From positions 6,885 to 70,884 of the forward strand of contig CAZGUZ010000002.1 of NCBI GenBank assembly GCA_964529025.1: DNA of 64,000 bases. The letters run 5' to 3'. This document shows, piece after piece, positions 1-64,000 of the stretch. The translations under genes and the position numbers were made by a program. The notes under the pieces were generated by a model, which worked only from the letters and a program-made list of their open reading frames with translations, made no database searches and was not told the DNA's origin. Source of the stretch: an uncultured Candidatus Saccharibacteria bacterium. Lineage in GTDB: Bacteria > Patescibacteriota > Minisyncoccia > Phycocordibacterales > PALSA-1337. Each line of letters starts with the position of its first letter. The first letter of the stretch is position 1.

Positions 1-282
<282 letters not shown>

Positions 283-338
283 TTAAGTTAGATTAATGAA
301 TAAATACTGATAAACGCTATCTAATACTATATTTAATA

Positions 339-653
339 CTATTCAACTACTGCAATTATTTCTGTATCCTGAACAATAACGTACTTTGTATCATCTACGA
401 CAATGCCTTCGCCCCATGTAAACAATACGGCATCTCCTTTTTTAACTGATACTGGAATGAGTTTGCCACTTTCGTAGCGACCTTCGCCTACTTCAACAAC
501 GATACCGCGCTTTACACTTGTATCAACTGCGGCAGTTGCGGGAATAATAATGCCTGATTGAGTCTTCGTCTCAGTATCCTTGCGTACATCTTCACGAATG
601 AGTACACGACCACCGAGAGGGCGAATGCTTGTCTGTTGTTTCTTAGCTGTCAT
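339..653 (-). CDS. groES: Co-chaperonin GroES (10 kDa)
   Basis: The ORF 339..710 contains an internal start giving MTAKKQQTSIRPLGGRVLIRE...GKLIPVSVKKGDAVLF, a GroES signature of about 104 aa. The upstream part of the tracked ORF begins with TTG and is probably not translated. Confidence 0.85.
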   Translation of the reverse strand: MTAKKQQTSIRPLGGRVLIREDVRKDTETKTQSGIIIPATAAVDTSVKRGIVVEVGEGRYESGKLIPVSVKKGDAVLFTWGEGIVVDDTKYVIVQDTEIIAVVE

Positions 654-779
654 AAAGATATGTAAATTAATGAATAATGGCCGACGAATACCTAAGGCCT
701 TGCACAACAATTATAGTGATACGGGGGTCATTTGCAAGGTGATTTGCATAAGCATTTAAATGTGCTATCATAGGGGTAC

Positions 780-1010
780 ATGAACGCTATTTCTTCAGTA
801 CTACCGTATATACAGCTCGTACTCTCTGTGCTTCTCGTTGGAGCAGTACTTCTACAGCAAACTGGCGCTTCAATCGGCGGTGCTTTTGGTGCTGACAACT
901 TTAGCTCTGCATACCATACTCGTCGCGGCTTCGAAAAAACCCTCTTTATTATTACTATTATCCTTAGTATTTTGTTTGCCATTTCTGCTCTCGTAGCACT
1001 TATTGCTTAA
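780..1010 (+). CDS. secG: Preprotein translocase subunit SecG
   Basis: A 76-aa protein with two hydrophobic helices and a Gly-rich loop (LLQQTGASIGGAFG), matching SecG in length and pattern. Confidence 0.75.
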   Translation: MNAISSVLPYIQLVLSVLLVGAVLLQQTGASIGGAFGADNFSSAYHTRRGFEKTLFIITIILSILFAISALVALIA

Positions 1011-1063
1011 GCTTTGCTTGTGCAAAAAACGACTTCGGTCGCTCTACTCTAGTTAGGAATGGC

Positions 1064-2914
1064 TTGTGTACCATGAACACGATCCACTCAGATTCTCCCC
1101 ATACAGAAACAGCAAGTTTTACTTCTCGAATCCCTGGTACTCGCTGGATTGCTGCAACAGTAAATAAGTTTACTCACACAGAAAAACTTATTGCTGGTGT
1201 TTTGGCTGCAATTCTTTGTGTAAGTACTATTGCCCTTATACTCACCATTAATAAGAAGTTTCTTGTTGAAATCCCAACTCAGGGTGGAATTATTACTGAG
1301 GGCGTGGTTGGTATTCCTCGCTTTATTAATCCAATCCTTGCTTTTACTGATGCTGATCGCGATCTAGCAAGCCTTATCTATGCTGGCCTTATGAAGTTTG
1401 ATGGCGTTCGGGTTGTTCCTGATATTGCCAAAGACTATACCGTAAGTAATGATGGCCGCGTTTACACATTTACACTTCGTAATGATGTATTTTTTCATGA
1501 TGGCACAAAGCTCACTGCTGAAGATGTAGAATTTACTATTCTTAAAGCTCAAGATCCAGAACTTAAAAGTCCTCTCCGTGCTTCATGGGACAAAGTTAAA
1601 GTTGAGCGTGTCAGTGAATACGTAATTCGTTTTACTCTTGATCGAGCATATGAACCTTTTATTACCAATATGACTTTGGGAATCTTACCCAAGCACATTT
1701 GGAATACTGTAGAGCCTGAGCAATTTACCTTTAGTAACTACAATATTGAGCCTATTGGTGCAGGACCTTTCCTTTTGGATAAAATCATGAGGGATAAGGG
1801 TGGCTTACCTACTGCGTACGAACTTATTCGTTTTGACGAATTTCATACCGGTGAAGCTTATCTTGATGGAATCACTCTTCGCTTTTATACCAATGAACGC
1901 GAACTTATTGATGCATACAATGAAGGCATTATTGATGGCATGAATTCTATTTCGCCTAAAGAAGCTCAGCGACTTAATTTCCTTTTGCCAAGCCTTACTA
2001 TTGAGCGCGTTGCTTTGCCCCGCATCTTTGGAGTCTTTTTTAACCAAAGTCAAAATGAAGTTCTTGCTTTGCCCGAAGTTCGCCAAGCATTGTCAGTAGC
2101 TATCAATCGCGAGCGCATTGTGCAAGAAGTTCTTGCTGGATACGGAGTACCTATTGATTCTGCCCTTCCTTACAGCCTTACAAGTTCAACAACTCGCACA
2201 AATGCTGAACCTCTTAAAGCAATGCTCAGCACTACAACTGAAACATTTATTACTGACGCTCGGTCAATCTTAACCAAAGCTGGTTGGACTCTTGCTTCAT
2301 CATCAGATACAACAAGCGGTTCAATACTTGTTAAAAAGACTAAGACCGGTTCATATACTCTTGATTTTACTTTGAGCACTTCGAATGCTCCCGAGCTTAA
2401 ACGTGCAGCAGAACTCGCTCAAGAACAATGGGAAAGACTCGGCGCTCGAGTTACACTTAAAATCTTTGAAACTGGCGACCTTAACCAGAATGTTATTCGC
2501 CCTCGAAACTATGATGCCCTTCTTTTTGGAGAAGTAATTGGCCGCGACCTTGATCTTTTTGCCTTTTGGCATTCTTCACAAAGAAATGATCCTGGACTTA
2601 ATATTGCACTCTATACCAATAGCAAAGTCGATAAACTCCTTGAACAAATTCGTACCGAAACATCTGAAACTAAGCGAAAAGCGCAGTTCAAAGAACTTGA
2701 TACTTTGATTAAGAATGACGACCCTGCAGTATTTATATTTTCTCCAGACTTTATTTATATAGTTCCTCCACAACTCCACGGAATGAATCTTCAACACATT
2801 ACTACATCAGCCGACCGCTTTAGTAGCGTTGCCGATTGGTATGTCGATACAGAGTACGTGTGGAAGTTTTTTATGCAGAGTGAACTCTTACAAAAATACG
2901 CTTTTATTAAATAA
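1064..2914 (+). CDS. ABC transporter substrate-binding protein, family 5 (peptide/nickel type), N-terminally membrane anchored
   Basis: A 616-aa protein with an N-terminal TM anchor followed by an extracellular solute-binding fold similar to OppA/DppA family 5 (inference from length and motif pattern). Confidence 0.7.
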   Translation: MCTMNTIHSDSPHTETASFTSRIPGTRWIAATVNKFTHTEKLIAGVLAAILCVSTIALILTINKKFLVEIPTQGGIITEGVVGIPRFINPILAFTDADRDLASLIYAGLMKFDGVRVVPDIAKDYTVSNDGRVYTFTLRNDVFFHDGTKLTAEDVEFTILKAQDPELKSPLRASWDKVKVERVSEYVIRFTLDRAYEPFITNMTLGILPKHIWNTVEPEQFTFSNYNIEPIGAGPFLLDKIMRDKGGLPTAYELIRFDEFHTGEAYLDGITLRFYTNERELIDAYNEGIIDGMNSISPKEAQRLNFLLPSLTIERVALPRIFGVFFNQSQNEVLALPEVRQALSVAINRERIVQEVLAGYGVPIDSALPYSLTSSTTRTNAEPLKAMLSTTTETFITDARSILTKAGWTLASSSDTTSGSILVKKTKTGSYTLDFTLSTSNAPELKRAAELAQEQWERLGARVTLKIFETGDLNQNVIRPRNYDALLFGEVIGRDLDLFAFWHSSQRNDPGLNIALYTNSKVDKLLEQIRTETSETKRKAQFKELDTLIKNDDPAVFIFSPDFIYIVPPQLHGMNLQHITTSADRFSSVADWYVDTEYVWKFFMQSELLQKYAFIK

Positions 2915-2950
2915 ATTATTAAAAATTATCATTAACATTATAAAAAATAT

Positions 2951-4972
2951 ATGACAACAGAAATAACACAAACAAAGACAGACGGAGCAGCATCACATGG
3001 TGCTGGTCACAACACATCACACCGTGCGCACGGCGCTGGTGCCCATACTGGCCACACAGGTCACGGAGCTCATCGCGGTGCACGCGGCGATCACCGCCCT
3101 CGCCGACCACACCCGCATCATGCAGGTGCAGCAGGTACAGGATTAGGTGGAGCACACCGAGCAGGAGGACATCGACCAGCCGGAGCACGCAATGCTCGTG
3201 GCGGTAATCGTATGCGCCGCGGTATGGACAGACCAAGCTCAACACCGATTGATACTCAAATTCACAAAAAGGTTGAGGATATTATTCCAGCAATTGGCGA
3301 CAATATTCGTATTATTCCCCTTGGAGGAGTAGAAGAAATCGGTAAGAACATGACAGCCATTGAATACGGTAACGACATTGTTGTTATCGACATTGGTTTT
3401 CAGTTTAAAGATGAAAACACTCCTGGTATCGACTACATTCTTCCTAACACTAAATACCTTGAGGAGCGACAGGACAAGGTACGTGCAGTAATTATTACTC
3501 ACGGCCACCTTGACCACATTGGAGGTGTTCCTTATGTAATGCCACGTATTGGTAATCCACCACTCTATACTCGAAACCTTACTTCGGTTCTGATTAAGAA
3601 GCGACAAGATGAGTTTCCTCATATGCCACCTCTTGATATTAAAATCGTCGAGAAAGATGAGGTGATTCGCATTGGTGATCTTAAGATTAAATTCTTTGCA
3701 GTAACTCACACAATTCCTGATGCTATGGGAGTTATTGTTGAAACTCCTTATGGTTCAATTGTTCACACAGGTGACCTTAAGCTTGATCACGTTAATGGTA
3801 TTCCAACTGATGAAGAAAATGCCGAGTACGAACGAGCTTTCAAAAATGAAAAGGTTCTTTTGCTCATGGCAGACTCTACTAACGTAGAAAACCCAGGATT
3901 CTCTATGCCCGAAAAGCAGGTGCATAAGAATATTGAAGAAATTATTCGAACAGTAAAAGGCCGCCTTATTATTGCAACATTCGCATCTCTTCTTGAGCGT
4001 ATGCTTAAGATTGTTGAGTTTGCTGAAAAATATGGCAAGAAAGTTGTTGTTGAAGGTCGCTCAATGAAAACCAACATTGAGATTTCAATGAAGTTGGGAA
4101 TCCTTAAGCCAAAAAAGGACACCCTCATTACCGTTGATGAAATGGATAACTATCCGCCTGAACGAATTATTATTCTTGCTACAGGTGCTCAAGGAGACGA
4201 ATTCGCAGCCATGATGCGAATGTCAAACAAGACGCATAAGTATGTAAAGATCAATAAGCGAGACACGATTCTTTTGTCATCGTCTATTGTTCCTGGTAAT
4301 GAACGATCAGTGCAGCGACTTAAAGATAACCTTTCTCGACAAGGAGCTCACATTATTCACTACAAGATTGCCGATGTCCACTCTTCTGGACACGCAAACC
4401 GCGATGAAACAGCTTGGATTCACAAAAAGGTAAATCCTAAGTTCTTTGTTCCAGTTCACGGTTACCACTACATGCTCCGCGTTCATGGAGACATTGCCCG
4501 CGAAGCAAATAATCTTCCTGAAGACAATGTGATCATTCCTGATAACGGCTCAATTATTGAGATCCAAGAAAAAGGTACAAAGATTGTAAAGCTTAAAGAA
4601 AAGGCTCCATCAGGTATTGTTATGGTTGACGGTTTCTCTGTGGGAGACATTCAAGAAGTGGTGATTCGAGACCGCCAAATGCTTGCTCAAGATGGTATCT
4701 TTATTATCTTCGGTATTGTTAATGCTCAAACAGGAAAGCTCAAGAAGTCGCCTGACATTATTTCACGAGGCTTCGTTTATTTGCGCGAATCGCAAGAGCT
4801 TTTGCATCAAGCACGAACTATTATCAAAACAACTATTGATGAAGGTTCACAAGGAATGAATCCAATTAACCTTGATTATGTTAAGAATGAAATTACTGAC
4901 AATGTAAGTAAATTCCTCTTCCAAAAGACAGCTAAAAGACCAATTGTTATTCCGGTGCTCTTAACGGTATAA
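2951..4972 (+). CDS. rnj: Ribonuclease J (metallo-beta-lactamase/beta-CASP RNase) with a ~115-aa His/Gly/Arg-rich N-terminal extension
   Basis: Carries the HGHLDHIGG metallo-beta-lactamase motif and the IIPLGGVEEIGKNM start of the catalytic core typical of RNase J. The N-terminal ~115 aa is a low-complexity H/G/A/R-rich tract encoded by a locally GC-rich segment (~2990-3240). Confidence 0.85.
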   Translation: MTTEITQTKTDGAASHGAGHNTSHRAHGAGAHTGHTGHGAHRGARGDHRPRRPHPHHAGAAGTGLGGAHRAGGHRPAGARNARGGNRMRRGMDRPSSTPIDTQIHKKVEDIIPAIGDNIRIIPLGGVEEIGKNMTAIEYGNDIVVIDIGFQFKDENTPGIDYILPNTKYLEERQDKVRAVIITHGHLDHIGGVPYVMPRIGNPPLYTRNLTSVLIKKRQDEFPHMPPLDIKIVEKDEVIRIGDLKIKFFAVTHTIPDAMGVIVETPYGSIVHTGDLKLDHVNGIPTDEENAEYERAFKNEKVLLLMADSTNVENPGFSMPEKQVHKNIEEIIRTVKGRLIIATFASLLERMLKIVEFAEKYGKKVVVEGRSMKTNIEISMKLGILKPKKDTLITVDEMDNYPPERIIILATGAQGDEFAAMMRMSNKTHKYVKINKRDTILLSSSIVPGNERSVQRLKDNLSRQGAHIIHYKIADVHSSGHANRDETAWIHKKVNPKFFVPVHGYHYMLRVHGDIAREANNLPEDNVIIPDNGSIIEIQEKGTKIVKLKEKAPSGIVMVDGFSVGDIQEVVIRDRQMLAQDGIFIIFGIVNAQTGKLKKSPDIISRGFVYLRESQELLHQARTIIKTTIDEGSQGMNPINLDYVKNEITDNVSKFLFQKTAKRPIVIPVLLTV

Positions 4973-4981
4973 CAGATCTGC

Positions 4982-5007
4982 AAAAAAGCACCGCGAGGTG
5001 CTTTTTT
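4982..5007 (+). terminator. Rho-independent terminator after rnj (GC stem gcacc/ggtgc then T6)
   Basis: The sequence aaaaaagcaccgcgaggtgctttttt forms a hairpin with a U-run. It is flanked by an A-run, so it could act bidirectionally. Confidence 0.7.
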
Positions 5008-5075
5008 CATATGTATTTAATAAAACCCACACTTATTGCCAATAAGTTTTTGGGGTACATGCTATAATTATTTAT

Positions 5076-6251
5076 ATGCTTCACCATCCGCACATTCGTA
5101 AGCGACGCAGCTTATACACTCTATTAACCATTGGTTTCCTTTTTGGTTTACATGCAGCTTTGCCGGTATATACCAATTCAAGTTTTCTCGAAACTATTAC
5201 CGATGAAAATGTTATTGGTTGGCTCTACACTTCGGGCGCCCTACTGACAATTATTGGTTTTATCATTGTTCCACATATCGTTGAGCGTATTGGTAATTAC
5301 AAAACCTGTATTTCCCTCTTAGTTGCGCAAATCATTATTATGTTTGGTTTGTCGACAACACAAAATGATGAATTGATCATGTTGCTTTTCGTTCTATCGA
5401 TTGCAACAACAAGCCTTATTACCTTTACCATTGACGTATTTATCGAAGCAAAAACATCTATTGGCGATACAGGCAGAGTGCGCGGCCTATTTTTAACCGT
5501 AGTTAACTCAGCTTTTCTTTTGGCGCCAATGCTTGCTGGTAGCCTTGCTGAAGGTGGCGATTACCGTGGAATCTTTGCAATTGCTTTTGGACTCTTAATT
5601 CCCCTCTTGTATATTATTCACTCAAACTTTGATCACTATAAGGATGCCGAGTACTCACATGAAAAGTTTTTGACGACGGTGCGCCATGTGGTTCACAACA
5701 AAGACTTGCGCGCAATATTCTCGGCTAACCTTATTTTGCATACATTCTATGCTTGGATGGTTGTGTATACGCCAATCTACCTTAATTCAACGCTTGGTAT
5801 GTCGTGGGAAAGCATTGGTATTATCTTTACTATCATGCTTTTACCTTTCGTTTTCGTAAACTTTCCTTTGGGAAAAATTGCCGACACTCGCTTGGGCGAA
5901 AAAGAACTTATGAGTGCAGGTTTCCTTTTGATGGGACTTTCTACTTGTGCTTTGGCTTTTATTACGACACCAAGTGTTTGGCTCTGGTCTCTTGGACTTT
6001 TAATGACACGTATTGGGGCTGCCACTGCGGAAATTATGATAGAGACATATTTCTTTAAAAAGGTTCCACAGCAAGATGCTCATGTTCTTGGACTTTTTAG
6101 AATCACTCGCCCCGGTGCCTATATAGCTGCTCCCGGTCTTACAGCAATTGCATTTATGTTTACCCACAATTACACCTATATGTTTATAGGCCTTGGAATT
6201 CTTGTACTCTTTGCTCTTCGCTATACACTCAGCATTAAAGACACAGCGTAA
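5076..6251 (+). CDS. MFS-type transporter (12 predicted TM)
   Basis: A hydrophobic 391-aa polytopic protein with a GKIADTRLGEKEL loop resembling the MFS D-R-x-G-R motif. An extended -10 (tgcTATAAT at ~5061-5069) ends about 7 nt before the ATG, so the transcript may be leaderless. Confidence 0.6.
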   Translation: MLHHPHIRKRRSLYTLLTIGFLFGLHAALPVYTNSSFLETITDENVIGWLYTSGALLTIIGFIIVPHIVERIGNYKTCISLLVAQIIIMFGLSTTQNDELIMLLFVLSIATTSLITFTIDVFIEAKTSIGDTGRVRGLFLTVVNSAFLLAPMLAGSLAEGGDYRGIFAIAFGLLIPLLYIIHSNFDHYKDAEYSHEKFLTTVRHVVHNKDLRAIFSANLILHTFYAWMVVYTPIYLNSTLGMSWESIGIIFTIMLLPFVFVNFPLGKIADTRLGEKELMSAGFLLMGLSTCALAFITTPSVWLWSLGLLMTRIGAATAEIMIETYFFKKVPQQDAHVLGLFRITRPGAYIAAPGLTAIAFMFTHNYTYMFIGLGILVLFALRYTLSIKDTA

Positions 6252-6254
6252 TAT

Positions 6255-6500
6255 TTACGAATTATTCTTGAGGCCTGCTAAATACTTTTCTACCGTAGGA
6301 GCATCTGAATCAGCAAGAATGTGGCCGTCAATATCAAGCGTAGGTGCTTTTGTTTGTCCTGACTTTGTTTTCATTTCTTCAAAGTATTGAGGGTTAGTGA
6401 GGACTTCGCGCTCTTCATAAGCATAGCCTTTTTCATTAAGAAAATTAAGAACCCCCGTGCACCATGGGCAACCTCGTTTTGTATAGATAATAATGTTCAT
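6255..6500 (-). CDS. Glutaredoxin/NrdH-like redoxin
   Basis: An 81-aa protein with a CPWC active site near the N-terminus (YTKRGCPWC) and a thioredoxin-fold length. Confidence 0.7.
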   Translation of the reverse strand: MNIIIYTKRGCPWCTGVLNFLNEKGYAYEEREVLTNPQYFEEMKTKSGQTKAPTLDIDGHILADSDAPTVEKYLAGLKNNS

Positions 6501-6541
6501 AGTTTTTATAGAATTTAATAAATCTGCACAATAAGTTTTGG

Positions 6542-7450
6542 CTATATGAGCTTACATTCAATAGCCATGAAAAGTGGGATTTCTTTTCGCATACGATCTT
6601 CTTCAAACTTTCGTGGGCCTGGGCCACTTTCTTTATGAGAAATCCATTCTTCGATTCGAGTAATTGCAAAACCAGTTTTTGCTAATGATTTTACATACAC
6701 CTGCAAAGGTCGATTAAATGAAACTGTTTCGATTTTTCGGCGAGGGTCATTGGTTCCTGGGGTCATGTCAATCTTTTCTCGAGACTCTGACATATAGGCA
6801 TCAATGCGGCGATATTGCTTTGGCTGTTGTGAATCTTTTGTTTCATCCCAACCCCAACTTGAACGCTTAATTGCGCGGAACATAGGGTGATTGAGCACAA
6901 GGACAAATGAGCCGCCCGGTTTAAGTACACGAGAAACTTCGGCAAAAACACTGTGTATGTGTTCAATATTTTGAATTGCCAAAATAATCATTGCTTTATT
7001 AACCGAGCGAGGGCCGAGGTAGGCAATACGCTCTGCTGGCGAAACGTGGTAAATAATTTCATTGCGGCGTGTACCAGTTTTTGGCGTTGCATTAGTTTCG
7101 AGTTTTTTTGCATGAGCAATGAGCTCGGGAGCAATGTCAGAGGCAGTGATTTTTGCTCCAAGCTGAGCAAAAGCACGTGCAAAATAACCCTGGCCACAAG
7201 CAAGGTCAAGAATATGATCTTCGGGACCTGGATTAACTAAACGGAGTAAATTGGGCAAAACAACATCTGATTGATAGGTCGAACTTTCATGTTCAAGGAG
7301 GTTGTTATACCAACCAGCCACACCGCCCCATGATGTTGGGTTGGCATTTTTTGTTGTTTGGGGTCGAGGCCGTGAATCTGAGCGTGCTGCGCGGGGGCCA
7401 TCATCTCGGTACTGGCCACGATTCTGCCCTTTTCGGTGGAGTTTTTTCAT
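6542..7450 (-). CDS. Class I SAM-dependent methyltransferase with a basic low-complexity N-terminal extension
   Basis: Contains LDLACGQGYF, a motif I (GxGxG-like) Rossmann MTase signature. The first ~40 aa are Arg/Pro/Gln-rich and GC-rich. Confidence 0.7.
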   Translation of the reverse strand: MKKLHRKGQNRGQYRDDGPRAARSDSRPRPQTTKNANPTSWGGVAGWYNNLLEHESSTYQSDVVLPNLLRLVNPGPEDHILDLACGQGYFARAFAQLGAKITASDIAPELIAHAKKLETNATPKTGTRRNEIIYHVSPAERIAYLGPRSVNKAMIILAIQNIEHIHSVFAEVSRVLKPGGSFVLVLNHPMFRAIKRSSWGWDETKDSQQPKQYRRIDAYMSESREKIDMTPGTNDPRRKIETVSFNRPLQVYVKSLAKTGFAITRIEEWISHKESGPGPRKFEEDRMRKEIPLFMAIECKLI

Positions 7451-7527
7451 GGCAATATTGTACCATTTAATTCAAAAATTAGCTCTTTTCTTGTTGAAAT
7501 AAAAGCCGTATACTACCACCACACTAA

Positions 7528-8844
<1,317 letters not shown>

Positions 8845-8884
8845 TACATAGCATTAAGTCCTAGTTAAGCCATAAGTGAACCGT

Positions 8885-8912
8885 AAAAAGAGCCTTCCGG
8901 GGCTCTTTTTGC
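8885..8912 (+). terminator. Rho-independent terminator after eno
   Basis: The sequence aaaaagagccttccggggctctttttgc forms a hairpin followed by a T-run. Confidence 0.6.
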
Positions 8913-9035
8913 TTATTATCCACAGAGCCCAGTTGACACCTTGTGTTTTTGTGCTAGGCATGCTATAATATTGACAGGTGTACGTTCACATGGTGTGAAG
9001 CTAGTACATATAGGGGGAAACCCCGGAAAGGTAAC

Positions 9036-10067
9036 ATGAAGCAAAAGTTCGTTCCATTGTGGACGAGCCTCATGCTCGTCCTTGTCCTCCTGGGGGTTTT
9101 CGCCCCCAATGTGCTCAGTCAGAGCACGAATAGTGGTGGCACTGCCGCACCTGCGGTCGTAGAACCTCAGTATCCCGGGGATTTTGTTCCCGAGGAGATT
9201 CCGACCACACTCGCGAAAGCACGTGAGTATGCCTTAGAGGCAGCTTACGGGCTCATTGTTGTGGTTGCCACTGATGTTAACTGGGTCCAACACATGTTTG
9301 TGTGGGACCATAAGGGAACATTGGAAGCCGGCATGCGTGCAGCAGCACAATCTGTTGCGCTGTCCGAGGTGTTTAACACCAACCTGACCCACCAGATCGT
9401 GGTTACGGCGGTTGATAAGGCAGCTGTTGGTGTGTATGCAAATACGCCCTGGCTGTACTACCGTCATGACAACAAGAAAAATTCTGTCGCCGCAAGTCAG
9501 GTGGCAGAAAAACTGGTAGTCAACTTCTACCCCGACAAGTTTGGGGTGATCGAAGTGGTCATGCCGTGGGTTGCAACCGCACACATCCGTGGCGAAGACA
9601 TGTCTGGAAAGACTGTCCACATGGACGCAGCAAGCGATGGTGGTACGTCTCCATTCTTGGTTAAGCCGAACTTCGACGTTGGTGCAGTTAGGCTACCAAT
9701 TCCCCTTACTGGATTCAAGAATGGGGTACTGGTTGTTAGTAACCAGTTCATGGAAGCCCACCACTTTGAACTACCGAGCGGCCGATTCATCGGCACCTTT
9801 GTAGAGCGGAGTGTCTCGATCTCGCCGATTGCGTCAGAACCTGGCAGAGTGCAGGTCACAGTGCGAGGTAAGATCGGGGAGACCGTCCAGGTTTTTGCTG
9901 GACCCTCACCTGAGTACATGGTGAGGCAACTCCACTCCGATAAGCATCTGTTTATTCAACCAGGGGGCACCCTCAGGCTGAAAATTGATGCGAAGGAGGA
10001 CGCAAGCTTTTTCAAGGCTTTATACTTCAGTAGCCAGGAAGAAGCTCAGCGCTCGTTGAAGCGCTAA
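9036..10067 (+). CDS. Secreted hypothetical protein (signal peptide) encoded by a GC-rich segment
   Basis: The N-terminus MKQKFVPLWTSLMLVLVLLGVFAPNVLSQ looks like a signal peptide. No recognisable catalytic motifs were found. Local GC is clearly higher than in the flanks, and a TGnTATAAT extended -10 lies at ~8958-8966 upstream. Confidence 0.55.
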   Translation: MKQKFVPLWTSLMLVLVLLGVFAPNVLSQSTNSGGTAAPAVVEPQYPGDFVPEEIPTTLAKAREYALEAAYGLIVVVATDVNWVQHMFVWDHKGTLEAGMRAAAQSVALSEVFNTNLTHQIVVTAVDKAAVGVYANTPWLYYRHDNKKNSVAASQVAEKLVVNFYPDKFGVIEVVMPWVATAHIRGEDMSGKTVHMDAASDGGTSPFLVKPNFDVGAVRLPIPLTGFKNGVLVVSNQFMEAHHFELPSGRFIGTFVERSVSISPIASEPGRVQVTVRGKIGETVQVFAGPSPEYMVRQLHSDKHLFIQPGGTLRLKIDAKEDASFFKALYFSSQEEAQRSLKR

Positions 10068-10083
10068 AGAAATATCAACCCTC

Positions 10084-10117
10084 AAAAAACCCCGACTTCG
10101 GTCGGGGCTTTTCTTTT
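10084..10117. terminator. Bidirectional rho-independent terminator between convergent genes
   Basis: The sequence aaaaaaccccgacttcggtcggggcttttctttt forms a perfect 7-bp GC stem with a UUCG loop. It is flanked by an A-run on one side and a T-run on the other. Confidence 0.7.
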
Positions 10118-10123
10118 ATTATT

Positions 10124-13100
10124 TTATATTTCTTCGATTGTTGGATTTGATACCTGGACTTGAACTTTTTGCGCGGGAGTAGTAATTTGCTGTGCTGTAA
10201 GAGAATCGTTATAAGTACATGACATTAAATACGACGTTACACGTCTACTCTGGGTCAGGGTAACAGCTACCATCTGGGATTCAGCTGCCGTATTGCGCTC
10301 ATTTGCTTCTAGGGATATCTTTCCTCCCCAGCCAGCGGGGTCATTCTGAGTGTTACTGAGAGTACAAGATGTAAATGTTCCCCCACCCTTGCGGATACTC
10401 TTAAGGGTAAACTCTTCACCATCGCGCACTGTTATTGTCTGATTATTCGCCGCAACTCCTCGAACACTTACAGCTTGAATCTTAAAGTCTGGAGTTGTTG
10501 ATGTATCAGTGGTTGAACAATCAACACCTTGTGTACAAATTGGGTCGGGCCTATCAGTTACACGTGTTGTAGGCTTAATTGTAACCGTCTGAACAAACGG
10601 AGAATTTGTCCCTGTTGGTGTACAACTTATTGTGTACGATGTTGTTACCGATGGCTTTGCAATTGATGTTGAAATCATCGTATTGTTTGCGCCAGGATTT
10701 CGCTGGGCTGGTGTAAGACTTGTTGTACCATTCCAACCATTGCCATTTTGACTATTTGATAGCGTACAACTTGTAAACTCACCATCGAACCGGCGAATTG
10801 CTCGTAGAGTTACTGGCCCATTTGCAACACTCAATATTTGATTATTGCGAGCCAAACCGAGCTCTGCTGTTTCTGCTTGAATTTCTGTAGCTGGTGAGCC
10901 ATCTTCCATAGAACATGTGCCTGAAATAATACATGATGTTGGCGTACCTGTAACACCTGGTGCCAAAGCTTCAACCTTAACATCCTCTGTTACAAGAACA
11001 TTCGTTGCTGCATCACGACAGGTAATTTGATACTGGGTTGATCCTGTTCCCTGCAATAGACTTGTTGTAAACATTGTCTTATCTTTTCCTGGGTTTCGCT
11101 GGGTATCGGTAAGAGTTGTAACATTGTTCCAACCTGTTGTTGAACGGTTATTAGTGAGCGTACAAGCGGCAAATGATCCAAGACTTCGGCGAGTTGCTGT
11201 AAGTGTAATGCTTTGACCGTTTGATATAGTAAGTGTTTGGCCATCATAAGCAGTACCTGTAAGGCCTGAAACCTGAATATCGAGGTCTGGAGCAATAAGG
11301 ACCGTCTGCACATTCACTGTCACTGATTGCACATTGGCAACAAGAGTTGTTGCATCAATACATGTAACTGTATATTGAATTGCTGCTTGTGTTGGGGCAA
11401 CATTCTGATTCAACATTGTAGCTCCGGCACCTACGTTGCGCTCAGTGCTTGAAAGAGCTGTAAGACCATTCCATCCTGTTGCATTAACTGAGTTAGTAAG
11501 TGTACATGATGAATATGTTCCAGGATTTGTCTTTGTCAAAGCAAGATTGACTGTTGTTCCCGAGACGATTGAGAGCGAACCGTTATCTCGAGCTGTTTGA
11601 CCATTTGCAGTAGCAACAAATTCATAATCAGGAACTGTTGGATCATCAGGACAATTTACTGTTTCAATACATACAGTTACAGGGTTTGTTACTCCAGTGC
11701 TTTGCGCTGCGACAGTAACTGTTTCGGTAACACTTGCTCCAGTTGCTGCATCACGACAGGTAATTTGGTACTGGGTTGTGCCAAGACCTTGAATAATATT
11801 AGTACTGAACATGCTCTGGTTAGCACTTACATTTCGCTGGGTATCGGTAAGAGTTGTAACATTGTTCCAACCTGTTATTGAACGATTGTTTGAAAGAGTA
11901 CATGAAGAAAATGATCCTCCACCTCGGCGAACTGCTCCGATAGCAACACTTTGTCCATTGAGTATCGTAATCTTTTGTCCATCAGTAGCTGTAACTGTTT
12001 GGTATGTTGCTTGAATATCAAGATCAGGAGGCACGGTGGCAACTGGAGCAAGCTTAACTGTTACACTCTGAACATTTGCTGTATTCGTACTTGTATCACG
12101 ACAGGTAATTTGGTACTGGGTTGTGGGCTGAGTTGGCGTTATTGTTCGACTCACCATAACTGCGCCGGCAGCGATGTTTCTTTGAGTATTGTTAAGTGCT
12201 ACTGTTCCACCCCAACCACTAAGGTCAGCTGAGTTCGAAAGGTCACATGAAGCAAATGAACCTGGATTTGTTCGTGTTGCAGTAAGTGTTACCGAAGATC
12301 CCGTAGGAATAGTAATTGTCTCTGGTGACTTTGCAGTAACTGTTCCTGACACAGCACTGAGTGCGTAATTAGGAATATTTGGATCATCGGGACAGTTTAC
12401 ACCTTGGGTACATACTGATACCGGTGTTTCACCTCCAATTGACGGAGCTTGATAATCAACAAAAGCAAAGCATTGCTTTGATGCAGTATTTGTTGAGTTC
12501 GTACAACTTACTGAAAGCTGTGTATCACCATTTACTGTAATATTCGTACTGCCCTCAGCGGCACCACCTGTTGCAAAACCTGAGCCTGTACATGTACTGC
12601 CAGGATTACTGTACCAATTAACAGTAACTGTTCGTGGAATTACATTAGTTGTTGCAGGAAGAGTTTCGAGAGCACAAGCCTGAGTTGGTTGTGGACATGT
12701 TGGACATTTGACTCCGTTTGATCCATCACCATCCCACTTAATCCAACCAGTTGCCGGTGATCCCCATGAATAGCCACTAAAAGAAAGCTTAGAGTTGTCA
12801 TAGGTAACACCTTGAGTTCCTTGATACCCGGGTGATTCAAAAAACTCTGAGTCAGAAAGTTTAACCCAGCCGTTCCAGCCATCAGTTCGCCCAATACCGT
12901 TAATAAAACGAGCCCAGCCAGCTACTCGGCCAGTTCCAAAGGTAAGCTGTGGTGCACAAGAAGCAAGAGTTGTGTCGCCACAACCTGTTGTATCTGCAGA
13001 GTTAAAACTGAGCCAACCCACGGTTGGTGCCCAAGCGTAACCACTCAAAACCCCAGCATCACTTACTTTAACCCCATATGCAGCCCCACCTGCACCTGAG

Positions 13101-13270
13101 TTTGAAGAGTTGAAACTAATCCAGCCAACATTAGGCGACCAAGCCCAACCTGTGAGTGGGTAATCAGCTGCTTGAGCAGTTTGCATACCTGTTCCTATGA
13201 TTGCCACAGCAAATAAGAAAGACGCAACGATAGAAACAAAACTGCCCTGCACACTTTTTATAAATTTCAT
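10124..13270 (-). CDS. Large secreted/cell-surface repeat protein (signal peptide, N-terminal GW-rich repeats, ~8 Ig-like ~100-aa repeats)
   Basis: The N-terminus MKFIKSVQGSFVSIVASFLFAVAIIGTGMQTAQA looks like a signal peptide. Repeated GWxWSPxVGWISFNS units follow, then tandem modules with the recurring pattern SCTLSN...TGWN...TDTQRN...TQYQITC. Confidence 0.7.
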   Translation of the reverse strand: MKFIKSVQGSFVSIVASFLFAVAIIGTGMQTAQAADYPLTGWAWSPNVGWISFNSSNSGAGGAAYGVKVSDAGVLSGYAWAPTVGWLSFNSADTTGCGDTTLASCAPQLTFGTGRVAGWARFINGIGRTDGWNGWVKLSDSEFFESPGYQGTQGVTYDNSKLSFSGYSWGSPATGWIKWDGDGSNGVKCPTCPQPTQACALETLPATTNVIPRTVTVNWYSNPGSTCTGSGFATGGAAEGSTNITVNGDTQLSVSCTNSTNTASKQCFAFVDYQAPSIGGETPVSVCTQGVNCPDDPNIPNYALSAVSGTVTAKSPETITIPTGSSVTLTATRTNPGSFASCDLSNSADLSGWGGTVALNNTQRNIAAGAVMVSRTITPTQPTTQYQITCRDTSTNTANVQSVTVKLAPVATVPPDLDIQATYQTVTATDGQKITILNGQSVAIGAVRRGGGSFSSCTLSNNRSITGWNNVTTLTDTQRNVSANQSMFSTNIIQGLGTTQYQITCRDAATGASVTETVTVAAQSTGVTNPVTVCIETVNCPDDPTVPDYEFVATANGQTARDNGSLSIVSGTTVNLALTKTNPGTYSSCTLTNSVNATGWNGLTALSSTERNVGAGATMLNQNVAPTQAAIQYTVTCIDATTLVANVQSVTVNVQTVLIAPDLDIQVSGLTGTAYDGQTLTISNGQSITLTATRRSLGSFAACTLTNNRSTTGWNNVTTLTDTQRNPGKDKTMFTTSLLQGTGSTQYQITCRDAATNVLVTEDVKVEALAPGVTGTPTSCIISGTCSMEDGSPATEIQAETAELGLARNNQILSVANGPVTLRAIRRFDGEFTSCTLSNSQNGNGWNGTTSLTPAQRNPGANNTMISTSIAKPSVTTSYTISCTPTGTNSPFVQTVTIKPTTRVTDRPDPICTQGVDCSTTDTSTTPDFKIQAVSVRGVAANNQTITVRDGEEFTLKSIRKGGGTFTSCTLSNTQNDPAGWGGKISLEANERNTAAESQMVAVTLTQSRRVTSYLMSCTYNDSLTAQQITTPAQKVQVQVSNPTIEEI
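11010..12130. repeat. Near-identical intragenic DNA repeats (~735 bp period) inside the 1048-aa surface protein gene
   Basis: The string gcatcacgacaggtaatttg(g/a)tactgggttg recurs at ~11011, ~11745 and ~12095. The string gctgggtatcggtaagagttgtaacattgttccaacctgtt recurs at ~11098 and ~11838. Confidence 0.6.
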
Positions 13271-13363
13271 ACTACGTGGGGTTATAAAGATACGTGAATA
13301 ATTAAACTAATTATAGCACCCATCACTTACAAAAAACCTATACTATCCACAAGTATCAACAAA

Positions 13364-13398
13364 AAACCGCCTTTGCTGGCGGCTTTCTGTTTGTATTA
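13364..13398. terminator. Bidirectional terminator-like hairpin in an otherwise ORF-free 390-bp gap
   Basis: The sequence aaaaaaccgcctttgctggcggctttctgttt forms a ccgcc/ggcgg stem. It is flanked by an A-run and a T-rich tail. Confidence 0.4.
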
Positions 13399-13699
13399 TT
13401 TTACCTGCTCTGGCTGAGGAGCCGGAGCTGGCTTCTTTGGTTCTGCCATAGTTTTATTATTATATATAACTCCCCGTGCGCACAGGAAGATGGATATTGC
13501 TATCCATGTCCTAAGTATACCTTTCGCCCTGCGAAGTAAGTGTAATTACCACAATCATAGACATTTTGTCAAAGTTATAATCTGTTTTAAGCCTTTGTTA
13601 AGGTCTACCCTGGACGCCTGCTCCATGTGGTGTAATAAGGACATGAAATGAGGCTTATAGTCAATGTTTAATTTATCTTTTTCGATATACAATATCGCT

Positions 13700-15223
13700 A
13701 TGAATAAGAATACACACCCTCAACAAACAATGTTAATCGTTCTCGATGGCTGGGGCTATCGCGAAGTTGCACAAGATAATGCAATTATGGCTTCTACAAC
13801 TCCACATTTTGATGCTGCATGGAAAAAGTATCCTCATAGTCTGCTCGCAGCTTCTGGCCTTGCAGTTGGGCTTCCTGAAGGCCAAATGGGTAATAGCGAA
13901 ATAGGTCATTCAACAATTGGTGCTGGTACTGTTATCGATACTGACCTTGTTCGTATCGGAAAAGCAATTGATTCAGGTGAATACGAAAAGAATCCTGCTT
14001 TCACTGCCCTTTTTGATCATGTTAAAAAGAATAACTCGACACTCCATGTTCAAGGGCTTGTTTCGACCGGTGGCGTACACAGTCACCAAGATCACCTTTT
14101 TGCTTTTCTTAAAGCAGCAAAGAAAGCGGGAATCCCTCGAGTTGCAATTCACGTATTTACTGATGGTCGCGACACTGGACCACAAACTGCTGGTCACTAT
14201 ATAGCAAGCCTCGAGGCAGTGCTCCACGAAATCGGTATTGGTTTTATCGCTTCTGTTTCTGGTCGTTTCTATGCCATGGACCGCGACAATAACTGGGACC
14301 GCCTACAAAAGGTAGAACAAGCCATTTTTGAATGTAAAGGTAATGTGTGTACGCTTAGACCTTCAGAGTACGTAAATAATTTGTACAAAGAAGGAAAGCT
14401 CGATGAACATCTTGAACCAATTGTGTGTCTTGGTGATGATGGTAAAGGCTGTGCAATTGCCGATAATGATGGAGTTTTCTTCTTTAACTTTAGATCAGAC
14501 CGTGCGCGCATGCTTTCTTCAAAACTTCTTGAAAAGCAACACAAAAACAATATTTGCTTTGTAACTCTTACCGAATACAGTGCAGAATTTAAATGTCTTG
14601 TTGCTTTCCCTCCTATAAAGATCGAGACGACTCTTGCTGCCGAAATTTCAAAACAAGGATTTACTCAAGCACACATTGCCGAAACCGAAAAGTTTCCTCA
14701 TGCAACATATTTCTTGAATGGTGGTCAGGAAAAGCCCTATCCAGGTGAAAAACATATTATGCTCGATAGTCGCAAAGATGTTCCTACGCACGATTTAGCA
14801 CCTAAAATGCGAGCCGAGGGAATTGCCGACAAAGCCATTGAGGAAATAAATGCCGGTACTGATTTTATATTCATTAACTTTGCAAATCCTGATATGGTGG
14901 GCCACACAGCCAATGTCCCTGCTATTATCGAAGCAGTTGAAGAAGTTGATAAGCAACTCGGCCGTGTTCTTGAAGCTCTTAATGCTCGTGGTGGCGTAGC
15001 GTTTATTACCGCCGATCACGGTAATGCAGAACTTAACGTTGATCCTGAAACTGGCAAAAAGCACACTGCGCACACAACAAACCCAGTTCCTGCAATACTT
15101 ACATCATCAACATTACACCTTAAAGGCCATGGTGGTCTTGCAGATATTGCTCCAACAATACTCAATATCATGAATATCCCCCAGCCTTCATGCATGAAAG
15201 GCACTTCGCTTCTTAAAGCATAG
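13700..15223 (+). CDS. gpmI: 2,3-bisphosphoglycerate-independent phosphoglycerate mutase
   Basis: Contains MLIVLDGWGYRE and GNSEIGHSTIGAG, conserved iPGM motifs. The likely start is the internal Met MNKNTHPQQ rather than 13664. Confidence 0.9.
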   Translation: MNKNTHPQQTMLIVLDGWGYREVAQDNAIMASTTPHFDAAWKKYPHSLLAASGLAVGLPEGQMGNSEIGHSTIGAGTVIDTDLVRIGKAIDSGEYEKNPAFTALFDHVKKNNSTLHVQGLVSTGGVHSHQDHLFAFLKAAKKAGIPRVAIHVFTDGRDTGPQTAGHYIASLEAVLHEIGIGFIASVSGRFYAMDRDNNWDRLQKVEQAIFECKGNVCTLRPSEYVNNLYKEGKLDEHLEPIVCLGDDGKGCAIADNDGVFFFNFRSDRARMLSSKLLEKQHKNNICFVTLTEYSAEFKCLVAFPPIKIETTLAAEISKQGFTQAHIAETEKFPHATYFLNGGQEKPYPGEKHIMLDSRKDVPTHDLAPKMRAEGIADKAIEEINAGTDFIFINFANPDMVGHTANVPAIIEAVEEVDKQLGRVLEALNARGGVAFITADHGNAELNVDPETGKKHTAHTTNPVPAILTSSTLHLKGHGGLADIAPTILNIMNIPQPSCMKGTSLLKA

Positions 15224-15226
15224 CTC

Positions 15227-16498
15227 TTAGCTTCTCCAGCTTGCACCCGATGAAATAATTCGTGTTGCGAGTATCATAAGTGCTACCCAGCAAGTTCCTA
15301 AAGCAAAAGCTCCTATTACATCTGATAGCCAGTGCACATTGAGGATGACTCGTAATGATCCCGAGAATATTGCTGCTCCAATACAAGCAATTACAAAAGA
15401 GTCGCGCACATAACGATTCTTGATTTTGCGAACGTATACAACAATAAGGATTCCAAAGAAAAGTGTTGCCGCCATTGCATGTCCACTTGGAAAGCTATAA
15501 TCCGAAAGTGGTACATATGCTTCAAATGGACGCTCTCGCTCAACAAGTAACTTAAACGACGTATTGAGTAAAAGACCTCCACCCATCGACATAACAATAA
15601 AAAACATCTTCTTAAACTTAAGCCTGATGAGCTGATAACCAGCAAGAATAAGGGCTCCTGAAGCAAAAACTACAGGGCTGAGTATAAGCGTACATACGCT
15701 TGCTATATAAGTAACCATTTGCCAATAGTTATATTGCGAATTATGAAGTACCCACAAGGCTATTTGAGCATCTGCTCGAGCAAGTACCGTGTGCGAAGAA
15801 AAAGCATCTTGAATAATTACTCCAAACACCACAATTGAAATTACCGAAATAATGAGGGCTAGAGCGTGGTATGCATCAAAGATATGCTTGCGAGTATTTA
15901 CATAGCGATACCCCCAAATGAAAAGACCTGCGGCAGTAACTGTTGCAGCAATAGCAGAACCAATATAGGTTCCAATAGCTTGGTAACTTGCACCAAAAAG
16001 ATATCCTCCAAATACCATAACGAGTGACCAGAGTGTTGCTCCAATAAAATCGTATGGCCAAAATAGTTTGTGCGGCACATTAGTTACACCAGCAAAAAAT
16101 GGTATGAGTGATCGAGTAATTGGATTATAGCGAGCAAATATAATTGCTTTACCACTATGCTTTCTAATAATTGCTTCTGTTTTTGCAATATGAGCATCGG
16201 TTACAAAAAAATATCGTTTTACGAGCGAAATAAACTGCAGCCCCACTTTGCGACCAAGAATATAGCCGACAATATCGCCAACCATCGAGCATACAGTAAC
16301 GAGAGCAACAATATATGGTAACTTAAAGTATCCTGCATGAGCCAAGAAGCCGGCAAGGACCACCATTGATTGTCCTGGAACCGCTGTTCCAATCATGGGC
16401 AAGCCCTCGATAAGAGTTCCTAAAGCCAAAATTGTATAGCCCCCTTTTGCTACGATTACTTGAAGATTTTGTACTAAAGGGATAATAAGTTCATTCAT
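15227..16498 (-). CDS. Fusion membrane protein: DedA/VTT-family N-terminal domain plus C-terminal PAP2 (type 2 phosphatidic-acid/undecaprenyl-diphosphate phosphatase) domain
   Basis: The N-terminal half shows the DedA pattern (GTLIEGLPMIGTAVPGQSMVVLAGFLA...GYILGRKVG). The C-terminal half carries PAP2 motifs RERPF...PSGHA...SLRVILNVHWLSDV. The likely start is MNELIIPL, 2 nt from the photolyase stop. Confidence 0.7.
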   Translation of the reverse strand: MNELIIPLVQNLQVIVAKGGYTILALGTLIEGLPMIGTAVPGQSMVVLAGFLAHAGYFKLPYIVALVTVCSMVGDIVGYILGRKVGLQFISLVKRYFFVTDAHIAKTEAIIRKHSGKAIIFARYNPITRSLIPFFAGVTNVPHKLFWPYDFIGATLWSLVMVFGGYLFGASYQAIGTYIGSAIAATVTAAGLFIWGYRYVNTRKHIFDAYHALALIISVISIVVFGVIIQDAFSSHTVLARADAQIALWVLHNSQYNYWQMVTYIASVCTLILSPVVFASGALILAGYQLIRLKFKKMFFIVMSMGGGLLLNTSFKLLVERERPFEAYVPLSDYSFPSGHAMAATLFFGILIVVYVRKIKNRYVRDSFVIACIGAAIFSGSLRVILNVHWLSDVIGAFALGTCWVALMILATRIISSGASWRS

Positions 16499-16499
16499 A

Positions 16500-17948
16500 T
16501 TAAAATAGACTTTTCTTTGAAGAATATGCGTCAATATACGCTTGAGCATTTATTTTAGCACGAACTCCCTTTTCGCTCATATAGCGAATAAGGCCAAAAA
16601 TTTTACGATTAAACCAAGGCCTATCATGGAGACCTGCAATAGACCATAGTATACCCACGTAGCCATTAGGATCCCTGCCATCAAGTTCATAGGTATCATT
16701 GAGCTTAATTGCATATTCAATTGCTTGTTCGGGGCTTTCTGTCCACTCTAAAATCTTCTTTGCCCAATACATGCGCATATACCCTGCCATTTTGCCCCGT
16801 ATAAGCATTTCATTTTGCGCAGCATTCCACAATTCATCGTGCGTTCCTGCATCACGCAATTGTTCATACGTATAGGTATAATCACGCTTGTCTTTTATAT
16901 GATTACGCAGGGTTTCTTGTGCCCACGTTGGAGCACCGCGAAGAGAATCATAGTCAGGATTATAAAAGCAAAAATTATCAGAGAGCTCGCGGCGTACTAC
17001 AATTTCATCAAAGAAAGTCCCCCTGGAAAGTTCTTTAAGGGTTAACTTTTGAGTAAGACATTGAACTGCGTACTGGGCGCTTATTTGTCCAAAATGAAGA
17101 TACGGAGAAAGGTTCGATTGACCTTGTACACTTGGTTCATTACGTACATCTGCATATTTCTTAAAACCCTGCTCAACAAAGTTTTGCAAAACCTTGTGAG
17201 CCGCTTGTGCACCAGGAATAATCCAATCAACAGGACCAACCTCGGTCGAAACTGTACATGAAGATCGGACCTTATCCCAATCAATTGGCGAATGGATGGA
17301 GTGTTTATTATGCCCCGCCAAATGTTTGCCCTTGCTCTTATTTGAATACACGTCCGAGACTTTGGGAAATGGCACAAAAAACTCTTTCATATGTTCTGCA
17401 AGCTTTGGTCTAAAGGTGCGAGCAGCAAATTCTTGCTTTGGCGAAGCAAGCCACGTAGGAACAATATTATGTGCATCAACTTCGATACAAGGAACATTAC
17501 GAGTTGACTCTCGTGTATGCAAAAAATCTACAACTTGTTTTTTCCACTGTCGTGATATTTTAAGTGGCGAGAAATCTGTTACCAAAGCCCCGTACTTACT
17601 TTGTGCCAATGTATCAGCAATACACTCGGGCGGATTTCCTTGCAGAAGGATAAAATTAATACCGAGTTCTTGTGCTCTTTTTTCTACCTCTTCGAGGCCT
17701 TTAAGCATAAAATCATAGTGGCGCATTGTTGCACCTAAAAATGTTGGTGCGAGGGCAAAAACAATATCAAGATGCGTACCTGATTGCTCTGCAAGTTCTG
17801 CAGCATACACAAGGGCCCAGTTGTGGTCAATACGCTGATCACGGCTCATCCAGTACATAACCGGACCTTGTACTGTCTGGGGTATTGTATGTGCTGAGAG
17901 CATTCGAGCCCTTCGAGACAGACTTTGATTCATACATTTAGTATACAC
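16500..17948 (-). CDS. phr: Deoxyribodipyrimidine photolyase, class II type
   Basis: The N-terminal motif VMYWMSRDQRIDHNWAL is characteristic of class II CPD photolyases. Length is ~480 aa with a C-terminal FAD-binding helical domain pattern. Confidence 0.8.
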   Translation of the reverse strand: MYTKCMNQSLSRRARMLSAHTIPQTVQGPVMYWMSRDQRIDHNWALVYAAELAEQSGTHLDIVFALAPTFLGATMRHYDFMLKGLEEVEKRAQELGINFILLQGNPPECIADTLAQSKYGALVTDFSPLKISRQWKKQVVDFLHTRESTRNVPCIEVDAHNIVPTWLASPKQEFAARTFRPKLAEHMKEFFVPFPKVSDVYSNKSKGKHLAGHNKHSIHSPIDWDKVRSSCTVSTEVGPVDWIIPGAQAAHKVLQNFVEQGFKKYADVRNEPSVQGQSNLSPYLHFGQISAQYAVQCLTQKLTLKELSRGTFFDEIVVRRELSDNFCFYNPDYDSLRGAPTWAQETLRNHIKDKRDYTYTYEQLRDAGTHDELWNAAQNEMLIRGKMAGYMRMYWAKKILEWTESPEQAIEYAIKLNDTYELDGRDPNGYVGILWSIAGLHDRPWFNRKIFGLIRYMSEKGVRAKINAQAYIDAYSSKKSLF

Positions 17949-18042
17949 TAAAGTTATACACAGAGTTATGAAATAGTTCTCAATTTTTTATTACTTTTAC
18001 TATCGACGATTAGGCTCGTTTTTACTATGATTATTCTATACT

Positions 18043-18717
18043 ATGAAAGTCCTGATTATCGACGACGATGTTGAATTACTCGAATTCTTGCATGCAGCAT
18101 TTATTCACGAAGGATGGCAATGTGATACTGCTTTTGATGGCCAAAAAGGATCATTTATGGCTCGGTCTAATGCATATGATTGTATTCTTCTAGACTACAA
18201 TATTCCCAAACGTAAAGGCGATGCTGTATGCAGTGAAATCAGAGATACCGGCAAGTACACACCAATAATGGTAATTAGTTCAATTGATGAAACGCCAACG
18301 AAAGTTCAACTACTCAATTTAGGCGCTGACGATTATGTTACAAAGCCGCTCGACTATAGCGAAATTGTTGCCCGAGTTAAAGCCTTAATTCGTAGACCAC
18401 CAACGCTTGAACAAGATATGGTTCATATAGGTGAACTCGCTATTGATATGAATCGCCAAACAGTAACGTATAACAAAAAGGGCGTATACCTTACTAAAAA
18501 GGAATACGGCCTTCTTGAATATTTAGTACGCAATCGAGGCACAATTGTCTCGCGCGGTATGATTATGGACCATGTATGGAATTCCGAGAGCGATCCATTT
18601 TCCAACACCATTGAAGCCCATGTACGCAACGTCCGTAAAAAACTTACTGAAGCCGGAGCTCTAAATATTATTAAAAATATTCCAGGCCGAGGCTATTCAA
18701 TTGGCTATGAAATATAA
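18043..18717 (+). CDS. OmpR/PhoB-family response regulator (receiver plus winged-helix), no cognate kinase nearby
   Basis: MKVLIIDDD, a DYNIP-type acidic pocket and a conserved K are followed by a C-terminal winged-helix (LTKKEYGLLEYLVRNRGTIVSR). Confidence 0.85.
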   Translation: MKVLIIDDDVELLEFLHAAFIHEGWQCDTAFDGQKGSFMARSNAYDCILLDYNIPKRKGDAVCSEIRDTGKYTPIMVISSIDETPTKVQLLNLGADDYVTKPLDYSEIVARVKALIRRPPTLEQDMVHIGELAIDMNRQTVTYNKKGVYLTKKEYGLLEYLVRNRGTIVSRGMIMDHVWNSESDPFSNTIEAHVRNVRKKLTEAGALNIIKNIPGRGYSIGYEI

Positions 18718-18728
18718 TTACCGTGTTT

Positions 18729-19442
18729 TTACTTTGCCACAACAGTAACTTTCTTCATTGCTGGAGGTGTCTGTGGTCTATCTTCATAGTCTGTTTGCAA
18801 AGCAGCAATTGCATCTACAACTTCGATACCCTTAATGACACGGCCGAATATTGTGTATTTATGATCAAGCGGATAGTCTGCATGCATAATAAAGAACTGG
18901 CTTCCATTAGTATTTGAACCAGCATTTGCCATTGCTACTGTGCCCCGCTTATATCCATTTTTGTATGATTCTGTAGTTGGTGAAAGCTCATCAGCAAAAC
19001 GGTATTCTGGACCACCGCGGCCTGTTCCTGTTGGATCACCGCCTTGAATCATGAAGCCAGGAATTACTCGATGGAAAATTACATTGTCATAAAAACCTGC
19101 TTTAGCAAGAGCGACAAAATTTGCTGTTGCTAGTGGAGCATCATTGTCATATGTCTCAATCACAATTGTTCCGAGCGTTGTTTCGATCGTAACAGTATGT
19201 GTACCATTTGGTAAAAGTTTTTCTGGGCGAACTGGTGCTGTTGGTTTCATAGTACTTTTAATTGGTTGTTGATTCTGAGTACTTGTACTCGTTGTAGCAA
19301 CAACATTATTATCTTTAATTATTACAGGAATAGCATTTGTATTGTCTACAGGCTGCACTCCTCGTTGTGACCTAGAATACATGTAGAGGCCGCCAAGTGC
19401 AAGAATACATACAAGGGCAATGATATGTGTACGTGTAAGCAT
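18729..19442 (-). CDS. ppiB: Cyclophilin-type peptidyl-prolyl cis-trans isomerase, membrane-anchored/secreted
   Basis: Contains the HRVIPGFMIQGGDPTGTGRGGP cyclophilin core motif and an N-terminal hydrophobic anchor. Confidence 0.85.
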   Translation of the reverse strand: MLTRTHIIALVCILALGGLYMYSRSQRGVQPVDNTNAIPVIIKDNNVVATTSTSTQNQQPIKSTMKPTAPVRPEKLLPNGTHTVTIETTLGTIVIETYDNDAPLATANFVALAKAGFYDNVIFHRVIPGFMIQGGDPTGTGRGGPEYRFADELSPTTESYKNGYKRGTVAMANAGSNTNGSQFFIMHADYPLDHKYTIFGRVIKGIEVVDAIAALQTDYEDRPQTPPAMKKVTVVAK

Positions 19443-19454
19443 ACGAGTATTTTA

Positions 19455-20453
19455 CTATATTTGCTCAGCAAGGTTAATAAGAAGAGGAATCACCTTTTCG
19501 CGAGCATCTGCAATAGAACACTCTAAAAAGCACCCTGCTGCTTGCTTATGGCCACCACCACCTAATTCGGCAGCAACCTTGCTTACATCATACTTACTAC
19601 CATCAGAAGATCGTAGACTAACTTTAACTTTCATATGACCCTCTTCGACAAAGCCAGCAGAAATATGAGTACCCTTAACTAAACGCAAAACGCCTGCAAT
19701 ATAACTTGCTGAAGTTTTTTCATCAGGGATTTCGTACTTCTTTAACTCTTCGTGCGAAACCCAGCTCGCCATGACCTTTCCCCCAGCAAAAGATGTTGTA
19801 TTTGCTAAAGCAAGTGACTGGAAAGCAATATCGTGTACAGTAAGCTGCCGTTCAAAAACATCGAGTACTGCCGAAATTAAAGGGGCATGCTCACGGCATG
19901 AAGCCGCAGCTCGCAATGTTGCCCCAGAGCACGAAGCATACTTAAAGCCTCCTGTATCGGTATACATTCCAATAAACAAAAGTGTTGCTCGTTCTGGTGT
20001 TATTTTTTCTCCCCAGGCTTGTGCTAAGTCATAGACCATATGCGCGCAAGCTGGATAGGTGGCATCAACCCAATTGTATGTACCATAGCCAGCGTTTGAA
20101 GCATGATGATCGATAACAATAACATCAAGATTCTCGGGAAATTTTCCATCGAAACTTCTTGATATCATTTGCGGTGCTGAACTATCGAGCGATACATAAC
20201 AATCAAAATCGAGCAAAGAGACATCTGCAAGTTTTGCATGAGTCAACATTGAGCTTAGGGGCAGGCTTGCCAAGCTATCAGGCAGTGGAGAATCCCCTGT
20301 TATTACCGTCACTTCTTTGCCCCATCCTTGAATAATGTTTGCCAAAGTTACCGTTGAGCCGTAACTATCTGCATCAGGACTTGGATGCAAGTGCATTAAA
20401 ACCTTACGCTTTTTACTCAGAATATCTCGAATTTTTTCGGCATTATTATGCAT
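19455..20453 (-). CDS. nrnA: DHH-DHHA1 phosphoesterase (NrnA-like oligoribonuclease/pAp phosphatase)
   Basis: Carries the HPSPDADSYGS, DHHASN and GGGHKQAAG motifs typical of DHH/DHHA1 proteins. Confidence 0.8.
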   Translation of the reverse strand: MHNNAEKIRDILSKKRKVLMHLHPSPDADSYGSTVTLANIIQGWGKEVTVITGDSPLPDSLASLPLSSMLTHAKLADVSLLDFDCYVSLDSSAPQMISRSFDGKFPENLDVIVIDHHASNAGYGTYNWVDATYPACAHMVYDLAQAWGEKITPERATLLFIGMYTDTGGFKYASCSGATLRAAASCREHAPLISAVLDVFERQLTVHDIAFQSLALANTTSFAGGKVMASWVSHEELKKYEIPDEKTSASYIAGVLRLVKGTHISAGFVEEGHMKVKVSLRSSDGSKYDVSKVAAELGGGGHKQAAGCFLECSIADAREKVIPLLINLAEQI

Positions 20454-20456
20454 ATA

Positions 20457-23400
20457 TTATTTTTGTTCTGTAGTGCTGCCTGAAAAGTTTCCTGTTGATT
20501 TAATTTCGGTACCAGTGTTAATACGCAATATATACCAAGCTATAAGCCCAAGACCAAGTATTACAAATACAACAACAACGATTGTTAGAGCATGTGGATA
20601 CTGAACAGTAAAAGGAACCTTGGGTGGTACTGGCGCCATATACTCGGCATTAACTTTAACATCACCTAAATATGCTCGTACAACTTCTTGAGCCGAGATA
20701 AAACGTGCTAATTCTTGAGTGTCGTAGTTTGGAGCAAGTGCTCGTGGGTTTCCGTATACAAGTTCATAATTACCCGATACTGAGCCATCAAAAATCAAAG
20801 AACCGAGTGGTCCTTTTACACGCAATGTTTTACCAAAATCAAGTGGAGCACTATCGCCATTTGCAATAACTATTTTAATGTATCGAGCTACTACCGGAGA
20901 AAATTCAATAGTATTAATTGATCCTACAAATGTCTGGCTGCGGAGCGAATATAAACGGCCAACACCTGCCTGACTGTAGTCTTTTCCATCAACTGAAGTT
21001 AACACTGTTGCTTGGCGAGCAAAGTTACCTTCGCCCAAACTTACACCGATCTCAGAAACATTGTAGAGTCTACCAAGATCAGCAGTAACAACTGATGCTT
21101 TTGTCTTTGGATCAAGCGCCACAGTTTGTTCTACTGTATGAGTATATGTTCGAGGAATTACACTTTCTGCAGACGATTCGATTCTTACTCCATCAATTAT
21201 AAGTGCACCCTCAGTACCAGCAACAATCTCTATCTTAAGATAACGACTTGTCATCTTAGGAAGACTCACTGTTGTATATGCTTGTCGTACACCTCCAGAA
21301 ATATTTTCTTGGAAAGAATAAATATATCCTGCATCACTTACCAATCTCCACCCTGCACTATCTATACCCAGCTGAGCATCGGCAGCATATACCTTAACCT
21401 GTCGATTAAAATTATTATTGCGAACTTTGAGTGTTATACCCGAATAAACAGAATCTGTCCCGACATCAAGCAGAGCAAATGTATTTCCATCTCGAGAAGA
21501 TGTATTGAGAAGTTTTGCTTGTACTTCATCTGTTGCAAAAGTTGTTCGGTGCACAACTGCATACGAAACCTCTTCTATACCATTGCGTACAATACGAATT
21601 GATGAACCTTGTGGGTCTACACCAGTTACTGATTCAGGAATTACAACCTCAACAAAAGGTTGAGTGCTATTTGCTCCGTTATATTCAATATCTTGTGAAT
21701 ACTGCCACATTTGTGGCTCATATGCAGCCTGCGCAGCAGCTCCAAAGAGAGCTATACCGAGCACAAGAGCAGCTGTTGTTCCAATGAGGCGATCTTTGTA
21801 TTTTGCATATACGAATGATGCTATAAGAGCAAGTGCTCCAACACCAATTGTTGCCACTATTTTATAGATTGGACCGAGTGACCATACCCGAGCAATGACA
21901 AGAACCATGGTAAATACAAAGAGGACGAGGCCGAGTTTTCGTGGACCGGCAACTCGCTTTACAAAACCTACGAGCGTTAAGAATGCTGCATAAATTGCGT
22001 AGAAGATATAGATAATAGTATTTGCTGTATTACCAAGTTTCTCTGCAAGTTTATTGGCTTCTGCATAGGCCTCTTCTTGTACATTATCTGCACTTCTACC
22101 GCTATACATAAGTGCTGTTTGAGCTTGATTTGAAGCTCTATCATATGCAGCACTTGCCAAATATGAGTAGAACTTAGTTACCTGTGAAGTTACCGTAAGC
22201 AAGAAGAATACGTTTGCCACAACAAAGAATATGGTAATACCTCGCTTTTGTATTTCTTTTGTAATGCTTCCGCTGCGATAGTAAATGAAAGCAATAATAC
22301 CAGCAATGACAGTTGTGAGCATCATCGCAAAGAATCCTGTATTGAGGATTGGAACAAACGGTTTTGATGGATTAAACAATGTCCATTCATTAATGAGGAT
22401 AGAGCCGGCTCCAAGTGCAAATACAATTGCTCCCATAACCTGGAATCCACGATCTTGAATACGTGAAGCAAGATAGTACAAAACAAGAGATTCAATAACC
22501 CAAGCTACGCCGACCCAAACACCATCAAACTGCAATTGCACAGCAACAGTAAGGAATGTTGCCATAATTCCTGCCATAACAATTGATACATACACCTTTC
22601 CTTGAGTTACGGTGTGTGCAATATATGCTGCAATTCCAGCATGAAGAGCTCCGAGTACCGCACCAATTCCAAGGTAATCAGAATATTCTTCTACAAACAA
22701 GATGTACATAGTGACTGCCCCAAAGAAATAAGCGAGCGTTGCTAGAACAATACCTGTTTTATCATACTCACTTTGTGCCCGATTCATGAGTGCAATTCCC
22801 ATTCCTACAAACATTGTTGTCCAAAGGAGTGCAAATACAGCAACAATTGCCAACAGAGTATTACTGTACTCAGTTACATACCAAGAACTAAATGCAAGAG
22901 CAATGCCAATTGCGGGTAAATATGCCAAGTATGTCCAACCCCTTCTCAAAATAACTGCGGAAATTCCAATTGCCGCAATCGTAATGTATGCTGCCACACC
23001 AATGAAACTCGTAGTCTGAAGATCGAAAATAAGTGGAGCAAGGAAAGCGCCAATACTTGCAATGACAAGGAGTGATTGTGCTCGTAGAACCGTACTTACA
23101 ATACATACTACCGCTGTAATTACAATGAATCCCGCATAGGCGGCCGACATTGGAATAAGCTGATAAAAATCATAGGCTGCATACACTGAAAAATACAGTA
23201 TTGTTGCACCTCCACCCATAAGTACCGCTCCATATTCTTGATACTTTGCATACAAGTAATGACCTAGAGCAAATATACCCGCTCCACCAACTAAACCAAG
23301 CATGATTCTTCCTGCTTCGCCAATCCAATTATTATCAAAAGCATATTTCAAGAAGAATATAGCACCGAGCACAACTGCGCCAATACCGATTCTACCCAAA

Positions 23401-23762
23401 ATAACTCCAGCCGATTCTTCTTTATGAACTTCTACTTGTTGCGCCTGTGGTTGCGGTGCAGCAGTATTTGCATATGGAGCATAAGAAGCGTGTGGATTAT
23501 AACCACTTGCTGTTTTAGGAGCAATTGGAGGAATGAGTGGATCAGGCCTTACTGCACTTGGTGTTGGCTGTGCAGTATTTGACGAAGACTGAACAGTATT
23601 TGTCTGTGTATTTACCTGCACAGTTTGTTCCGGCATCTGCCGAGAAGTCTGATTTAAACGCTCAAAAGCGCGAACATCTTTTTCAAGAATAGTAATTCTG
23701 TGCGATTGTCGCATAAGAGCGATAATGAAAACTACACCTCCAATCAAAAAAATAAAATCCAT
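20457..23762 (-). CDS. 1101-aa polytopic membrane protein (>20 TM) with a ~400-aa extracytoplasmic C-terminal domain and a C-terminal TM anchor
   Basis: Highly hydrophobic repeated helices occupy residues ~120-700. A Q/P-rich linker lies near the N-terminus. It is possibly DUF2339-like, but the family assignment is uncertain. Confidence 0.55.
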   Translation of the reverse strand: MDFIFLIGGVVFIIALMRQSHRITILEKDVRAFERLNQTSRQMPEQTVQVNTQTNTVQSSSNTAQPTPSAVRPDPLIPPIAPKTASGYNPHASYAPYANTAAPQPQAQQVEVHKEESAGVILGRIGIGAVVLGAIFFLKYAFDNNWIGEAGRIMLGLVGGAGIFALGHYLYAKYQEYGAVLMGGGATILYFSVYAAYDFYQLIPMSAAYAGFIVITAVVCIVSTVLRAQSLLVIASIGAFLAPLIFDLQTTSFIGVAAYITIAAIGISAVILRRGWTYLAYLPAIGIALAFSSWYVTEYSNTLLAIVAVFALLWTTMFVGMGIALMNRAQSEYDKTGIVLATLAYFFGAVTMYILFVEEYSDYLGIGAVLGALHAGIAAYIAHTVTQGKVYVSIVMAGIMATFLTVAVQLQFDGVWVGVAWVIESLVLYYLASRIQDRGFQVMGAIVFALGAGSILINEWTLFNPSKPFVPILNTGFFAMMLTTVIAGIIAFIYYRSGSITKEIQKRGITIFFVVANVFFLLTVTSQVTKFYSYLASAAYDRASNQAQTALMYSGRSADNVQEEAYAEANKLAEKLGNTANTIIYIFYAIYAAFLTLVGFVKRVAGPRKLGLVLFVFTMVLVIARVWSLGPIYKIVATIGVGALALIASFVYAKYKDRLIGTTAALVLGIALFGAAAQAAYEPQMWQYSQDIEYNGANSTQPFVEVVIPESVTGVDPQGSSIRIVRNGIEEVSYAVVHRTTFATDEVQAKLLNTSSRDGNTFALLDVGTDSVYSGITLKVRNNNFNRQVKVYAADAQLGIDSAGWRLVSDAGYIYSFQENISGGVRQAYTTVSLPKMTSRYLKIEIVAGTEGALIIDGVRIESSAESVIPRTYTHTVEQTVALDPKTKASVVTADLGRLYNVSEIGVSLGEGNFARQATVLTSVDGKDYSQAGVGRLYSLRSQTFVGSINTIEFSPVVARYIKIVIANGDSAPLDFGKTLRVKGPLGSLIFDGSVSGNYELVYGNPRALAPNYDTQELARFISAQEVVRAYLGDVKVNAEYMAPVPPKVPFTVQYPHALTIVVVVFVILGLGLIAWYILRINTGTEIKSTGNFSGSTTEQK

Positions 23763-23765
23763 AAA

Positions 23766-24404
23766 TTACTTTTTAAAGCTATTATTAACCACTTGATACA
23801 CCTTTGAAACTTTAACTGTTGGCTCTGCTGTAAAAGGTTCACTCGGCTTTCGATCAAGAGTCGAGACTTGTATTGCATACTCCGAACCCTTTTCCATAAT
23901 TGGTGCCGCTACAGCTACCGTTATATTGTCGAGCTGCACTCGATCACCTAAAAATACATAGTCTTTCTGTACAAATCCTTGTTGAGTGTCGTTAAAACGA
24001 ACTATATATAAGAATGAACCTGAACCACCACCATTTACCACAAGTGGAACAAGAACATCTTTTCGTACAACTGTATTGTTTGCATCATACACAGGTGCCT
24101 CGATCACGGGGTCGCCCACTGCAACTGCTCCAGTTGTGGTATAAGCAACTCCATCTTCTGCTGGGATAGAAAATTCTGCTTGGCCAGAACTCAAAGTAAC
24201 CGCTACATCAAATTCAGGCACCTTAATACTCTGCTCTGCAATACGCTCATGGATTGTACCTTCAGTAGTATTAGTTGGACTACCGGTATTGGTATTCCAC
24301 AAGCCAAACATTAATGGTAATGCTGAAAGTATTCCAAGTGCAATAATAAGAGCACCAAAAACAAGGGTTGTATGAAATCTATTCATACGTATATTATACC
24401 CCAA
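23766..24404 (-). CDS. Hypothetical membrane-anchored extracytoplasmic protein
   Basis: Has an N-terminal TM/signal sequence and no recognisable motifs. It is packed between ndh and the 1101-aa membrane protein gene. Confidence 0.5.
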   Translation of the reverse strand: MGYNIRMNRFHTTLVFGALIIALGILSALPLMFGLWNTNTGSPTNTTEGTIHERIAEQSIKVPEFDVAVTLSSGQAEFSIPAEDGVAYTTTGAVAVGDPVIEAPVYDANNTVVRKDVLVPLVVNGGGSGSFLYIVRFNDTQQGFVQKDYVFLGDRVQLDNITVAVAAPIMEKGSEYAIQVSTLDRKPSEPFTAEPTVKVSKVYQVVNNSFKK

Positions 24405-25703
24405 TTATCGAGTCATGCGCACACGAGTTATGTCTCGAGGATATAAGAAGTCCAAAGCCCATTCAGCACCAATTCTGAGGCGCTTTCTGAGTGAGGCAAA
24501 TTTAAATAAATAAACCGTACGCCAGATTATCCAAGCAATAAAACCGCTGATAGTTATACCCATAATTTGACCAACTGCATCATAGGTACCAAGTGAAACA
24601 AGTACCCCTGGCGAAGAAAACTTAAAGTCTTTGAAATCAGTTCGTAGAGTTTTGCGCACATCAGGATGAAGCGTATGTGCATTCTTCATTACAAGATCCT
24701 TAATATTATGTGCGATTGTTGTAGCTTGTCGTACTGCTACTTGTGCCATCATTGGATCTGGTTTTTTGGTCGCTGCAACATCACCCAAAGCAAAGATATC
24801 GTAAATACCATCTACTTCGAGCGTGGGCTTTATGAGGATTCTACCTGATTTTGCAAACTGAGCGCCTTCAATATGCATTTTAACCGGCTTAACACCAGCA
24901 ACCCACAGTGTGAGCGCAGAGTGAATTGCTGTACCGTCGCCAAATTCCACATGATCATGAGTTACATTAGTAACCGTCGTTCCTAAATACACATTAACGC
25001 CTTTGTTTTGCAATCTTATAAGTGCAGCTTTGCGCACAGATGGATCACATTGTGCTAAAAGGTCAGGTGCAGCAGATACTAAATTAATTGTAATCTGATC
25101 TTTAGATATTCCTGTATTTTTATAGTAAGCGCACAATGTTTCGCGTACAAAATCAGAAAGCTCACCTGCCATTTCTACTCCTGTAGGACCACCTCCAATA
25201 ATACTAAAAGAAAGGTGCGCTGCGCGCGAAGCATGATTGTGTGACTGAGCAGCCTTTTCGCATTGATCAATAATTGCCGAGCGAATGTTAATAGCGTCTT
25301 CGAGACCCTTAAGAGTGAGCCCGAACTGCTCTGCTCCAGGAGTTCCATAAAATTGGGTTTCGGCACCAACAGAAACAACGCAATAATCATAACTAAAGTT
25401 ACCCAATCGAGTTTCTACAACTTTAGCAATTGAATTTACACCCATCACCTCGGTCTCTACAACATGAACATCCTCGCTTGCAAAAATCGTTCGCAATGGC
25501 TCTACAACAGAATACGGCGACAAACCCCCAGTCGCAACCTCATGGAGTAAAGGAGTAAAAACAAAATAATTGGTACGATTGATAATGGTAAGCTTAATGT
25601 GCTTACTGCGAACCAAAGGCAGAAGTTTTCGAGCGGTATATACACCACCAAAACCAGCCCCGACAATAATAACGTGTGCAGACATACCTATAGTATACAC
25701 CAA
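24405..25703 (-). CDS. ndh: Type II NADH dehydrogenase (NDH-2) / FAD-dependent pyridine nucleotide-disulfide oxidoreductase
   Basis: Contains HVIIVGAGFGG (dinucleotide-binding GxGxxG) and a second GGGPTGVE Rossmann motif. Length is ~430 aa. Confidence 0.75.
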   Translation of the reverse strand: MVYTIGMSAHVIIVGAGFGGVYTARKLLPLVRSKHIKLTIINRTNYFVFTPLLHEVATGGLSPYSVVEPLRTIFASEDVHVVETEVMGVNSIAKVVETRLGNFSYDYCVVSVGAETQFYGTPGAEQFGLTLKGLEDAINIRSAIIDQCEKAAQSHNHASRAAHLSFSIIGGGPTGVEMAGELSDFVRETLCAYYKNTGISKDQITINLVSAAPDLLAQCDPSVRKAALIRLQNKGVNVYLGTTVTNVTHDHVEFGDGTAIHSALTLWVAGVKPVKMHIEGAQFAKSGRILIKPTLEVDGIYDIFALGDVAATKKPDPMMAQVAVRQATTIAHNIKDLVMKNAHTLHPDVRKTLRTDFKDFKFSSPGVLVSLGTYDAVGQIMGITISGFIAWIIWRTVYLFKFASLRKRLRIGAEWALDFLYPRDITRVRMTR

Positions 25704-25708
25704 GAGTT

Positions 25709-26275
25709 TTAGTACTTACGTATTACACCCTTAACAACTGCCCCAATGCGCAAATCATGCTCTGGGTAAATTGGTTTATAGTTTTTATTTGCAGGTTCAA
25801 GCCAAATGCGACCAGATTTTTTTCGTAAATATTTCATTGTCCAACCACCATCGACTTCGGCAATGACGATGTCACCATCTTTAGGTTCGCCTTTACGCTC
25901 TGCCACAACTAAATCACCTTCATGTATGCCGGCTTCTATCATACTGTCACCCTTAACTTCAAGAACGTAGGTTTTTTCGGGATCACGGACTAAATACTCA
26001 TCAAAGCTAATAGTATCGAGTACGGCTTCTTCGGCAATAGTTGGCATGCCGGCTTCGACAAGACCGAGAAGTGGAACTTCGTTCATGAGGCGTACAGGTA
26101 AAAGTCTGCCTGAAGAGTCTTTTTCGAGCACTCCTTGCTCTATAAGCTTATGAACAATTTTTGAAACCGCATTCTTTGATTTTAATCCAATGAGGGTAGC
26201 AATTTCTTGGTAACTTGGCATGCGCTTTTCCCTCTTGTAAAAACCAAATATTGCATTTTTGTAATCTGAAATCAT
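25709..26275 (-). CDS. lexA: LexA repressor (S24 peptidase)
   Basis: An N-terminal winged HTH is followed by a VEAGMP...AG cleavage-site region and the catalytic Ser/Lys pattern KGDSMIEAGIHEGDLVV... Confidence 0.85.
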   Translation of the reverse strand: MISDYKNAIFGFYKREKRMPSYQEIATLIGLKSKNAVSKIVHKLIEQGVLEKDSSGRLLPVRLMNEVPLLGLVEAGMPTIAEEAVLDTISFDEYLVRDPEKTYVLEVKGDSMIEAGIHEGDLVVAERKGEPKDGDIVIAEVDGGWTMKYLRKKSGRIWLEPANKNYKPIYPEHDLRIGAVVKGVIRKY

Positions 26276-26276
26276 A

Positions 26277-26504
26277 CTAGAACATAAATGATGTTAGTGC
26301 CCCTGCAAAGCGAGCAAAGAAACTCTGTGTCTGAATTGGTCGAACTTTTGGTCGACTTGATAGATTTGAGAGCTGAGCCACAAGGAAGCGGTGTCGGCGA
26401 GCTTCATTTTTATAAGGGAGACCGCGTATAATCTTGAGGTCAATCACATCATTGAGATTGTTGATTTCACGCTGAATTTCTTGAATCAAAGTTGTTTTGC
26501 TCAT
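26277..26504 (-). CDS. Small hypothetical protein (75 aa), first gene of the LexA-box-controlled operon
   Basis: The ORF lies immediately upstream of lexA on the same strand and downstream of a promoter whose spacer contains a Cheo-type LexA box. Confidence 0.45.
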   Translation of the reverse strand: MSKTTLIQEIQREINNLNDVIDLKIIRGLPYKNEARRHRFLVAQLSNLSSRPKVRPIQTQSFFARFAGALTSFMF

Positions 26505-26530
26505 ATGTTGTATTGAATTACTATGTATAT

Positions 26531-26559
26531 AGTATAGGTGAACGACTGTTCACCGTCAA
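26531..26559 (-). promoter_or_regulatory. Sigma-70-like promoter (TTGACG-17-TATACT) with a LexA/Cheo box (GAAC-N4-GTTC) in the spacer
   Basis: The minus strand reads tTTGACG gtgaacagtcgttcacc TATACT. The operator gtGAACagtcGTTCac fills the 17-bp spacer, and the small ORF starts ~25 nt downstream. Confidence 0.55.
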
Positions 26560-26596
26560 TAAACAATGTGGACAACAACCATTCTAGAACACACTC

Positions 26597-29500
26597 TTAT
26601 CGTGAATTCAATATCTTGCGAGTATTTACTCCGACATATCCTCGCTGATCCAAACCATTTTTCTTTTGGAGTTCAATAACTGCTGCTTTAGTTTTTTCTC
26701 CATAATATCCAGTTACAGGACCTGCATAAACACCGAGTTCAATGAGTCGCTTTTGAAGCTCTTCTACTTCAGAATTCTCCATGCCGAATTCCAAAAAGTT
26801 TTTAAACTCAAATCGAGCACTCTGCTGTGGAATTTGCGGAACCACTTGTGGCACAGTCTGGGACTCAATGTTTTGAGGTGCTGGTACTGAAACTGGGTTA
26901 GAATCTCCTGAAATAATAGTATTGAGCAATTCGCGAGTTAATGGACCAACTGTACCTACACTTGGTAAGCCGTATTGCTTTTGCAATTCCCGTACACCGG
27001 CCAGAGTTTTTATTCCAAAGAATCCTGTTGGTGGCACATCTATCATTCCCCTTTCAAAAAGAATTGCTTGAAGCTGTCGAACTTCGGTACCGATAGAACC
27101 AACACTAAGTTGTTGTGTGAATGTTCGTGGATTATTAGATGATATTCCCTGAGAAGAATTTTGCTGACTTGTATTTGGTAGCACAGTTACAGCTGGGGTC
27201 TGCACTGATGCTGGAGTTCTTCCTACATACGTTCTACTTGATCCGCCACCGCGACGCGAAGATCTCGCGGTTGGCGTGGCTGGCGCTTCTACGGCTGGTG
27301 CAATTTGTGTTGTAAATGTCTCAATTGAAGACGTAGCTTCATTCGCATATGCATCTAAGCTTAATACTCGATAGTAGTATGTTGTACTTGCAATAAGACT
27401 CGACAAAGTTACGCTATGTGATGTCACCAACGAAGAGCCAAGTGTCGACAAAGAACCTAGACTTAATGTTGTTCCGTATTCAACCTGCGAATCCGAAGCC
27501 TCATCAGTCGTCCAAGTAATGAGAGCAGCTGTCGAACTCGTACTTGTCGCATTAACACTACTTATAATTGGACTCGTAAGATCTGCCGTAAGGTTTAATA
27601 GTGTCGAGACGGTGTTGGCATTTCCTGCTAAATCTGTATATGTAGTTGTGCCTAGGACAAGATTCATTGCACCTTGTGCAACCGGTGCCACATTAAATGT
27701 GTACACACTTTGAGAAGTTGTAGCAAATGACCCCACAGTTCCGTTTGTCACTGAGATATCATGTATTCCAAAAGTATATATATCACTTACACCCGTAACA
27801 GTGACAGTTGTTCCCGAAGATCCAACGGTACTCTGCCCAGCAGTAAGAGCAGCAGTTGGAGCTGTAGTATCAACAGTAACTGTTGTTGCACTTGAAGTTG
27901 CACTATAATCTGATCCAACTTGTTGCACTGCCGAAATTGCATAACTACCATCAGATAATGCTGATGAAGTAATTGTCCAAGTACCACCAGATTCTGAAGC
28001 AGAGCCAATGAGCGTACTACCCCCTTGATACAAATAGACCGTTGCAGAGGTTGATGCTGTACCCGTAAATGTTGGAGTCGTATCATTTGTAACTCGGTCA
28101 GAATTTGAAACCCCGGAATCAGAGGCCGAAGAAAGTGTCGGTGCAGCAAGTGTAGCTACAATTGCTTGAGTAGATGTTCCAGCGAGCGTTGTAATTGTTG
28201 TTCCACTTGATGTTGCAGTATTACCTGATGCATCCACTGAGACCACTCGGACATAGTACAAAGTACTTGTTGCAAGATCACCCACGGTAATATCATGCGA
28301 CGTGACCAAAGAAGGATTAAGTGCGGAAAGTGTTCCATAGCTCAAAGTTGTACCGTACTCCACTCGAGATGTAGCAGCCTCATCAGTTGTCCATGTAACT
28401 CTAATATTTGTTGTTGCTGTACTTGTAGCAGAAAGACTTGAGACAACTGGCGGTGTCGTATCAGCAACCTCACCCGTACCCACTACTGCCGAGTTTGTTG
28501 TTCCTGAACCTGTAACTGTCTGCACCTTGTAGAAATATTGTTGGCCAGTCTGAACATCGAAAGTGTCAACAAAACTTTCAGTGGTTGAGCTTAAATATTC
28601 AGAAACTACATTCTGCGTAAATATATTATTTGTTGCGCGCACTAAATACACATCGGCAGAAGTTGGCTCATTATTGTCCCATGTAACTGTCACAGTATTA
28701 CCCACTCGATTCACCGCAACATTAGTTGCAGCATCTGGACCATCGGTTGTTGGGAATTCAGTATCAAGATCCCAACTTGATTTCCATGGAATAGTCATAA
28801 TGGTACCTGTACCCATAGTAATTGGTAGCCAAACATGACGAGAACCGTACAATGAACCATTGTTTACATCGGTATAATTAAATCTATCTCCCATATAGAT
28901 ATAACTTCCTGCTCGGCCTGGAATTTCAAGAATATGTGTTGTCTGTGATCTAAAAGCAAGTGTATAGTCTTCTTCTGCACTTGGAAGGAATGGGTTAACA
29001 CGAGTTGACCATGTGCCAAGTACACCAGTTGTCGATGTTGCATACGTGTTCATGTTTGGAGCCCAACCTGAAAGTCCCGAGGTCACCAAATAGTGAATAC
29101 CGTTTCTGATAAACATAGCTGGGGCTTCGCGACCATTGTGGTTAGCTGGGTTTAAGAATGTTTCTGTAGTACCAAGATAATCATCGGTGAGCAAAGAGAT
29201 AAAGAACTTTGTATTGATACCGTTTGAATAAAGCACATATGCTTTACCATCAGCATCCTTAAAGAGGTTCATGTCGTTGAGACCTTCTCCATTTGGATTG
29301 TATGTTGTAGAAAAAATGGTAAATGGACCCGTTGGATTATCTCCGTATGCAATAAAAGCTCGAGAGTTTGGATAACTAATCACATTGTGACCCCACATAA
29401 CATACTTACTTGTTGTGGCATTGTAAATCACGTGTGGTCGCTCAATAATATGCAATCGTCCTCCGTAAACAATTGGTTGTTCTTCGGTCCAGTTCAAAAG

Positions 29501-32500
29501 ATCGTTTGATGAATATACCGAAACGCCCACAGCTTCGATTTCTGGACTATCAGTATTCATAATTTGACCGTACCAATAGTACTTACCGCGTGTGTACAAA
29601 ATGTTTCCATCGTGTGACTCGATAAGGCGACTGTTCATGTCGTACCAATCACCCGCTGGGAAAAATCTTCGCTCAATAGAAATTCGAGCAGTCACTGAAG
29701 GTTCAGACACAAAGTAGTCCCCACCAACATTACTTACAGCAATAGCAATAACTTGTGTTGTTGTAGCGACTCTAAAGGGACCTGTATACAATTGCGTTGT
29801 ACCTTGTGGCATTCCACCACTAAACACCGGTGTTGTACCATCGGTTGTGTAGTACAAAGTTGCATCAGTTGTTCGACTCGATAGTCGTACACGAATTGGG
29901 TCACGATAATATCCTCCTCCTGGAGAAACTCGTGGTGCTACAGGAATAAACGGTGACGATGTTCCTGCAAGACCGATGATTTTAAATTCTGCAAGGTTTG
30001 CACTTGAATAGTCAGCGGCAACTAATCGTAGATAACGGTAAGCCTGGCCGCCACTATCAACAGGAACTTCTGTCACATGACGCTGTGGAAAGTATGGTGG
30101 TGTATATGGTGTTGTACTTGCAACCGTATGAATAACTGTCCAAGGACCAGTCGTTGAACTTACGTTAGATCCTTGAAGCTGAACTCCATATACTCGGGCT
30201 GTATATCCACGACGTGGAGCTAAGCCAATTGCTGTAGGAATAAATGCTGCTTTGGCGTCAACGCTGGCATAAGCACCAGAAACTGTTGCAGAGTCCCACC
30301 ATGTTTCAACATTGTTATCGTAGAGCTTTGCATAGGTGTTTCCACTGTTAAGATAACTTCCTGCGGTTCCGTTTTGATATGCGGGGTGAACATATAACTG
30401 AACCTCTCCATCAACATCAGCCAAAGGACATGCTGCTGTCGTAAATGAACGAGTTGTACCGTAGCGCGTACCGGCGACGTTTGTTGCATATGCACGATAG
30501 AAATATGTTGCTCCACATGCTAAATCACCTGTAACGGTCGTTGTTGCAAAGTCACCAACTCCAGACGTGCCTAAAATTGTTGATGTCGCGCCGAACGTTG
30601 TTGTGATACCGTATGCAATTCCTCGAGCTGTCGTACTTGCTCCACCATCAGATGTTACTGATCCTGCAAGTAATGCTCTAAAAGCATATACCGTTGTTGA
30701 GGCTAAAGTTGTTACTGTTGGTGCAACCGAGTTAAGTACAGTTACGTTAACTGCAGTCGATGTTGCTCTATTACCTGCAATATCTTGAACTGTGGCCGAA
30801 AGTGTGTGTGCGCCATCTGTTGTTGTGAGAGAGTTCCATGTAATTGAATATGGCGATGTTGTACCCGATGAACCAATAGGAGAACCATCGAGATTAAACT
30901 GAACTGACGTTACCCGAACATTGTCAGTTGATGTTGCTGTAAGTGTAACTGAACTGCCGACAAGTGTTGCCCCAGCAGCTGGAGCTGTCATAGTAACAGC
31001 TGGTGCAATTACATCCGCAAGAACTGTTATTGATGTTGTAGCCGAACTTAACGGGTCTGTAATAATTAAAGTTCCCGTTGCTGAACCAGCATACAATACA
31101 ATTGATGCTGATAAAGAGTCAGCAACACTTTGTGACTGAATTGCCGCACCGTTTCCACCAGTTACCGTAAATGTTGGTGTTCCAGGAGTTCCTGCTGTCC
31201 AACCCGTAGCATTACCTGTCAAAGAAATGCTGGATGTGGCACCTTGCATTATTGTTGTTGTGCTTGGCGTAATCGTAATAAGCGAGTTATTAACATTAAC
31301 CGTAATTGTAGTTGAGGCCACATTACTTGATGCATCTGTCGCAATGGCTTTAATGGTGTGTGTACCGTCTGAGTAACCTGTAGTATTCCACGTAACACTA
31401 TGGGGCGACGTTCCACCAGCACTGCCAACTTGCACCCCATCAACCTGAAGAACAATTGAGTTGAGCAAAACATCATCAGTTGATGAAGCTGTAATTGTTA
31501 CACTACTACCAAGAACTGTAGCATCCTGAAGTGGTGCTGTAATTTCTACCTGAGGAGCAGTTGTATCAGCAGAAAGTGAAAAATCGGCAGTTGCGGTATT
31601 TGATGTCGAAGAACCTGCCGCTGTTATTGTTCGAATTCGATAAAAATAACTTGTATCATTGGTGATATCTGGATCATTCAAAGATAATGTTGTTGAGCCA
31701 AGCAACAATGCTCGCAAATTTTGTGTAAAGTTTATATTTGTAGCTCGCTCAAGGTAGTTATCAAAGGCAGTACCGTTGGTGCTCCATGAAAGATCTACCG
31801 AGAGGCCATTTTTAACACCCACCAAACTTGAAACAGCCGTTGGTGGGGTCGCTGTAACGAAGAATGAATCGAGGTTCCAACTTGAATACCACGAAATAGA
31901 CATAGTATTTACTGTTGGAAACGTAATTGGCAGCCATACAAACCTTGAGTTATACAGTGAACCTGTTGCATATGCTGAGTTATCAAAGCGATCACCTATA
32001 TATACAAAACCATCTGTTCTACCTTCAACTTTAAGTACTTCACTTGGCTGTGAAGCAAAGCCGGTCGAATTATCAAAAAGACTACTACTCTGAAATGGAT
32101 TCACTGGATACGAGTACGTACCGAGTGGGGACGAAGACGTCGAGTACTTTACTAGTGTATGTGCAAAAGTTGCACTGGTACTTGCTGTCATCAAATAATA
32201 CACATCACCGTACCTAAACATTACCGGCGTTGCTCTGTTTGCAAGCGCGGCCACGTTAACAAAACTACCTTGAGGCGACAAATAGTCGCTGCTCAATTGA
32301 GCAACAACGATACGTGTTGTGTCCGAAGAAGCATGAGCAACGTAACCGGTTCCGTTATTATCTACAAACAAGTCGAGATCGTTATTTCCAAAGCCACTAA
32401 TATCAAGGCGTGTATTATAAACCCTGAAAGGACCGTACGGTTTTGACGATGTGGCAACCATAGCTCTACCCGCAGAAGCATTTCGAGCCCACATAACATA

Positions 32501-33589
32501 GGTACTACTTGCAGCATTGTAAATCACACGAGGGCGAGTATATCTAATACTTGAAGAAGCTATCATAAAGCCTTCATACTTCCAGTTTAAAAGATCGTTT
32601 GATGAATATGCGACGATTCCACCAAGTTCGACTTCTGGCGTACTATTGTTATACGACTCTCCATACCAATAGTATTTACCGTCCAAATAACTGATACCTC
32701 CCGTGTGTGCATCAATAAGCTGGCCACCATTTACATTCCTCCACTCATTTCCCGGGGTAAAGTTGGGTGCAATATAAAAATATGCAGGATCAGAAATTTC
32801 TGAAGAATTTGTGCCACCAAGCACCGCTATTGCTTTAATAGTTGTAGTTGCCGTACTCGTAATTAAGAATGGGTATGTATACGCCTGCGTGGTTCCCTGT
32901 GGTACTCCTGCTGTAACAACAGGGTTTGTTCCGTCAGTTGTATAGTACAAAGAAGCATCCGTTGTAAGACTTGCTAAGGTTACCAATGTTGATGTTGCAT
33001 AACGACCACCATGAGGAGTAATCGTTGGTGTTACAGGCGTGTACGGAGTACTACTTGAAGCAATACCAATCATGCGCAACTCTGCCACCGAACCATAAAA
33101 GTTATTCTGAGTTAATACTCGATAGTAGCGGTAATACTGGTTTCCCGTATCAATAGAAATTTCATTGAGCTGCTTTTGCGGATAATACGGTGGCATACTT
33201 GGTACCGTATAAATTGTTGTCCATGGTCCGGTTGATGAACTTACATTGGCACCTTGAACTATTGCCCCTACAAGTCGCGGAACATAGCCCAAACGCGGTG
33301 CAATTCTAATTTTTGTTACTTTTGCAGCCGACAAAAGATCAAGGCCTACGTATCCTTGCGCAACCGAAGAGTCCCAGTGAGTTGTAAGGTCACTATCAAA
33401 TACCTTAGCAATCGTGTTGCCGTTATTACCAAAACTTCCCGCCGTACCAATCTGATACTGTGAGGCAATACTAAATTGAACTTCGCCCGTAGCGGCATGG
33501 ACCAGAGTCGGAGTTGTAGCAAAACAAAGAGCACTGTAGAGTAGCGCAACAAAAAATACTGGGGTCAGCTTGTTCACCAGACGATACAT
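26597..33589 (-). CDS. Giant (~2330-aa) secreted multidomain protein: 2x [F5/8-type C (discoidin) + GH43-like 5-bladed beta-propeller], FN3/Ig-like repeats, 2 C-terminal peptidoglycan-binding (PG_binding_1) domains
   Basis: Signal peptide at MYRLVNKLTPVFFVALLY. Discoidin-like segments read NTIAKVFDSDLTTHWDS and NTYAKLYDNNVETWWDS. Propeller signatures read DGKYYWYGE..SSNDLLNWK and RGKYYWYGQ..SSNDLLNWT. The C-terminus has two LQ..L...G.....G.FG..T..AV..LQ PG-binding repeats. Confidence 0.8.
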   Translation of the reverse strand: MYRLVNKLTPVFFVALLYSALCFATTPTLVHAATGEVQFSIASQYQIGTAGSFGNNGNTIAKVFDSDLTTHWDSSVAQGYVGLDLLSAAKVTKIRIAPRLGYVPRLVGAIVQGANVSSSTGPWTTIYTVPSMPPYYPQKQLNEISIDTGNQYYRYYRVLTQNNFYGSVAELRMIGIASSSTPYTPVTPTITPHGGRYATSTLVTLASLTTDASLYYTTDGTNPVVTAGVPQGTTQAYTYPFLITSTATTTIKAIAVLGGTNSSEISDPAYFYIAPNFTPGNEWRNVNGGQLIDAHTGGISYLDGKYYWYGESYNNSTPEVELGGIVAYSSNDLLNWKYEGFMIASSSIRYTRPRVIYNAASSTYVMWARNASAGRAMVATSSKPYGPFRVYNTRLDISGFGNNDLDLFVDNNGTGYVAHASSDTTRIVVAQLSSDYLSPQGSFVNVAALANRATPVMFRYGDVYYLMTASTSATFAHTLVKYSTSSSPLGTYSYPVNPFQSSSLFDNSTGFASQPSEVLKVEGRTDGFVYIGDRFDNSAYATGSLYNSRFVWLPITFPTVNTMSISWYSSWNLDSFFVTATPPTAVSSLVGVKNGLSVDLSWSTNGTAFDNYLERATNINFTQNLRALLLGSTTLSLNDPDITNDTSYFYRIRTITAAGSSTSNTATADFSLSADTTAPQVEITAPLQDATVLGSSVTITASSTDDVLLNSIVLQVDGVQVGSAGGTSPHSVTWNTTGYSDGTHTIKAIATDASSNVASTTITVNVNNSLITITPSTTTIMQGATSSISLTGNATGWTAGTPGTPTFTVTGGNGAAIQSQSVADSLSASIVLYAGSATGTLIITDPLSSATTSITVLADVIAPAVTMTAPAAGATLVGSSVTLTATSTDNVRVTSVQFNLDGSPIGSSGTTSPYSITWNSLTTTDGAHTLSATVQDIAGNRATSTAVNVTVLNSVAPTVTTLASTTVYAFRALLAGSVTSDGGASTTARGIAYGITTTFGATSTILGTSGVGDFATTTVTGDLACGATYFYRAYATNVAGTRYGTTRSFTTAACPLADVDGEVQLYVHPAYQNGTAGSYLNSGNTYAKLYDNNVETWWDSATVSGAYASVDAKAAFIPTAIGLAPRRGYTARVYGVQLQGSNVSSTTGPWTVIHTVASTTPYTPPYFPQRHVTEVPVDSGGQAYRYLRLVAADYSSANLAEFKIIGLAGTSSPFIPVAPRVSPGGGYYRDPIRVRLSSRTTDATLYYTTDGTTPVFSGGMPQGTTQLYTGPFRVATTTQVIAIAVSNVGGDYFVSEPSVTARISIERRFFPAGDWYDMNSRLIESHDGNILYTRGKYYWYGQIMNTDSPEIEAVGVSVYSSNDLLNWTEEQPIVYGGRLHIIERPHVIYNATTSKYVMWGHNVISYPNSRAFIAYGDNPTGPFTIFSTTYNPNGEGLNDMNLFKDADGKAYVLYSNGINTKFFISLLTDDYLGTTETFLNPANHNGREAPAMFIRNGIHYLVTSGLSGWAPNMNTYATSTTGVLGTWSTRVNPFLPSAEEDYTLAFRSQTTHILEIPGRAGSYIYMGDRFNYTDVNNGSLYGSRHVWLPITMGTGTIMTIPWKSSWDLDTEFPTTDGPDAATNVAVNRVGNTVTVTWDNNEPTSADVYLVRATNNIFTQNVVSEYLSSTTESFVDTFDVQTGQQYFYKVQTVTGSGTTNSAVVGTGEVADTTPPVVSSLSATSTATTNIRVTWTTDEAATSRVEYGTTLSYGTLSALNPSLVTSHDITVGDLATSTLYYVRVVSVDASGNTATSSGTTITTLAGTSTQAIVATLAAPTLSSASDSGVSNSDRVTNDTTPTFTGTASTSATVYLYQGGSTLIGSASESGGTWTITSSALSDGSYAISAVQQVGSDYSATSSATTVTVDTTAPTAALTAGQSTVGSSGTTVTVTGVSDIYTFGIHDISVTNGTVGSFATTSQSVYTFNVAPVAQGAMNLVLGTTTYTDLAGNANTVSTLLNLTADLTSPIISSVNATSTSSTAALITWTTDEASDSQVEYGTTLSLGSLSTLGSSLVTSHSVTLSSLIASTTYYYRVLSLDAYANEATSSIETFTTQIAPAVEAPATPTARSSRRGGGSSRTYVGRTPASVQTPAVTVLPNTSQQNSSQGISSNNPRTFTQQLSVGSIGTEVRQLQAILFERGMIDVPPTGFFGIKTLAGVRELQKQYGLPSVGTVGPLTRELLNTIISGDSNPVSVPAPQNIESQTVPQVVPQIPQQSARFEFKNFLEFGMENSEVEELQKRLIELGVYAGPVTGYYGEKTKAAVIELQKKNGLDQRGYVGVNTRKILNSR

Positions 33590-33625
33590 ACATACAGTAT
33601 AACACCGGCAAAAGCTCAACGGGGC

Positions 33626-34174
33626 TTATTTATTCACATTTTCTGAGCGTGAACACCAGAGTGTTAGCCCAATACCAACTAAAACAATAAGGAGTGCAGC
33701 AAAGTAGGTAATACCAGCAATTTGATCGGTGTACTCAAGGATTCCAAACATAGAAAAAAGAGTGTTCCAGTCATGTTCAACACTATCTCCTCCAAGCAAT
33801 GGCAGCACCATTCTTTGTGCATCACCCATGTATACTGAGACCTCAACCAAACTCTGCCCCATCCACATAATTATAATTCCCGAAGAATAAAATTCGCGCT
33901 TCAGAAAAAAGTATCCTGCAATAACGAGCGGAACAATAACTTGCATTGCTGATCCTGCAATAAAGTGAATAAACTTTCCAAAGAAAGCTGCTAGTGTATG
34001 CCCTGCTTCATGGAAAATAAGATTAACGGTACTTATAATATGAAATTCTTGTGGTGTTTGTATGGCGTATACAATGTATACAATAGCAATAAGTGCGCCG
34101 ATAAGCTTTCCGTAATGGATTCGTGCTGAATACTCTTGTTCTATTGCTCTATATATAAATGAGACGGCATTCAT
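33626..34174 (-). CDS. Small polytopic membrane protein with an HExxH motif (putative membrane metalloprotease-like)
   Basis: Contains IFHEAGHTLAAFFG within hydrophobic helices. The start is assigned to the internal Met (MNAVSF), because the longer GTG-started ORF would place a terminator hairpin at 34222-34243 inside coding sequence. Confidence 0.45.
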   Translation of the reverse strand: MNAVSFIYRAIEQEYSARIHYGKLIGALIAIVYIVYAIQTPQEFHIISTVNLIFHEAGHTLAAFFGKFIHFIAGSAMQVIVPLVIAGYFFLKREFYSSGIIIMWMGQSLVEVSVYMGDAQRMVLPLLGGDSVEHDWNTLFSMFGILEYTDQIAGITYFAALLIVLVGIGLTLWCSRSENVNK

Positions 34175-34207
34175 ATACTTATTATACACGAGGTCGTACC
34201 CCTCGTG

Positions 34208-34243
34208 GTCAGCAAACAAAAAGGCGCCCCCGAAAGGGCGCCT
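34208..34243 (-). terminator. Rho-independent terminator (minus strand) ending the GC-rich unit
   Basis: The minus strand reads aggcgccctttcgggggcgcct followed by ttttgtttg, a 9-bp GC stem with a U-run. Confidence 0.6.
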
Positions 34244-34510
34244 GTGCGATCGCATAATAGCGATCACTGGCCATTTGCTGGATCCTGCGGTGGATCTCCA
34301 GCTTGATCCGTGTCAGAAGGCTGTTCTCTGCAGCCACTTGGACTCCAAGTAACAGTGCCGTCACCGGCACCATTTGCTTCCCCTGAGCGACTCACCCCGA
34401 CAATCACGGGATTACCCCAGGGTGTAACTGGTTGAACAGGAAAATTTTCCATACTGCACTTAGAGTACACCCGCAAATTAAAAGTAGCAACTGTGCACAT
34501 TTAGGTATGA
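34244..34510 (-). ncRNA. Candidate structured RNA / leader (unclassified), or alternatively a 78-aa Pro/Gly/Cys-rich ORF (34264..34500)
   Basis: A ~270-nt segment with locally high GC is bounded by a near-consensus promoter and a strong terminator on the minus strand. It contains several GC hairpins, including GUGCCG-GUGA-CGGCAC with a GNRA loop. No SD precedes the ORF start, which lies only ~10 nt from the predicted TSS. Confidence 0.3.
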
Positions 34511-34516
34511 TAAGCC

Positions 34517-34544
34517 TCTATACGGTATACTTACCTCATGTCAA
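34517..34544 (-). promoter_or_regulatory. Sigma-70-like promoter on the minus strand (TTGACA-16-TATAGA) driving the GC-rich unit
   Basis: The reverse complement of 34517-34544 reads TTGACA tgaggtaagtataccg TATAGA. It overlaps the start codon of the divergent plus-strand flavoprotein gene. Confidence 0.45.
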
Positions 34545-35815
34545 AAGACTTTGATATTCTCATTGTGGGTGGCGGACCGGCTGGAATGATGGCTGCTATT
34601 AGTGCTCGCGAGCATGACCCAAATGGAAAGCTCCGTATTGCCATCCTCGAAAAAAATGAAAGTCTTGGTAAAAAACTCTTAATTACCGGAGGTGGTAGGT
34701 GCAATGTTACCAATGCGCAATTTGATAATCGAAAGCTCCTCGAAAAGTTTGGCGAGGCTGGAAAATTTTTATTCTCGACATTTTCTGAATGGAATTCAGA
34801 AGACACAATTAACTTTTTTAATGGCCGTGGCCTTGGTACAAAAATAGAAAATGAATTACGCGCTTTCCCTATCACTGATTCTGCACAATCTGTATGGAAT
34901 GTTCTTGTGCAAGAATTAGCAATTAAGAAAATTGAAATTATAAGCAATACTCCCGTTACAAGAATTGAGCGTGCTGAAAATGACACTTATTCAGTAACCT
35001 CAAAAAATGGCACAATTTTTACAGCTCATAAAGTTATTCTTGCTACAGGAGGGACATCTCGGCCCGAAACAGGCTCAACTGGTGATGGTTATGCTTGGGC
35101 AAAAAAGCTTGGCCATACAGTTCATACGCCAATACCCTCTTTGGTTCCACTTAAAATTAAAGATTCTTGGATCAAAGATGTTGCTGGGGTTTCACTTCCT
35201 TTGGTTAAAATTACTACGATTCAATTTGATAAAAAGTGTCAGAGTGTTAAAGGAAAACTACTCTTTACCCACGTTGGCGTTAGTGGCCCTACCATTTTAA
35301 ATATGAGCAAGCATGTTGGTGAGCTCTTAGGTTATGGTGATGTCATTATTGAGCTCGATCTTGTACCTGAACTTGATTACGGAAAGCTCAACCAAAAACT
35401 TCAGGATGTTTTTAAAGTGAATTCAAATAAAATGTTTAAGAATTCACTTGGTGATATTGTTCCAACCACTTTAGCTCCTATTATCGTAAAGCTTTCGGGC
35501 ATTAATCCCGAAGTTCAATGTAATAGTGTTACTCGCGAGGAGCGCCTACATTGCGTTAAAGTTTTGAAGCATCTTCAAATTACGGTTGACTCTTTGCTCG
35601 GCACCGACAAAGCAATTATTACCAGTGGAGGAGTTGAACTTACCGAAATTGATTTCAAGAAAATGGAATCCCTCAAAAATCCTGGCCTCTATATTATTGG
35701 AGATATGCTCAATATTAACCGCCCTTCAGGTGGATACAGTCTTCAGCTTTGCTGGACAACAGGCTTTGTTGCTGGGCAACATGCAGCTACACAGGCTCTA
35801 CTTCTCAAGGTCTAG
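34538..35815 (+). CDS. HI0933/BaiN-family FAD-dependent oxidoreductase (aminoacetone-oxidase-like flavoprotein)
   Basis: The N-terminus FDILIVGGGPAGMMAAISA (GxGxxG) is followed by ITGGGRCNVTN, characteristic of the HI0933-like family. Confidence 0.75.
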   Translation: MSKDFDILIVGGGPAGMMAAISAREHDPNGKLRIAILEKNESLGKKLLITGGGRCNVTNAQFDNRKLLEKFGEAGKFLFSTFSEWNSEDTINFFNGRGLGTKIENELRAFPITDSAQSVWNVLVQELAIKKIEIISNTPVTRIERAENDTYSVTSKNGTIFTAHKVILATGGTSRPETGSTGDGYAWAKKLGHTVHTPIPSLVPLKIKDSWIKDVAGVSLPLVKITTIQFDKKCQSVKGKLLFTHVGVSGPTILNMSKHVGELLGYGDVIIELDLVPELDYGKLNQKLQDVFKVNSNKMFKNSLGDIVPTTLAPIIVKLSGINPEVQCNSVTREERLHCVKVLKHLQITVDSLLGTDKAIITSGGVELTEIDFKKMESLKNPGLYIIGDMLNINRPSGGYSLQLCWTTGFVAGQHAATQALLLKV

Positions 35816-37288
35816 AATATCGTCAATACGGATTTGTTCTACGAATTCTGGAACGTGACTCACTAAAATCATTGCTCCTTGGTATGCATCAAGTGCTTCG
35901 GCAATTACAGGAATATGTCTAAAGTTAATATGGTTTGTAGGCTCATCAAGAATGAGTAACCCTGGTTTTTGCAAAACCAAACGAGCAAAAGCGACGAGGC
36001 CTTTCTGCCCTTCAGACAAAGAACCGATTTTTGAAAAAATCATATCGCCTGTAATTAAAAACCCAGCGGCAACTGCTCGCATATCTTGCTCGATTTTTAT
36101 ATCCATCACCGACATTAGTGAATCATATACAGAGTCTTCAAAGTTAAGCGTAGAAAAATCTTGGCGGTAATAGCCCACACGAATACCCTCTAAGATTTTT
36201 GCTCCTGGATTAGAACCCGAAGCAATAGATTCGAGCAATGTACTTTTACCAATACCATTAGGGCCCTTAAGTAAAACGTGTTTATTGCGGCGCAATACTA
36301 ATTTTGTTGTACGCTTTACGGGCTTATGTGTCTTTGGGTTGAGTGTTGTAAACTCGGTCACTGTCAAAATATCGCCCACAATATCAGGCTGTGAAGGAAT
36401 TTCGAACGGTCGGATGGTGCGATCTTCTTTACGAATATCTACCTTTTCTTCTTCAAGCTCTTCGGCTCGCTCACGCATGCGCTTAGCAACAAGGCGCATC
36501 TGTCCACCTTTATTTGCAAAAAAGTTTGCTTTATCTTTATTGGCTTGAATTTCTTTTGCCAACTGAGCATTCTTACGATTATCTTTTTCTACCTTTGCGG
36601 TAATTTGTTCAACTACATCAAAATAGTTACCGACATATTGTTCAATTTTTTGTGTGTATACATCAAGGTATAAAACTCCATCGGTAAAAGCATTAAGAAA
36701 AGCTGCATCGTGCGAAATTACAATAACTGTTTTTGAATATGCAATAAGAAACTGCGTTAGATGAGCAATACCTGCTGCATCAAGATTATTTGTGGGCTCA
36801 TCAAGCAATAAAAGATCCGGCTTTTGAATAAGAGCCGATGCCAAGAGGAGTCGTGCCTGCTGGCCACCAGAAAATGAACGAACTATTCTTTCAAGCGGAG
36901 CATGCAAACCAACCACATCAAGAACTTCTTGTATGCGTGGGTCAATGTCGTACAGAGGTTCACTCTTTGGTCGTAAACCCAGAGCAGCAGAATCAGCAAA
37001 AGCTTTTTTAAAGAAATCACGCACCGTCAAATCAAGTTCATTCCGTGGAATAACTTGTCGTGACAAAGCAATGGTTACTCCTTGGCCAATATGTACTGAA
37101 CCAGATTCAGGCTTAAGAGCTCCAATAATGAGCTGAAAGAGTGTACTCTTTCCTGCTCCGTTTTGGCCCATAATAGTTGTCTTTGAACCGCGGCGCAAAG
37201 AAAAATTAACCTCGTCGAGGATAGTTTTATTGTGAGAATATTTAAATGTAAGTTCCTCAAAGCGAAGAATTCCTGAATTTTGAGACAT
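35798..37288 (-). CDS. ABC-F family ATPase (two tandem ABC domains, no TMD)
   Basis: Two Walker A sites (GQNGAGKST and GPNGIGKST), two LSGGQ signatures (FSGGQQARL and LSEGQKGLV) and a charged inter-domain linker. Overlaps the upstream gene's 3' end by 18 nt. Confidence 0.8.
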   Translation of the reverse strand: MSQNSGILRFEELTFKYSHNKTILDEVNFSLRRGSKTTIMGQNGAGKSTLFQLIIGALKPESGSVHIGQGVTIALSRQVIPRNELDLTVRDFFKKAFADSAALGLRPKSEPLYDIDPRIQEVLDVVGLHAPLERIVRSFSGGQQARLLLASALIQKPDLLLLDEPTNNLDAAGIAHLTQFLIAYSKTVIVISHDAAFLNAFTDGVLYLDVYTQKIEQYVGNYFDVVEQITAKVEKDNRKNAQLAKEIQANKDKANFFANKGGQMRLVAKRMRERAEELEEEKVDIRKEDRTIRPFEIPSQPDIVGDILTVTEFTTLNPKTHKPVKRTTKLVLRRNKHVLLKGPNGIGKSTLLESIASGSNPGAKILEGIRVGYYRQDFSTLNFEDSVYDSLMSVMDIKIEQDMRAVAAGFLITGDMIFSKIGSLSEGQKGLVAFARLVLQKPGLLILDEPTNHINFRHIPVIAEALDAYQGAMILVSHVPEFVEQIRIDDILDLEK

Positions 37289-37452
37289 ATATTTGGGCTT
37301 GTTTATACACCATACAATGATTTTGCCTTGTTTGCAATGATATAGGCACTTAAACGCCGCTCAGTGGTAACAGTTAAATTGTAGTAGTTAAATACACAAC
37401 TGGTAAAAAATGGTATAATAATAAGGTGACATTACTTCCTAATCTCTCATAT

Positions 37453-37968
37453 ATGAATAATAAAATAGTTATTTCTATTGTAGTCCTTATTGCTATTGCA
37501 GCAGGTATTTATGTTGTCGTGCAGCCACAAAAATCTGTAGTACCTGAAGCTACACAGCCTGATGTTCCTGCAGTAATTACGCCAACTACAACGCCAAGTA
37601 CTCCTACAAAGACTGTACCTGCACAAACAACGACTACAGCACCTAAACCAGTAACGGCACCAAAAGCTCCTGTAGTTGCGCCTACGAGCCCCGCCCCTGT
37701 AACAACAACCCCTGCTACACCAGTTTCTACGGTAAAAACAGCAACCATGGCCGAAGTGGCAACACACAATAATGAAGCAAGTTGCTGGAGTGTTATTGAT
37801 ACAAGTATTTACGACCTCACAGAATGGATAAGTAAGCACCCAGGTGGCTCACGCAATATCATTAAGATCTGTGGCATTGATGGTACAGCAGCTTTTGTTC
37901 GAGAACACGGAAGCAGCAAAAAAGCAGCAGCGACACTCGAAAATTACTATTACGGAGAAGTTAAATAG
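37453..37968 (+). CDS. Membrane-anchored protein with a Pro/Thr/Ala-rich linker and a C-terminal cytochrome b5-like heme-binding domain
   Basis: An N-terminal TM (IVISIVVLIAIAAGIYVVV) and a PT-rich linker precede a b5 core containing the HPGG motif (WISKHPGGSRNI). Confidence 0.6.
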   Translation: MNNKIVISIVVLIAIAAGIYVVVQPQKSVVPEATQPDVPAVITPTTTPSTPTKTVPAQTTTTAPKPVTAPKAPVVAPTSPAPVTTTPATPVSTVKTATMAEVATHNNEASCWSVIDTSIYDLTEWISKHPGGSRNIIKICGIDGTAAFVREHGSSKKAAATLENYYYGEVK

Positions 37969-38000
37969 TCGCGCTATATTAAATCATAATTAATTCTTCT

Positions 38001-38408
38001 ATGAATACTCTACAGAATGTTATATCTCGAGTGTATGCAATCCTTGATAAACTTACTCCTTACAGCACAAGTGCTTTGCGCATTGTAATTGGTCTTGTAT
38101 TTATCTATTTTGGATATACGGGCATAGTTACACCTGATATGTGGGCAGGTTTTGTTCCTGAATGGACAAGCTTTTTAGGAACACCTGAAAAACTTGTGCA
38201 GCTCCACGGTATTGCCGAGGTGGCACTTGGACTCTTGCTCATACTTGGAATTCAAACTCGTATTATTGCACTACTCCTCTTCTTAAACTTGGCACACATT
38301 ATTACAACTCTAGAATTTGGCCCAAGTATGGTTCGTGATTTCGGAATGCTCGCTGGACTCTTTACTCTAACAGCGAGTCAGACAAATCAAAATACTAGTC
38401 AAAAATAG
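38001..38408 (+). CDS. DoxX-family small membrane protein
   Basis: A 135-aa protein with 4 TM helices whose pattern and length fit DoxX (inference). Confidence 0.55.
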   Translation: MNTLQNVISRVYAILDKLTPYSTSALRIVIGLVFIYFGYTGIVTPDMWAGFVPEWTSFLGTPEKLVQLHGIAEVALGLLLILGIQTRIIALLLFLNLAHIITTLEFGPSMVRDFGMLAGLFTLTASQTNQNTSQK

Positions 38409-39087
38409 CAAAGCGAGTAAGTTTACGATAAAGACCAAAGAGAACAACCAATACGCCGATACCCGCAACAATGGTTATCGGTGTTATTGTTGTCAGACTG
38501 TTGAGCACAATTCCTGTTAAGCCCCACACCAGAGCGATGGAGTAACCTCGAACATCATGTGCTTTATACAATGTGAGTGCCACAACAATAAGAGCAATAC
38601 CAAGAATATATGCTCCATATAAGATATTTGATCTAGGAATATTCAAAGCCTCGCTGACAATAAGAGTTGTTGCAAGGGTAATCCAGCCAGCATATAAACC
38701 AACGGGAAGACTTACAAACCAAACATACACAGCATCATTTCTGTGTTCATTCAAATGCCATAGTGCTCTGTATGCAGTTGCAACCGTAACAAGAGCTACG
38801 CCAATCTGTAGCCAATCAATATTAAATTTGAAAATATAACTCCAGAGCCCTGCAAGAAACAGTGAGCCGAGGAACCACGGTCGCACACCATATATATGGT
38901 AATGCTCACGCCAGCGCATACGTAACTGCAAAAAAGCAAAACCAATTACCCCAGCATAAATCGGTAGCCAGATTGAAAACATAAGTGGCAAAGGTGTAAT
39001 TAATTTAATTGAATTACTCCCCGTAAAGTCTGCAGTGAGTCCTAAAATCGTTGCGATTATGAGACCGAGAAAATATATGATGTGCAT
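38395..39087 (-). CDS. Hypothetical polytopic membrane protein (Trp-rich, ~7 TM)
   Basis: Hydrophobic throughout with no catalytic motif recognised. Confidence 0.5.
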   Translation of the reverse strand: MHIIYFLGLIIATILGLTADFTGSNSIKLITPLPLMFSIWLPIYAGVIGFAFLQLRMRWREHYHIYGVRPWFLGSLFLAGLWSYIFKFNIDWLQIGVALVTVATAYRALWHLNEHRNDAVYVWFVSLPVGLYAGWITLATTLIVSEALNIPRSNILYGAYILGIALIVVALTLYKAHDVRGYSIALVWGLTGIVLNSLTTITPITIVAGIGVLVVLFGLYRKLTRFAIFD

Positions 39088-39155
39088 GTATATATAGTAT
39101 CACACCTTTACTTATCATCATTTTTGTGATATTTATTGATTAGAGAAAGGATCCT

Positions 39156-39659
39156 ATGATAACAGAGAAAGAAGTAAAAGATTTGTGCAGAACTGCACTA
39201 GGCTTGCACATGATAAGTGTGGGACGCTTGCCTGACCCCTATAGATACAGCTCAAGGGGGATCCGTCAGCACGGAGCTCAAACAGCAGGCGCCATCGTTA
39301 CCCTTGTGGTGATCTGGCTTGTCTTTCGAGCCGGCCTTGCACCACAAATGTTGTGTTTCATTTGTGGGATGATTGGGTTAGTCTATGCGGGCTACAACCT
39401 TTTCTGCCTGCTCTCTGAAACCATGAGTCGCCGAGCCGCGTATCGTGCTTGGCACGGCATGGTCGAGCTTAAGCACTTACTTATGCGGCACAAGCTCGAC
39501 TCTGAGTTCACGGCAAGCGTGTCCCGTGAAGAAATCCAGAAAGTTTTTCGAGAGTGGAGAGAACAGCACAGGCAAGACACAAGAACTCGCGCCAAGATAA
39601 AAGCAGACTTTGGCGACCACTTCGAAGTTCTTGTTCAAGAACTGTTCCCTCCCAGGTAG
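39156..39659 (+). CDS. Hypothetical 2-TM protein encoded by a GC-rich segment with its own terminator
   Basis: The ORF has clearly higher GC than the flanks and is followed by the hairpin ccggcgccttgtgcgccgg plus T-run. Confidence 0.5.
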   Translation: MITEKEVKDLCRTALGLHMISVGRLPDPYRYSSRGIRQHGAQTAGAIVTLVVIWLVFRAGLAPQMLCFICGMIGLVYAGYNLFCLLSETMSRRAAYRAWHGMVELKHLLMRHKLDSEFTASVSREEIQKVFREWREQHRQDTRTRAKIKADFGDHFEVLVQELFPPR

Positions 39660-39685
39660 GACGATTTATTCGTCTTACTCAACAC

Positions 39686-39713
39686 ACCGGCGCCTTGTGC
39701 GCCGGCTTTTTTT
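39686..39713 (+). terminator. Rho-independent terminator after 39156..39659
   Basis: The sequence caccggcgccttgtgcgccggcttttttta forms a hairpin with a T-run. Confidence 0.65.
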
Positions 39714-39737
39714 ATTTATATACAATATACTGCAAAC

Positions 39738-39764
39738 AAAAAAACCACTTGCGTGGTTTTTTTT
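39738..39764 (-). terminator. Rho-independent terminator (minus-strand sense; A-run/T-run flanked, possibly bidirectional)
   Basis: The sequence aaaaaaaccacttgcgtggtttttttt forms a hairpin and ends the minus-strand gene run 40302..39769. Confidence 0.6.
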
Positions 39765-39768
39765 ACTA

Positions 39769-39861
39769 CTATCTTCGCTTTGTAGTCTTCTTTGCTTTCT
39801 TAGTTGTCTTCTTTGCAACTTTCTTCTTAGAAGTCTTTTTTGAAACTTTTTTCTTTGCCAT
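39769..39861 (-). CDS. Possible 30-aa lysine-rich peptide MAKKKVSKKTSKKKVAKKTTKKAKKTTKRR (not in ORF track; speculative)
   Basis: An ATG-started ORF ending 5 nt before the terminator hairpin. No SD was found, so coding status is uncertain. Confidence 0.2.
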   Translation of the reverse strand: MAKKKVSKKTSKKKVAKKTTKKAKKTTKRR

Positions 39862-39993
39862 GTGGAGGAAATTAAATTTATAATGTAAACCTCTGTAAGT
39901 ATAGCACCTACAAAGTTTTTAAATATATTTTTTTACAAAAAAAGTGGACAACTCAAGAAAAATATTTGTGTTAAATTATTTTTTTCTAAAACT

Positions 39994-40275
39994 TTACCCT
40001 TGCGCTAACTCTAACTTTTTATTTCGTGATAATTTTTTTATTTCTGCTTCGCGTTTAAGTGCGCTACTTCTATTTTTTGTTGGCTCTATGAAAAGTATCT
40101 TTTGTGGTGGAGCTGATCGTGTAAAACGAGCACCTTTCCCTGCTACGTGTTGTGTATAGCGCCGTTCAACATTTGTAGTTATACCCGTATAAATTTGATT
40201 ACGTGCGCAAAGAAGCATGTATACAAAGTATTTATCTTTACTCGCTTTTTTGCCAACTTTTTTACTTGTACTCAT
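39994..40275 (-). CDS. GIY-YIG nuclease-domain protein (small, UPF0213-like)
   Basis: Contains KYFVYMLLCARNQIYTGITTNVERRYTQH, which matches the GIY-(10-11)-YIG and Arg/Glu core of GIY-YIG domains. Confidence 0.75.
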   Translation of the reverse strand: MSTSKKVGKKASKDKYFVYMLLCARNQIYTGITTNVERRYTQHVAGKGARFTRSAPPQKILFIEPTKNRSSALKREAEIKKLSRNKKLELAQG

Positions 40276-40301
40276 GTACTTATCTTAGAAACGTATATGT
40301 A

Positions 40302-42752
40302 TTATTCGCTTATCCCTTGTAATTGCTGAGCTTTTTTATATGATAGCGGACCAAAGGTTCCAGTTCCTGTTGTGTGGCCAAGTGGGGCAAGTATGTCTGC
40401 ACTATAAGCCTCTTGATAACGCTTAACAGCTAAGTATGTTCGCACTGAATATAAATCAGTTTCATTTCCCAAAGAGCCTGGACCAGAGCGAGCAAGGTTA
40501 AATCCTAAACAATTCAAATACTTTTGTAGTCTTTGTACATCCTCACCTTTCATTCCTGAACGAAGTGTGCGATTAAGTGCGCCAAGCTTACATGAGGCAC
40601 TTACATTATGCTGAACATTTTGCTCAACACTAGGTTGCGCCACACTTTGTGCTACTTTTTGCACACTAGCCACTTGTGGCCATTCTTGCTGCAAGCGATC
40701 TGCTTCTTGTGACAAACCGAGGCGATTAAGATTTTGTATACGCTCGCGAACCGACGTCACTGAACGACTTCCTGTTTGTGCAGCTGACACTGGCGCTGTG
40801 CCGTACAAAGCAAAAACTGAAAAGTGAGGCGCTGTGCAACTTACTTGATTAAGACCAGTATTTACTGAACATGCATCAAGTTGCGACCAAGTTCCCGATC
40901 GATAGTGGTAGAGCGTAATTGTATTTTCATCGAGACCCTGAACATCGGCATCTGTATACGTATACGTAATTGTCACAGGAGTATTGAACGATTCAAGAAT
41001 GGTTGTGCCGTCGATAAGAGCGGTGACTTCAAATACAACAAGAGCGGCGCGCTCCTTATCAGCAGTAGCGTCACCAATTCCCGACAAAACATCTGCAGCT
41101 GGCAAAGCTTTGATCTGAATAACGATAGAAGATGACGATGCTGTAACAAACTCTGGTACCTCTACAGTAAACGTTCTGCCATCATCAACAAACTCTATTG
41201 TTGATGTAGCATCGGTACTTACCGTCGTCGTAGTTGCTGCCGTTGGAGTCTGACTTGCAGGACAACCAAGAGTTGTAATTGCCGTTGTCGATGTTGCGGT
41301 ATTGCCCGTTGCGTCTCTTGATACAAGATCGAGTGTGTATGCAATACACGGAACTAATGAAGAAAGAGTAACTTCATGTTCTGTCACACGCGTAGAAGTA
41401 TTAATTTCTGGTGTTGAAGAGCTCACCCCAGGACCAACTTGAAACCAAACCTTAGAAGAAGCGAGCTCATTTGTATTCCATGTCACAATTGCCGAAGTTG
41501 TAGCAATTTCAGTTGCCACATTTGTTATTACTGGAGCTGTTGTATCTGATGTTGTTAAACGCCATTCTGAGCTTTCGGTAATTCCAGCAAAGTTATTACT
41601 CGAAGCATCACGCAAAGCGCCGTTCGGAATAATAACGTAGAGTTGAGTACCCTCAGGTAAGTTTACTGTTGGATTAATGGTAATTTGTGTTGTACCTCCA
41701 CCTGTTACTGCTCCACTTGTTACATCGATAGTTTCTACAGTACTGTCGTCTGATACTTTCTTAATAAGAATATTACCCGAGTTTGGACTTACTGCTTTAC
41801 TCAAAGTAATAACCAAATTTGTTGAAGAACTTACGAGGGTTGCGCCATTCACCGGCGACAGTGTTGCCACAGCAGGAACATCAGCAGTTACCACAGAAAT
41901 TGTTGTAGCAACTACGGTAGGCAGATTCCCCGGTGTACCAAATTCTGCAACGTATCCAGAAAGATTATTACTTGTACAATTTAGGTCGTTCCATTTAGTG
42001 GTAGAAATATAAAATTGAATACAATCTTCACCAGGAGTACCATTCAGCCAGTCATTAGGCTCACCCGAGCTCCAGTTTGCATATTGTCCAGGAGCAGCCG
42101 AACCACCAGAGGCACCTGTCCAGAACAATGTACCCGATTCAGGTCCTGTAACCCAACGCCACTGCCCTTCGGTTCCTTCATCACTACCACCAACCCAACC
42201 ATCACCCTGCAAACGTGCAGCCACGAAATCATTCTCTGCCTGAGAAGTAATTGTTGCCAAGTAGCCACTTACACCGTATGCAGACTGTGTTGCAGCTTGA
42301 GTCCGTGCATTAAGAGCATTAATACTACCCGTTATGAATTTATACAAATGACCATTGTCAGGAAAAAATACTTCCCCAGGTTCAACCAAAGAGACTTCAA
42401 GTGTGTCAGTGCCGGTGCTTGCGCGCGAATATTTAAGTGTAGCTAAAGCGTTATTAATGTTTGCTACAGTTCCATTAAAACTCACTGTTGTTCCAGAACT
42501 TGGACCGCTAAAAGTAAGGCCCGTAGTAGAAGTCATCGATAGAGTTCCGTATGTTGAACGCAAACGAACCGGCGTTGTTGAAGCAGAAGGTCCAACAATT
42601 TGAAAACCAGTAATTGATGTAGCCACACTTGGTGTCGTTGTTGCATTGTCACCACTTTGAAGTGTAAGGGCCGCTTGTGCATATGAAGCATACCCCAGGA
42701 GGAGCATACTATAAAATACTGTACTCAGAAGAAAGCCGAGTCCTTTTTTCAT
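40302..42752 (-). CDS. Secreted surface protein: C-type lectin domain (EPN and WND motifs) + Ig-like repeats + C-terminal peptidoglycan-binding domain
   Basis: Signal peptide at the N-terminus. The CTLD reads GYLATITSQAENDF...WVGGSDEGTEGQWRWV...YANWSSGEPNDWL...EDCIQF...KWNDLNC. The C-terminus carries a GEDVQRLQKYLNCLGF PG_binding_1-like repeat. Confidence 0.75.
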   Translation of the reverse strand: MKKGLGFLLSTVFYSMLLLGYASYAQAALTLQSGDNATTTPSVATSITGFQIVGPSASTTPVRLRSTYGTLSMTSTTGLTFSGPSSGTTVSFNGTVANINNALATLKYSRASTGTDTLEVSLVEPGEVFFPDNGHLYKFITGSINALNARTQAATQSAYGVSGYLATITSQAENDFVAARLQGDGWVGGSDEGTEGQWRWVTGPESGTLFWTGASGGSAAPGQYANWSSGEPNDWLNGTPGEDCIQFYISTTKWNDLNCTSNNLSGYVAEFGTPGNLPTVVATTISVVTADVPAVATLSPVNGATLVSSSTNLVITLSKAVSPNSGNILIKKVSDDSTVETIDVTSGAVTGGGTTQITINPTVNLPEGTQLYVIIPNGALRDASSNNFAGITESSEWRLTTSDTTAPVITNVATEIATTSAIVTWNTNELASSKVWFQVGPGVSSSTPEINTSTRVTEHEVTLSSLVPCIAYTLDLVSRDATGNTATSTTAITTLGCPASQTPTAATTTTVSTDATSTIEFVDDGRTFTVEVPEFVTASSSSIVIQIKALPAADVLSGIGDATADKERAALVVFEVTALIDGTTILESFNTPVTITYTYTDADVQGLDENTITLYHYRSGTWSQLDACSVNTGLNQVSCTAPHFSVFALYGTAPVSAAQTGSRSVTSVRERIQNLNRLGLSQEADRLQQEWPQVASVQKVAQSVAQPSVEQNVQHNVSASCKLGALNRTLRSGMKGEDVQRLQKYLNCLGFNLARSGPGSLGNETDLYSVRTYLAVKRYQEAYSADILAPLGHTTGTGTFGPLSYKKAQQLQGISE

Positions 42753-42819
42753 AAGTATAGTATACCACCAGTTAAACTTCTTTTGTGCTAGAGTTGTTCA
42801 ACTTTTCGCATATATCGCT

Positions 42820-43563
42820 CTATCTTCTTCCGCGAATCTTACTAATAAGTCGGAGTACTTCGATATACAACCAGACAAGAGTAACAAGGAGTCCGAAACT
42901 TGCATACCACTCCATGTATTTTACAAAGCCTTGCTCGACACTTCGTTCAATAAAGTCAAAATCAAGAATCAAATTAAGAGCAGCAATTCCTGCTACAAAT
43001 AATGTAAATAGGATTCCGTAAATTGAATTGCTATTTATAAGTGGAAGGTCGCCACCAAAGAACATGAAAACAAGGTTAAGTACGTAGTAAATTGCAATAC
43101 CTGCTGTGGCAAAAATTATTACCTTTGCAAACCTTTGCGTTACACGAATTAACTTAAATTTATATGCAAAGAGCATTCCTACAAAAATACTCACAGTTAC
43201 GAGCACAGCTTGTACGACAATACCTTCGTACTGACTTTCAAAAATTCGTGAGATGATTCCCAAAACACACCCTTCAACAATAGCGTAAATTGGAGCAAGT
43301 ACTGGTGCCGTATGCTTTTTCCAAATAATAATCAAAGCAAGGATGAGACCTACAATGATCGATGCGAATAAAACAATAATTCCATATGCATGATGCGCAA
43401 ATGTCCAACTCGTGATTCCTGAGGCTATAACCAAAGCAAGGAGTATTGCTGACTTTGATATAACACCATTAAGTGTCATTTTTTCACCTTCGAGAGTTGC
43501 GACTTCTTGATTAAAAGCTTTTTCTGTCAAAACAGGGCTTTGTGTCTGATTCGTATTGTTCAT
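42820..43563 (-). CDS. Bax-inhibitor-1/YccA-family membrane protein (7 TM)
   Basis: A 248-aa protein starting at the internal Met MNNTNQ of the longer tracked ORF, with 7 hydrophobic helices and a charged C-terminus (KIRGRR) typical of the BI-1 family. Confidence 0.65.
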   Translation of the reverse strand: MNNTNQTQSPVLTEKAFNQEVATLEGEKMTLNGVISKSAILLALVIASGITSWTFAHHAYGIIVLFASIIVGLILALIIIWKKHTAPVLAPIYAIVEGCVLGIISRIFESQYEGIVVQAVLVTVSIFVGMLFAYKFKLIRVTQRFAKVIIFATAGIAIYYVLNLVFMFFGGDLPLINSNSIYGILFTLFVAGIAALNLILDFDFIERSVEQGFVKYMEWYASFGLLVTLVWLYIEVLRLISKIRGRR

Positions 43564-43597
43564 ATACTTAGTATATACGAGCCAACTATATACAACA

Positions 43598-43625
43598 AAC
43601 CGCCCCGAAGGGCGGTCTTTTTGAT
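43598..43625. terminator. Terminator-like GC hairpin (accgccc-cgaa-gggcggt) with flanking T-runs
   Basis: The sequence aaccgccccgaagggcggtcttttt sits between two minus-strand genes. Confidence 0.45.
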
Positions 43626-43666
43626 TGGGCATATAGTGATGTTTGGCATCACTACGCCCGAGCGAG

Positions 43667-44302
43667 CTACTTGCCCTCCATGGCGAGGGCGAGGTAACTG
43701 GGAGATTTGACGATTTCCTCGACCTTGATGTTAAGGATACCGGAAAGGACACGGAGAAGCGCCTGCTCAAGAGCAGGAACTTCGTCCTTGTTTTCGGTAA
43801 CGACCTCGGCTTCGATAAAAAATCGAGCACTTCCACCTCGGGTAAGTGTGACCTGATCGAGTGCGATCGTAACATCGCGCCCATCAAGACCAAGACCAAA
43901 AGTTTGCAAGCTGTACTCATCCCTCTTCTTATTGATATCACGCTTGGGTAGCGTTGGCCAAGAATGTCCAGCAAACTCGTAATGCTGGGCAGCGGTATGT
44001 TTAGCCTTAGCCTCAGCACGAGTCCAAACTCCACCAGCGAGAACCCACTCCTTGGTGGTAATGTCGTAGATGGGTTCAACCGTACCGTTATACCGGTTTA
44101 TCGTTCTATCAAGCCGAAGCCTGACAAACGAATAGTCAATCCTTCCACCAATGGTGACAGGAACGACAAACAGATACGCATCATAGGTTTCGAGTGTCAC
44201 ATCAGACAGCACGGCGCCGAATTCAACAAGTCGGCGATCGAGTGTTGCCCACACACTTGCAGTTAACTCTACTTTCACTTCCACCTCATATCTTTCACTC
44301 AT
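43667..44302 (-). CDS. CYTH-like domain protein (triphosphate tunnel metalloenzyme / class IV adenylyl cyclase-like)
   Basis: The N-terminal YEVEVKVEL fits the ExExK signature of CYTH domains. Later acidic/basic pairs and the ~210-aa length are consistent with this fold. GC is elevated relative to the flanks. Confidence 0.5.
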   Translation of the reverse strand: MSERYEVEVKVELTASVWATLDRRLVEFGAVLSDVTLETYDAYLFVVPVTIGGRIDYSFVRLRLDRTINRYNGTVEPIYDITTKEWVLAGGVWTRAEAKAKHTAAQHYEFAGHSWPTLPKRDINKKRDEYSLQTFGLGLDGRDVTIALDQVTLTRGGSARFFIEAEVVTENKDEVPALEQALLRVLSGILNIKVEEIVKSPSYLALAMEGK

Positions 44303-44351
44303 ATATATACCTCCTCACACACATTAGCGTTTTGGGGGTATATGTCAAGAT

Positions 44352-44382
44352 GATACAAAACAAAACTGCCCTTAGGGCAGTT
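44352..44382. terminator. Terminator hairpin (aaactgccc-tta-gggcagttt)
   Basis: The sequence caaaactgcccttagggcagtttgtcattt lies downstream of minus gene 44438..44887. Confidence 0.5.
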
Positions 44383-44437
44383 TGTCATTTACTATGAATC
44401 ACTCGTCGCCTAAAGCGACCTCTATACCGATCCTCTC

Positions 44438-44887
44438 CTAAGCAAACAAAACTGCGAGGAAAGCAATTACAAGAATAGTTACAAGACTTGAAAGTGTGTC
44501 AGAGAAGAATTTTTTCCAAACAATTGAGCGGTCAACATTGCTCCACAAAAGACCTGATCCCATTGTTGGCACCACAAAACATAGCCAGTTGAAAACTGGA
44601 AAAGCTACAGCCATTCCTACTGACAAACCGTTCGTTAAACTCATCTGAACCATAAAGACAACTGCGAATGCTGTAAGAAATGACAATCCCATCTGTGCGC
44701 CGTATACCTTGGGCATTTGTGGCTTAGCTTCAGCAATCTTTTGCTGCTGTTCTTCGCGACTCAAAGCATCGAAACCAAGAGATTTCATGTGGAGCTTTCC
44801 CATGGGTGTTGCTCCTGAATACCACACTGTTCCAATAACTGCTGCCAAGACTGCACCAACTACCGAAAGGATAAGTATTGTTATCAT
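44438..44887 (-). CDS. Hypothetical 4-TM membrane protein (DUF1761-like)
   Basis: Hydrophobic helices with an amphipathic central region. Family assignment is tentative. Confidence 0.5.
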   Translation of the reverse strand: MITILILSVVGAVLAAVIGTVWYSGATPMGKLHMKSLGFDALSREEQQQKIAEAKPQMPKVYGAQMGLSFLTAFAVVFMVQMSLTNGLSVGMAVAFPVFNWLCFVVPTMGSGLLWSNVDRSIVWKKFFSDTLSSLVTILVIAFLAVLFA

Positions 44888-44982
44888 ATATTTATTTTAT
44901 TACCCCAATAATATCATGTTTGGTGCAACTGAGGAATTAGAGTACCCCATTAAAAAGCACGCTCTTTCGAGCGTGCTTTGTA

Positions 44983-45780
44983 TTAGTGCAAAGATACGGG
45001 GTTATGCAACACTGCTGCACCGGCTTTAATGAAGCACCTGATTCGCCCCGTGGTATGGATACAAATGAATGTTCCAGCACTTGCGGCGTATCGCCCGAGC
45101 ACCATGAATTCAGCAATACTTTTGGTAATTGCGCGGCTCAGAAACCGCATATCGATACTCCGACGAATGCAATATTCTTGCCGTTCGGGAGTAAGCGCGC
45201 GCACGAGTGGCCGAAACAATTCTGAAGAAATACTCATTTCTTCTTTCATCTTTTCTTCGGCAACGCTAATGGTTGGCATATACCTGTCCATTTCTTGGAC
45301 ACTGTAACGACTACCCTGCAGACCTGAGCGAGTTCGCGCAATCATATCGAGCACTGCATGACGGTCGCTCTCGGTTTGTTTCTTTCCGTATGTGGCAAAC
45401 AAGAACACCACACTATGTACCGGAATAATTGCATGGACCTTATCAAGAAAGTCCACGTGTTGTTGAATGATAGTAGGTAGCCCATCTGTATGAGCAATAC
45501 CACTTCGATCAAGACATACGGGGCAAATAATGCGTATTCCAGCATTATCACCACGAATGTTTGATTGCACCAAAGAATGACCGATATTGATAAGAGCCTT
45601 TCGGCTAATTGACCAATACCCCGTCAGTTCAATGAGTTGCATGAGTGTGGTTTGCACGCTCTGCAACTGTTCCTGATCAAGATGCTTGGAAGCACCTCGC
45701 GCAATTGCTGTCATGATGCGGCGCCAATTAAGGCTCGCACCTTGCAGCTTTTCGATATTTCTACCGTATTCTGTGTTCAT
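44983..45780 (-). CDS. Hypothetical protein (265 aa), moderately GC-rich, no recognised motifs
   Basis: A long ORF whose composition differs from the surroundings. It contains a CPVC pair and a Gly-rich C-terminal segment. Confidence 0.5.
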   Translation of the reverse strand: MNTEYGRNIEKLQGASLNWRRIMTAIARGASKHLDQEQLQSVQTTLMQLIELTGYWSISRKALINIGHSLVQSNIRGDNAGIRIICPVCLDRSGIAHTDGLPTIIQQHVDFLDKVHAIIPVHSVVFLFATYGKKQTESDRHAVLDMIARTRSGLQGSRYSVQEMDRYMPTISVAEEKMKEEMSISSELFRPLVRALTPERQEYCIRRSIDMRFLSRAITKSIAEFMVLGRYAASAGTFICIHTTGRIRCFIKAGAAVLHNPVSLH

Positions 45781-45810
45781 ATAAAGAGCAAAGAGCCATT
45801 TTTTATAACA

Positions 45811-45840
45811 AAAAACTGGCTCCGTATGGAACCAGTTTTA
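45811..45840. terminator. Terminator-like hairpin (aactgg..ccagtt) flanked by A/T runs
   Basis: The sequence aaaaaactggctccgtatggaaccagtttta forms a hairpin with flanking A/T runs. Confidence 0.4.
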
Positions 45841-46016
45841 ATGTTGTACAAGACCGTATCGAGTACCTACCAACAAAAAACTGGTTCGAGCGGGCTCTGC
45901 CAATAATTAAGTGATGGGTTGTGTGAAATAAAATATTTCATTTGTTGCATTTATACTAGCAAAATTATTTTTATGTGTAAAATGCGAGTGCTTTTATTGT
46001 GACGAATTTCTATAGA

Positions 46017-46391
46017 CTAATTTCCAAACCACGAACGCTGCCAATTTTGCATATCAGCTATTTCTTTATTTTGCGCAGTAATTATTGCCTGAGAAAGTTC
46101 GCGTATTTCTTTGCGTTCCGAGCTCTTAAGAGCGAGTTCGGCCATTTGCACAGCACCTTGATGATGCACAATCATTTCCGAAATAAATGCTTTATCAAAA
46201 TCATTTCCCTTTTTACCTTCAAGGGCGGCATTCATTGAATGCATCATATCAGTCATACTCATAGTGTGCGGAATCGATGTATGCATATAATTCGCCGAGC
46301 CAAAAAGGTTTTGTGCAAGAAATCCTACAGCCAAACCAATAACCAAACAGATTGCGCCGACTAAATATGTTGTTGAGGATGTTGTGTTCAT
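46017..46391 (-). CDS. DUF305-family protein (membrane-anchored, His-rich helical domain)
   Basis: Contains DKAFISEMIVHHQGAVQMAELAL, which resembles the DUF305 core, plus an N-terminal TM. Confidence 0.6.
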   Translation of the reverse strand: MNTTSSTTYLVGAICLVIGLAVGFLAQNLFGSANYMHTSIPHTMSMTDMMHSMNAALEGKKGNDFDKAFISEMIVHHQGAVQMAELALKSSERKEIRELSQAIITAQNKEIADMQNWQRSWFGN

Positions 46392-46398
46392 AATTGTA

Positions 46399-48534
46399 TT
46401 ATCTAACTTCGAGTGACAATGTTCCTATTGTATATGTTCCGTGAACGCCTGTACAATGCACACTAATATCATACGTACCTGGTTCAACACTCGAAGTGGT
46501 TGATACTATTCCAGTATCTTGATCAATCGTAATATTTGAATAGCTATCTGATGATCCACCTGAAATAGTAGCGATTGAACAGTTACTGTAGTAACCAATG
46601 ACACCGGTACTTGTTTCGCCAGCTTGAATTGTTTGTGTTGAATCTGCATATGGCGAAGCATCAAAACCGCTCAAGACATAAGGAGTATTTACTGCAATTG
46701 ATCGCCAAATTGTCCCGATACCCGTCAATACAATATCGGCATGCGACGACGTCCAACCAGAAACCCCATTAGCTGCTTCAGAGTAGCCTCCTGAAATCGA
46801 AGCTGAAAAACCTCCGCTTCCTGTAAAGCCTTGATCGGATAAACCTGCTCCAGCTGTATAGACATTACTTGCCGACACTCCAGTGAACGACGTTCCGAAT
46901 ATACCACCTGAACTTGACCCTCCCATGTCTCCGGTTGTGTATGAATTAGAAACTGTGCTGAGCGAAGCATTTGAACCAACAATACCACCACCGCCCGAAG
47001 ATATTGCACCCGTACTATAAGAATCGCTCACCGCTGCAGAGTTTGAACCCAAGCCAACAATTCCTCCACCATTTATACCGATAGCACCTGTCGAATAACA
47101 TCTTGAAACACTTACCATTTCGCTATTTGCACCAACAATTCCGCCTCCACCGGTACTTATATCACCGCTACTACTACAATATTCAAACTCATTACCGTTA
47201 GAGCCCTTTCCAAAGTAGCGCTGCCCTAGCCATCCAGCATTTGTTGCAAGGGTACTACTAACTTCATTCACAGCAATATTTGATACCGTAACATTATTGT
47301 ATCCATCAGCAACCGCTGTTCCGTTTTGAATAAAACCAGGGTAATTACTTACAGTATGTACCGTAATAATTGTTGGTTGTGTAGAGTTGCCGTTTTCACC
47401 TCTAATTTCAATATCATCAGAACCGATAATGATGTAAGAGTTTGCTGAACTTATCGTAAAATCACCCACAAGATGTACAACAAGAGTTCCTGAACCACCA
47501 TTTTGTATTGTTGGGAACAACGTTTGTGTCCAACTATTTCCATCGCCGCTAAACTCAAGTTCACTACCGTTTTGACGAAGATATAAAGTATCAACACCCA
47601 CGAGCGTTGCCCCAACACCTGCAGCTATAACTGCACTTTCAAAACCAACCGTACACGAACCAGTAATTGTCCCTGTTGTATATGTTGAATGCACCCATGT
47701 TCCCGTTGGGCATGTACCACTAACAGTACCTAAACCGTACCCTAATCCAGACTCTGCGGTGAATGACGCTGTTGAACCATGATTAACAGTTCGCGCTCCA
47801 CTCGGTGAGATTCCAATACCACTCAATATTACGGTGTACGAATTAATTGAAGCATTAAAGATTACTGAACATGAAGCATTAATTGCTCCTGTGGTATATA
47901 TCGAACCGTTCCATGTTCCAGCTGGACAGGTTCCACCAACACTTATGGTATATCCCGTTGGAGCGGTAACTGTATATGATTCAGTTGCACCAAAAGAAGT
48001 AATACGCGGTGATAGTGAACTTACTGTTACATTACTACCCGCACTCGACAATACAGCATATGAATTTGAAGAGCCTCGGCCGCCCCTTGATTTACGCACC
48101 TTTGCTGTTGTTGTAGCTTCATCTTCTATAACTTCTTGAACGGGAACAATTTGCTGCTCTGCAATAAGTGAATTGTTAACAAAAGTACGCGTTGCCGAAA
48201 AGAAATTCCCTGTAGGGTATATTAAACCGAGCGGTGCTAATATTTGTTGCGAGAACTGCTGTTGGAGTCGCATTACAGCTGCCCGAGTTTTTGCTCCAAA
48301 AAATTGTGTCTCTTGCCCGAGTGAACCTTCACCTGATTCGGCAACATTAAAACCGTGAGTATTAAGGTATTTTTGAAGGCGCTCTACATCAATACCATTC
48401 GATCCTGGTTTAAGATCTTGCGTAAAAAGCTCTGGAGCTTGAGTCTGGGCTTGCGCTGCGTATGGGCTCAATTGTAAACAAAATACACCGAGCGCAATCA
48501 AACAAGTGTTCCCTAACGTACGCAAAATATTCAT
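46399..48534 (-). CDS. Secreted protein with N-terminal peptidoglycan-binding domain and Gly/Ser-rich beta-helix-like repeats
   Basis: A signal peptide is followed by GIDVERLQKYLNTHGFNV...AVMRLQQQF (PG_binding_1). Repeated GGGGIVG.NS / GGGIVGLGSN / SGGIFGTSF units follow. Confidence 0.65.
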   Translation of the reverse strand: MNILRTLGNTCLIALGVFCLQLSPYAAQAQTQAPELFTQDLKPGSNGIDVERLQKYLNTHGFNVAESGEGSLGQETQFFGAKTRAAVMRLQQQFSQQILAPLGLIYPTGNFFSATRTFVNNSLIAEQQIVPVQEVIEDEATTTAKVRKSRGGRGSSNSYAVLSSAGSNVTVSSLSPRITSFGATESYTVTAPTGYTISVGGTCPAGTWNGSIYTTGAINASCSVIFNASINSYTVILSGIGISPSGARTVNHGSTASFTAESGLGYGLGTVSGTCPTGTWVHSTYTTGTITGSCTVGFESAVIAAGVGATLVGVDTLYLRQNGSELEFSGDGNSWTQTLFPTIQNGGSGTLVVHLVGDFTISSANSYIIIGSDDIEIRGENGNSTQPTIITVHTVSNYPGFIQNGTAVADGYNNVTVSNIAVNEVSSTLATNAGWLGQRYFGKGSNGNEFEYCSSSGDISTGGGGIVGANSEMVSVSRCYSTGAIGINGGGIVGLGSNSAAVSDSYSTGAISSGGGGIVGSNASLSTVSNSYTTGDMGGSSSGGIFGTSFTGVSASNVYTAGAGLSDQGFTGSGGFSASISGGYSEAANGVSGWTSSHADIVLTGIGTIWRSIAVNTPYVLSGFDASPYADSTQTIQAGETSTGVIGYYSNCSIATISGGSSDSYSNITIDQDTGIVSTTSSVEPGTYDISVHCTGVHGTYTIGTLSLEVR

Positions 48535-48583
48535 AGTAAATTTTGAGTGAATTTACTTTATTGTATCACGTACCGCTTTTACT

Positions 48584-48949
48584 CTATACACACGAGCTGC
48601 CGTACATCTCGCCCTTAATCTTTTCGAGTTGAGCAATGACTGTTGAATCAGTGATTTTAGCAAAGCGTGGAAAAGTCTTACCGCCTTTTTCTACATTTCC
48701 CATCCACATTTCAAGTGGTCGATTATCAAAGCATGGAATACCTAAACTTTTTGAAGCTATGTATATAGATGCTTCATATAAAGGTCGATACACAACAAAA
48801 TGCTGTTCACCAGGGCGAGTATCATCTTCAGTATGAAAACCGACACCCATGACTTCATAGGCATAGTTATTTATTGCTCCCTGAGGATCATGCTTATAGT
48901 GATAGTACAAACCTTTTTCGGGCACACGTTGTGGTATGGGTAACGACAT
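48584..48949 (-). CDS. DUF1653-family small protein
   Basis: Contains GLYYHYKHDP...YEV...VVYRPLY, a pattern typical of DUF1653. Confidence 0.5.
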   Translation of the reverse strand: MSLPIPQRVPEKGLYYHYKHDPQGAINNYAYEVMGVGFHTEDDTRPGEQHFVVYRPLYEASIYIASKSLGIPCFDNRPLEMWMGNVEKGGKTFPRFAKITDSTVIAQLEKIKGEMYGSSCV

Positions 48950-48998
48950 ATATTTTTTAATAATTATAGCGCACTTATAAGGGGTTGATACATTAATT

Positions 48999-50459
48999 TT
49001 ACCACACTATGTGTTCGTGGGCTCTGCCGTTCTTAATTTCAATCACTCGCTTAAAACCTACTTTATCGATAAAGAATCGATCATGCGAAACGGCAATGAT
49101 TGACCCTTCGTATTTCATAAGAGCCGATTCTATAACCTCACGTGAAGGAATATCGAGGTGATTTGTTGGTTCATCGAGAAGTAAACATTCATTATGCTGA
49201 TGAGTGAGCTTTGCAAACATGAGTCGCACTCGCTCGCCCATACTGAGTGATGAAATCTTTTTGAATACATCGTGGTTCGAAAACAAGAAGCCTCCCAGAA
49301 TAGCACGTGGATCATGTGTAGCAACTAGATTAGGTGTGCTCAAAAACTCTTCAAGAACTGTGCGATTAAGATCAGTAAAATCTTGCTCTTGGGCGAAATA
49401 CCCAACCGAGATATTGTCTCCAACTTTTACCACCCCACTATCTTGTGCCATCTTATTCATCATAATCTTAAGTAATGTGGTCTTTCCTGAGCCATTGATT
49501 CCTGAAAGCAATACACGCTCTTGTCCTCGAACTTCAAATGATATATTGTTAAGAACTTTCACTGGGCCAAAGCTCTTAGTGACTGAATTTATGCGATAGA
49601 CAAGTTTTGAACGTGCTGCTTCGCCTTCGAGGTGTGCTCCATGTATCTTTTTGTGTAGCCCTATGCGTTGGATTTCTTTATCAAGAATTTCACGCTGCAA
49701 ATATTTTTCTTTTGCTCGTATCATTCTACCTTTACTTGGATCGGGATGGACGGTTGCTTCGACTCGTTTGCGAGCGAGCCATTCTTCGAGTCGCTTCTTT
49801 TCGCGTTGTTGTCGGTCGTAAGCCTCATTGTGAATCTGTTCACGACGAGCACGTTCGACAAGATACGAACTGTAATTGCCTACATATTCATGCACACTAC
49901 GCTCGCGTGGACTTATTTCAAGGATTTTAGTAACCGTTGCATCAAGCAGACTTCGATCGTGAGATATGAGTATAACACCACCCTTAAATGACTGAATGAA
50001 ATGCTCAAGCCAATTTATTGTCGCTCGATCAAGGTGGTTTGTTGGTTCATCGAGGAGTAAAAATGTTGGTTTATTGCCAAGAACTTTTGCAAGTGACAAC
50101 CGGCGCTTTTGTCCACCACTCAAATCGTGCACAAGTGTACTTGGGGCAATATGACCAAGTCCGACATCGTGCAATGCTTTTATTTGTTGTGCAACAGGAA
50201 CCGTAGCAAGGTAGGTCGCCACAGTGTCAGTTACTTGGTACTCAATGTCTTGTGGTAAATATCCAATTCTTTCATGGTCAATGGCTATTGAACCAGCATC
50301 TGGTTCATGGAGACCAGCTATAGAACGCATAAGTGTTGTTTTACCACTACCATTAGGACCAACAATTCCCAATCTATCACCAGCTGTAATTACTATACTT
50401 ACTTGTTCGAATAGTGCTTCACCGAGTATGTGTATGCTTATATTTTTTATTTTTATCAT
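48999..50459 (-). CDS. ABC-F family ATPase (second paralogue)
   Basis: Two ABC cassettes with GPNGSGKTTL and GINGSGKTTL Walker A sites, LSGGQKRRL and LSMGERVRL signatures, and an Arg/Glu-rich linker. The start is taken at the internal Met MIKIKNI. Confidence 0.8.
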   Translation of the reverse strand: MIKIKNISIHILGEALFEQVSIVITAGDRLGIVGPNGSGKTTLMRSIAGLHEPDAGSIAIDHERIGYLPQDIEYQVTDTVATYLATVPVAQQIKALHDVGLGHIAPSTLVHDLSGGQKRRLSLAKVLGNKPTFLLLDEPTNHLDRATINWLEHFIQSFKGGVILISHDRSLLDATVTKILEISPRERSVHEYVGNYSSYLVERARREQIHNEAYDRQQREKKRLEEWLARKRVEATVHPDPSKGRMIRAKEKYLQREILDKEIQRIGLHKKIHGAHLEGEAARSKLVYRINSVTKSFGPVKVLNNISFEVRGQERVLLSGINGSGKTTLLKIMMNKMAQDSGVVKVGDNISVGYFAQEQDFTDLNRTVLEEFLSTPNLVATHDPRAILGGFLFSNHDVFKKISSLSMGERVRLMFAKLTHQHNECLLLDEPTNHLDIPSREVIESALMKYEGSIIAVSHDRFFIDKVGFKRVIEIKNGRAHEHIVW

Positions 50460-50716
50460 ATAGTTAGAAGAAAAAAACCAATAATTTCTATTGGGTTTTT
50501 TCTTCGCTCTTACTGCATATACATTACGAGATGCGTTCCGAAGCAAAAATTCCCAATAGTAAAACTGCCTGGGGTGTGAATCCCTTGAGTTCGTTGAGAA
50601 TGATGTTTGCTCGACGTTTCATACATATACTATACCACAGGATATATGCTAGGTCGAGCGCTATTTAATCCACACAATATCATAGCGGTACATACGCCCA
50701 AGGACAGATTGGTCTT

Positions 50717-51223
50717 TTATACTTTTCGCTGTATAAGGCGCTCAAGGATACTCGATTCATCAGCATCATCCCTACCAAATCGATGTCGTTGTTCTTTCAT
50801 GATTTCAATGAGTTGCTGTGGTGGCATAAAACGTACCTCACTCAAGGCTTCGATATCATCCTTAGCGCGTAGACTTTCATCAATTGATATAAGATTACAC
50901 AAAAAATATATTGTAGTCTTTTCTATAGAAACATTACCTTTAGGAAAATTGATAACAATAGGGCCAAGGTAATCAACAATTTCTCCGGTTGCACCAAACT
51001 CTTCTCGTAAGCCTCGATAAAGAGTTTCTTCTATTGACTCACCAAGTTCTGGAGTCTCACGCATAAGAATATACAGATCCTTAAATTCCCCCAATGAAGG
51101 ATGTTCAAACTTTTTAAAGTAGTGTACTGCGACTTCGCCCTGAGCATTTTGCATAACTGCACCTATAGAAAGATGATATGGGTGATTCTCTGTGCCTTTG
51201 AAGTAGTTAGTTTTGGGTTTCAT
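50717..51223 (-). CDS. NUDIX hydrolase
   Basis: Nudix box GESIEETLYRGLREEFGATG (GX5EX7REUXEEXGU). Confidence 0.75.
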   Translation of the reverse strand: MKPKTNYFKGTENHPYHLSIGAVMQNAQGEVAVHYFKKFEHPSLGEFKDLYILMRETPELGESIEETLYRGLREEFGATGEIVDYLGPIVINFPKGNVSIEKTTIYFLCNLISIDESLRAKDDIEALSEVRFMPPQQLIEIMKEQRHRFGRDDADESSILERLIQRKV

Positions 51224-51352
51224 ATTTCTATCATATCTCTTTTTGAGACTTTGTTCAAAATTTGTTGGGTGACGAGCTGGCTACTAGCGTTTACAAAAGA
51301 CTAATTATATAGCTCACTCAAGAATATTGCACTAGTTTTACCGTTGTAATCT

Positions 51353-52102
51353 TTACTCATAGTTCCACGTACTTAAGTCAAAGTTGGTGAAATCATAGAA
51401 CTTACTATTTTCAAGATTATACTGACCAAGATATGGGTTGTTTGTTGTAAGTCTAAAAGGATTTTTCTGAAAGAGATATACCAGACCTTTACTTGGAACA
51501 CCCGGATACACCCATAATAGCCACTCCTCCCTTCCTAGAGTATATTCGTTGCGGAGATTAATTTGTTTGTACAGAAGCAAGTAAGCTACTAAGTGCTCTT
51601 CAAGAAAAAAGTTAATTTGGTTTTCACTCTTCTCTCTCTTATAAAATTTAATATCTTCATCGATCCATTTTTGGAAGAGCTCGTCTTTTTTATACAACTT
51701 CCTGAGTTCTCGAAGCTTTCCATCAAAATCTTTAGTGTTTATATAAAGATCGTTCCAGTTTTGATAGGTAAATGCATGCTGAATCTGTAGTTTCTGTTTA
51801 TTCTTCTGCACAAGATTTTGGAGTGCGTTCTTGTGCTTAATTACTTCGATCATGAATCTCTCTTTGAGGATACTCGCTCTATCATCTGATAAAAGATATA
51901 GGAAATCTCCGTAAATAAAATTTAATCCTATCTTTGGCTCCGTTACTTTGTTTATACCAAAATCAAGAATCCACTCAATGCATTTTTGAGCAGACTGACC
52001 GGTGGCAATTCGAGACATAGAGATTGGCATAGCCACCATTCCCCAACCTTTCGGAAATTTGTTTATACCAAAAAACTTGTTCTTTGGAAGTTTATTATTC
52101 AT
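51353..52102 (-). CDS. Hypothetical protein (249 aa), very AT-rich codon usage
   Basis: No recognised motif. It is the first gene of the AT-rich block. Confidence 0.5.
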   Translation of the reverse strand: MNNKLPKNKFFGINKFPKGWGMVAMPISMSRIATGQSAQKCIEWILDFGINKVTEPKIGLNFIYGDFLYLLSDDRASILKERFMIEVIKHKNALQNLVQKNKQKLQIQHAFTYQNWNDLYINTKDFDGKLRELRKLYKKDELFQKWIDEDIKFYKREKSENQINFFLEEHLVAYLLLYKQINLRNEYTLGREEWLLWVYPGVPSKGLVYLFQKNPFRLTTNNPYLGQYNLENSKFYDFTNFDLSTWNYE

Positions 52103-52166
52103 GGAGGCAATAGTATCAGAGAATCCCGAACTTGCTAAGTTAAAAGGGTGATCTAATCCACTCTAC

Positions 52167-52670
52167 TCACAAACCCTTCATCGCTGTCTCAAGAATTAAT
52201 GTATCTCGTTCTTTAATTAATTTGCCACCATAGTCATCCGTAGCACTACCTGAAACAAGTTTGAGTGCTTCTGTAATATCGACCCAGACTGGTTGTTCAA
52301 AGCCTTGAGTCATTTCGCGTTCTGTAAGAGTTGTTTCTTTTCTATCGCCGACTATCTTGCCGATATAACAGTATGAAGTTTGAATTACTGAATACCCTGC
52401 TCTATACTCAATAATTTTTCCTAACTCTGAAATAACTTCTACGTCAGAACCGATTTCTTCCATACATTCTCTACGGAAAGCTGCGATTCTATCCTCACCT
52501 TCTTCTATACCTCCTCCGGGTAATTTATAGTATTGATATTTTGAGACATGCAAAATAGCGACCTTATTGTTTGAATCAAAAACTACACCTCGAGATGCTG
52601 AGCGAGGTTTGTATGTATGAGCAACTTCATCGCTCACTTTGTCTGGATTTATGATTCTAAGAATTTGCAT
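52167..52670 (-). CDS. NUDIX hydrolase (second)
   Basis: Nudix box GGGIEEGEDRIAAFRRECMEEIG. Confidence 0.75.
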   Translation of the reverse strand: MQILRIINPDKVSDEVAHTYKPRSASRGVVFDSNNKVAILHVSKYQYYKLPGGGIEEGEDRIAAFRRECMEEIGSDVEVISELGKIIEYRAGYSVIQTSYCYIGKIVGDRKETTLTEREMTQGFEQPVWVDITEALKLVSGSATDDYGGKLIKERDTLILETAMKGL

Positions 52671-52725
52671 TTTTGTTAAGTTAGTTGATTAGCTGCCCCA
52701 CACAAAACTGAGACTAATTTAAAAA

Positions 52726-53493
52726 CTAATTTATTATCTTAGAGATAAAACTATGCAATTCTGGGTTTGCAGCAAGCATTGTTGTATCTTTAAATGTCCA
52801 GGGTTTGCCTGTTGTGGCTGTTATTTTACAGCCAGATTCTTCGAGGATAAGCGAAGGTGCTGCATGATCCCATAATTCTCCTCCATTTGTGGCAAACCAA
52901 TCCCTTCTTCCAGTTGCAACATAGAGTGTATTAATCCCCATACCATAGAAACTTGTTGTAGACACCTTACCTGTTGAACTTGCATTGAGCATCTTTTGAA
53001 GCTTAACGATATCATCAGATCTTAGATTACCGCTGTAGCATCCTACGGTATTATCAAGAGACTTCATCTGTGTGCATGTAACTCTTTCATTGTTCAAATA
53101 GGCACCCGCACCTCTTTTTGCATAGCAAAGTTCGTCGTGTATTGGATCGTATATCACCGCCAATTCAACAACTCCCGCTTTTGCTCGTGCTATTAAAACT
53201 GTGTATAAAGGAATACTTTTTGAAAAGTTGAGTGTTCCATCGAGTGGATCAATTATCCAAACGTACTCGGCATCTGTATTTGATTCTCCGGTTTCCTCAG
53301 AAATGATTCCGTCCTGAGGAAATTCTTTTTTGATTGATTCGGTAATAAATTTATTAGAAGCAAGATCTGCTTGTGTTACTACATCGAGTGCATGCTCTTT
53401 AATATATTGAACTTCGGCTTTCTTAAAAAATTCGAGAGTAATCTTACCTGCTTGTTTTGCTATATCCTGAATGAATTGTTCTGGATTTGTCAT
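52726..53493 (-). CDS. Inositol-monophosphatase-family phosphatase (SuhB/CysQ-like)
   Basis: Contains ISEETGE...WIIDPLDGTLNF, the IMPase/FBPase metal-binding signature. Confidence 0.8.
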   Translation of the reverse strand: MTNPEQFIQDIAKQAGKITLEFFKKAEVQYIKEHALDVVTQADLASNKFITESIKKEFPQDGIISEETGESNTDAEYVWIIDPLDGTLNFSKSIPLYTVLIARAKAGVVELAVIYDPIHDELCYAKRGAGAYLNNERVTCTQMKSLDNTVGCYSGNLRSDDIVKLQKMLNASSTGKVSTTSFYGMGINTLYVATGRRDWFATNGGELWDHAAPSLILEESGCKITATTGKPWTFKDTTMLAANPELHSFISKIIN

Positions 53494-53656
53494 AGAGTAA
53501 CGTTATCATATTTGAAGAAAAATGACATAGTAAAACCCAGACCGAATTGTCTGGGTTGAAGTTATGTGCCCACACGCCAATACCCTAATCCAGACAAAAA
53601 AACGCGTCGGAGGAATCCGACGCGCTGTTCGTGGGTTGGTGATGAGGATGGGCATT

Positions 53657-54214
53657 TTATAATATTTTGAACTCGTATTCGGACAGATGAAGCTCTTCCA
53701 AATCACAACCGACATCATCTAGTTTGTCTTTATACTCTTCTTTGTAATGTGGAATAATTTTGAATGGCAAAATACCGAGCCCCTCAAAGACACCATCTGC
53801 GTGTGGGCTGTAAAAATACTTACACCAGACATTTGCCCCAGCTGATTCTCCTGCAACCACTTTACCCTGAAGATATTTGTGAAGTTCTGGGTACTTCTTT
53901 AATGCACCGAGAAGCTTTAAGCTTACACCGCCATGGAAATAAATAATATCTGCATTTTTGACCTGATCGACAAAATGATCTTCGTTCGCGGTCTCAATAA
54001 AGATTTCCCTATCACCTTTCACACTATTGAATTCAGTAGTTACCTTTTCAATCGCACGGGGTATACGATCAGAATCTTTGGCAAATGGCACAAGTAGTAG
54101 GCGCTTACCCTGAGAATCGGCTTTTAAAATTGTCGAGTAAAAATCACTGTTATCTCTTCCTTTTTCTTCTGTATTAAATCCTCCATGGAGGATAAAAGTA
54201 ATATCCTTATTCAT
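53657..54214 (-). CDS. Peptidase S51-like (dipeptidase E / class I glutamine-amidotransferase-like fold)
   Basis: Contains the GESAGA nucleophile elbow, an upstream HGG and a fold-typical length. Assignment is tentative. Confidence 0.5.
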   Translation of the reverse strand: MNKDITFILHGGFNTEEKGRDNSDFYSTILKADSQGKRLLLVPFAKDSDRIPRAIEKVTTEFNSVKGDREIFIETANEDHFVDQVKNADIIYFHGGVSLKLLGALKKYPELHKYLQGKVVAGESAGANVWCKYFYSPHADGVFEGLGILPFKIIPHYKEEYKDKLDDVGCDLEELHLSEYEFKIL

Positions 54215-54244
54215 GTATTATTCTATAATCTAAATCGTCCTGGT

Positions 54245-54847
54245 CTAACCCAAAAACTTATCTGGAAAATTTCCTGACTGTTCCCAAGCAAATTTATGTC
54301 TTTCCTTAAAAGCGACCTTTACTTCTGGTAAAACAATCTTTCTCTCCCAATCTTTCTTTAGTTTATTTCTGTTTGATTCCATTAATTCTGGAATAGATTT
54401 CTTATTATTTTCCTTAAAATAAATTGACCAGAATGGACCGATAAGATGAGATGCGGCATCAGCAGAAGAAACAATTTTTACTTCAATTGGGGCTTCGTTA
54501 AGATCGATTTCCATCTTTTTTTCAAAGATAGCAAGATATGTAATTACTTTATCAACAAAGCCTTCATTCAATCCGATCTCAAGTAATTTTGTGCGTCCCT
54601 CTTCAAACATCTTCTCATCATGTTCATTGTCCTTATCTAGAATTTTGGCATAATCATGAATCCAGACCAAAGCCATTACTACATCTCTGTCGGCATCTTT
54701 ATAAATATCACATAGTTCAAAAGAGATCCTCTCGACAAAATTCAAATGGAGATCGACAAACCAGTCATGGTGAATAAACGTAGGATTTTTTGTTGCGTCA
54801 ATCACATGATTCTTAAACTGCCCTAAAAGCTTAGTGTTTGATGGCAT
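54245..54847 (-). CDS. HD-domain-like phosphohydrolase
   Basis: His/Asp pairs (IHHD...LVWIHDYAK...D) are spaced as in HD hydrolases. Confidence 0.45.
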   Translation of the reverse strand: MPSNTKLLGQFKNHVIDATKNPTFIHHDWFVDLHLNFVERISFELCDIYKDADRDVVMALVWIHDYAKILDKDNEHDEKMFEEGRTKLLEIGLNEGFVDKVITYLAIFEKKMEIDLNEAPIEVKIVSSADAASHLIGPFWSIYFKENNKKSIPELMESNRNKLKKDWERKIVLPEVKVAFKERHKFAWEQSGNFPDKFLG

Positions 54848-54952
54848 ATATCAATATTAACTTAATTTTCTTTATTGTCATACCAAATCGGTGGTGTTCA
54901 ATAATCTAGAAATTTATACGTAACGCTCTGTAAGTATATTTATAGCCATGAT

Positions 54953-56002
54953 TTAGGCTTTAGGATTCAAGAGATCTCTGTTTTTCTTCAAATACTCCTG
55001 AATAACAGCTATTCTCTCGGGTCGATTTGTTGTGTGCCAGCGTGGGATTCGCCCATGGCTACTCACAATGATAGCTGCATGGAGAACACTTCGATCAAAA
55101 TCTTTTTCTCCGAAATAACCCTTTATCATCTGCTCTGCCGCCTCTTCTGAATTATAGTGCGAGACTGCTATGATAATTGCCAAACCAAGATCTAAGATAG
55201 GATGATTAAAAGCTGGAGTTGGATCAAAAATAGTTAATGGTTCTGTAGCAAATACATTGTATGCTGAAAAATCATTGTGGCAGTATGTACTTCGCTTATC
55301 ATGAGCTGCTTGCTGTTTGATTATTTCAATAGCCTGATCAATTGATCCATGATCTGAATCATTAAGAAGTCGGTGTTCTTGAGTGTATTTAAGTCTCTTT
55401 GAAATATGCATTGGAAACCATTCGGAGAAAGTTTTGTAATCAGGTTTACCATTATGCACGGGTCCGTAACCGTCGACATTTCTTGTATGCATCTTTGCGA
55501 GGAGAGATCCAAGTGAATGGAATATATTCCGTGACAGCATTTCTTCCAAAGAATATGTTTGACCTAGAATTGGTGCATCGACATACTTCATAAGTGTATA
55601 TGGTCTATCACCCACATAACCCTCTTCTACTATATGTGGTACTGATACTCCATCTTCTTCCCAGGTTTTGAGAAAGGCCCCTTCTCCTTCTATGGGCTTA
55701 GGTAAAAGTGTTATCTTGAGTACGTACTTATTTTCTTCTGCATTAATGATTGATACGAGAGAAGTTTGGCCGGCTTGAGCGAATGTGATTTCTACTTCTT
55801 TGTCTTTAAAAAGTTTGTGGCTGGAAATGAAATCACTGATTTTTGGAACGAGTTCTTTTTTTATTTGATTGCGGCTTTCGTCAACGCTGTGTTCAGAGAG
55901 TTTTGGTTTGTTGAGAAAGGTTGGGTTTTTCATTTGTTTATTATATCTCGTTTTTGGGGTTGTGGGGGGGTGGAAATTTGTGCTGACACACTTAACTCTC
56001 AC
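54953..56002 (-). CDS. Aminoglycoside-phosphotransferase-like / choline-kinase-like small-molecule kinase
   Basis: Brenner motif CHNDFSAYN (HxDxxxxN) plus a downstream IFDPT...D metal-binding Asp. The real start may be MKNPTF. Confidence 0.65.
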   Translation of the reverse strand: MRVKCVSTNFHPPTTPKTRYNKQMKNPTFLNKPKLSEHSVDESRNQIKKELVPKISDFISSHKLFKDKEVEITFAQAGQTSLVSIINAEENKYVLKITLLPKPIEGEGAFLKTWEEDGVSVPHIVEEGYVGDRPYTLMKYVDAPILGQTYSLEEMLSRNIFHSLGSLLAKMHTRNVDGYGPVHNGKPDYKTFSEWFPMHISKRLKYTQEHRLLNDSDHGSIDQAIEIIKQQAAHDKRSTYCHNDFSAYNVFATEPLTIFDPTPAFNHPILDLGLAIIIAVSHYNSEEAAEQMIKGYFGEKDFDRSVLHAAIIVSSHGRIPRWHTTNRPERIAVIQEYLKKNRDLLNPKA

Positions 56003-56590
56003 CTATTCTTCAATGATTTTCACAATTTTGAGAGCTGGATAATCATCTTTATTCTCAAATGACTTTCTGTAGTATTCGTTCCAGTAGCTCGTCATTCGCG
56101 ATTTTGTCTTTTCCCAAAAGATGGGATTATCAGTAATAAATTTCTTATACAGAGCTTTATCTTTTTCAACAGCTCCTTTTGTCATCTCGACTATTTCTAT
56201 AACGTATTCCCCTAGCAACATAACGACAAAAGGCACTGTCCAAGGTGTCTCGTTCTCGAGGATTTTCTTCAAATGCTTTTGGCGAACGAAACCATCGTGG
56301 TGTCTTGTATATATACAGCTTAAAACTAACTGCTGTGTAGCGGTAAGACTACTGGTAGCAGAACTATCAGGCTCAGGGTTATATATTCTTGAGTAAATTC
56401 GAATCGAATCAGACTCTACAGAGAGAGTTTCTTCTGTCTTATGTGGAAGATGTTTGCTTTTGGGAATAAGCATAGCCACAACCTCCACATCTGAATTAAG
56501 GGTTGATGGAAACATTTCAAAAAATGCTTCGGACTCTTGTTTTGTTTTCTTGAGCAGATTAAACATATGAAACATTATATCTCTTATCAA
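56003..56590 (-). CDS. Hypothetical protein (195 aa), translationally coupled to the kinase gene
   Basis: There is zero gap to the downstream kinase ORF. No motif was recognised. Confidence 0.45.
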   Translation of the reverse strand: MIRDIMFHMFNLLKKTKQESEAFFEMFPSTLNSDVEVVAMLIPKSKHLPHKTEETLSVESDSIRIYSRIYNPEPDSSATSSLTATQQLVLSCIYTRHHDGFVRQKHLKKILENETPWTVPFVVMLLGEYVIEIVEMTKGAVEKDKALYKKFITDNPIFWEKTKSRMTSYWNEYYRKSFENKDDYPALKIVKIIEE

Positions 56591-56675
56591 GATTTTTACT
56601 ACATTGAATATATTTGGAGAACTGTACTGAGCAAAATTATGCGCTTTGGCAGCCAGACCTTTCTTGTGTTATTTA

Positions 56676-57779
56676 CTAAGGGTACTGAAACAAATTATTC
56701 AAATCAAGTATCCTTCCTATACTTTCTGCACGACCTGTTTCTACGAATGTAGGTATACCCAAAACGCAACCGGAATCCTTGACTGCTATTCCACCAGAAT
56801 TTCCATGCTCTATTTTTGCGGAGGTTTTTATATACCTCACCCCATTATCATCTTCAAAGCCAGAGATTATACCATCCGTAACAGTAAGAGATGAACCACC
56901 AACTCCAGGATATCCTAAAACAGATAAGTGGTCCCCGATACTTACAGACTTACAATAAGTAGTTAAATTTTTACTTTTAGCATATTTTGCTAAATCATTC
57001 TTGTTGCCAGCACGCGCTGTGTTTATGATCTGGGGAAAGATATAAGCAAAATCTGTACCGTACTTATATATTTGGTATCCAGAGGACTTATATACTAAGT
57101 AATTATCGGTCTCACGATAATTTGGATACAGGATCACAGCGCACTGCGATGTCGATCCATCTGATGTTTCAACAACGTGAAGATTGGTCTCTATAAAATA
57201 TGCTGATGGATCGTTTGATGGAGAATAATAAAGGAGACCGGACCCGACCTGCAAGTTGTCACCGTAGGCATCTGAGGCACACACCACCTTCACAACAGCT
57301 GAAGATAACGACGACAGCAAGTTACTTATATTCCCAGAAGGGTTTTGCCTTGTATTCGAATTAATGTCAGCTTCGAGCCTTTGAATTTGAGTATCTTTCT
57401 TGCTTAACTCTTTTTCTTGAGTAGTAAGTCGCTGAGTCGTTGAAGAGGCCATATCCAGTAATTTTGCCTGTGTTTCTTGTAATTGCTTTGAAGTTTGCAG
57501 AATCACTGATTGAGTTTTTTTATATGATTCATACAGGTGTTGCCAAGCGAGAATTGCAGATACTGCGAGTAAAACAGCTAGAATAATTCCCCCTATCACT
57601 AATGGGCTAGTTTTTTTAGTCTGTTTGACTTTTCTCATTGTCAAAGACACGTACGTCGAGACTCTTTTTACTAATGTATTCTGAAGAAAAAAACTATTGT
57701 TATGGACTTCTTTTCCACAATTGTCACAAAAATTATGCCCCTCATCAATTTCCATGCCGCAGTTACTACAAAAAACCAT
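56676..57779 (-). CDS. Zinc-ribbon / TM / coiled-coil / trypsin-like (S1) serine protease fusion protein
   Basis: The N-terminus carries CSNCG...CDNCG, a 4-Cys zinc ribbon. A single TM helix and a Q/E-rich coiled coil follow. The C-terminal domain has GNSGGIAV (the GDSGG-type catalytic Ser motif) and an upstream His/Asp. Confidence 0.6.
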   Translation of the reverse strand: MVFCSNCGMEIDEGHNFCDNCGKEVHNNSFFLQNTLVKRVSTYVSLTMRKVKQTKKTSPLVIGGIILAVLLAVSAILAWQHLYESYKKTQSVILQTSKQLQETQAKLLDMASSTTQRLTTQEKELSKKDTQIQRLEADINSNTRQNPSGNISNLLSSLSSAVVKVVCASDAYGDNLQVGSGLLYYSPSNDPSAYFIETNLHVVETSDGSTSQCAVILYPNYRETDNYLVYKSSGYQIYKYGTDFAYIFPQIINTARAGNKNDLAKYAKSKNLTTYCKSVSIGDHLSVLGYPGVGGSSLTVTDGIISGFEDDNGVRYIKTSAKIEHGNSGGIAVKDSGCVLGIPTFVETGRAESIGRILDLNNLFQYP

Positions 57780-57784
57780 ACTAT

Positions 57785-58870
57785 TTATACAGATAAAAGA
57801 AAACTTTTTACTCTATCATTATAAATTTTATAATATTCAAGACTACTTTGTGCAGAAGAATTGTAATCTTTCAAGTAATACTCCATTGATTTACAGAGGT
57901 AGTTGGCGGCATAGTACAAATCGTCTGCAGCATTTACGTAAGTAGACGGCATGCCTGTGAATCTGTCATTTAGTTCTAAAGCATCACTTTGCGCCGTACT
58001 ACATGCTGAAATTGCGGCTCCGAGATACAGGTTGGCAGAGTTATACTCACCATCATTCCAATCTGTTATCCCTTTTAATGCATTACCGAGTCCGTTTGAA
58101 GTAAGATTATTGTATATAGTCGTCAATTGACTGACAAAAGATTTTGCGACCTCTAGCGAACGAGCCGCAGATGCTTTTGATTGAGCATCGATTGCTGCTT
58201 GTTGTGCATTTTGCTCAGCTCTAACCTTTGCGGCTTGAGCAGCCGCTGCTGCTGCCTTATTCTTTTCTGCCTGTGCCGCAGCTACTACAGCCTCTCTCTT
58301 ACTTGTGTTTACCTCACCTTCAAGCACAAGTACAAGACTATCCTGTACTTTTTTTATTTCGGCTTGAACATTTTCATATTCTGGGTAACTCGAATCTATT
58401 GATTGAAGTTCGCTGAGAGCTTTCTTTAAACTGCCAGATGAAGTGGTTGTTGCTGTTGAAGTAGCATTTTGGATTGCAACAGCATTGTCGAACGATGTCT
58501 TGAAAGAAATAAATTTTAGACCGTCAGACCTTATAGTATCTATTCTGGATTTTTGACTTTCTGATATTTTTTTATTTTCTAACTGGAGCAAAGTGTTGAT
58601 TGACTCCTTGTAGTTACCAGTCGATTGCAATTCTTTTGCTGAGTTTATTTTTGACTCAACTAAATAATACGCATATCCCTTTGATCCACCGTAAACTAGA
58701 CCGCCTAAGAATATTAAAATTACTATCGTCAATACGATTGGGCTTCTCCAGGTGAGCTTAAAAGAATACTTTGCAGTAACTTGTCGAGATAATTCTAGCA
58801 AATCACTTCCGCAAGACCGACAGAACCTACTACCTGAACGATTTTCCTTGCCACATTGATCGCAATGCAT
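57785..58870 (-). CDS. Zinc-ribbon / TM / Ala-rich coiled-coil extracytoplasmic protein
   Basis: The N-terminus carries CDQCG...CRSCG, followed by a TM helix and a long Ala/Gln-rich helical region. The architecture parallels the neighbouring protease fusion. Confidence 0.5.
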   Translation of the reverse strand: MHCDQCGKENRSGSRFCRSCGSDLLELSRQVTAKYSFKLTWRSPIVLTIVILIFLGGLVYGGSKGYAYYLVESKINSAKELQSTGNYKESINTLLQLENKKISESQKSRIDTIRSDGLKFISFKTSFDNAVAIQNATSTATTTSSGSLKKALSELQSIDSSYPEYENVQAEIKKVQDSLVLVLEGEVNTSKREAVVAAAQAEKNKAAAAAAQAAKVRAEQNAQQAAIDAQSKASAARSLEVAKSFVSQLTTIYNNLTSNGLGNALKGITDWNDGEYNSANLYLGAAISACSTAQSDALELNDRFTGMPSTYVNAADDLYYAANYLCKSMEYYLKDYNSSAQSSLEYYKIYNDRVKSFLLSV

Positions 58871-59248
58871 TTTAGTTAAATTAATCTTAACACTAATAAT
58901 AATTTATTAAAAAGTTCAAAACTCGCCATAGAAACCTTACTTGTTTCCTATCAGCCTAGATAAATTAGATGATAGATTCTTTACTCTTTGTCCAAATTTT
59001 ATCTACACCTTCAATCTACTTGCCATTCTAGGTTGTATGTTAGTTATCCTTTATATAAAATACCACACTAATGTGTATTCTAAAAAAAATCCACATTCAT
59101 CAATACCTTAACTATCACTATTTTATCTTACTTTCATATTTTACCATATAAGTATTTTTAGTTGTTTTAATTTTATCTTCTGACATCGGGTAAGTATTAA
59201 AGTACACGTCTGGATATTTGATAGTCAGATTCATGCTCACTAACGCTT

Positions 59249-59869
59249 CTACATGTTTAATTCAAGATATCCCCATGACAATAAGATTATCGCGATTATA
59301 AACGAAATCACAAAAAAGATATTAAGGGATTTGAGTATTTTAAAATCAAGTTGCCTATTTTTTGCTTCTTGCCTCTCCTTTACAGCTGCCTTCAACTCAT
59401 CCTTTTGCGCAAAATAATTTTCTATTTCAGATATAATCTCTTTGTCTAATTTTTGATCTTGTTTTCTTTTGATCGCCGATAATTTATTACAAATACTGAT
59501 TGCACCTTGCTGAAATTTGACTAATAATTCCCTCTCCCACTTATCATCACTCAATATAGACTTCTTATCTCTTTCAATAACCATGGCGAGAATAACTATT
59601 CCACAGAGAGTAGTCAGAATAAAAAATACTACAGTTAGTATCAATACGCGAGAATGACCAATTTGAATAGTTGGTGCAACAACTGTTAGAAATGCAACGC
59701 TAATTGACGACAGTGCGAGAACAAGATTAAATCCTCTATCTGCATTTCTGTATTGTAAATCTGCAGTCTTCTGAGATAAGCTAATTAATTGTTGAGTCCA
59801 ATTATCCGAGGTTTCAGAAAAAACTGCTATTAGGTTATCCAATTCATTTGAAATCATTTTTACATGCAT
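59249..59869 (-). CDS. Hypothetical membrane protein (3 TM)
   Basis: Hydrophobic segments with charged coiled linkers. The ORF abuts the next gene with no gap. Confidence 0.45.
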   Translation of the reverse strand: MHVKMISNELDNLIAVFSETSDNWTQQLISLSQKTADLQYRNADRGFNLVLALSSISVAFLTVVAPTIQIGHSRVLILTVVFFILTTLCGIVILAMVIERDKKSILSDDKWERELLVKFQQGAISICNKLSAIKRKQDQKLDKEIISEIENYFAQKDELKAAVKERQEAKNRQLDFKILKSLNIFFVISFIIAIILLSWGYLELNM

Positions 59870-60547
59870 TTAGCCTCTTAATCTACTTAAAGCAACTTTA
59901 GTTGCTTCTCGACGTAATTCAGTTAGAGTATTTATTCCCAATATTTCTCTTATTATTTCGACTACTTCTTCTATTGCCATTTTAGACTCCTCATCATTCT
60001 CACTTTTTGTATGTCCCAAAACAAGACCTAGTAATCTATAAACTCTTTTGACTGTATCATCTCTTTCTTTGCCAAAACCTTGATAATCTAAAAGATTTTC
60101 TTTTGCACCCATTTCAATTAAAGCAGTTTCAATTGGTCTTAATTCACCTTCAATCTTTTTTGTAAGCCATGCTGAATGTTTTTGGCGTATATTTACCAAT
60201 TCCCTACCTATATTCATTAAATTCTTAGAAGCACCGTCTCTATATATTTCCTGTAGTCCTTTTTGCAATCTATCTACGTATTCTTCACAAAACAATGCGT
60301 GTTTGTCATAAGCAACTTTAGCCATATGAGAAGCTGTTCCTAAAATAAAGTCTTGTTGTTCATTTTGCAATTGTTCATCCTTCCACGTTTTATAAAGAGA
60401 AAGACACAAAGCTCCAATCCCGGGTATAGCTGCAATACCTTTAAAGACCTTGTCTATAGGAAGATAGTATGCGGATAAAAAAGAGGCGGCTAATACAATT
60501 ATTAGCAATATATAAGTTGACCAATTTTTAATTTTAATATTTTTCAC
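59870..60547 (-). CDS. Hypothetical protein with N-terminal TM anchor
   Basis: The ORF fills the interval with a single N-terminal TM. No motif was recognised. Confidence 0.45.
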   Translation of the reverse strand: MKNIKIKNWSTYILLIIVLAASFLSAYYLPIDKVFKGIAAIPGIGALCLSLYKTWKDEQLQNEQQDFILGTASHMAKVAYDKHALFCEEYVDRLQKGLQEIYRDGASKNLMNIGRELVNIRQKHSAWLTKKIEGELRPIETALIEMGAKENLLDYQGFGKERDDTVKRVYRLLGLVLGHTKSENDEESKMAIEEVVEIIREILGINTLTELRREATKVALSRLRG

Positions 60548-60577
60548 ATCTTTCTTTAACTAGTTCAAACAGATTAC

Positions 60578-60692
60578 GGGGCTTGGACTCGCCCTCGCCT
60601 CTCATCTCGCCGTCGCTCGATTCGGGCTGGGCACCGCCTCGCAGTTCGCCGTACTCGGCTCACATAGCTCCGGCGTTCTCGTCATCATACCC
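60578..60692. repeat. Direct repeat copy 2 (~115 bp, GC-rich) beginning with a 15-nt copy of the tRNA-Gln 3' end
   Basis: The sequence cggggcttggactcgccctcgcctctcatctcgccgtcgctcgattcgggctgggcaccgcctcgcagttcgccgtactcggctcacatagctccggcgttctcgtcatcataccc matches 61588..61702 with one mismatch. Its first 15 nt are the reverse complement of CGAGTCCAAGCCCCG from the tRNA T-arm/acceptor 3' side. Confidence 0.8.
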
Positions 60693-60834
60693 TCAGTATA
60701 GCGCACAACAAGAAACCCGCTATAGGTGGGATTTTGTGGACCAAATGAGACATCTGCACTAAAACCGTAATCGTCCAACCCTAACCTACTCCGTCTGGCT
60801 TATTTTTAACTCACCGAACGACCCGTTTCGTGCA

Positions 60835-61524
60835 CTAGGAAATCTTGCCATTAATATAATCTTTTACTGCTTTTATAACACTCACGACCTCTTCTCCAAA
60901 TTTATCTTCCTTATCATTGAGCCAATCGCCCTGATTGTACATGATATTATGTATTTCCATGTAGTCCTTGGTTCTAATTTTTGGCTGGAAATTCTGCTTT
61001 AAGGCAATATTTAAATCTGTTATCTTTACATAAAGAGGTTTGACTATTTGCCTAACTTCAGGCCCCCACAACACCTCAGCTTCAAGTAAATTTGATTCCA
61101 TTTCGGTAGACGCATTCGTGATTTCCTCCCACCTCATCTCATATACATATGGATGAACGTTCTTCTCCAATTCCTCTTTGAGTTTATCTGGATACTTTGT
61201 CCTTGCATATTGAATCGCTCTATAATCCTCCGAAGGAAATATGGCTGGATTCCTGACGTGCTTTATTGCATCCCTAAGTTTTAGGAGAGATAGATGTAAA
61301 TTATCAGCAACTTCACTTTTGATTTGCTTTCTCCATGTAAACAAACCGCCACTAGCAATATAAAGACCCGTCACCGTTAATATCAATGTTACCCAATCGT
61401 TTAAAAAAGGATAAACTGGGTGAACAAAAAACGCAGGGTAAAGGCGGTAAAAAACTAGTCCGGAGATGGATACAGCGAGGATCCAGAAAAATACTCCCTT
61501 AACGCTAACACTGTCTTTCACCAT
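60835..61524 (-). CDS. Hypothetical 2-TM membrane protein flanked by the two direct repeats
   Basis: The ORF has two N-terminal TM helices and an AT-rich composition. It is the only gene between the repeat copies. Confidence 0.5.
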   Translation of the reverse strand: MVKDSVSVKGVFFWILAVSISGLVFYRLYPAFFVHPVYPFLNDWVTLILTVTGLYIASGGLFTWRKQIKSEVADNLHLSLLKLRDAIKHVRNPAIFPSEDYRAIQYARTKYPDKLKEELEKNVHPYVYEMRWEEITNASTEMESNLLEAEVLWGPEVRQIVKPLYVKITDLNIALKQNFQPKIRTKDYMEIHNIMYNQGDWLNDKEDKFGEEVVSVIKAVKDYINGKIS

Positions 61525-61587
61525 GAGATTGATTATTACTACTTCCTACAGCTTTACTAATTGATACACCTCGTACAACTTGGCGGC

Positions 61588-61702
61588 GGGGCTTGGACTC
61601 GCCCTCGCCTCTCATCTCGCCGTCGCTCGATTCGGGCTGGGCACCGCCTCGCAGTTCGCCGTACTCGACTCACATAGCTCCGGCGTTCTCGTCATCATAC
61701 CC
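61588..61702. repeat. Direct repeat copy 1 (~115 bp) with the tRNA-Gln 3'-end core
   Basis: Near-identical to 60578..60692. The shared 15-nt core with the adjacent tRNA gene suggests an att-like junction. Confidence 0.8.
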
Positions 61703-61705
61703 CGC

Positions 61706-61751
61706 TTTCAGAATGAATAAAAGAGATACGCTTTGCGCATCTCTTTTATTC
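61706..61751 (-). terminator. Long perfect hairpin immediately 3' of tRNA-Gln (tRNA terminator)
   Basis: The minus strand reads aatgaataaaagagatgcgcaaagcgtatctcttttattcatt, a ~17-bp stem. Confidence 0.5.
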
Positions 61752-61755
61752 ATTA

Positions 61756-61826
61756 GCTGCGGGGCTTGGACTCGAACCAAGATTCTACGCTCCAGAGGCG
61801 CATGTCCTACCATTAGACGATCCCGC
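61756..61826 (-). tRNA. tRNA-Gln (anticodon CUG)
   Basis: The reverse complement UGCGGGAUCGUCUAAUGGUAGGACAUGCGCCUCUGGAGCGUAGAAUCUUGGUUCGAGUCCAAGCCCCGCAG folds as a cloverleaf. It has U1-A72 and discriminator G (bacterial tRNA-Gln identity), U8, a GG in the D-loop, anticodon loop CU-CUG-GA with U33, a 5-bp T-stem CUUGG/CCAAG and a UUCGAGU T-loop. CCA is not encoded, and there is one A-C mismatch at the base of the acceptor stem. Confidence 0.8.
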
Positions 61827-61920
61827 AAAATTTTGTTATGCCTTATTACTGTACTCGCTATAACAATGTGCCACAAATAATACCTTAAAATGGGGTAAAA
61901 AGGAAGAGTGCGCCAAGTCT

Positions 61921-63735
61921 TTGTTTGCGCTACTATTGTGCCACATATATGACTCTTGTATGGTAACTTTTAACTTCTCTTCTTGTTTGCACGGTGCGTC
62001 GAAACTGTTCTCTTGGTTTGCTCGTCATTGGCTTGCTGGTGTTATTGCTCTATGTGTGGGTATTGTGTGTATTGCTCCTCAAATTGTTTTTATTACGCAT
62101 ATGGGGAGTGGGTATTCGGGTATTTATATTTTGAAGAGTGATGCTGAAACTCATTATCTTGCCCGTATGAAAAACTCTGCTGAGGGTAATGGTATTGGTA
62201 ATCCTTTTTTTCGTGAGTATTCGCATGAGCCTTCTGCTACGTGGAGTTTTTCTGAGTGGTTTCTTGCTCTGCCGAGTGCTGTTGTGCCGATATCGGTGCC
62301 GAGTTTGAGTCTTATCTATAAGTTTGTTTTTCCTTTTATTGCTACGCTCTGTGCTTATGCTTGTTTTTTTATTATTACGCGGAATTATTTATGGTCGGCT
62401 ATTGGTAGCTCTGCTGTAGTTATTGGATCTGCTTTGGTGAATACTGCTGATGTTATGAATCTTCTTTCGTGGAGTCAGACGTATTCTCAGTTTCTTGCGT
62501 ATTCTAGGCCGGTGAATCCGCAGTTCTCGGGTATTATTTTCTTTATTTATATTGTGAGTATTCTGTATGCTCTGAGGCAAAAAACGCGGTGGGCTTTTAT
62601 TCGTGTTGCTCTTATTTCGACGCTTTCGTGGTATGTGTATTTTTATACTGCTACCTTTATTCTTGCTACTAATTGTATTATTGCTCTGGGTTATACGGTG
62701 CGCTTTGTATTGAGGGCGTATCCTCAGTATGTGCCAAAAAGGTTTGTGTCATTTGTATATTCACTGCTCTATGGTATTGAGGGAGTTGAAAGTGATTCGT
62801 CGTTTAATTTGTTGTTGAATTCACCCTTACTTGAAACTGTACATAAGGCTCGGGCGACTATGTTATATGCCTTAGCGGCGCTTGTACTCAGTATTATTGG
62901 TGGTTTGCCTTTTATATGGGCTACTTATATGCTCCGCATGAGCGAATGGTATGAGGAGCTTGCTCGTATTGCTCATATTGTTACTTCGCACGCTCCGGTT
63001 ATGAGTAGTTCTTGGTTCATTACGGCAATTATTGTTGTGTTCACCGTGGTGATCTATCGGCGTTTTCATGGTGCGCATATGTACCCTGGTTATACTCGCT
63101 TTTTTATTATTCTGCTTCTTGCAACGCAGCTCGCTATTAATCAGCAAGTTATTACGGGCATTGTGCTTCAGCAGGGTCACTATCATTGGTATATGAATGC
63201 TCCGCTCTTTGTACTCATGATTTGGGTATGTATATATTCGCTCATTGAGCTTATTTCTACGAATTCAGTGCGCACAACATTATTCAAGAAAGTGAGTTTA
63301 TACGGTACAGCACTTATGTGTTGCGGAGTAGTATTTACTTACGGTTTTTTGGTACAGAGTTCATCATATTATGCTCGCAAAGACGAAACGGCTTTTGCTC
63401 AGCGCTATGCATCTGTTCTTGATTGGCTTAAAGCATATACGCAACCTGGATCTACGGTTCTTGCTCACAATGATATTTCTGAGCTCATTCCTATTTACAC
63501 CGACAATAATGTAGCGTGGGAAAATCATGCCACCTACTATTTAATGCCGCATTCGCGCCGTGAATTTACTCCCGAAAATATTCTACAGAGCCCTGCTCCG
63601 CATGATATTGTAAAAAACTATCCTCTTGATTATATAATTCAAGATTCTGCCAAGCCTTTTAGCCTTCCCAAGACTTTCCCTATTCGCACCGTAACTCAAT
63701 TTGGAGATTTTACGGTTTACACAGTAGAGCGCTAA
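61921..63735 (+). CDS. Large polytopic membrane protein (>12 TM; possibly GT-C-type glycosyltransferase / YfhO-like)
   Basis: A 604-aa protein, hydrophobic throughout with extracytoplasmic loops. Family assignment is tentative. Confidence 0.5.
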
Positions 63736-64000
63736 TTACCCTTTTGTTTTTCTATTGCTGCTTTAATGAAAGCTGTAAAGAGTGGATGTGGTCGGAGTGG
63801 TCGAGCTAAGAATTCTGGATGAAACTGTGTACCTACAAAGAACGGGTGATTTTTTGTTGAGAGTTCTGCAATTTCCATCAACTGTGCATCGGGCGATGTG
63901 CCAGAAAATACGAGTTGCATTGATTCATTCTGTGCGCCAGTAGCAACAGGGTTTGTAATTTGATTGATATATTCTGGGTTAACCTCATAGCGGTGTCGAT
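63732..64000 (-). CDS. pyrG: CTP synthase, C-terminal (glutamine amidotransferase) part; gene continues beyond window end
   Basis: The frame runs open to the window edge, reading ...[13 protein letters not shown]...[32 protein letters not shown], the conserved PyrG GATase C-terminus. Confidence 0.85.

What the first reader, a model, noticed from the sequence alone, without database searches (positions are those of the whole stretch)
51300..61755. AT-rich, tRNA-adjacent island encoding a cluster of small-molecule phosphoesterases and a kinase (2 NUDIX, IMPase-like, HD, S51-like, APH-like kinase) plus unknowns
From ~51.3 kb to the tRNA the GC content drops sharply and all 13 ORFs are minus-strand and tightly packed, with several overlaps or zero gaps. 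In order they are: unknown 249 aa, NUDIX, IMPase-family phosphatase, S51-like peptidase, HD-like hydrolase, APH-like kinase translationally coupled to an unknown 195-aa protein, zinc-ribbon protease, zinc-ribbon coiled-coil protein, and three small membrane proteins. A further NUDIX sits just outside the boundary. The co-localisation of a kinase with multiple nucleotide/phosphoester hydrolases in a likely horizontally acquired block is not a canonical operon that I recognise. It could be a nucleotide-derived signal or toxin turnover module, a resistance or detoxification cassette, or an uncharacterised defence island.
Basis: partly seen in the sequence, partly recalled or inferred. Interest (0 to 1): 0.65.

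Follow-up and report, generated by a model that had tools for sequence, protein, structure and literature searches.

The report
Patchwork gene island beside tRNA-Gln
A 10-kb stretch next to a glutamine tRNA gene in a tiny-genome (Paceibacteria-type) bacterium really is compositionally foreign, but it is a patchwork of unrelated stand-alone genes rather than one system; its most interesting gene is a previously unannotated, very distant relative of cyclodipeptide synthases.

Summary
The block exists and is atypical. GC is 0.372 against 0.419. The tetranucleotide signature correlates at r=0.37-0.55 with the rest of the window, against about 0.78 elsewhere. Synonymous codon usage differs clearly (RSCU r=0.66, null 0.93), with more AGA/AGG, ATA and TTA. 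The block abuts the 3' end of tRNA-Gln(CTG). Two extra copies of the tRNA's last 15-16 nt, each ending a 99%-identical 116-nt repeat, lie next to the tRNA and bracket one gene. All domain calls hold; HD is borderline.

It is not a functional cassette. PADLOC, PHROGs, phage and plasmid searches give nothing. There is no integrase. A strong terminator and eight gaps of 105-378 nt split it. Homologs of the kinase, the 195-aa protein, the 249-aa protein and the IMPase have unrelated neighbours in every other genome examined, and 0 of 80 loci pair the kinase with the 195-aa protein. In relatives, tRNA-Gln is followed directly by the 195-aa or the IMPase ortholog, so this is a variable tRNA-flanking region built piecemeal.

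The parts
61756..61827 (-). tRNA-Gln (anticodon CTG). Its 3' end faces the block.
   Evidence: ARAGORN; Rfam tRNA 50.8 bits
61712..61754 (-). AT-rich hairpin immediately after the tRNA, possibly the tRNA terminator
   Evidence: Read by eye from the sequence. Not reported by the consensus terminator scan.
61587..61702 (-). 116-nt GC-rich direct repeat, copy A. Its last 15-16 nt duplicate the T-loop/T-stem/acceptor 3' end of the tRNA.
   Evidence: the repeat finder family D2, 99% identity; alignment; 15-mer found 3 times against 0.05 expected; no Rfam family; fold z=-1.9
60835..61524 (-). 229-aa protein with two N-terminal TM helices, no family match, bracketed by the two 116-nt repeats
   Evidence: codon LLR +0.097
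60577..60692 (-). 116-nt direct repeat, copy B, ending in the tRNA 3'-end mimic (1 mismatch)
59870..60547 (-). 225-aa protein with two N-terminal TM helices, no family match, 0-nt junction with the next gene
   Evidence: codon LLR +0.141, the most atypical gene
59249..59869 (-). 206-aa membrane protein (central and C-terminal hydrophobic segments), no family match
   Evidence: codon LLR +0.121
57785..58870 (-). 361-aa protein: N-terminal zinc ribbon, one TM helix, Ala/Gln-rich coiled-coil ectodomain
   Evidence: Pfam Zn_Ribbon_1 28.6 bits; TM 37-65
56676..57779 (-). 367-aa protein: N-terminal zinc ribbon, one TM helix, trypsin-like (HtrA-type) serine protease domain
   Evidence: Pfam Trypsin_2 46.9 bits and Zn_Ribbon_1 30.8 bits; weak NCBIfam HtrA-family matches
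56003..56566 (-). The '195-aa unknown' (187 aa by the database gene call): an all-alpha HEAT/ARM-like repeat protein of a widespread uncharacterised family. In the closest relatives it is the first gene after tRNA-Gln.
54953..55933 (-). 326-aa APH/fructosamine-3-kinase-like small-molecule kinase (HNDFSAYN catalytic loop)
   Evidence: Pfam APH 56.3 bits and Fructosamin_kin 27.7 bits; 28 homologs, all Patescibacteria-type, several labelled fructosamine-3-kinase by JGI
54245..54847 (-). 200-aa HD-domain-like phosphohydrolase (borderline profile score)
   Evidence: Pfam HD 21.9 bits against cut-off 22; no PDB sequence relative
53657..54214 (-). 185-aa peptidase S51 (PepE/cyanophycinase-like), GESAG nucleophile motif
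   Evidence: Pfam Peptidase_S51 68.1 bits; NCBIfam PepE 38 bits, below cut-off
53601..53626 (-). Strong intrinsic terminator (11-bp stem, 7 G-C pairs, T-run) that splits the block into at least two transcription units
   Evidence: sequence
52726..53493 (-). 255-aa SuhB/IMPase/HisN-family phosphatase. In L010 and L011 its ortholog lies next to tRNA-Gln.
   Evidence: Pfam Inositol_P 184.7 bits; HisN 171.8 bits, below the 275 cut-off; closest PDB relatives SuhB/IMPase at 1.9e-32; L010 79% and L011 73%
52167..52670 (-). 167-aa Nudix hydrolase
   Evidence: Pfam NUDIX 46.9 bits
51353..52102 (-). The '249-aa unknown': a cyclodipeptide-synthase-fold protein of an unannotated family with 231 clusters at 50% identity, found in Paceibacterota/Nomurabacteria-type MAGs
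50717..51223 (-). 168-aa Nudix hydrolase just outside the block, with host-like codon usage
   Evidence: Pfam NUDIX 38.6 bits; codon LLR -0.047

Best explanation
The 51.3-61.75 kb block is a real, lineage-specific, compositionally foreign mosaic region that abuts the 3' end of tRNA-Gln(CTG) in the chromosome of a Paceibacteria-type (Patescibacteria/CPR) bacterium. It was most likely built piecemeal, not acquired as one system.

The tRNA-proximal part (about 56.6-61.75 kb: three small membrane proteins and two zinc-ribbon membrane proteins) was inserted between tRNA-Gln and genes that flank tRNA-Gln in relatives (the 195-aa HEAT-like protein and the IMPase). At least one event was site-specific insertion at the tRNA. 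It left two duplicated tRNA 3' ends, each inside a 116-nt repeat. No recombinase remains, so the region is now a fixed remnant.

The genes work independently:
- Two Nudix hydrolases, an HD-like hydrolase and a SuhB/IMPase-family phosphatase are generic small-molecule phosphoesterases.
- A fructosamine-kinase/APH-like kinase.
- An S51 dipeptidase-like enzyme.
- A membrane-anchored HtrA-like protease.
- A cyclodipeptide-synthase-fold protein that probably acts on aminoacyl-tRNA.

Shown: the composition, the scars, the domain and fold identities, and the lack of conserved neighbourhoods. Inferred: the direction and order of insertions, and every biochemical activity.
For: COMPOSITION
- GC 0.372 against 0.419.
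- Tetranucleotide r=0.37-0.55 against 0.78+-0.06.
- RSCU r=0.66 against a null of 0.93.
- AGA/AGG, ATA and TTA are enriched. The per-gene codon LLR is graded, strongest next to the tRNA, and drops sharply to -0.126 across the tRNA.

SCARS
- Three same-strand copies of the tRNA 3' 15-mer against 0.05 expected.
- A 116-nt repeat at 99% identity brackets gene 60835-61524.

COMPARATIVE
- tRNA-Gln is directly followed by the unk195 ortholog in L066 (71%) and L004/L005 (53%).
- tRNA-Gln is followed by the IMPase ortholog directly in L011 (73%) and after one 118-aa ORF in L010 (79%).
- L004 carries Exo_endo_phos, LigT, NUDIX and AAA_33 between unk195 and an 81%-identical DUF1653 ortholog, where the window carries a different gene set.

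NO MODULE
- Kinase homolog neighbourhoods are unrelated.
- 0 of 80 unk195 loci carry any other block protein.
- IMPase orthologs share nothing else with the window.
- unk249 orthologs have different neighbours.
- An internal terminator and large gaps split the block.

NO DEFENCE OR PHAGE SIGNAL.
Against: - No integrase, transposase or other mobility gene lies in or beside the block.
- The tRNA 3'-end duplicates delimit only about 1.2 kb. No copy marks the distal end of the block.
- GC3 equals the host's, so a recent arrival from a compositionally distant donor is unlikely.
- The atypical codon usage (rare AGA/ATA/TTA) could also reflect weakly expressed native genes.
- The 249-aa family is highly conserved across Paceibacterota (46-81% identity). 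Its gene has the least atypical codon usage (LLR -0.004), so the 51.3-kb boundary is soft.
- The comparison loci are few and distant. No genome-level sister with an 'empty site' was found.
- The flanks upstream of the tRNA-Gln(CTG) loci differ between relatives, so orthology of the tRNA loci is not proven.
Confidence: 0.6

Rival explanations
1. Native variable region. The block is vertically inherited, weakly expressed and fast-evolving chromosomal DNA. Its odd codon, amino-acid and oligonucleotide usage reflects relaxed selection on lowly expressed accessory genes. The tRNA 3'-end copies arose by local duplication or gene conversion, not by integration of foreign DNA.
For: - GC3 is identical to the host's.
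- The enriched codons are the classic rare or low-expression set.
- There are no mobility genes.
- unk195 and IMPase orthologs are tRNA-Gln neighbours in relatives, so at least these look ancestral to the locus.
- unk249 is a conserved lineage family.
- No phage, plasmid or viral similarity was found.
Against: - The tetranucleotide signature is 3.6 to 6.5 sd away from every other part of the window, including other small unannotated genes.
- The boundary at the tRNA is sharp and the gradient decays away from it.
- The duplicated sequence is exactly the part of a tRNA that integrative elements duplicate.
- The five tRNA-proximal genes are absent from all relatives' tRNA-Gln loci.
Confidence: 0.25
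2. Functional cassette. The kinase and the phosphoesterases (2 Nudix, IMPase, HD), with the two unknowns, form one pathway. Candidates are synthesis or turnover of a nucleotide-derived signal or toxin, a detoxification or resistance cassette, or an anti-phage defence system.
For: - The genes are co-directional, and some junctions are short (0, 5 and 30 nt).
- Codon usage is atypical across all the genes.
- One unk195 homolog (L065) lies near HamA plus a helicase and an Ea47-like gene.
- A CPR relative (L004) also has a run of small nucleic-acid or nucleotide enzymes after tRNA-Gln and unk195.
Against: - No pair of block genes is conserved in any of about 100 related loci examined.
- PADLOC hits are generic domains only.
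- A strong terminator and 105-378-nt gaps break the block.
- The kinase-unk195 'coupling' is an ORF-calling artefact.
- unk249 is a CDPS-fold protein, not a phosphoester enzyme.
Confidence: 0.07
3. Remnant of a single integrated element (prophage or ICE) that entered at tRNA-Gln as one roughly 10-kb piece and then lost its integrase and structural genes.
For: - It is adjacent to the tRNA 3' end, with att-like duplicates.
- The whole 51-62 kb stretch is compositionally atypical.
Against: - No distal att copy exists.
- No phage, ICE or plasmid-type gene is present by Pfam or PHROGs.
- No relatives of the block's genes tested (TM229, TM225, the CDPS-fold family) were found in IMG/VR; the unk195 family has 3 viral loci at 27-38% identity. 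No meaningful DNA match in INPHARED or PLSDB.
- The codon atypicality is graded rather than uniform.
- unk195 and IMPase orthologs flank tRNA-Gln separately in relatives.
Confidence: 0.08

Closest known systems
tRNA-associated genomic islands / integrative-element remnants
   Same: It abuts the 3' end of a tRNA gene and has same-strand duplicates of the tRNA 3' end. Codon and oligonucleotide usage are atypical. The cargo is unrelated accessory genes, and content varies among relatives.
   Different: There is no integrase or any other mobility gene. The duplicated tRNA ends bracket only about 1.2 kb (one gene) instead of the whole block. GC3 is not shifted. The host is a CPR bacterium in which such islands are poorly documented. 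Each tRNA-end copy is embedded in an identical 116-nt repeat of unknown nature.
Cyclodipeptide synthases (CDPS; Pfam PF16715; AlbC, YvmC, Rv2275, ParcuCDPS)
   Different: There is no detectable similarity to the Pfam CDPS model in any of 41 members (E<=10). The family-wide catalytic Glu and first Tyr do not align to conserved columns. Instead an invariant F165/E168/E169 cluster lies 9-10 residues earlier on the same helix. The family is conserved like a lineage housekeeping gene and is not flanked by tailoring enzymes. No activity is known.
Fructosamine-3-kinase / aminoglycoside phosphotransferase (APH) superfamily
   Same: The kinase matches the Pfam APH and Fructosamin_kin models above their cut-offs and has the HxDxxxxN catalytic loop.
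   Different: It reaches no NCBIfam equivalog threshold and has no PDB sequence relative at E<=1e-3. It has no resistance-gene context, and its substrate is unknown.
Nudix, HD and IMPase 'house-cleaning' phosphoesterases
   Same: These are stand-alone small enzymes of those superfamilies, with family motifs present. The IMPase is closest to SuhB/IMPase/HisN proteins.
   Different: None reaches an equivalog cut-off, so substrates cannot be assigned. Their co-location here is not reproduced in other genomes.
Integron gene cassettes
   Same: Small, unrelated, promoter-poor accessory genes lie head-to-tail. One gene is bracketed by a repeated recombination-site-like sequence. Some homologs of the 195-aa protein are fused to the Hfx_Cass5 integron-cassette domain.
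   Different: There is no IntI integrase and no attI. The 116-nt repeat shows no significant attC-like folding (z=-1.9), and only one gene is bracketed.

Membership tests
tRNA-integrated genomic island | Located at the 3' end of a tRNA gene | tested here: met
   tRNA-Gln(CTG) at 61756-61827 on the minus strand; the block starts at 61755
tRNA-integrated genomic island | Direct repeats of the tRNA 3' end flanking the whole island | tested here: inconclusive
   Two extra copies at 61586-61600 (exact) and 60576-60590 (1 mismatch), against 0.05 expected by chance. They bracket only 60.59-61.59 kb, and none lies near 56.6, 53.5 or 51.3 kb
tRNA-integrated genomic island | Integrase or recombinase gene | tested here: not met
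   No such domain in any ORF from 46 to 64 kb
tRNA-integrated genomic island | Atypical composition relative to the host | tested here: met
   GC, tetranucleotide signature and RSCU are all outliers; GC3 is not
tRNA-integrated genomic island | Variable presence among related genomes | tested here: inconclusive
   Every relative's tRNA-Gln locus has different downstream genes. All relatives are distant, and no empty-site allele from a close relative was available.
Known anti-phage defence system (PADLOC 2.0) | Match to system-specific protein models in a system-like arrangement | tested here: not met
   Only NUDIX to PDC-S07 (30 and 19 bits), the trypsin domain to the protease part of RT-Protease_XI, and a coiled coil to JetC. 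Nothing for the other proteins
Conserved operon / functional gene cluster | Gene pairs retained in divergent genomes | tested here: not met
   Kinase loci; 80 unk195 loci with 0 co-occurrences; IMPase orthologs; unk249 orthologs
Conserved operon / functional gene cluster | A single transcription unit | tested here: not met
   Predicted intrinsic terminator at 53626-53601 and eight gaps of 105-378 nt. This is a prediction only; no transcript data exist.
Cyclodipeptide synthase (for ORF 51353-52102) | Match to Pfam PF16715 (CDPS) | tested here: not met
   No hit for the window protein, nor for any of 41 family members at E<=10
Cyclodipeptide synthase (for ORF 51353-52102) | CDPS / class-Ic aaRS-like Rossmann fold | tested here: met
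Cyclodipeptide synthase (for ORF 51353-52102) | Detectable sequence-profile homology to CDPSs | tested here: inconclusive
   Not significant with the narrow profile. A 66-sequence profile against a 4-sequence CDPS alignment gives hhalign probability 74.4%, P 2.7e-5, over 191 columns
Cyclodipeptide synthase (for ORF 51353-52102) | Catalytic Ser (Ser37 in AlbC, S26 in ParcuCDPS; PMC7613923, PMC12945691) | tested here: met
   S28 follows the first beta-strand, is present in 63 of 66 family representatives, and aligns to the G-x-S serine in the hhalign alignment
Cyclodipeptide synthase (for ORF 51353-52102) | Second conserved Tyr (Tyr202 in AlbC, Y191 in ParcuCDPS) followed by His or Pro (NYH/XYP; PMC5816076) | tested here: met
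   Y199 is present in 66 of 66 and P200 in 54 of 66. They align to the Y-H of the CDPS alignment
Cyclodipeptide synthase (for ORF 51353-52102) | Catalytic Glu and first Tyr on the preceding helix (Tyr178/Glu182 in AlbC; Y167/E171 in ParcuCDPS) | tested here: inconclusive
   hhalign puts them on Y174 (Y in 28 and H in 24 of 66) and on the variable position 178. The invariant F165/E168/E169 lie 9-10 residues earlier on the same helix. Settling the register needs a structural superposition, which these tools do not give. Y167F ParcuCDPS keeps activity (PMC7613923).
Cyclodipeptide synthase (for ORF 51353-52102) | Forms cyclodipeptides from two aminoacyl-tRNAs | not testable with these tools
   Requires expression and LC-MS
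Nudix, IMPase, S51, APH superfamilies | Pfam gathering threshold passed | tested here: met
   NUDIX 46.9 and 38.6 against 21.1; Inositol_P 184.7 against 27; Peptidase_S51 68.1 against 23.9; APH 56.3 against 23.2
HD phosphohydrolase superfamily | Pfam gathering threshold passed | tested here: inconclusive
   21.9 bits against 22.0. The H...HD...D residues are visible in the sequence. There is no PDB sequence relative.

The most novel reading that the evidence does not exclude
The 249-aa protein founds an undescribed, deeply divergent branch of the cyclodipeptide-synthase / class-Ic aaRS-like superfamily. It is almost confined to Paceibacteria-type CPR bacteria (with some bins labelled Pacearchaeota) and conserved there like a housekeeping gene. 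It would use aminoacyl-tRNA through a Ser28 acyl-enzyme with a re-registered Glu168/Glu169 catalytic pair, to make a cyclodipeptide or to perform another aminoacyl-transfer reaction important to these reduced organisms. Separately, the 116-nt repeat that mimics the tRNA 3' end could mark an integrase-independent way of capturing single-gene cassettes at tRNA-Gln.
Probability: 0.35. Interest if true: 0.65.

Novelty: new member of a known kind. Interest (0 to 1): 0.35.

Why it matters
For the finding as posed, the value is mostly negative. A tempting 'kinase plus phosphoesterases' cassette is shown to be a chance neighbourhood in a variable tRNA-flanking region, so it should not be pursued as a signalling or defence system.

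Two by-products are worth keeping.
- It gives a documented case, with scars and a graded codon signature, of island-like gene accretion at a tRNA gene in a CPR bacterium that has no recognisable integrase.
- It uncovers a well-conserved protein family of 231 clusters at 50% identity that current profile libraries do not annotate. Predicted structure and a broadened profile link it to cyclodipeptide synthases. If active, it would extend aminoacyl-tRNA-dependent chemistry in organisms with minimal metabolism, and it is directly testable by heterologous expression.

Tried and rejected
- Defence-system reading: PADLOC on all 13 proteins plus flanks gave only generic domain hits. Rejected.
- Prophage or plasmid reading. 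PHROGs gave nothing specific. IMG/VR scans with TM229, TM225 and the CDPS-like alignment found nothing. blastn of 53.7-61.7 kb against INPHARED and PLSDB gave none, or a trivial 183-bp hit. Rejected.
- Kinase-unk195 co-variation: pointless, because the pair does not co-occur anywhere else.
- General tRNA-Gln linkage of the unk195 family: 0 of 71 more distant loci. It is only local synteny in close relatives.
- tRNA 3'-end duplicates in relatives L010, L011, L004, L066 and L067: none found.
- The 116-nt repeat. It matches no Rfam family and folds only marginally better than shuffles (z=-1.9). It is absent from all fetched loci. A 22-mer from it has no exact match in IMG/VR or JGI metagenomes. 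Its nature stays open.
- Single-donor hypothesis from contig GC: the closest orthologs sit on contigs of GC 0.34-0.49. There is no single donor.
- Sequence-only links for the two unknowns: profile searches of the PDB found nothing. The narrow hhalign comparisons with CDPS were not significant.
- AFDB fold search: the library was unavailable.
- Paralogy among the three small membrane proteins: none. Only the two zinc-ribbon proteins share their N-terminal module, at E=0.001.
- L066's gene upstream of tRNA-Gln is not the DNA pol III delta'-like gene that precedes tRNA-Gln(TTG) in L004 and L011. The tRNA-Gln(CTG) loci therefore cannot be shown to be positionally orthologous.

Full report
WHAT THE WINDOW IS. 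Outside the block, the 64-kb window carries ordinary chromosomal genes: a solute-binding protein, RNase J, enolase, iPGM, photolyase, two ABC-F ATPases, a Bax-inhibitor-like protein and several giant surface proteins with peptidoglycan-binding domains. Exact-sequence look-ups place it on a 116,711-bp NCBI MAG contig and on Logan contigs from runs SRR10036056, SRR10036058 and SRR10036063. The closest species-representative genomes for one block gene are a 'Candidatus Paceibacterota bacterium' and a 'Candidatus Taylorbacteria bacterium'. The host is therefore a Paceibacteria-type member of the Patescibacteria (CPR).

CHECKING THE OBSERVATION: COMPOSITION AND DOMAINS. tRNA-Gln(CTG) is at 61756-61827 on the minus strand, with its 3' end facing the block. 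Twelve credible minus-strand ORFs fill 51353-61524.
- NUDIX at 52167-52670, and a second NUDIX at 50717-51223 just outside the block.
- Inositol_P at 184.7 bits.
- Peptidase_S51 at 68.1 bits.
- APH at 56.3 bits, with Fructosamin_kin at 27.7 bits.
- Trypsin_2 with a zinc ribbon, and a second zinc-ribbon protein.
- HD is borderline, 21.9 bits against a cut-off of 22.0.
No enzyme reaches an NCBIfam equivalog cut-off. The IMPase is closest to SuhB/IMPase structures.

GC is lower in the block, 0.372 against 0.419 in bulk and 0.366 against 0.421 per gene (p=7e-7). GC3 is not lower, 0.312 against 0.330 (p=0.80), so the GC drop comes from codon positions 1 and 2, with more Lys, Asn, Glu and Tyr. The block is still clearly atypical by measures that do not depend on base composition.
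- 4-kb tetranucleotide signatures correlate at 0.37-0.55 with the rest of the window, against 0.78+-0.06 elsewhere.
- Synonymous codon usage correlates at 0.66, against a null of 0.93 and a minimum of 0.83.
- Block genes prefer AGA/AGG, ATA and TTA. A leave-one-out likelihood ratio is positive for 11 of 12 block genes and negative for 32 of 35 others.
- That ratio is strongest in the three genes next to the tRNA (+0.10 to +0.14), intermediate in the zinc-ribbon genes, S51, HD and IMPase (+0.05 to +0.07), and near zero for the 249-aa gene. It falls to -0.126 just across the tRNA.

CHECKING THE OBSERVATION: CORRECTIONS.
- There are 12 ORFs, not 13.
- The minus-strand run starts at 40.3 kb, so co-directionality is not special to the block.
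- Packing is uneven, with gaps of 0-378 nt, eight of them at least 105 nt. A strong intrinsic terminator sits at 53626-53601 between S51 and the IMPase.
- The kinase is not translationally coupled to the 195-aa ORF. The database gene call and all homologs start at the ATG at 55933, which leaves 69 nt between the two genes.

INTEGRATION SCARS. Reading the sequence after the tRNA shows that its last 15-16 nt (GAGTCCAAGCCCCG, covering the T-loop, T-stem and acceptor 3' strand) recur twice on the same strand. The copies are at 61586-61600 (exact) and 60576-60590 (one mismatch), against 0.05 matches expected by chance. Each copy ends a 116-nt GC-rich direct repeat (61587-61702 and 60577-60692, 99% identical) whose flanks are unrelated. 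The repeats bracket the 229-aa membrane-protein gene. This is the geometry left by insertion at a tRNA 3' end, but several things limit the inference.
- It accounts for only about 1.2 kb.
- No further copy exists at any other junction of the block.
- No integrase is present.
- The repeat matches no Rfam family and folds only marginally better than shuffled sequence (z=-1.9).
- It is absent from the fetched loci, and a 22-mer from it has no exact match in IMG/VR or JGI metagenomes.
- Five relatives have no duplicates of their own tRNA-Gln 3' ends.

COMPARATIVE EVIDENCE.
- IMPase. The orthologs in L010 (79%) and L011 (73%) lie immediately downstream of a tRNA-Gln, with one small ORF between them in L010. 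Nothing else from the 64-kb window lies within +-10 kb of either.
- unk195. In L066 (71%) and in L004/L005 (53%) the ortholog is the first gene after a tRNA-Gln. In L004 it is followed by Exo_endo_phos, LigT, NUDIX and AAA_33 genes, then by an 81%-identical ortholog of the window's DUF1653 gene. A different set of small enzymes therefore occupies the equivalent interval.
- Flanks. L004 and L011 share the upstream POTRA, S11, Dus and DNA-pol-III-delta' genes. The flanks upstream of the tRNA-Gln(CTG) loci differ.
- Kinase. Homologs at 41-57% identity sit among unrelated genes.
- Wider unk195 family. Among 80 further loci, none of the 71 with enough upstream sequence has a tRNA-Gln, and none of the 80 carries a relative of the kinase or of any other block protein.
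- unk249. Orthologs at 80% and 78% identity have GrpB and an IMPase paralog (26% identity), or DprA and Fic, as neighbours.
The region after tRNA-Gln is therefore a variable spot in this lineage. unk195 and the IMPase are recurrent tRNA-Gln neighbours. The five membrane-protein genes between the tRNA and unk195 are specific to this genome. No gene pair behaves as a module.

NO DEFENCE OR MOBILE-ELEMENT SIGNAL. PADLOC gives only generic matches: NUDIX to PDC-S07, the trypsin domain to the protease part of RT-Protease_XI, and a coiled coil to JetC. PHROGs gives only generic protease and zinc-ribbon hits for one protein. Viral-contig scans and phage and plasmid blastn are negative. One unk195 homolog (L065) lies near HamA, a helicase and an Ea47-like gene. 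Some homologs are fused to the integron-cassette domain Hfx_Cass5 or to GNAT. That fits an accessory, cassette-like gene, but it assigns no function.

THE 249-AA UNKNOWN. This is the most interesting gene in the block.
- It has no Pfam, NCBIfam, PHROG or PADLOC match.
- Its family is strongly conserved, at 46-81% identity across Paceibacterota, Nomurabacteria and bins labelled Pacearchaeota. An exhaustive profile search finds 231 clusters at 50% identity.
- Sequence profiles do not see this at first. A broader 66-sequence family profile aligns end to end with a small CDPS alignment, at hhalign probability 74%, P 2.7e-5, over 191 columns.
- In that alignment the nearly invariant S28 falls on the catalytic serine. 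The invariant Y199, followed by P200, falls on the Tyr-His/Pro signature that defines the NYH and XYP subfamilies (PMC5816076).
- The literature names four residues conserved across the CDPS family: Ser, Tyr, Glu and Tyr. They are S26, Y167, E171 and Y191 in the Parcubacteria enzyme, and the Y167F mutant keeps activity (PMC7613923). Ser37 and Glu182 are the AlbC equivalents of the Ser and Glu (PMC12945691).
- The Glu and the first Tyr align to non-conserved columns here. An invariant F165/E168/E169 cluster lies 9-10 residues earlier on the same helix. The register is unresolved without a structural superposition.
I therefore call it a CDPS-fold protein and a probable very distant CDPS homolog. 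It is not a member of the CDPS family as currently defined. A text search for 'CDPS-like' and two related phrases found no paper in the searched library.

VERDICT. The 'acquired island' idea is reasonably supported as a mosaic built piecemeal at a variable tRNA-Gln flank. The 'kinase plus phosphoesterase system' idea is not supported. The main rival is that the region is native and weakly expressed. That would explain the unchanged GC3 and the rare-codon pattern. It explains the sharp tRNA boundary, the gradient and the duplicated tRNA ends less well. As a genomic feature it is an ordinary kind of thing, a decayed tRNA-associated islet in an unusual host. Its lasting value is the unannotated CDPS-fold family, and to a lesser degree the 116-nt repeat that mimics the tRNA 3' end.

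Noticed in passing
window 9036-10067 (+) and 39156-39659 (+): Two genes with no Pfam match are strong high-GC outliers: GC 0.53 and 0.51, GC3 0.58 and 0.55, against about 0.42 and 0.32 for their neighbours. They may be separate acquisitions from a GC-richer donor.
   Followed up: no
window 10124-13270 (-) and 26597-33619 (-): Giant surface-type proteins of 1048 and 2340 aa carry internal DNA repeats. One has units about 340-400 nt and 738 nt apart. The other has 58-nt matches about 3.09 kb apart, pointing to a large internal duplication (families D1, D3, D5, D8, D9). The 2340-aa gene also has the lowest tetranucleotide correlation outside the block.
   Followed up: no
L010 9283-17258: In the Paceibacterota genome STB_107, the IMPase ortholog (79%) after tRNA-Gln is followed by several genes. 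Pfam identifies a PhnB-like gene (3-dmu-9_3-mt), an NMNAT-like cytidylyltransferase, a 249-aa Nudix gene and a Prs-like gene. By eye, PncB-like and NadE-like genes follow. Together this looks like an NAD-salvage neighbourhood and could hint at an NADP or nucleotide phosphatase role for this IMPase.
   Followed up: partly
L065 1520-6136: A 51%-identical homolog of the 195-aa protein lies a few genes from a HamA-domain gene, a ResIII/DEAD helicase (Hachiman-like) and a lambda Ea47-like gene. This looks like a defence-island context in another CPR-type contig.
   Followed up: no
Proteins P0061, P0041, P0046 and others, and P0013: Bacteroidota-type homologs of the 195-aa family carry a C-terminal Hfx_Cass5 'integron cassette protein' domain. 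One homolog carries a C-terminal GNAT acetyltransferase domain.
   Followed up: partly
Proteins P0195, P0200, P0201, P0228: Members of the CDPS-fold family at 47-56% identity are labelled 'Candidatus Pacearchaeota archaeon' by NCBI. This is either mis-binning or sharing of the family between CPR bacteria and DPANN archaea.
   Followed up: no
L063 11719-12342 (-): A canonical Pfam-recognised CDPS gene, next to an HTH regulator, lies 2.7 kb from a homolog of the window's kinase in another Patescibacteria-type contig. This is probably coincidence. I used it as the CDPS reference sequence.
   Followed up: partly
L011 9953-10693: The Taylorbacteria IMPase ortholog aligns only from query residue 22, and its ORF starts with an unrelated low-complexity stretch right after tRNA-Gln. 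Its 5' end may have been disrupted by a rearrangement at the tRNA.
   Followed up: no
L133, L138, L144: In one high-GC lineage (GC 0.66-0.70), the homolog of the 195-aa protein lies directly downstream of a tRNA-Gly/Cys/Val cluster. This is a second, independent tRNA-adjacent context for the family.
   Followed up: no
window 36779-36815, 49152-49188, 50028-50064: The two ABC-F paralogs (35798-37288 and 48999-50546) share 37-nt near-repeats at their Walker/signature regions (family D6). This is ordinary paralog conservation.
   Followed up: no

Follow-up and report, generated by a model that had tools for sequence, protein, structure and literature searches.

Here we describe a rare gene cassette in which an HtrA-type serine protease on a membrane-anchored stalk is encoded directly behind a helical membrane protein, referred to below as the partner. 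The pair was found in an assembled stretch of 64,000 nucleotides, called the window throughout. It is a real yet rare accessory cassette and not an anti-sigma system. There is strong support for the two genes forming a tightly linked operon of a Patescibacteria (CPR) bacterium. Equally well supported, as predictions from sequence, are a single-pass N-in/C-out topology for both proteins with the zinc ribbon in the cytoplasm, and a PDZ-less protease of the HtrA/DegS type with a predicted intact triad, held about 60 residues off the membrane by its stalk. The coordinates of all features are collected in Table 1.

Table 1. Features of the partner-protease cassette in the window
Feature	Residues	Position	Strand	Remarks
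Upstream intergenic region		58871..59248	-	378 nt; site of the XRE gene and operator in relatives, both absent here
Partner gene		57785..58870	-	361 aa ORF; upstream member of the pair
Partner zinc ribbon	1-25	58796..58870	-	predicted cytoplasmic Cys4, MHCDQCGKENRSGSRFCRSCG; conservation 0.77
Partner TM helix	44-66	58673..58741	-	single, predicted N-in; helix in the AF2 model
Partner membrane-proximal helical domain	67-160	58391..58672	-	pLDDT 85-90; conservation 0.55
Partner long helix, first part	165-244	58139..58378	-	includes the Ala/Gln-rich stalk 190-245
Partner C-terminal four-helix bundle	245-360	57791..58138	-	Cys pair C290/C326
Protease gene		56676..57779	-	367 aa ORF; downstream member of the pair
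Protease zinc ribbon	1-25	57705..57779	-	predicted cytoplasmic Cys4
Protease TM helix	59-80	57540..57605	-	single, predicted N-in
Protease coiled-coil stalk	81-141	57357..57539	-	heptad repeat
HtrA/DegS-type chymotrypsin-fold domain	150-367	56679..57332	-	no PDZ after it
Catalytic triad	H201; D243; S328	57177-57179; 57051-57053; 56796-56798	-	predicted intact

Both open reading frames lie exactly where the earlier note on this DNA had placed them (56676-58870), on the minus strand and separated by 5 nt. That note had named the protease first; on the coding strand it is the second gene and the partner is the first. It had also proposed a paralogous architecture. Aligned with each other (26 % identity, E 8e-5), the two proteins are alike only over their N-terminal ~110 residues, and thus they have an anchor module in common rather than a whole architecture. 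A promoter and terminator scan around the pair gave no excess over shuffled sequence. The flanking genes in the window are a 195-aa gene downstream and three membrane-protein genes upstream. A functional link of the pair to these genes is not supported, as they have no family matches and are not kept beside the pair in other genomes.

The N-terminal CxxC...CxxC segments noticed earlier are predicted zinc ribbons. Their spacing is C3-x2-C6-x10-C17-x2-C20 in the partner and C4-x2-C7-x10-C18-x2-C21 in the protease, and both score above the gathering cut-off of 25 bits for Pfam Zn_Ribbon_1 (PF13240), with 28.6 bits for the partner and 30.8 bits for the protease; the families assigned to the ribbons are Zn_Ribbon_1, DZR and Zn_ribbon_3. 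Conservation of the cysteine pairs was checked and all eight positions are invariant, in 20 out of 20 sequences for the partner and 31 out of 31 for the protease. The ribbon is the most conserved region of the partner, and it is replaced or missing in some distant relatives; the protease ribbon is retained even where the partner has none. The motif itself recurs across many phyla in genome and metagenome scans. In related proteases a receiver domain or a bare anchor precedes the same stalk-protease unit, so the N-terminal cytoplasmic position looks like a swappable module.

Topology was derived from hydropathy and the bias of K/R residues. A single strong hydrophobic segment stands out in the partner (KD19 2.33, residues 45-63; next best segment 0.64), with three K/R in its N-terminal flank against two in its C-terminal flank. 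The protease likewise has one (KD19 2.91, residues 60-78), with five K/R against two. By hydropathy neither protein has a second hydrophobic segment; this and the surplus of K/R on the N-terminal side hold across both families, in keeping with the single TM helix initially read in each. The arrangement first suggested, a cytoplasmic ribbon coupled to an extracytoplasmic protease, fits the hydropathy, the positive-inside rule and the invariant cysteines on the predicted extracytoplasmic side.

The S1 protease domain recognized from its GNSGG motif (residues 326-330) is borne out by a Pfam Trypsin_2 match (E 6e-12) and by a His-Asp-Ser triad that is invariant in the 31 homologues, as are four further cysteines of the domain (C167, C213, C276 and C338). 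The AF2 model has a pLDDT of 84, and its best Foldseek matches are DegS, DegQ and DegP (E 1e-10), the top 50 all being DegS, DegQ, DegP, HtrA or Deg1. The motifs around the catalytic His and Ser (TNLHVV and GNSGG) align to solved Do/DegS chains. Neither Pfam nor NCBIfam detects a PDZ domain, and the protein ends 39 residues past Ser328, where the model has just the end of the second barrel. The NCBIfam models for HtrA, DegP, DegS and DegQ reach 13-30 bits against cut-offs of 408-800. Measured against HtrA/DegP/DegS enzymes (MEROPS S1C), the protease thus has the fold, the triad and, judged by hydropathy, the extracytoplasmic site, and lacks the PDZ domain. In the model one continuous helix (59-141) spans membrane segment and stalk. 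The stalk has a best periodicity of 3.55 residues (p=0.011), with z>2 in 27 of the 31 homologues; such a heptad stalk is compatible with an HtrA trimer, though no evidence of one.

The partner, whose 20 homologues share 38-62 % identity, is all-helical in its AF2 model (pLDDT 83) and can be described as a helical, sensor-like membrane protein. Its membrane-proximal domain carries the motifs YAYY.VESKI, G[DN]Y.[GE]S and YP.Y, which are also kept in the ribbon-less partner relatives of loci L131, L132 and L056. From there a helix of 108 residues (165-272) leads into a four-helix bundle that forms the tip, and no other extracytoplasmic part of the protein varies as much. A search of the partner profile against PDB sequences gave only marginal matches to the ribbon (E>=0.011). 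Long Q/A/E-rich coiled coils had been proposed for both proteins, and each half of that description fits one of them: helix 190-245 of the partner is 57 % Q+A+E and has no 3.5-residue (heptad) periodicity, whereas the protease stalk is a heptad coiled coil rich in Q, L, T, S and K instead.

The pairing itself is well preserved. In every related Patescibacteria locus with a readable protease position the partner precedes the protease, the two genes lying -1 to 8 nt apart, and the arrangement is unchanged for ribbon-less partners of only 29-32 % identity. Stalk lengths of partner and protease tend to change together, which is suggestive only: the correlation falls short of significance (rho 0.59, p=0.056, n=11), and phylogenetically the loci are not independent of one another. 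Partner proteins form a small family of 52 clusters (50 % identity, E<=1e-30) among 1.84 billion representatives, with a full-length partner in only 3 of 185,579 species representatives. A metagenome scan with the partner profile yielded five true relatives; its matches across genomes and metagenomes are mostly unrelated proteins that share the ribbon motif only. The stalk-protease unit with other N-termini is widespread in Patescibacteria. We found no description of the partner-protease family in the literature searched.

The genes flanking the cassette differ in every locus. Neighbours include a large serine recombinase, ParB_N and an integrase (L003/L004), an R-M system (L125), and HicA and ParE (L131); no mobility genes were found in the fetched flanks of L001, L002, L126 and L132. 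The earlier note had placed the pair inside an island. The surrounding stretch is indeed poorer in GC (0.35-0.38, compared with about 0.41-0.43), and tRNA-like repeats occur close to a tRNA-Gln, but it has no integrase or transposase between 50 and 62 kb and holds housekeeping-type enzymes. Membership in a known defence system was rejected, as PADLOC-DB 2.0 gave just two matches, both to generic domains, one with the RT-Protease_XI protease domain (E 1e-9) and one with JetC through a coiled coil (E 6e-5), and nothing for the neighbouring genes. Phage origin was rejected likewise: matches to PHROGs are weak, the partner profile has no relatives in 2.9 million viral contigs, two viral contigs that match the operator pattern described below carry no cassette gene, and the viral structures of BFVD give no match at E<0.05.

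The suggestion that the pair forms an anti-sigma-like module did not survive. Neither protein has an H-x3-C-x2-C motif or matches an anti-sigma domain in Pfam or NCBIfam, and no sigma gene adjoins the pair either in the window or at any of 12 related loci. Within the window, tblastn with two CPR sigma-like proteins came back empty and the sigma-sized open reading frames contain no sigma domains. The partner shares one trait with membrane anti-sigma factors, a predicted single-pass N-in layout with an extracytoplasmic C-terminal domain. At the level of the fold the protease does resemble a signalling protease, because DegS, among the closest structures, performs the site-1 cleavage in the RseA/sigma-E pathway.

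The absence of an obvious partner regulator, also remarked upon earlier, is true of the window and untypical of its relatives. In 8 of 12 distinct loci the gene of a 73-aa XRE repressor and a palindromic operator, CAATATC[C/T]AAA-N-TTTGGATATTG, lie directly upstream of the pair. The repressor gene is missing in the other four, which include the window and also L125, a close relative of the HTH-bearing cassette L053. In the window the upstream intergenic region has no XRE open reading frame, three HTH proteins from cassettes give no tblastn match to it, and the operator has no match anywhere at up to 3 mismatches. A minus-strand frame in this region, KFGQRVKNLSSNLSRLIGNK, resembles by eye the start of an XRE HTH; it was rejected as chance, the tblastn and operator scans being empty. 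Without this head, the window copy must rely on another promoter. The HTH subfamily comprises more than 1,100 protein clusters, far more than the cassette, and elsewhere precedes unrelated cargo without ribbons; a second type of cargo that follows this HTH is once more made up of zinc-ribbon proteins, a protease among them. The same head stands beside a serine recombinase in L147, and beside a methylase and HEPN/MNT in L142. Across lineages whose partners share only 30-50 % identity the HTH is ~75-90 % identical, which suggests horizontal spread. Being generic, portable and found on unrelated cargo, the head offers weak evidence that the pair has a signalling partner of its own.

Taken together, we tentatively favour, as a reasonable possibility, that the pair is an accessory module for surface proteolysis whose partner protein takes over the recognition or gating that falls to the PDZ domain in canonical HtrA. 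Partner and protease would assemble side by side in the membrane, although adjacency and common anchoring are no proof of a complex, and the coiled-coil stalk would probably help to maintain the trimer that is usual for HtrA. If the partner provides substrate or ligand recognition, or gating, as PDZ does, extracytoplasmic cleavage would therefore be confined to certain targets or certain conditions. In most relatives the cassette would be transcribed behind the portable XRE repressor/operator head. Just as well, the partner may be the substrate of the protease and not an adaptor. The favoured reading assigns no role to the zinc ribbons, which are the most striking feature that the two proteins share.

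Other readings of the same evidence seem less probable to us. It is rather unlikely that the cassette is mobile-element cargo for conflict between organisms or surface remodelling, that is, the pair and a repressor-like HTH carried on an integrated element and acting on surface proteins, whether by excluding phages or rival cells or by acting on the host cell of the episymbiont, with the variable tip recognizing the target. The rarity of the cassette, its new neighbourhood in every genome, the recurring mobile or defence-type neighbours of cassette and HTH head, the inferred spread of the HTH and the variability of the tip all point this way, as does the setting of the window pair, where GC is low and a tRNA-Gln with tRNA-like repeats lies alongside. 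Against it stand four loci whose fetched flanks lack mobility genes, the lack of any PADLOC match beyond a generic protease domain, the weak PHROGs matches, the empty searches of viral contigs and structures, and a low-GC stretch with housekeeping-type enzymes and no integrase. Ordinary envelope quality control, with the protease as the organism's membrane-anchored HtrA degrading misfolded secreted proteins and an unrelated partner co-transcribed by chance, appears very unlikely. The S1C fold and intact triad would suit this role, Gram-positive HtrA is likewise N-terminally anchored on the surface, and the stalk-protease unit is widespread with other N-termini. However, the ribbon clade and its partner are rare, the PDZ domain of canonical HtrA is absent, and the cassette shifts location between genomes, unlike a housekeeping gene; moreover, an adjacency that survives down to ~30 % partner identity argues for functional coupling.

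We also regard as unlikely a signalling system like that of DegS and RseA, in which the bundle tip would sense a cue, the protease would cleave the partner at site 1 and further processing would free the ribbon peptide to act on a cytoplasmic target, for example the XRE repressor. DegS chains are the best structural matches of the protease, the partner is laid out like RseA (a small cytoplasmic N-domain, one TM helix and an extracytoplasmic C-domain) with the ribbon as its most conserved region, and the XRE head, which precedes most of the related cassettes, also precedes other zinc-ribbon proteins. Yet that head is generic and is missing from a third of the loci, among them one of two close relatives; cassette and HTH persist where distant partners have no ribbon; and there is no linked site-2 protease, no sigma factor and no ZAS motif. 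Still more doubtful, indeed decidedly unlikely, is that the ribbons are signalling devices and the pair a previously undescribed trans-envelope relay of Patescibacteria, an idea that rests on the conservation of the partner ribbon, on the head in two thirds of the loci and on the ribbon proteins as second cargo. Such a relay might run outside-in, the tip sensing a surface cue, the protease cleaving the partner and the ribbon peptide antagonising the operator-bound XRE repressor; or inside-out, the ribbon setting the oligomeric state and activity of the protease as a receiver domain would in its sister proteases.

The biology of Patescibacteria, tiny bacteria that mostly live as episymbionts, hinges on the cell surface, and most of their surface proteins are unannotated. 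The cassette adds to this a recognizable unit, a stalked PDZ-less HtrA-type protease whose gene always comes with that of a helical, variable-tipped partner. If the partner is a specificity or gating subunit, as in the surface-proteolysis module that we favour, the pair would represent an alternative to PDZ-based control of HtrA proteases and offer a handle on the processing of surface proteins, be they the bacterium's own, its host's or a phage's. For an uncultivated phylum, the XRE/operator head and its changing cargo provide a regulatory element that is ready-made and can be tested. Until a substrate is identified, the cassette itself will be of modest practical value.

Several known systems resemble parts of the cassette. 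Bitopic membrane proteins with a zinc-ribbon anchor, such as Staphylococcus aureus TcaA, have the same order of an N-terminal CxxC-x(n)-CxxC ribbon (Pfam Zn_Ribbon_1/DZR), one TM helix and an extracytoplasmic domain. The likeness does not reach beyond the anchor module, the extracytoplasmic domains being unrelated, and the NCBIfam model of TcaA (NF053815) matches residues 1-76 only (E 3.7e-4, 19.5 bits against a cut-off of 550), which does not amount to membership. The four-helix bundles (4HB) of chemoreceptors and sensor kinases (PcaY_PP 6s18, Tar/Tsr) recall the tip of the partner, whose bundle is C-terminal on a stalk and not between two TM helices and is accompanied by no HAMP, kinase or MA output. 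Pfam 4HB_MCP does not match the partner, and homology is not established because designed bundles match the tip almost as well. MarP (Rv3671c) of Mycobacterium tuberculosis is, like the window protease, a membrane-anchored extracytoplasmic S1 protease without PDZ. MarP has four N-terminal TM helices, whereas the window protease has one together with a ribbon and a stalk; a score of 28.1 bits (E 9.6e-7) against the cut-off of 250 for NF033740 means that it is not a MarP member.

Other counterparts are found among the HtrA proteins. Those of Gram-positive bacteria are surface proteases with an N-terminal anchor (review PMC12826053). Bacillus subtilis HtrA/HtrB and streptococcal HtrA resemble the window protease in their single N-terminal TM helix, the S1C protease outside and the monoderm-type cell. 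They differ in having a C-terminal PDZ domain and no zinc ribbon, long stalk or dedicated helical partner transcribed with them, and they are housekeeping or stress genes where ours belongs to rare mobile cassettes. Escherichia coli DegS (MEROPS S1C) acts in the envelope-stress pathway of RseA and sigma-E. The window protease departs from it in lacking PDZ, in its ribbon, its ~60-residue coiled-coil stalk and its four invariant cysteines, in an NCBIfam DegS score of 18-23 bits against cut-offs of 408-423, and in the absence of nearby sigma or anti-sigma genes. Like DegS, it combines a predicted N-terminal membrane anchor with an extracytoplasmic chymotrypsin fold and a His-Asp-Ser triad, as indicated by Foldseek and profile matches, and its gene adjoins that of a predicted single-pass N-in membrane protein, a possible substrate or regulator.

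The pair consists of two co-oriented, tightly linked genes, spaced 5 nt apart and present on the minus strand exactly where the earlier note had placed them: a helical membrane protein, here called the partner, and an HtrA/DegS-like protease. Both products open with a C-x2-C-x10-C-x2-C motif, and Pfam Zn_Ribbon_1 matches the partner (28.6 bits) and the protease (30.8 bits) above its gathering cut-off of 25, bearing out the proposed N-terminal CxxC...CxxC ribbons. The earlier note had further proposed a paralogous architecture. Similarity does not reach beyond residue ~110 (26% identity, E 8e-5): what the two have in common is an anchor module, not the rest of the architecture. Overall, what had been observed was confirmed, and the interpretation placed on it was supported in part.

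Each protein carries one strongly hydrophobic 19-mer (partner residues 45-63, KD 2.33, runner-up segment 0.64; protease residues 60-78, KD 2.91, runner-up 1.4). Lys/Arg are more numerous on the N-terminal than on the C-terminal flank (3 versus 2 in the partner, 5 versus 2 in the protease), and nearly all homologues of both families show the single segment and this excess. From these features an N-in/C-out orientation is strongly predicted for both proteins, with cytoplasmic ribbons and the protease domain outside, in agreement with the single-TM topology first proposed.

The protease has hundreds of relatives, all assigned by name or bin to Patescibacteria (Paceibacterota, Nomurabacteria, Colwellbacteria and others), and the full zinc ribbon-TM-stalk-protease layout is kept in about 35-40 clusters. 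Aligning 31 full-layout clusters reveals invariant ribbon cysteines (C4, C7, C18, C21), an invariant H201, D243 and S328, and four more invariant cysteines in the protease domain (C167, C213, C276, C338). D243 lies in the context D-[FIV]-A-[YFL]-[IL], typical for a catalytic Asp, and S328 within GNSGG; together with a Trypsin_2 match (E 6e-12) this substantiates the S1 domain recognised from its serine motif. The structural model (pLDDT 84) comprises the ribbon, a continuous helix 59-141 (TM and stalk) and a terminal two-barrel protease domain, for which Foldseek against the PDB returned only DegS, DegQ, DegP, HtrA1-3 and plant Deg proteases, at E values of about 1e-10 and with target TM-scores reaching 0.75. 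In a profile search of PDB sequences, TNLHVV and GNSGG align with the Do/DegS catalytic motifs, and NCBIfam gives weak matches to every HtrA/DegP/DegS/MarP model, all far under curated cut-offs. Neither domain searches nor the model revealed a PDZ domain. The coiled coil of the earlier note stands for the protease stalk, where hydrophobicity along residues 81-141 repeats every 3.5 residues (p=0.011; z>2 in 27/31 homologues), but not for the Ala-rich part of the partner (190-245), which is rich in Q, A and E, as had been noticed (57% Q+A+E), and lacks heptad periodicity. The protease is thus, with strong support, an S1C enzyme with a predicted intact active site and no PDZ domain, carried by a heptad stalk.

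Just 20 clusters at 90% identity represent the partner, whose family has 52 clusters at 50% identity (E<=1e-30, exhaustive profile search of 1.84 billion representatives). Its ribbon cysteines C3, C6, C17 and C20 are invariant in 20 close homologues, so that Cys-pair conservation holds in the close families of both proteins (31 protease and 20 partner sequences). Four distant partners (L131, L132, P0178, P0182) have no ribbon and a fifth (P0171) has a different small N-terminal domain in its place; the accompanying proteases all retain theirs. In the all-helical model (pLDDT 83), the TM helix is followed by a helical domain at residues 67-160 and a 108-residue helix at 165-272; the four-helix bundle (245-360) is modelled with confidence, at pLDDT above 90. 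Conservation is highest in the ribbon (0.77) and, among extracytoplasmic parts, lowest at the bundle tip (0.37). That the partner is helical, conserved at its base and variable at its tip, is strongly supported. A Cys pair in its C-terminal domain and the invariant cysteines of the protease domain would fit an oxidising extracytoplasmic site.

In every related locus with a readable protease position (L001=L006, L002, L003/L004, L005, L007, L052, L053, L055, L124/L125, L126, L131, L132), the partner gene comes first and the protease gene follows at a distance of -1 to 8 nt; this holds even between pairs whose partners share 29-32% identity. Chance adjacency is excluded by this conserved synteny. 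The flanks differ in each genome (topoisomerase/RelA/ParB; G6PD/YchF; serine recombinase/ParB_N/integrase; an R-M system; ArgRS/IleRS; TrmB/RNase Y), and a full-length partner occurs in only 3/185,579 species-representative genomes; both mark the pair as a rare accessory unit moving as a block. Protease stalk length tends to follow partner TM-to-tip length (rho 0.59, p 0.056, 11 loci that are not independent), the extremes being 77 with 161 residues and 94-96 with 189-193.

In the window, GC falls to 0.35-0.38 at about 50.6-61 kb, against about 0.41-0.43 across most of the remainder, and the low-GC stretch ends near tRNA-Gln. Besides the pair, it encodes two NUDIX proteins, an inositol monophosphatase, a peptidase S51, an HD protein, an APH-type kinase and several membrane proteins that belong to no family. 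Read on the minus strand, the last 16 nt of each copy of a direct repeat match the T-arm/acceptor 3' part of tRNA-Gln exactly (3 occurrences of this pattern versus 0 expected); ARAGORN and Rfam call neither copy a tRNA. Successive insertions at tRNA-Gln may have left the repeats behind as att-like scars. For the island of the earlier note there speak only the lower GC and the tRNA-like repeats near tRNA-Gln; domain searches found no integrase or transposase in the stretch, whose mobility is at most putative. The two abutting genes next to the pair match nothing in Pfam, NCBIfam, PADLOC or PHROGs and do not accompany it in other genomes. Elsewhere in the window, one of two large predicted surface proteins combines C-type lectin, bacterial Ig-like and PG_binding_1 domains, an unusual combination for a bacterium.

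Features of the window and of related loci (L) and homologous proteins (P) from other genomes
Feature	Position	Strand	Remark
Partner ORF	57785..58870	minus	361 aa; first gene on coding strand
Protease ORF	56676..57779	minus	367 aa; second gene on coding strand
tRNA-Gln(CTG)	61756-61827	minus	
Direct repeat, 116 nt	60577-60692 and 61587-61702		99% identical, 1010 nt apart
Family-less membrane-protein ORF	60835-61524		flanked by repeat copies
Abutting genes just upstream of pair	59249-59869; 59870-60547	minus	membrane-protein-like by eye
Large predicted surface proteins	40302-42752; 46399-48534	minus	peptidoglycan-binding domains
Very large ORFs	26597-33619; 20457-23762; 10124-13270	minus	2340; 1101; 1048 aa
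HTH gene, related loci	L001:6661-6930; L002:6597-6866; L003:6572-6841; L131:4535-4804; L132:4586-4853; L136/L140/L142/L147: about 3960-4222		
Cargo behind HTH, L142-L146	L142:4001-7234		250-aa C-terminal-ribbon protein, divergent zinc ribbon-TM-Trypsin_2 protease, two further zinc-ribbon membrane proteins
Cargo behind HTH, L136-L141	L136:4220-5418		small uncalled signal-peptide Cys-rich ORFs
Cargo behind HTH, L147-L149			soluble 331-aa helical protein adjoining large serine recombinase
Protease N-terminus: bare TM anchor			P0052
Protease N-terminus: receiver domain then TM	L133:6001-7416		P0118, P0064, about 30 others
Protease N-terminus: extra extracellular domain and TM segments			P0070, P0057

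In 8/12 distinct loci, the gene immediately preceding the partner codes for a 73-aa XRE-family HTH protein. Ahead of it, a ~50-nt block common to seven otherwise unalignable sequences holds a perfect palindrome, CAATATC[C/T]AAA-N-TTTGGATATTG, overlapping promoter-like hexamers, the apparent signature of an autoregulated repressor with its putative operator. In the window neither the HTH gene upstream of the pair nor the palindrome was found; the remark that no partner regulator was obvious is thus correct for this copy, but relatives usually have one. A role as cassette-specific regulator was rejected, since the HTH subfamily exceeds 1,100 clusters (the best 120 at 79-90% identity) and three members picked independently, L147 among them, have the same operator but head different cargo. 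The HTH is also more conserved across cassette loci (mean identity 75%) than partners (45%) or proteases (53%), and therefore looks like a portable regulatory head for variable cassettes. This repressor with its invariant operator is extremely abundant in Patescibacteria, many clusters being 80-90% identical. At least four kinds of unrelated cargo stand behind it, and serine recombinases, R-M or toxin-antitoxin genes are frequently close by. One such operon encodes four different proteins with a Cys4 ribbon in each: a soluble-looking one, a protease in which a low-complexity linker replaces the coiled coil, a ribbon-DUF2569 protein and a ribbon-TM protein. Another cargo is a 1.2-kb region without called genes right after the HTH, whose small ORFs have signal-peptide-like N-termini, one being Cys/His-rich.

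The TM-stalk-protease unit with its four invariant cysteines is also found behind other N-termini. Ribbon, bare anchor and receiver occupy one position, so the cytoplasmic N-terminus of this clade appears to be a swappable module. Receiver-fused sisters suggest a surface protease regulated from the inside out by phosphorylation; at the one locus inspected, no partner, HTH or kinase adjoins them. The partner is seen with the zinc-ribbon clade only.

We tentatively favour, at somewhat under even odds, a membrane complex of both products in which the partner would substitute for a PDZ domain in recognition or gating, surface proteins would be cleaved selectively under its control, and the stalk would support an HtrA-like trimer. 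A DegS/RseA-like relay from the ribbons to the XRE repressor is unlikely: the repressor does precede the pair in most relatives, but being generic and portable it says little for a signalling partner dedicated to the ribbons. Somewhat less improbable is a part in conflict or surface remodelling, with the pair as cargo that a mobile element carries; this reading concerns biological role and is compatible with the adaptor mechanism. That the protease does no more than quality control, beside a neighbour that just happens to be co-transcribed, we consider quite improbable. Strict conservation of the pair, in an accessory and patchy distribution, is strongly supported.

The anti-sigma-like resemblance of the earlier note was not upheld: ZAS motif, anti-sigma domain and a sigma gene beside any copy are all absent. 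Nor did an ECF sigma factor emerge within the window, where two CPR sigma-like queries had no match and sigma-sized ORFs contained no sigma domains. The pair matches no recognised defence system (PADLOC), a phage-borne origin is not detectable (PHROGs, viral contigs, viral structures), and identity with MarP or TcaA is rejected by NCBIfam scores far under cut-off. A literature search found no published description of the ribbon-stalk-protease architecture or of the partner-protease cassette. A loose echo of the pair may be seen in C. difficile, where a zinc-ribbon membrane protein whose function is unknown becomes upregulated once HtrA activity is lost (bioRxiv 10.1101/2024.03.08.584076). The module is conserved and uncharacterised, offers testable hypotheses and conflicts with no established knowledge. 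Its known part is a membrane-anchored HtrA-type surface protease; in contrast to canonical HtrA, which has a PDZ domain, the new part is a PDZ-less, zinc-ribbon-anchored and stalked form with a helical partner.

What the first reader, a model, noticed from the sequence alone, without database searches (positions are those of the whole stretch)
60570..61830. tRNA-Gln(CUG) followed by two 115-bp direct repeats that each start with a 15-nt copy of the tRNA 3' end (att-like, possibly tandem)
The tRNA on the minus strand (~61756-61826) ends with ...CGAGUCCAAGCCCCGCAG. The same 15 nt CGAGTCCAAGCCCCG (as the reverse complement cggggcttggactcg on the plus strand) opens two near-identical 115-bp GC-rich repeats at ~61588 and ~60578. 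The two copies differ at one base and bracket a single 2-TM protein gene. A core shared between a tRNA 3' end and downstream direct repeats is the classic footprint of tyrosine-integrase-mediated insertion into tRNA genes. In a tandem-insertion model, junctions P-core-P' and P-core-B' share exactly the arm-plus-core, which fits the two identical copies. No integrase is present in the window, so this may be a decayed or satellite-type element, or a different duplication mechanism.
Basis: seen in the sequence. Interest (0 to 1): 0.75.

Follow-up and report, generated by a model that had tools for sequence, protein, structure and literature searches.

The report
tRNA-linked structured repeat in Patescibacteria
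The two repeats after tRNA-Gln are copies of a previously undescribed, folded, non-coding ~90-base module that in several Patescibacteria always sits fused to a leftover 3' piece of a nearby tRNA, most likely the footprint of small insertions into the tRNA T-loop.

Summary
In detail: tRNA-Gln(CUG) at 61756-61827(-), and two 116-nt copies (61587-61702, 60577-60692; one mismatch) that each end with the tRNA's 15 nt CGAGTCCAAGCCCCG. No recombinase lies anywhere in the window.

The 100-nt GC-rich arm ("X") is not a private att arm. Homologous X modules (73-86% identical) occur on three other Patescibacteria contigs. Each is fused at the same T-loop position to the 3' piece of a different tRNA. Where the contig allows, the intact tRNA lies 50-60 nt upstream. 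X has a covariation-supported fold on the tRNA strand and matches no Rfam family.

Relatives have tRNA-Gln followed directly by the inter-repeat gene, or by a CBASS cyclase, with no X. So X is a gained insertion, and the bracketed gene is more likely an old neighbour than cargo.

Best reading (about 0.45): small non-autonomous modules that recombine with tRNA T-loops through an enzyme acting in trans, leaving the displaced tRNA 3' end behind X. Rivals are a tRNA-linked small RNA gene, ordinary decayed att scars, and local duplication. Only four loci could be sampled, and the mechanism is inferred.

The parts
61756..61827 (-). tRNA-Gln(CUG), intact, no encoded CCA
   Evidence: ARAGORN; Rfam RF00005, 50.8 bits. 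Identical in sequence to the tRNA-Gln of relative L010.
61760..61774 (-). Core copy 1: CGAGTCCAAGCCCCG inside the tRNA (3' part of the T-loop, T-stem 3' strand, acceptor 3' strand)
   Evidence: Exact 15-mer, three copies in the window against 0.02 expected.
61712..61754 (.). 20-bp A+T-rich hairpin directly after the tRNA
   Evidence: Inverted repeat I2, 95% complementary, 3-nt loop. The homologous position in L033 and L028 holds hairpins that start inside the tRNA acceptor 3' strand.
61699..61705 (-). GCGGGGU, the 5' strand that pairs with GCCCCGC of core copy 2 and closes the module
   Evidence: RNAfold MFE of the module, z = -2.9 and -3.3. On its own this 6-nt complement is not significant.
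61587..61702 (-). Repeat copy A: X module plus core copy 2
   Evidence: the repeat finder D1; covariance model R1 hit at 61594-61690, 114.7 bits.
61600..61685 (-). X proper in copy A: a 5' domain (P1, P1a, P2 with tandem G.A) and a 3' domain (P3-P6)
   Evidence: Alignment A4 and the named structure: 26 pairs, 96.9% paired, 7 pairs with compensatory changes, 0 of 500 shuffles reach this.
61580..61601 (-). Core copy 2, extended: 20 of 22 nt identical to the tRNA 3' end plus 6 nt of trailer (a displaced or duplicated tRNA 3' end)
   Evidence: D2, 91%.
60835..61524 (-). 229-aa protein between the repeats: two TM helices plus a helical bundle, function unknown
   Evidence: ORF. No Pfam, PADLOC or NCBIfam family. 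AlphaFold2 pLDDT 89, no significant PDB fold match. 128 homologs at E <= 0.001; the few sources that name them say Patescibacteria/Parcubacteria groups. Orthologs directly follow tRNA-Gln(CTG) in L041/L042 and a tRNA 3' end in L004.
60577..60692 (-). Repeat copy B: X module plus core copy 3. Its outer closing stem is incomplete.
   Evidence: the repeat finder D1; R1 hit at 60584-60680, 116 bits. The only difference from copy A turns a U.G pair into C-G in helix P2.
60577..60591 (-). Core copy 3: 15 nt only; the last 3 nt of the tRNA are absent
59870..60547 (-). Next gene (225 aa, TM protein, no family), starting 29 nt after core copy 3. It opens a lower-GC, unannotatable stretch running down to about 51 kb.
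61921..63735 (+). 604-aa membrane protein on the other side of the tRNA: the conserved flank used to find the nearest relative, L010

Best explanation
The repeats are two copies of a roughly 90-nt GC-rich structured non-coding module (X), each with a 15-nt 3' piece of tRNA-Gln attached.

Shown:
- X is a family present on at least four Patescibacteria contigs.
- In every copy X ends at the same place, ...GGG(C/A)GA | N59 of a T-loop, and runs straight into the 3' part of a tRNA.
- In three loci the intact cognate tRNA (Gln, Tyr, one unidentified) lies 50-60 nt upstream.
- X has a conserved fold on the tRNA strand.
- The sequence left of X is an inverted copy of the tRNA T-loop-to-3'-end.
- Relatives of the window organism have the same tRNA-Gln locus without X.

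Inferred:
- X is the constant end of small (about 150-190 nt) non-autonomous insertion modules that recombine site-specifically with the T-loop of tRNA genes.
- The incoming module supplies a fresh tRNA 3' end plus a hairpin, so the tRNA stays intact. The old 3' end is left behind X.
- In the window one such module (173 nt, 61774 to 61602) lies between the tRNA and the 229-aa gene.
- The second X-plus-fragment after that gene is either the junction of an older tandem insertion or a secondary copy of the first.
- The recombinase is encoded elsewhere and acts in trans.
- Because the fold is strand-specific and kept by compensatory changes, the site is probably read as a folded single strand, as with integron attC or IS200/IS605 ends, or is also made as RNA.
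For: - X homologs were found with a 20-mer scan of genome contigs: L028 and L033, both Patescibacteria MAGs; every hit of the parallel metagenome scan was a chance match. A protein-trick search found L044.
- Junction anatomy was read directly: W GGGCGA|GTCCAAGCCCCG; L033 GGGCGA|ATCCCTC next to tRNA-Tyr 7405-7489; L028 GGGAGA|TTCCCGGTAGGGTCA next to a tRNA 3' half; L044 GGGCGA|TTTCC... twice.
- Arrays of such junctions occur in L028 and L033.
- Covariation: 7 of 26 pairs are compensatory, 96.9% of cells are paired, 0 of 500 shuffles reach this, and slid controls give 29-49%. The only A/B difference preserves a pair.
- Fold z-score is -2.9 on the tRNA strand and 0 on the other strand.
- Whole modules close through flank and tRNA fragment, z = -4.4, -3.3 and -2.2.
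- Inverted repeats link the tRNA T-loop-to-3'-end with the left flank of X: L033, 25 nt at 80% plus a 24-nt 96% hairpin; L028, GTTCGATTCC/GGAATCGAAC at 100%.
- Presence/absence: L010 has an identical tRNA-Gln followed by a CBASS cyclase. L041/L042 (tRNA-Gln) and L004 (a tRNA 3' end) are followed directly by the 229-aa ortholog. None has X.
- X is 73-86% identical across hosts of 41-54% GC.
Against: - No recombinase or transposase was found in the window or in the limited DNA held for L028, L033 and L044.
- No excised form, empty site within the same population, or extrachromosomal copy was seen. X is absent from IMG/VR, phage and plasmid collections.
- A module must carry a 3' end matching each target tRNA. 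How it would be re-tailored when it moves to a new tRNA is unexplained.
- Copy B lacks the hairpin and inverted-flank part, and the gene before it looks ancestral. The tandem-insertion account of copy B is therefore weak.
- Only four loci were sampled.
- L044 shows no intact tRNA on its 1.6 kb.
Confidence: 0.45

Rival explanations
1. X modules are small RNA genes linked to tRNA genes. The RNA consists of the X domains closed by a helix that mimics the acceptor/T minihelix of the neighbouring tRNA. tRNA-processing enzymes (RNase P, RNase Z, the CCA-adding enzyme) would then cut it out and stabilise it. Copies spread and stay matched to the tRNA by local recombination or gene conversion. This does not exclude mobility.
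For: - The covariation is strand-specific, with G.U pairs and tandem G.A on the tRNA strand.
- The flanks close the fold in three lineages with three different tRNA fragments.
- In L033 the 5' closing strand is a perfect Watson-Crick complement where the real tRNA has a G.U pair.
- One L044 copy ends in ...CCACCA followed by a terminator-like hairpin.
- High GC in A+T-rich genomes is typical of structural RNAs.
Against: - A terminator-like hairpin separates the tRNA from X in L033, and no promoter-like site precedes X in the window, L033, L028 or L044.
- The left flank copies even the loop nucleotides in inverted form: AATCGAA is the reverse complement of TTCGATT. That looks like a DNA-level inverted duplication rather than tRNA mimicry.
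- The closing-helix complement is not individually significant.
- Window copy B has only a 3-4 bp outer stem.
- There are no expression data.
- Homologous X next to different tRNAs still requires transposition.
Confidence: 0.25
2. These are ordinary decayed att scars. Large integrase-bearing elements of one family inserted twice into tRNA-Gln and were later almost completely deleted. X is merely their attP arm and has no role of its own.
For: - Direct repeats of the tRNA 3' end start in the T-loop, and the tRNA is intact.
- The region downstream of the tRNA is variable and of lower GC, with defence-type genes in relatives.
- Partial-tRNA arrays and degenerate elements are well known at island tRNAs (tycheposon preprint 10.1101/2020.12.28.424599).
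Against: - The same compact architecture (tRNA 3' end, hairpin, inverted flank, X, tRNA fragment; 150-190 nt) recurs in L028 (twice), L033 and the window. Independent random deletions would not give this.
- Compensatory changes keep X folded.
- No integrase remnant was found in any locus.
- No X was found on viral, phage or plasmid records.
Confidence: 0.15
3. This is a purely local duplication by unequal crossing-over or replication slippage on the short tRNA homology. It would resemble the 178-bp tRNA-linked repeats after E. coli tyrT. No mobile element is involved.
For: - The two window copies are 99% identical and 1010 nt apart on the same strand.
- The E. coli tyrT repeats likewise each contain the tRNA's terminal 19 nt (own knowledge: Egan and Landy 1978; Rfam RtT RNA).
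Against: - It cannot explain homologous X next to different tRNAs in other genomes.
- It cannot explain the absence of X from the closest tRNA-Gln loci.
- The identity between copies A and B stops inside the tRNA-like stretch and at the edge of the folded unit, not at arbitrary points.
Confidence: 0.08

Closest known systems
Genomic islands and integrative elements at tRNA/tmRNA genes with partial-tRNA direct repeats (for example Prochlorococcus tycheposons and Dehalococcoides ssrA islands)
   Same: - An intact tRNA is followed by one or more copies of its 3' part, starting in the T-loop.
- Serial junctions are pushed away from the tRNA.
- A variable, defence-rich region lies downstream.
- Integrase-less remnants occur (PMC3146451 listed, title and abstract only).
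   Different: - The units here are 150-190 nt with no gene, or one gene.
- No integrase is present in any locus.
- The element-side arm is a conserved folded module with covariation.
- An inverted copy of the tRNA end lies on the other side of that module.
Integron cassette arrays and attC sites
   Same: - A roughly 100-nt recombination-site-like element is defined more by fold than by sequence and is read on one strand.
- It sits at the 3' end of very small units, some without an ORF, arrayed after one fixed site.
- Copies within one genome are nearly identical, like Vibrio VCRs (own knowledge).
   Different: - There is no IntI, no attI and no Pc.
- X is not a single imperfect hairpin with R/L boxes (GTTRRRY).
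- The fixed site is a tRNA T-loop.
- Each unit carries a tRNA 3' end.
E. coli tyrT tRNA-linked 178-bp repeats / RtT RNA (Rfam RF00391)
   Same: Repeated non-coding units lie downstream of a tRNA gene. Each contains the terminal segment of that tRNA, and an RNA is released from the tRNA transcript (own knowledge).
   Different: - There is no sequence or structure match: cmscan at E <= 10 found nothing.
- X is shared between genomes and between different tRNAs.
- The inverted-flank architecture is absent from the E. coli repeats.
IS200/IS605-derived palindrome-associated elements (PATEs) and other ssDNA-read elements
   Same: - Small non-coding units with strand-specific terminal hairpins.
- Both junctions follow a similar tetranucleotide: TCGA on the left, GCGA or GAGA on the right.
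- No clear target-site duplication if the junctions are read that way.
   Different: - No TnpA (Y1) was found.
- The target is embedded in a locus-specific inverted copy of a tRNA end, which this family does not generate.
Group I introns in Patescibacteria tRNA genes
   Same: Structured, GC-rich insertions associated with tRNA genes of the same phylum (PMC13011429).
   Different: - Those introns lie in the anticodon loop (35/36), are far longer, and interrupt the tRNA.
- Here the tRNA is intact, X is about 90 nt, and no Intron_gpI match was found.

Membership tests
Integrase-mediated insertion into a tRNA gene (att sites) | Direct repeats identical to the tRNA 3' part flank the inserted DNA, and the tRNA is reconstituted | tested here: met
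   Three copies of the 15-mer, with the first inside an intact tRNA-Gln.
Integrase-mediated insertion into a tRNA gene (att sites) | A tyrosine or serine recombinase gene lies in or next to the element | tested here: not met
   No recombinase, transposase or integrase Pfam hit in any window ORF of at least 110 aa. None is visible in L028, L033 or L044.
Integrase-mediated insertion into a tRNA gene (att sites) | The unoccupied site exists in relatives | tested here: met
   L010 has an identical tRNA-Gln with no X. L041/L042 (tRNA-Gln) and L004 (a tRNA 3' end at the contig start) have no X. These are different species, not the same population.
Integrase-mediated insertion into a tRNA gene (att sites) | The DNA between the repeats is foreign cargo | tested here: inconclusive
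   The 229-aa gene follows tRNA-Gln(CTG) in L041/L042 and a tRNA 3' end in L004, where the tRNA sequences have diverged. This argues for an old neighbour. L010 lacks the gene. Flank alignments are not significant.
Integron (attC cassette array) | IntI integrase with attI and Pc next to the array | tested here: not met
   No integrase in the window.
Integron (attC cassette array) | attC is a single imperfect palindrome with R''/L''-L'/R' boxes and a GTTRRRY core | tested here: not met
   X folds into two multi-helix domains, not one hairpin, and has no GTTRRRY ends.
RtT RNA / E. coli tRNA-linked repeats | The repeat unit downstream of a tRNA contains that tRNA's terminal segment | tested here: met
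RtT RNA / E. coli tRNA-linked repeats | Match to the Rfam RF00391 covariance model | tested here: not met
   cmscan at E <= 10 over the window, L033 and L028 modules lists no RtT hit.
IS200/IS605-type PATE | Y1 transposase (TnpA) available, and conserved subterminal hairpins with guide/cleavage tetranucleotides | tested here: inconclusive
   Hairpin domains lie near both ends, and both junctions follow (T/G)(C/A)GA. No TnpA is in the window. Guide pairing was not tested.
MITE | Element-specific terminal inverted repeats that are the same in all copies, plus a fixed-length target-site duplication | tested here: not met
   The inverted flanks differ by locus and match the local tRNA. The repeated tRNA pieces vary from 9 to 19 nt or more.
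Group I intron in a tRNA gene | Interrupts the tRNA and matches the Intron_gpI model | tested here: not met
   The tRNA is intact. No intron model hit was found. X is about 90 nt.
Diversity-generating retroelement (TR/VR pair) | Reverse transcriptase nearby, VR at the 3' end of a target gene, and adenine-specific differences | tested here: not met
   No RT in the window. Both copies are intergenic. They differ at one base only.
Casposon-type insertion at a tRNA 3' end | Fixed 14-15 bp target duplication, terminal inverted repeats and Cas1 | tested here: not met
   The 15 nt in the window fits. In L028 and L033, however, the repeated pieces are 9, 10, 17 and 19 nt, all starting at the same T-loop position. 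No Cas1 was found.
tmRNA / known tRNA-like RNAs | Detected by ARAGORN or by the Rfam tmRNA, YrlA or mascRNA models | tested here: not met
   ARAGORN finds only the tRNA. Rfam gives nothing on X.

The most novel reading that the evidence does not exclude
X modules are a new class of structure-defined, protein-less mobile units of Patescibacteria that home to the T-loop of tRNA genes. Each unit brings a replacement tRNA 3' end and an inverted copy of the target. Together these fold with X into a tRNA-minihelix-like single-stranded site. In effect this would be an integron-like or ssDNA-transposon-like system that uses tRNA genes as its docking site. It may also yield a tRNA-processed small RNA. 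The recombinase would be an unrecognised or distant enzyme.
Probability: 0.25. Interest if true: 0.8.

Novelty: new variant of a known kind. Interest (0 to 1): 0.58.

Why it matters
Patescibacteria have tiny genomes, and little is known about how they gain and lose genes.

- A conserved folded module that marks junctions at tRNA T-loops would give a sequence handle for finding insertion hot spots in thousands of MAGs.
- It could also lead to the enzyme that works on it.
- If X is instead an RNA, it is a new phylum-specific structured RNA family, absent from Rfam 15, that borrows a tRNA end.
- Such repeats break short-read assemblies at tRNA loci (contigs L002, L003, L004 and L042 end in or at them). 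This matters for MAG quality.

Tried and rejected
- **Known RNA families.** Rfam at gathering and at E <= 10 on the window, L033 and L028 found only tRNA and chance hairpin hits.
- **tmRNA.** None found.
- **Group I intron, DGR, casposon, MITE, integron.** Each fails a defining feature (see the membership tests).
- **Extra copies in the window.** nhmmer, blastn-short and covariance model R1 find only the two copies.
- **Further tRNA-Gln fragments.** None at up to 3 mismatches.
- **Viral, phage and plasmid origin.** Five IMG/VR pattern scans gave nothing or chance hits in GC-rich coding DNA. INPHARED and PLSDB blastn gave no match. The 229-aa gene is not on IMG/VR contigs.
- **Chance hits in the 20-mer scans.** Most genome and metagenome hits lie in GC-rich genes.
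- **Six-frame peptide trick with the search for homologous proteins.** No hits. The same idea with the representative library gave L044 plus one false positive, P0144.
- **Closing-helix test.** The longest perfect complement between flank and tRNA fragment is not significant per module. I rely instead on the whole-module folds and the inverted repeats.
- **Native-flank identification.** Aligning tRNA trailers and spacers with relatives gave nothing significant by shuffling. An earlier MAFFT impression of about 100 nt of downstream homology is withdrawn.
- **NUDIX orthology across the island.** None.
- **The three small TM proteins as paralogs.** They are not.
- **The 229-aa protein as a hidden recombinase.** The AlphaFold2 model is a membrane-anchored helical bundle with no significant PDB match.
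- **Literature.** Searches found no description of such modules.
Full report
**1. Observation**

ARAGORN and Rfam agree on one tRNA in the window, tRNA-Gln(CUG) at 61756-61827 on the minus strand. A 116-nt direct repeat lies at 60577-60692 (copy B) and 61587-61702 (copy A), with a single mismatch at 60658 g versus 61668 a.

Read on the tRNA strand, each copy ends with CGAGTCCAAGCCCCG. This 15-mer is also the 3' part of the T-loop, the T-stem 3' strand and the acceptor 3' strand of the tRNA. It occurs three times in 64 kb against 0.02 expected.

Copy A matches the tRNA end and trailer over 20 of 22 nt (D2). The repeats are about 70% GC in a 41% GC window. Three other assemblies of the same organism show the same sequence.

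**2. Layout on the tRNA strand**

The order is:
- tRNA-Gln;
- a 20-bp hairpin (61754-61712);
- GCGGGGU;
- X (about 90 nt) plus core 2 (copy A);
- 62 nt;
- a 229-aa gene (61524-60835);
- 142 nt;
- X plus core 3 (copy B);
- 29 nt;
- a 225-aa gene.

No ORF of at least 110 aa anywhere in the window matches an integrase, resolvase or transposase family.

**3. X is a family, not a private arm**

Scans of public genome and metagenome contigs with a 20-mer from X returned mostly chance hits in GC-rich coding DNA. Two Patescibacteria MAG contigs showed extended similarity: L028 and L033.

A search of protein representatives with a spurious ORF that runs through X found a fourth contig, L044, which carries two copies.

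- In L033, X lies after tRNA-Tyr (7405-7489) and ends ...GGGCGA|ATCCCTC, which is the tRNA-Tyr T-loop and T-stem.
- In L028, X lies after a tRNA whose 3' half is at the contig end, and ends ...GGGAGA|TTCCCGGTAGGGTCA, which is that tRNA's end.
- In L044 both copies end in tRNA-like 3' pieces, one with CCA.
- L028 and L033 hold further short GC-rich pieces that again end in the local tRNA fragment.

X is 73-86% identical between hosts whose loci have 41-54% GC. A covariance model built from five copies finds only these copies in 182 kb of held Patescibacteria DNA. No Rfam 15 family matches X.

**4. X is folded**

On the tRNA strand the module folds better than shuffles (z = -2.9). On the other strand it does not (z = 0).

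RNAalifold on three sequences and a hand-checked structure on five give 26 pairs in two domains. Of the cells, 96.9% are paired. Seven pairs carry changes on both sides:
- P1: CGCC/GGCG becomes CAGC/GCUG.
- P2: several changes.
- P5: AUC/GAU becomes GGC/GCC.

None of 500 column shuffles reaches these values, and slid controls drop to 29-49% paired. The only difference between window copies A and B turns a U.G pair into C-G.

Five sequences are few, and the 3' domain is mostly invariant. The fold is therefore supported but not fully resolved.

**5. The flanks**

In L033 and L028 the sequence left of X is an inverted copy of the tRNA T-loop-to-3'-end.
- L033: 25 nt at 80%.
- L028: GTTCGATTCC/GGAATCGAAC at 100%.

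The tRNA's acceptor 3' strand is also part of a long hairpin with the following sequence: 24 nt at 96% in L033, and 12-15 nt in L028. A 9-bp hairpin with a tetraloop is inserted between the two inverted pieces in three modules.

As a result, flank and tRNA fragment close X into one unit. Whole-module folds give z = -4.4, -3.3 and -2.2. In the window the inverted flank is degenerate: GCGGGGUAUGAUGAC pairs with GUCCAAGCCCCGC, and copy B has only part of it.

A crude test of the longest perfect complement is not significant for single modules. The inverted copy includes the loop nucleotides (AATCGAA for TTCGATT). This points to a DNA-level inverted duplication, or to a requirement for a continuous helix, rather than to simple tRNA mimicry.

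**6. Relatives**

- L010 is the nearest relative by the flanking 604-aa gene (60% identity). It has an identical tRNA-Gln followed after 57 nt by a CBASS oligonucleotide cyclase, with no X.
- L041/L042 and L004 carry orthologs of the 229-aa gene (72-73% amino-acid identity, 76-80% nucleotide identity).
- In L041/L042 the gene starts about 100 nt after a tRNA-Gln(CTG). In L004 it starts 70-80 nt after a tRNA 3' end of tRNA-Gln type at the contig start.
- None of these has X or a downstream tRNA fragment within the DNA available.

The 173-nt piece between the tRNA T-loop and core 2 is therefore an insertion relative to these genomes.

The tRNA sequences differ among these lineages while the gene order is kept. 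The 229-aa gene is thus more likely an old neighbour than cargo. L010's lack of it keeps the tandem-cargo model alive. Attempts to identify the native flank by alignment were not significant.

**7. Interpretation**

*Best supported (0.45).* X is the constant end of small non-autonomous modules that recombine with tRNA T-loops. These modules carry a replacement tRNA 3' end plus a hairpin and leave the displaced 3' end behind X. The enzyme acts in trans.

*Shown:* the family, the fixed junction, the fold, the inverted flanks, and presence/absence among relatives.

*Inferred:* mobility by site-specific recombination, single-strand recognition, and the origin of copy B.

*Unexplained:*
- how a module acquires the ends of a new tRNA;
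- what made the inverted flank;
- why copy B lacks the hairpin part.

*Rivals:*
- a tRNA-linked small RNA gene (0.25; not exclusive with mobility);
- ordinary decayed att scars (0.15);
- purely local duplication (0.08).

**8. Comparison with known systems**

The geometry is that of tRNA-targeting islands with partial-tRNA repeats, such as tycheposons. No integrase is present, however, and the arm is a folded conserved module.

It resembles integron attC arrays and IS200/IS605 PATEs in being structure-defined and strand-specific. It fails their defining features.

It also resembles the E. coli tyrT tRNA-linked repeats (own knowledge) but does not match RtT.

The group I introns reported in Patescibacteria tRNA genes lie in the anticodon loop and are unrelated.

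**9. The inter-repeat protein and its surroundings**

The 229-aa protein has two TM helices and a helical bundle (pLDDT 89) with no significant PDB match. It matches no Pfam, PADLOC or NCBIfam family. Its homologs lie right after restriction-modification systems in other Patescibacteria.

The stretch from about 51 to 61.7 kb has lower GC and several unannotatable membrane proteins.

**10. Verdict**

The added value is a new structured module family tied to tRNA T-loop junctions in Patescibacteria. The sample is small (four loci) and the mechanism is unproven, so interest is moderate to good.

Noticed in passing
L002 (Logan SRR10036058), equivalent to window 60577-61616: This 1040-nt contig has identical first and last 30 nt. 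It is a 1010-nt cycle through X+core and the 229-aa gene. That is expected from a de Bruijn graph with identical repeats, so it is not evidence of a circular molecule. In that sample the two copies carry the copy-A base.
   Followed up: partly
window 51000-61700: This stretch has lower GC (0.32-0.39 against about 0.41-0.45). It holds three small TM proteins without any family (229, 225 and 206 aa), two zinc-ribbon membrane proteins (one with a trypsin-like protease), an APH-type kinase, an HD protein, a peptidase S51 and NUDIX genes. It may be a variable island downstream of tRNA-Gln.
   Followed up: partly
L010 2-211 (minus strand): In the nearest relative, the gene directly after the identical tRNA-Gln is a CBASS oligonucleotide cyclase (PADLOC E = 5e-27). 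The position after tRNA-Gln is a variable, defence-type spot.
   Followed up: partly
L005 3355-6597; L008 2171-6609; L009 306-4744: Homologs of the 229-aa protein lie immediately after restriction-modification genes (XamI plus an Eco57I-type methylase; a type IIG/ISP enzyme). They are also near a transposase, a large serine recombinase or a DGR. The family may be defence-associated.
   Followed up: no
L033 7666-7800; L028 2860-3010: Further short GC-rich pieces end in ...TGTGAC followed by the local tRNA 3' fragment. They share a GUUUUGCG-AGYA-CGCAAAAC hairpin. This is a second junction type, seen only in these two loci.
   Followed up: partly
L044 69-165 (-) and 263-363 (+): Two X copies in divergent orientation lie on a 1.6-kb contig with no tRNA gene. 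The plus-strand copy keeps the 3' domain and P1 but has a different hairpin in place of P2. It ends in ...CCACCA followed by a terminator-like hairpin.
   Followed up: partly
window 2981-3240: A 72% GC stretch lies inside the N-terminal part of the RNase J ORF (2951-4972), upstream of its metallo-beta-lactamase domain.
   Followed up: no
window 26597-33619 (minus strand): A 2340-aa protein carries GH43, Ig-like, chitobiase-C and peptidoglycan-binding domains. The two neighbouring ORFs (33626-34267 and 23766-24404) have no family.
   Followed up: no
window 9036-10067: A 343-aa ORF in the only 1-kb bin with 53% GC. It has no Pfam family at E <= 1e-5.
   Followed up: no
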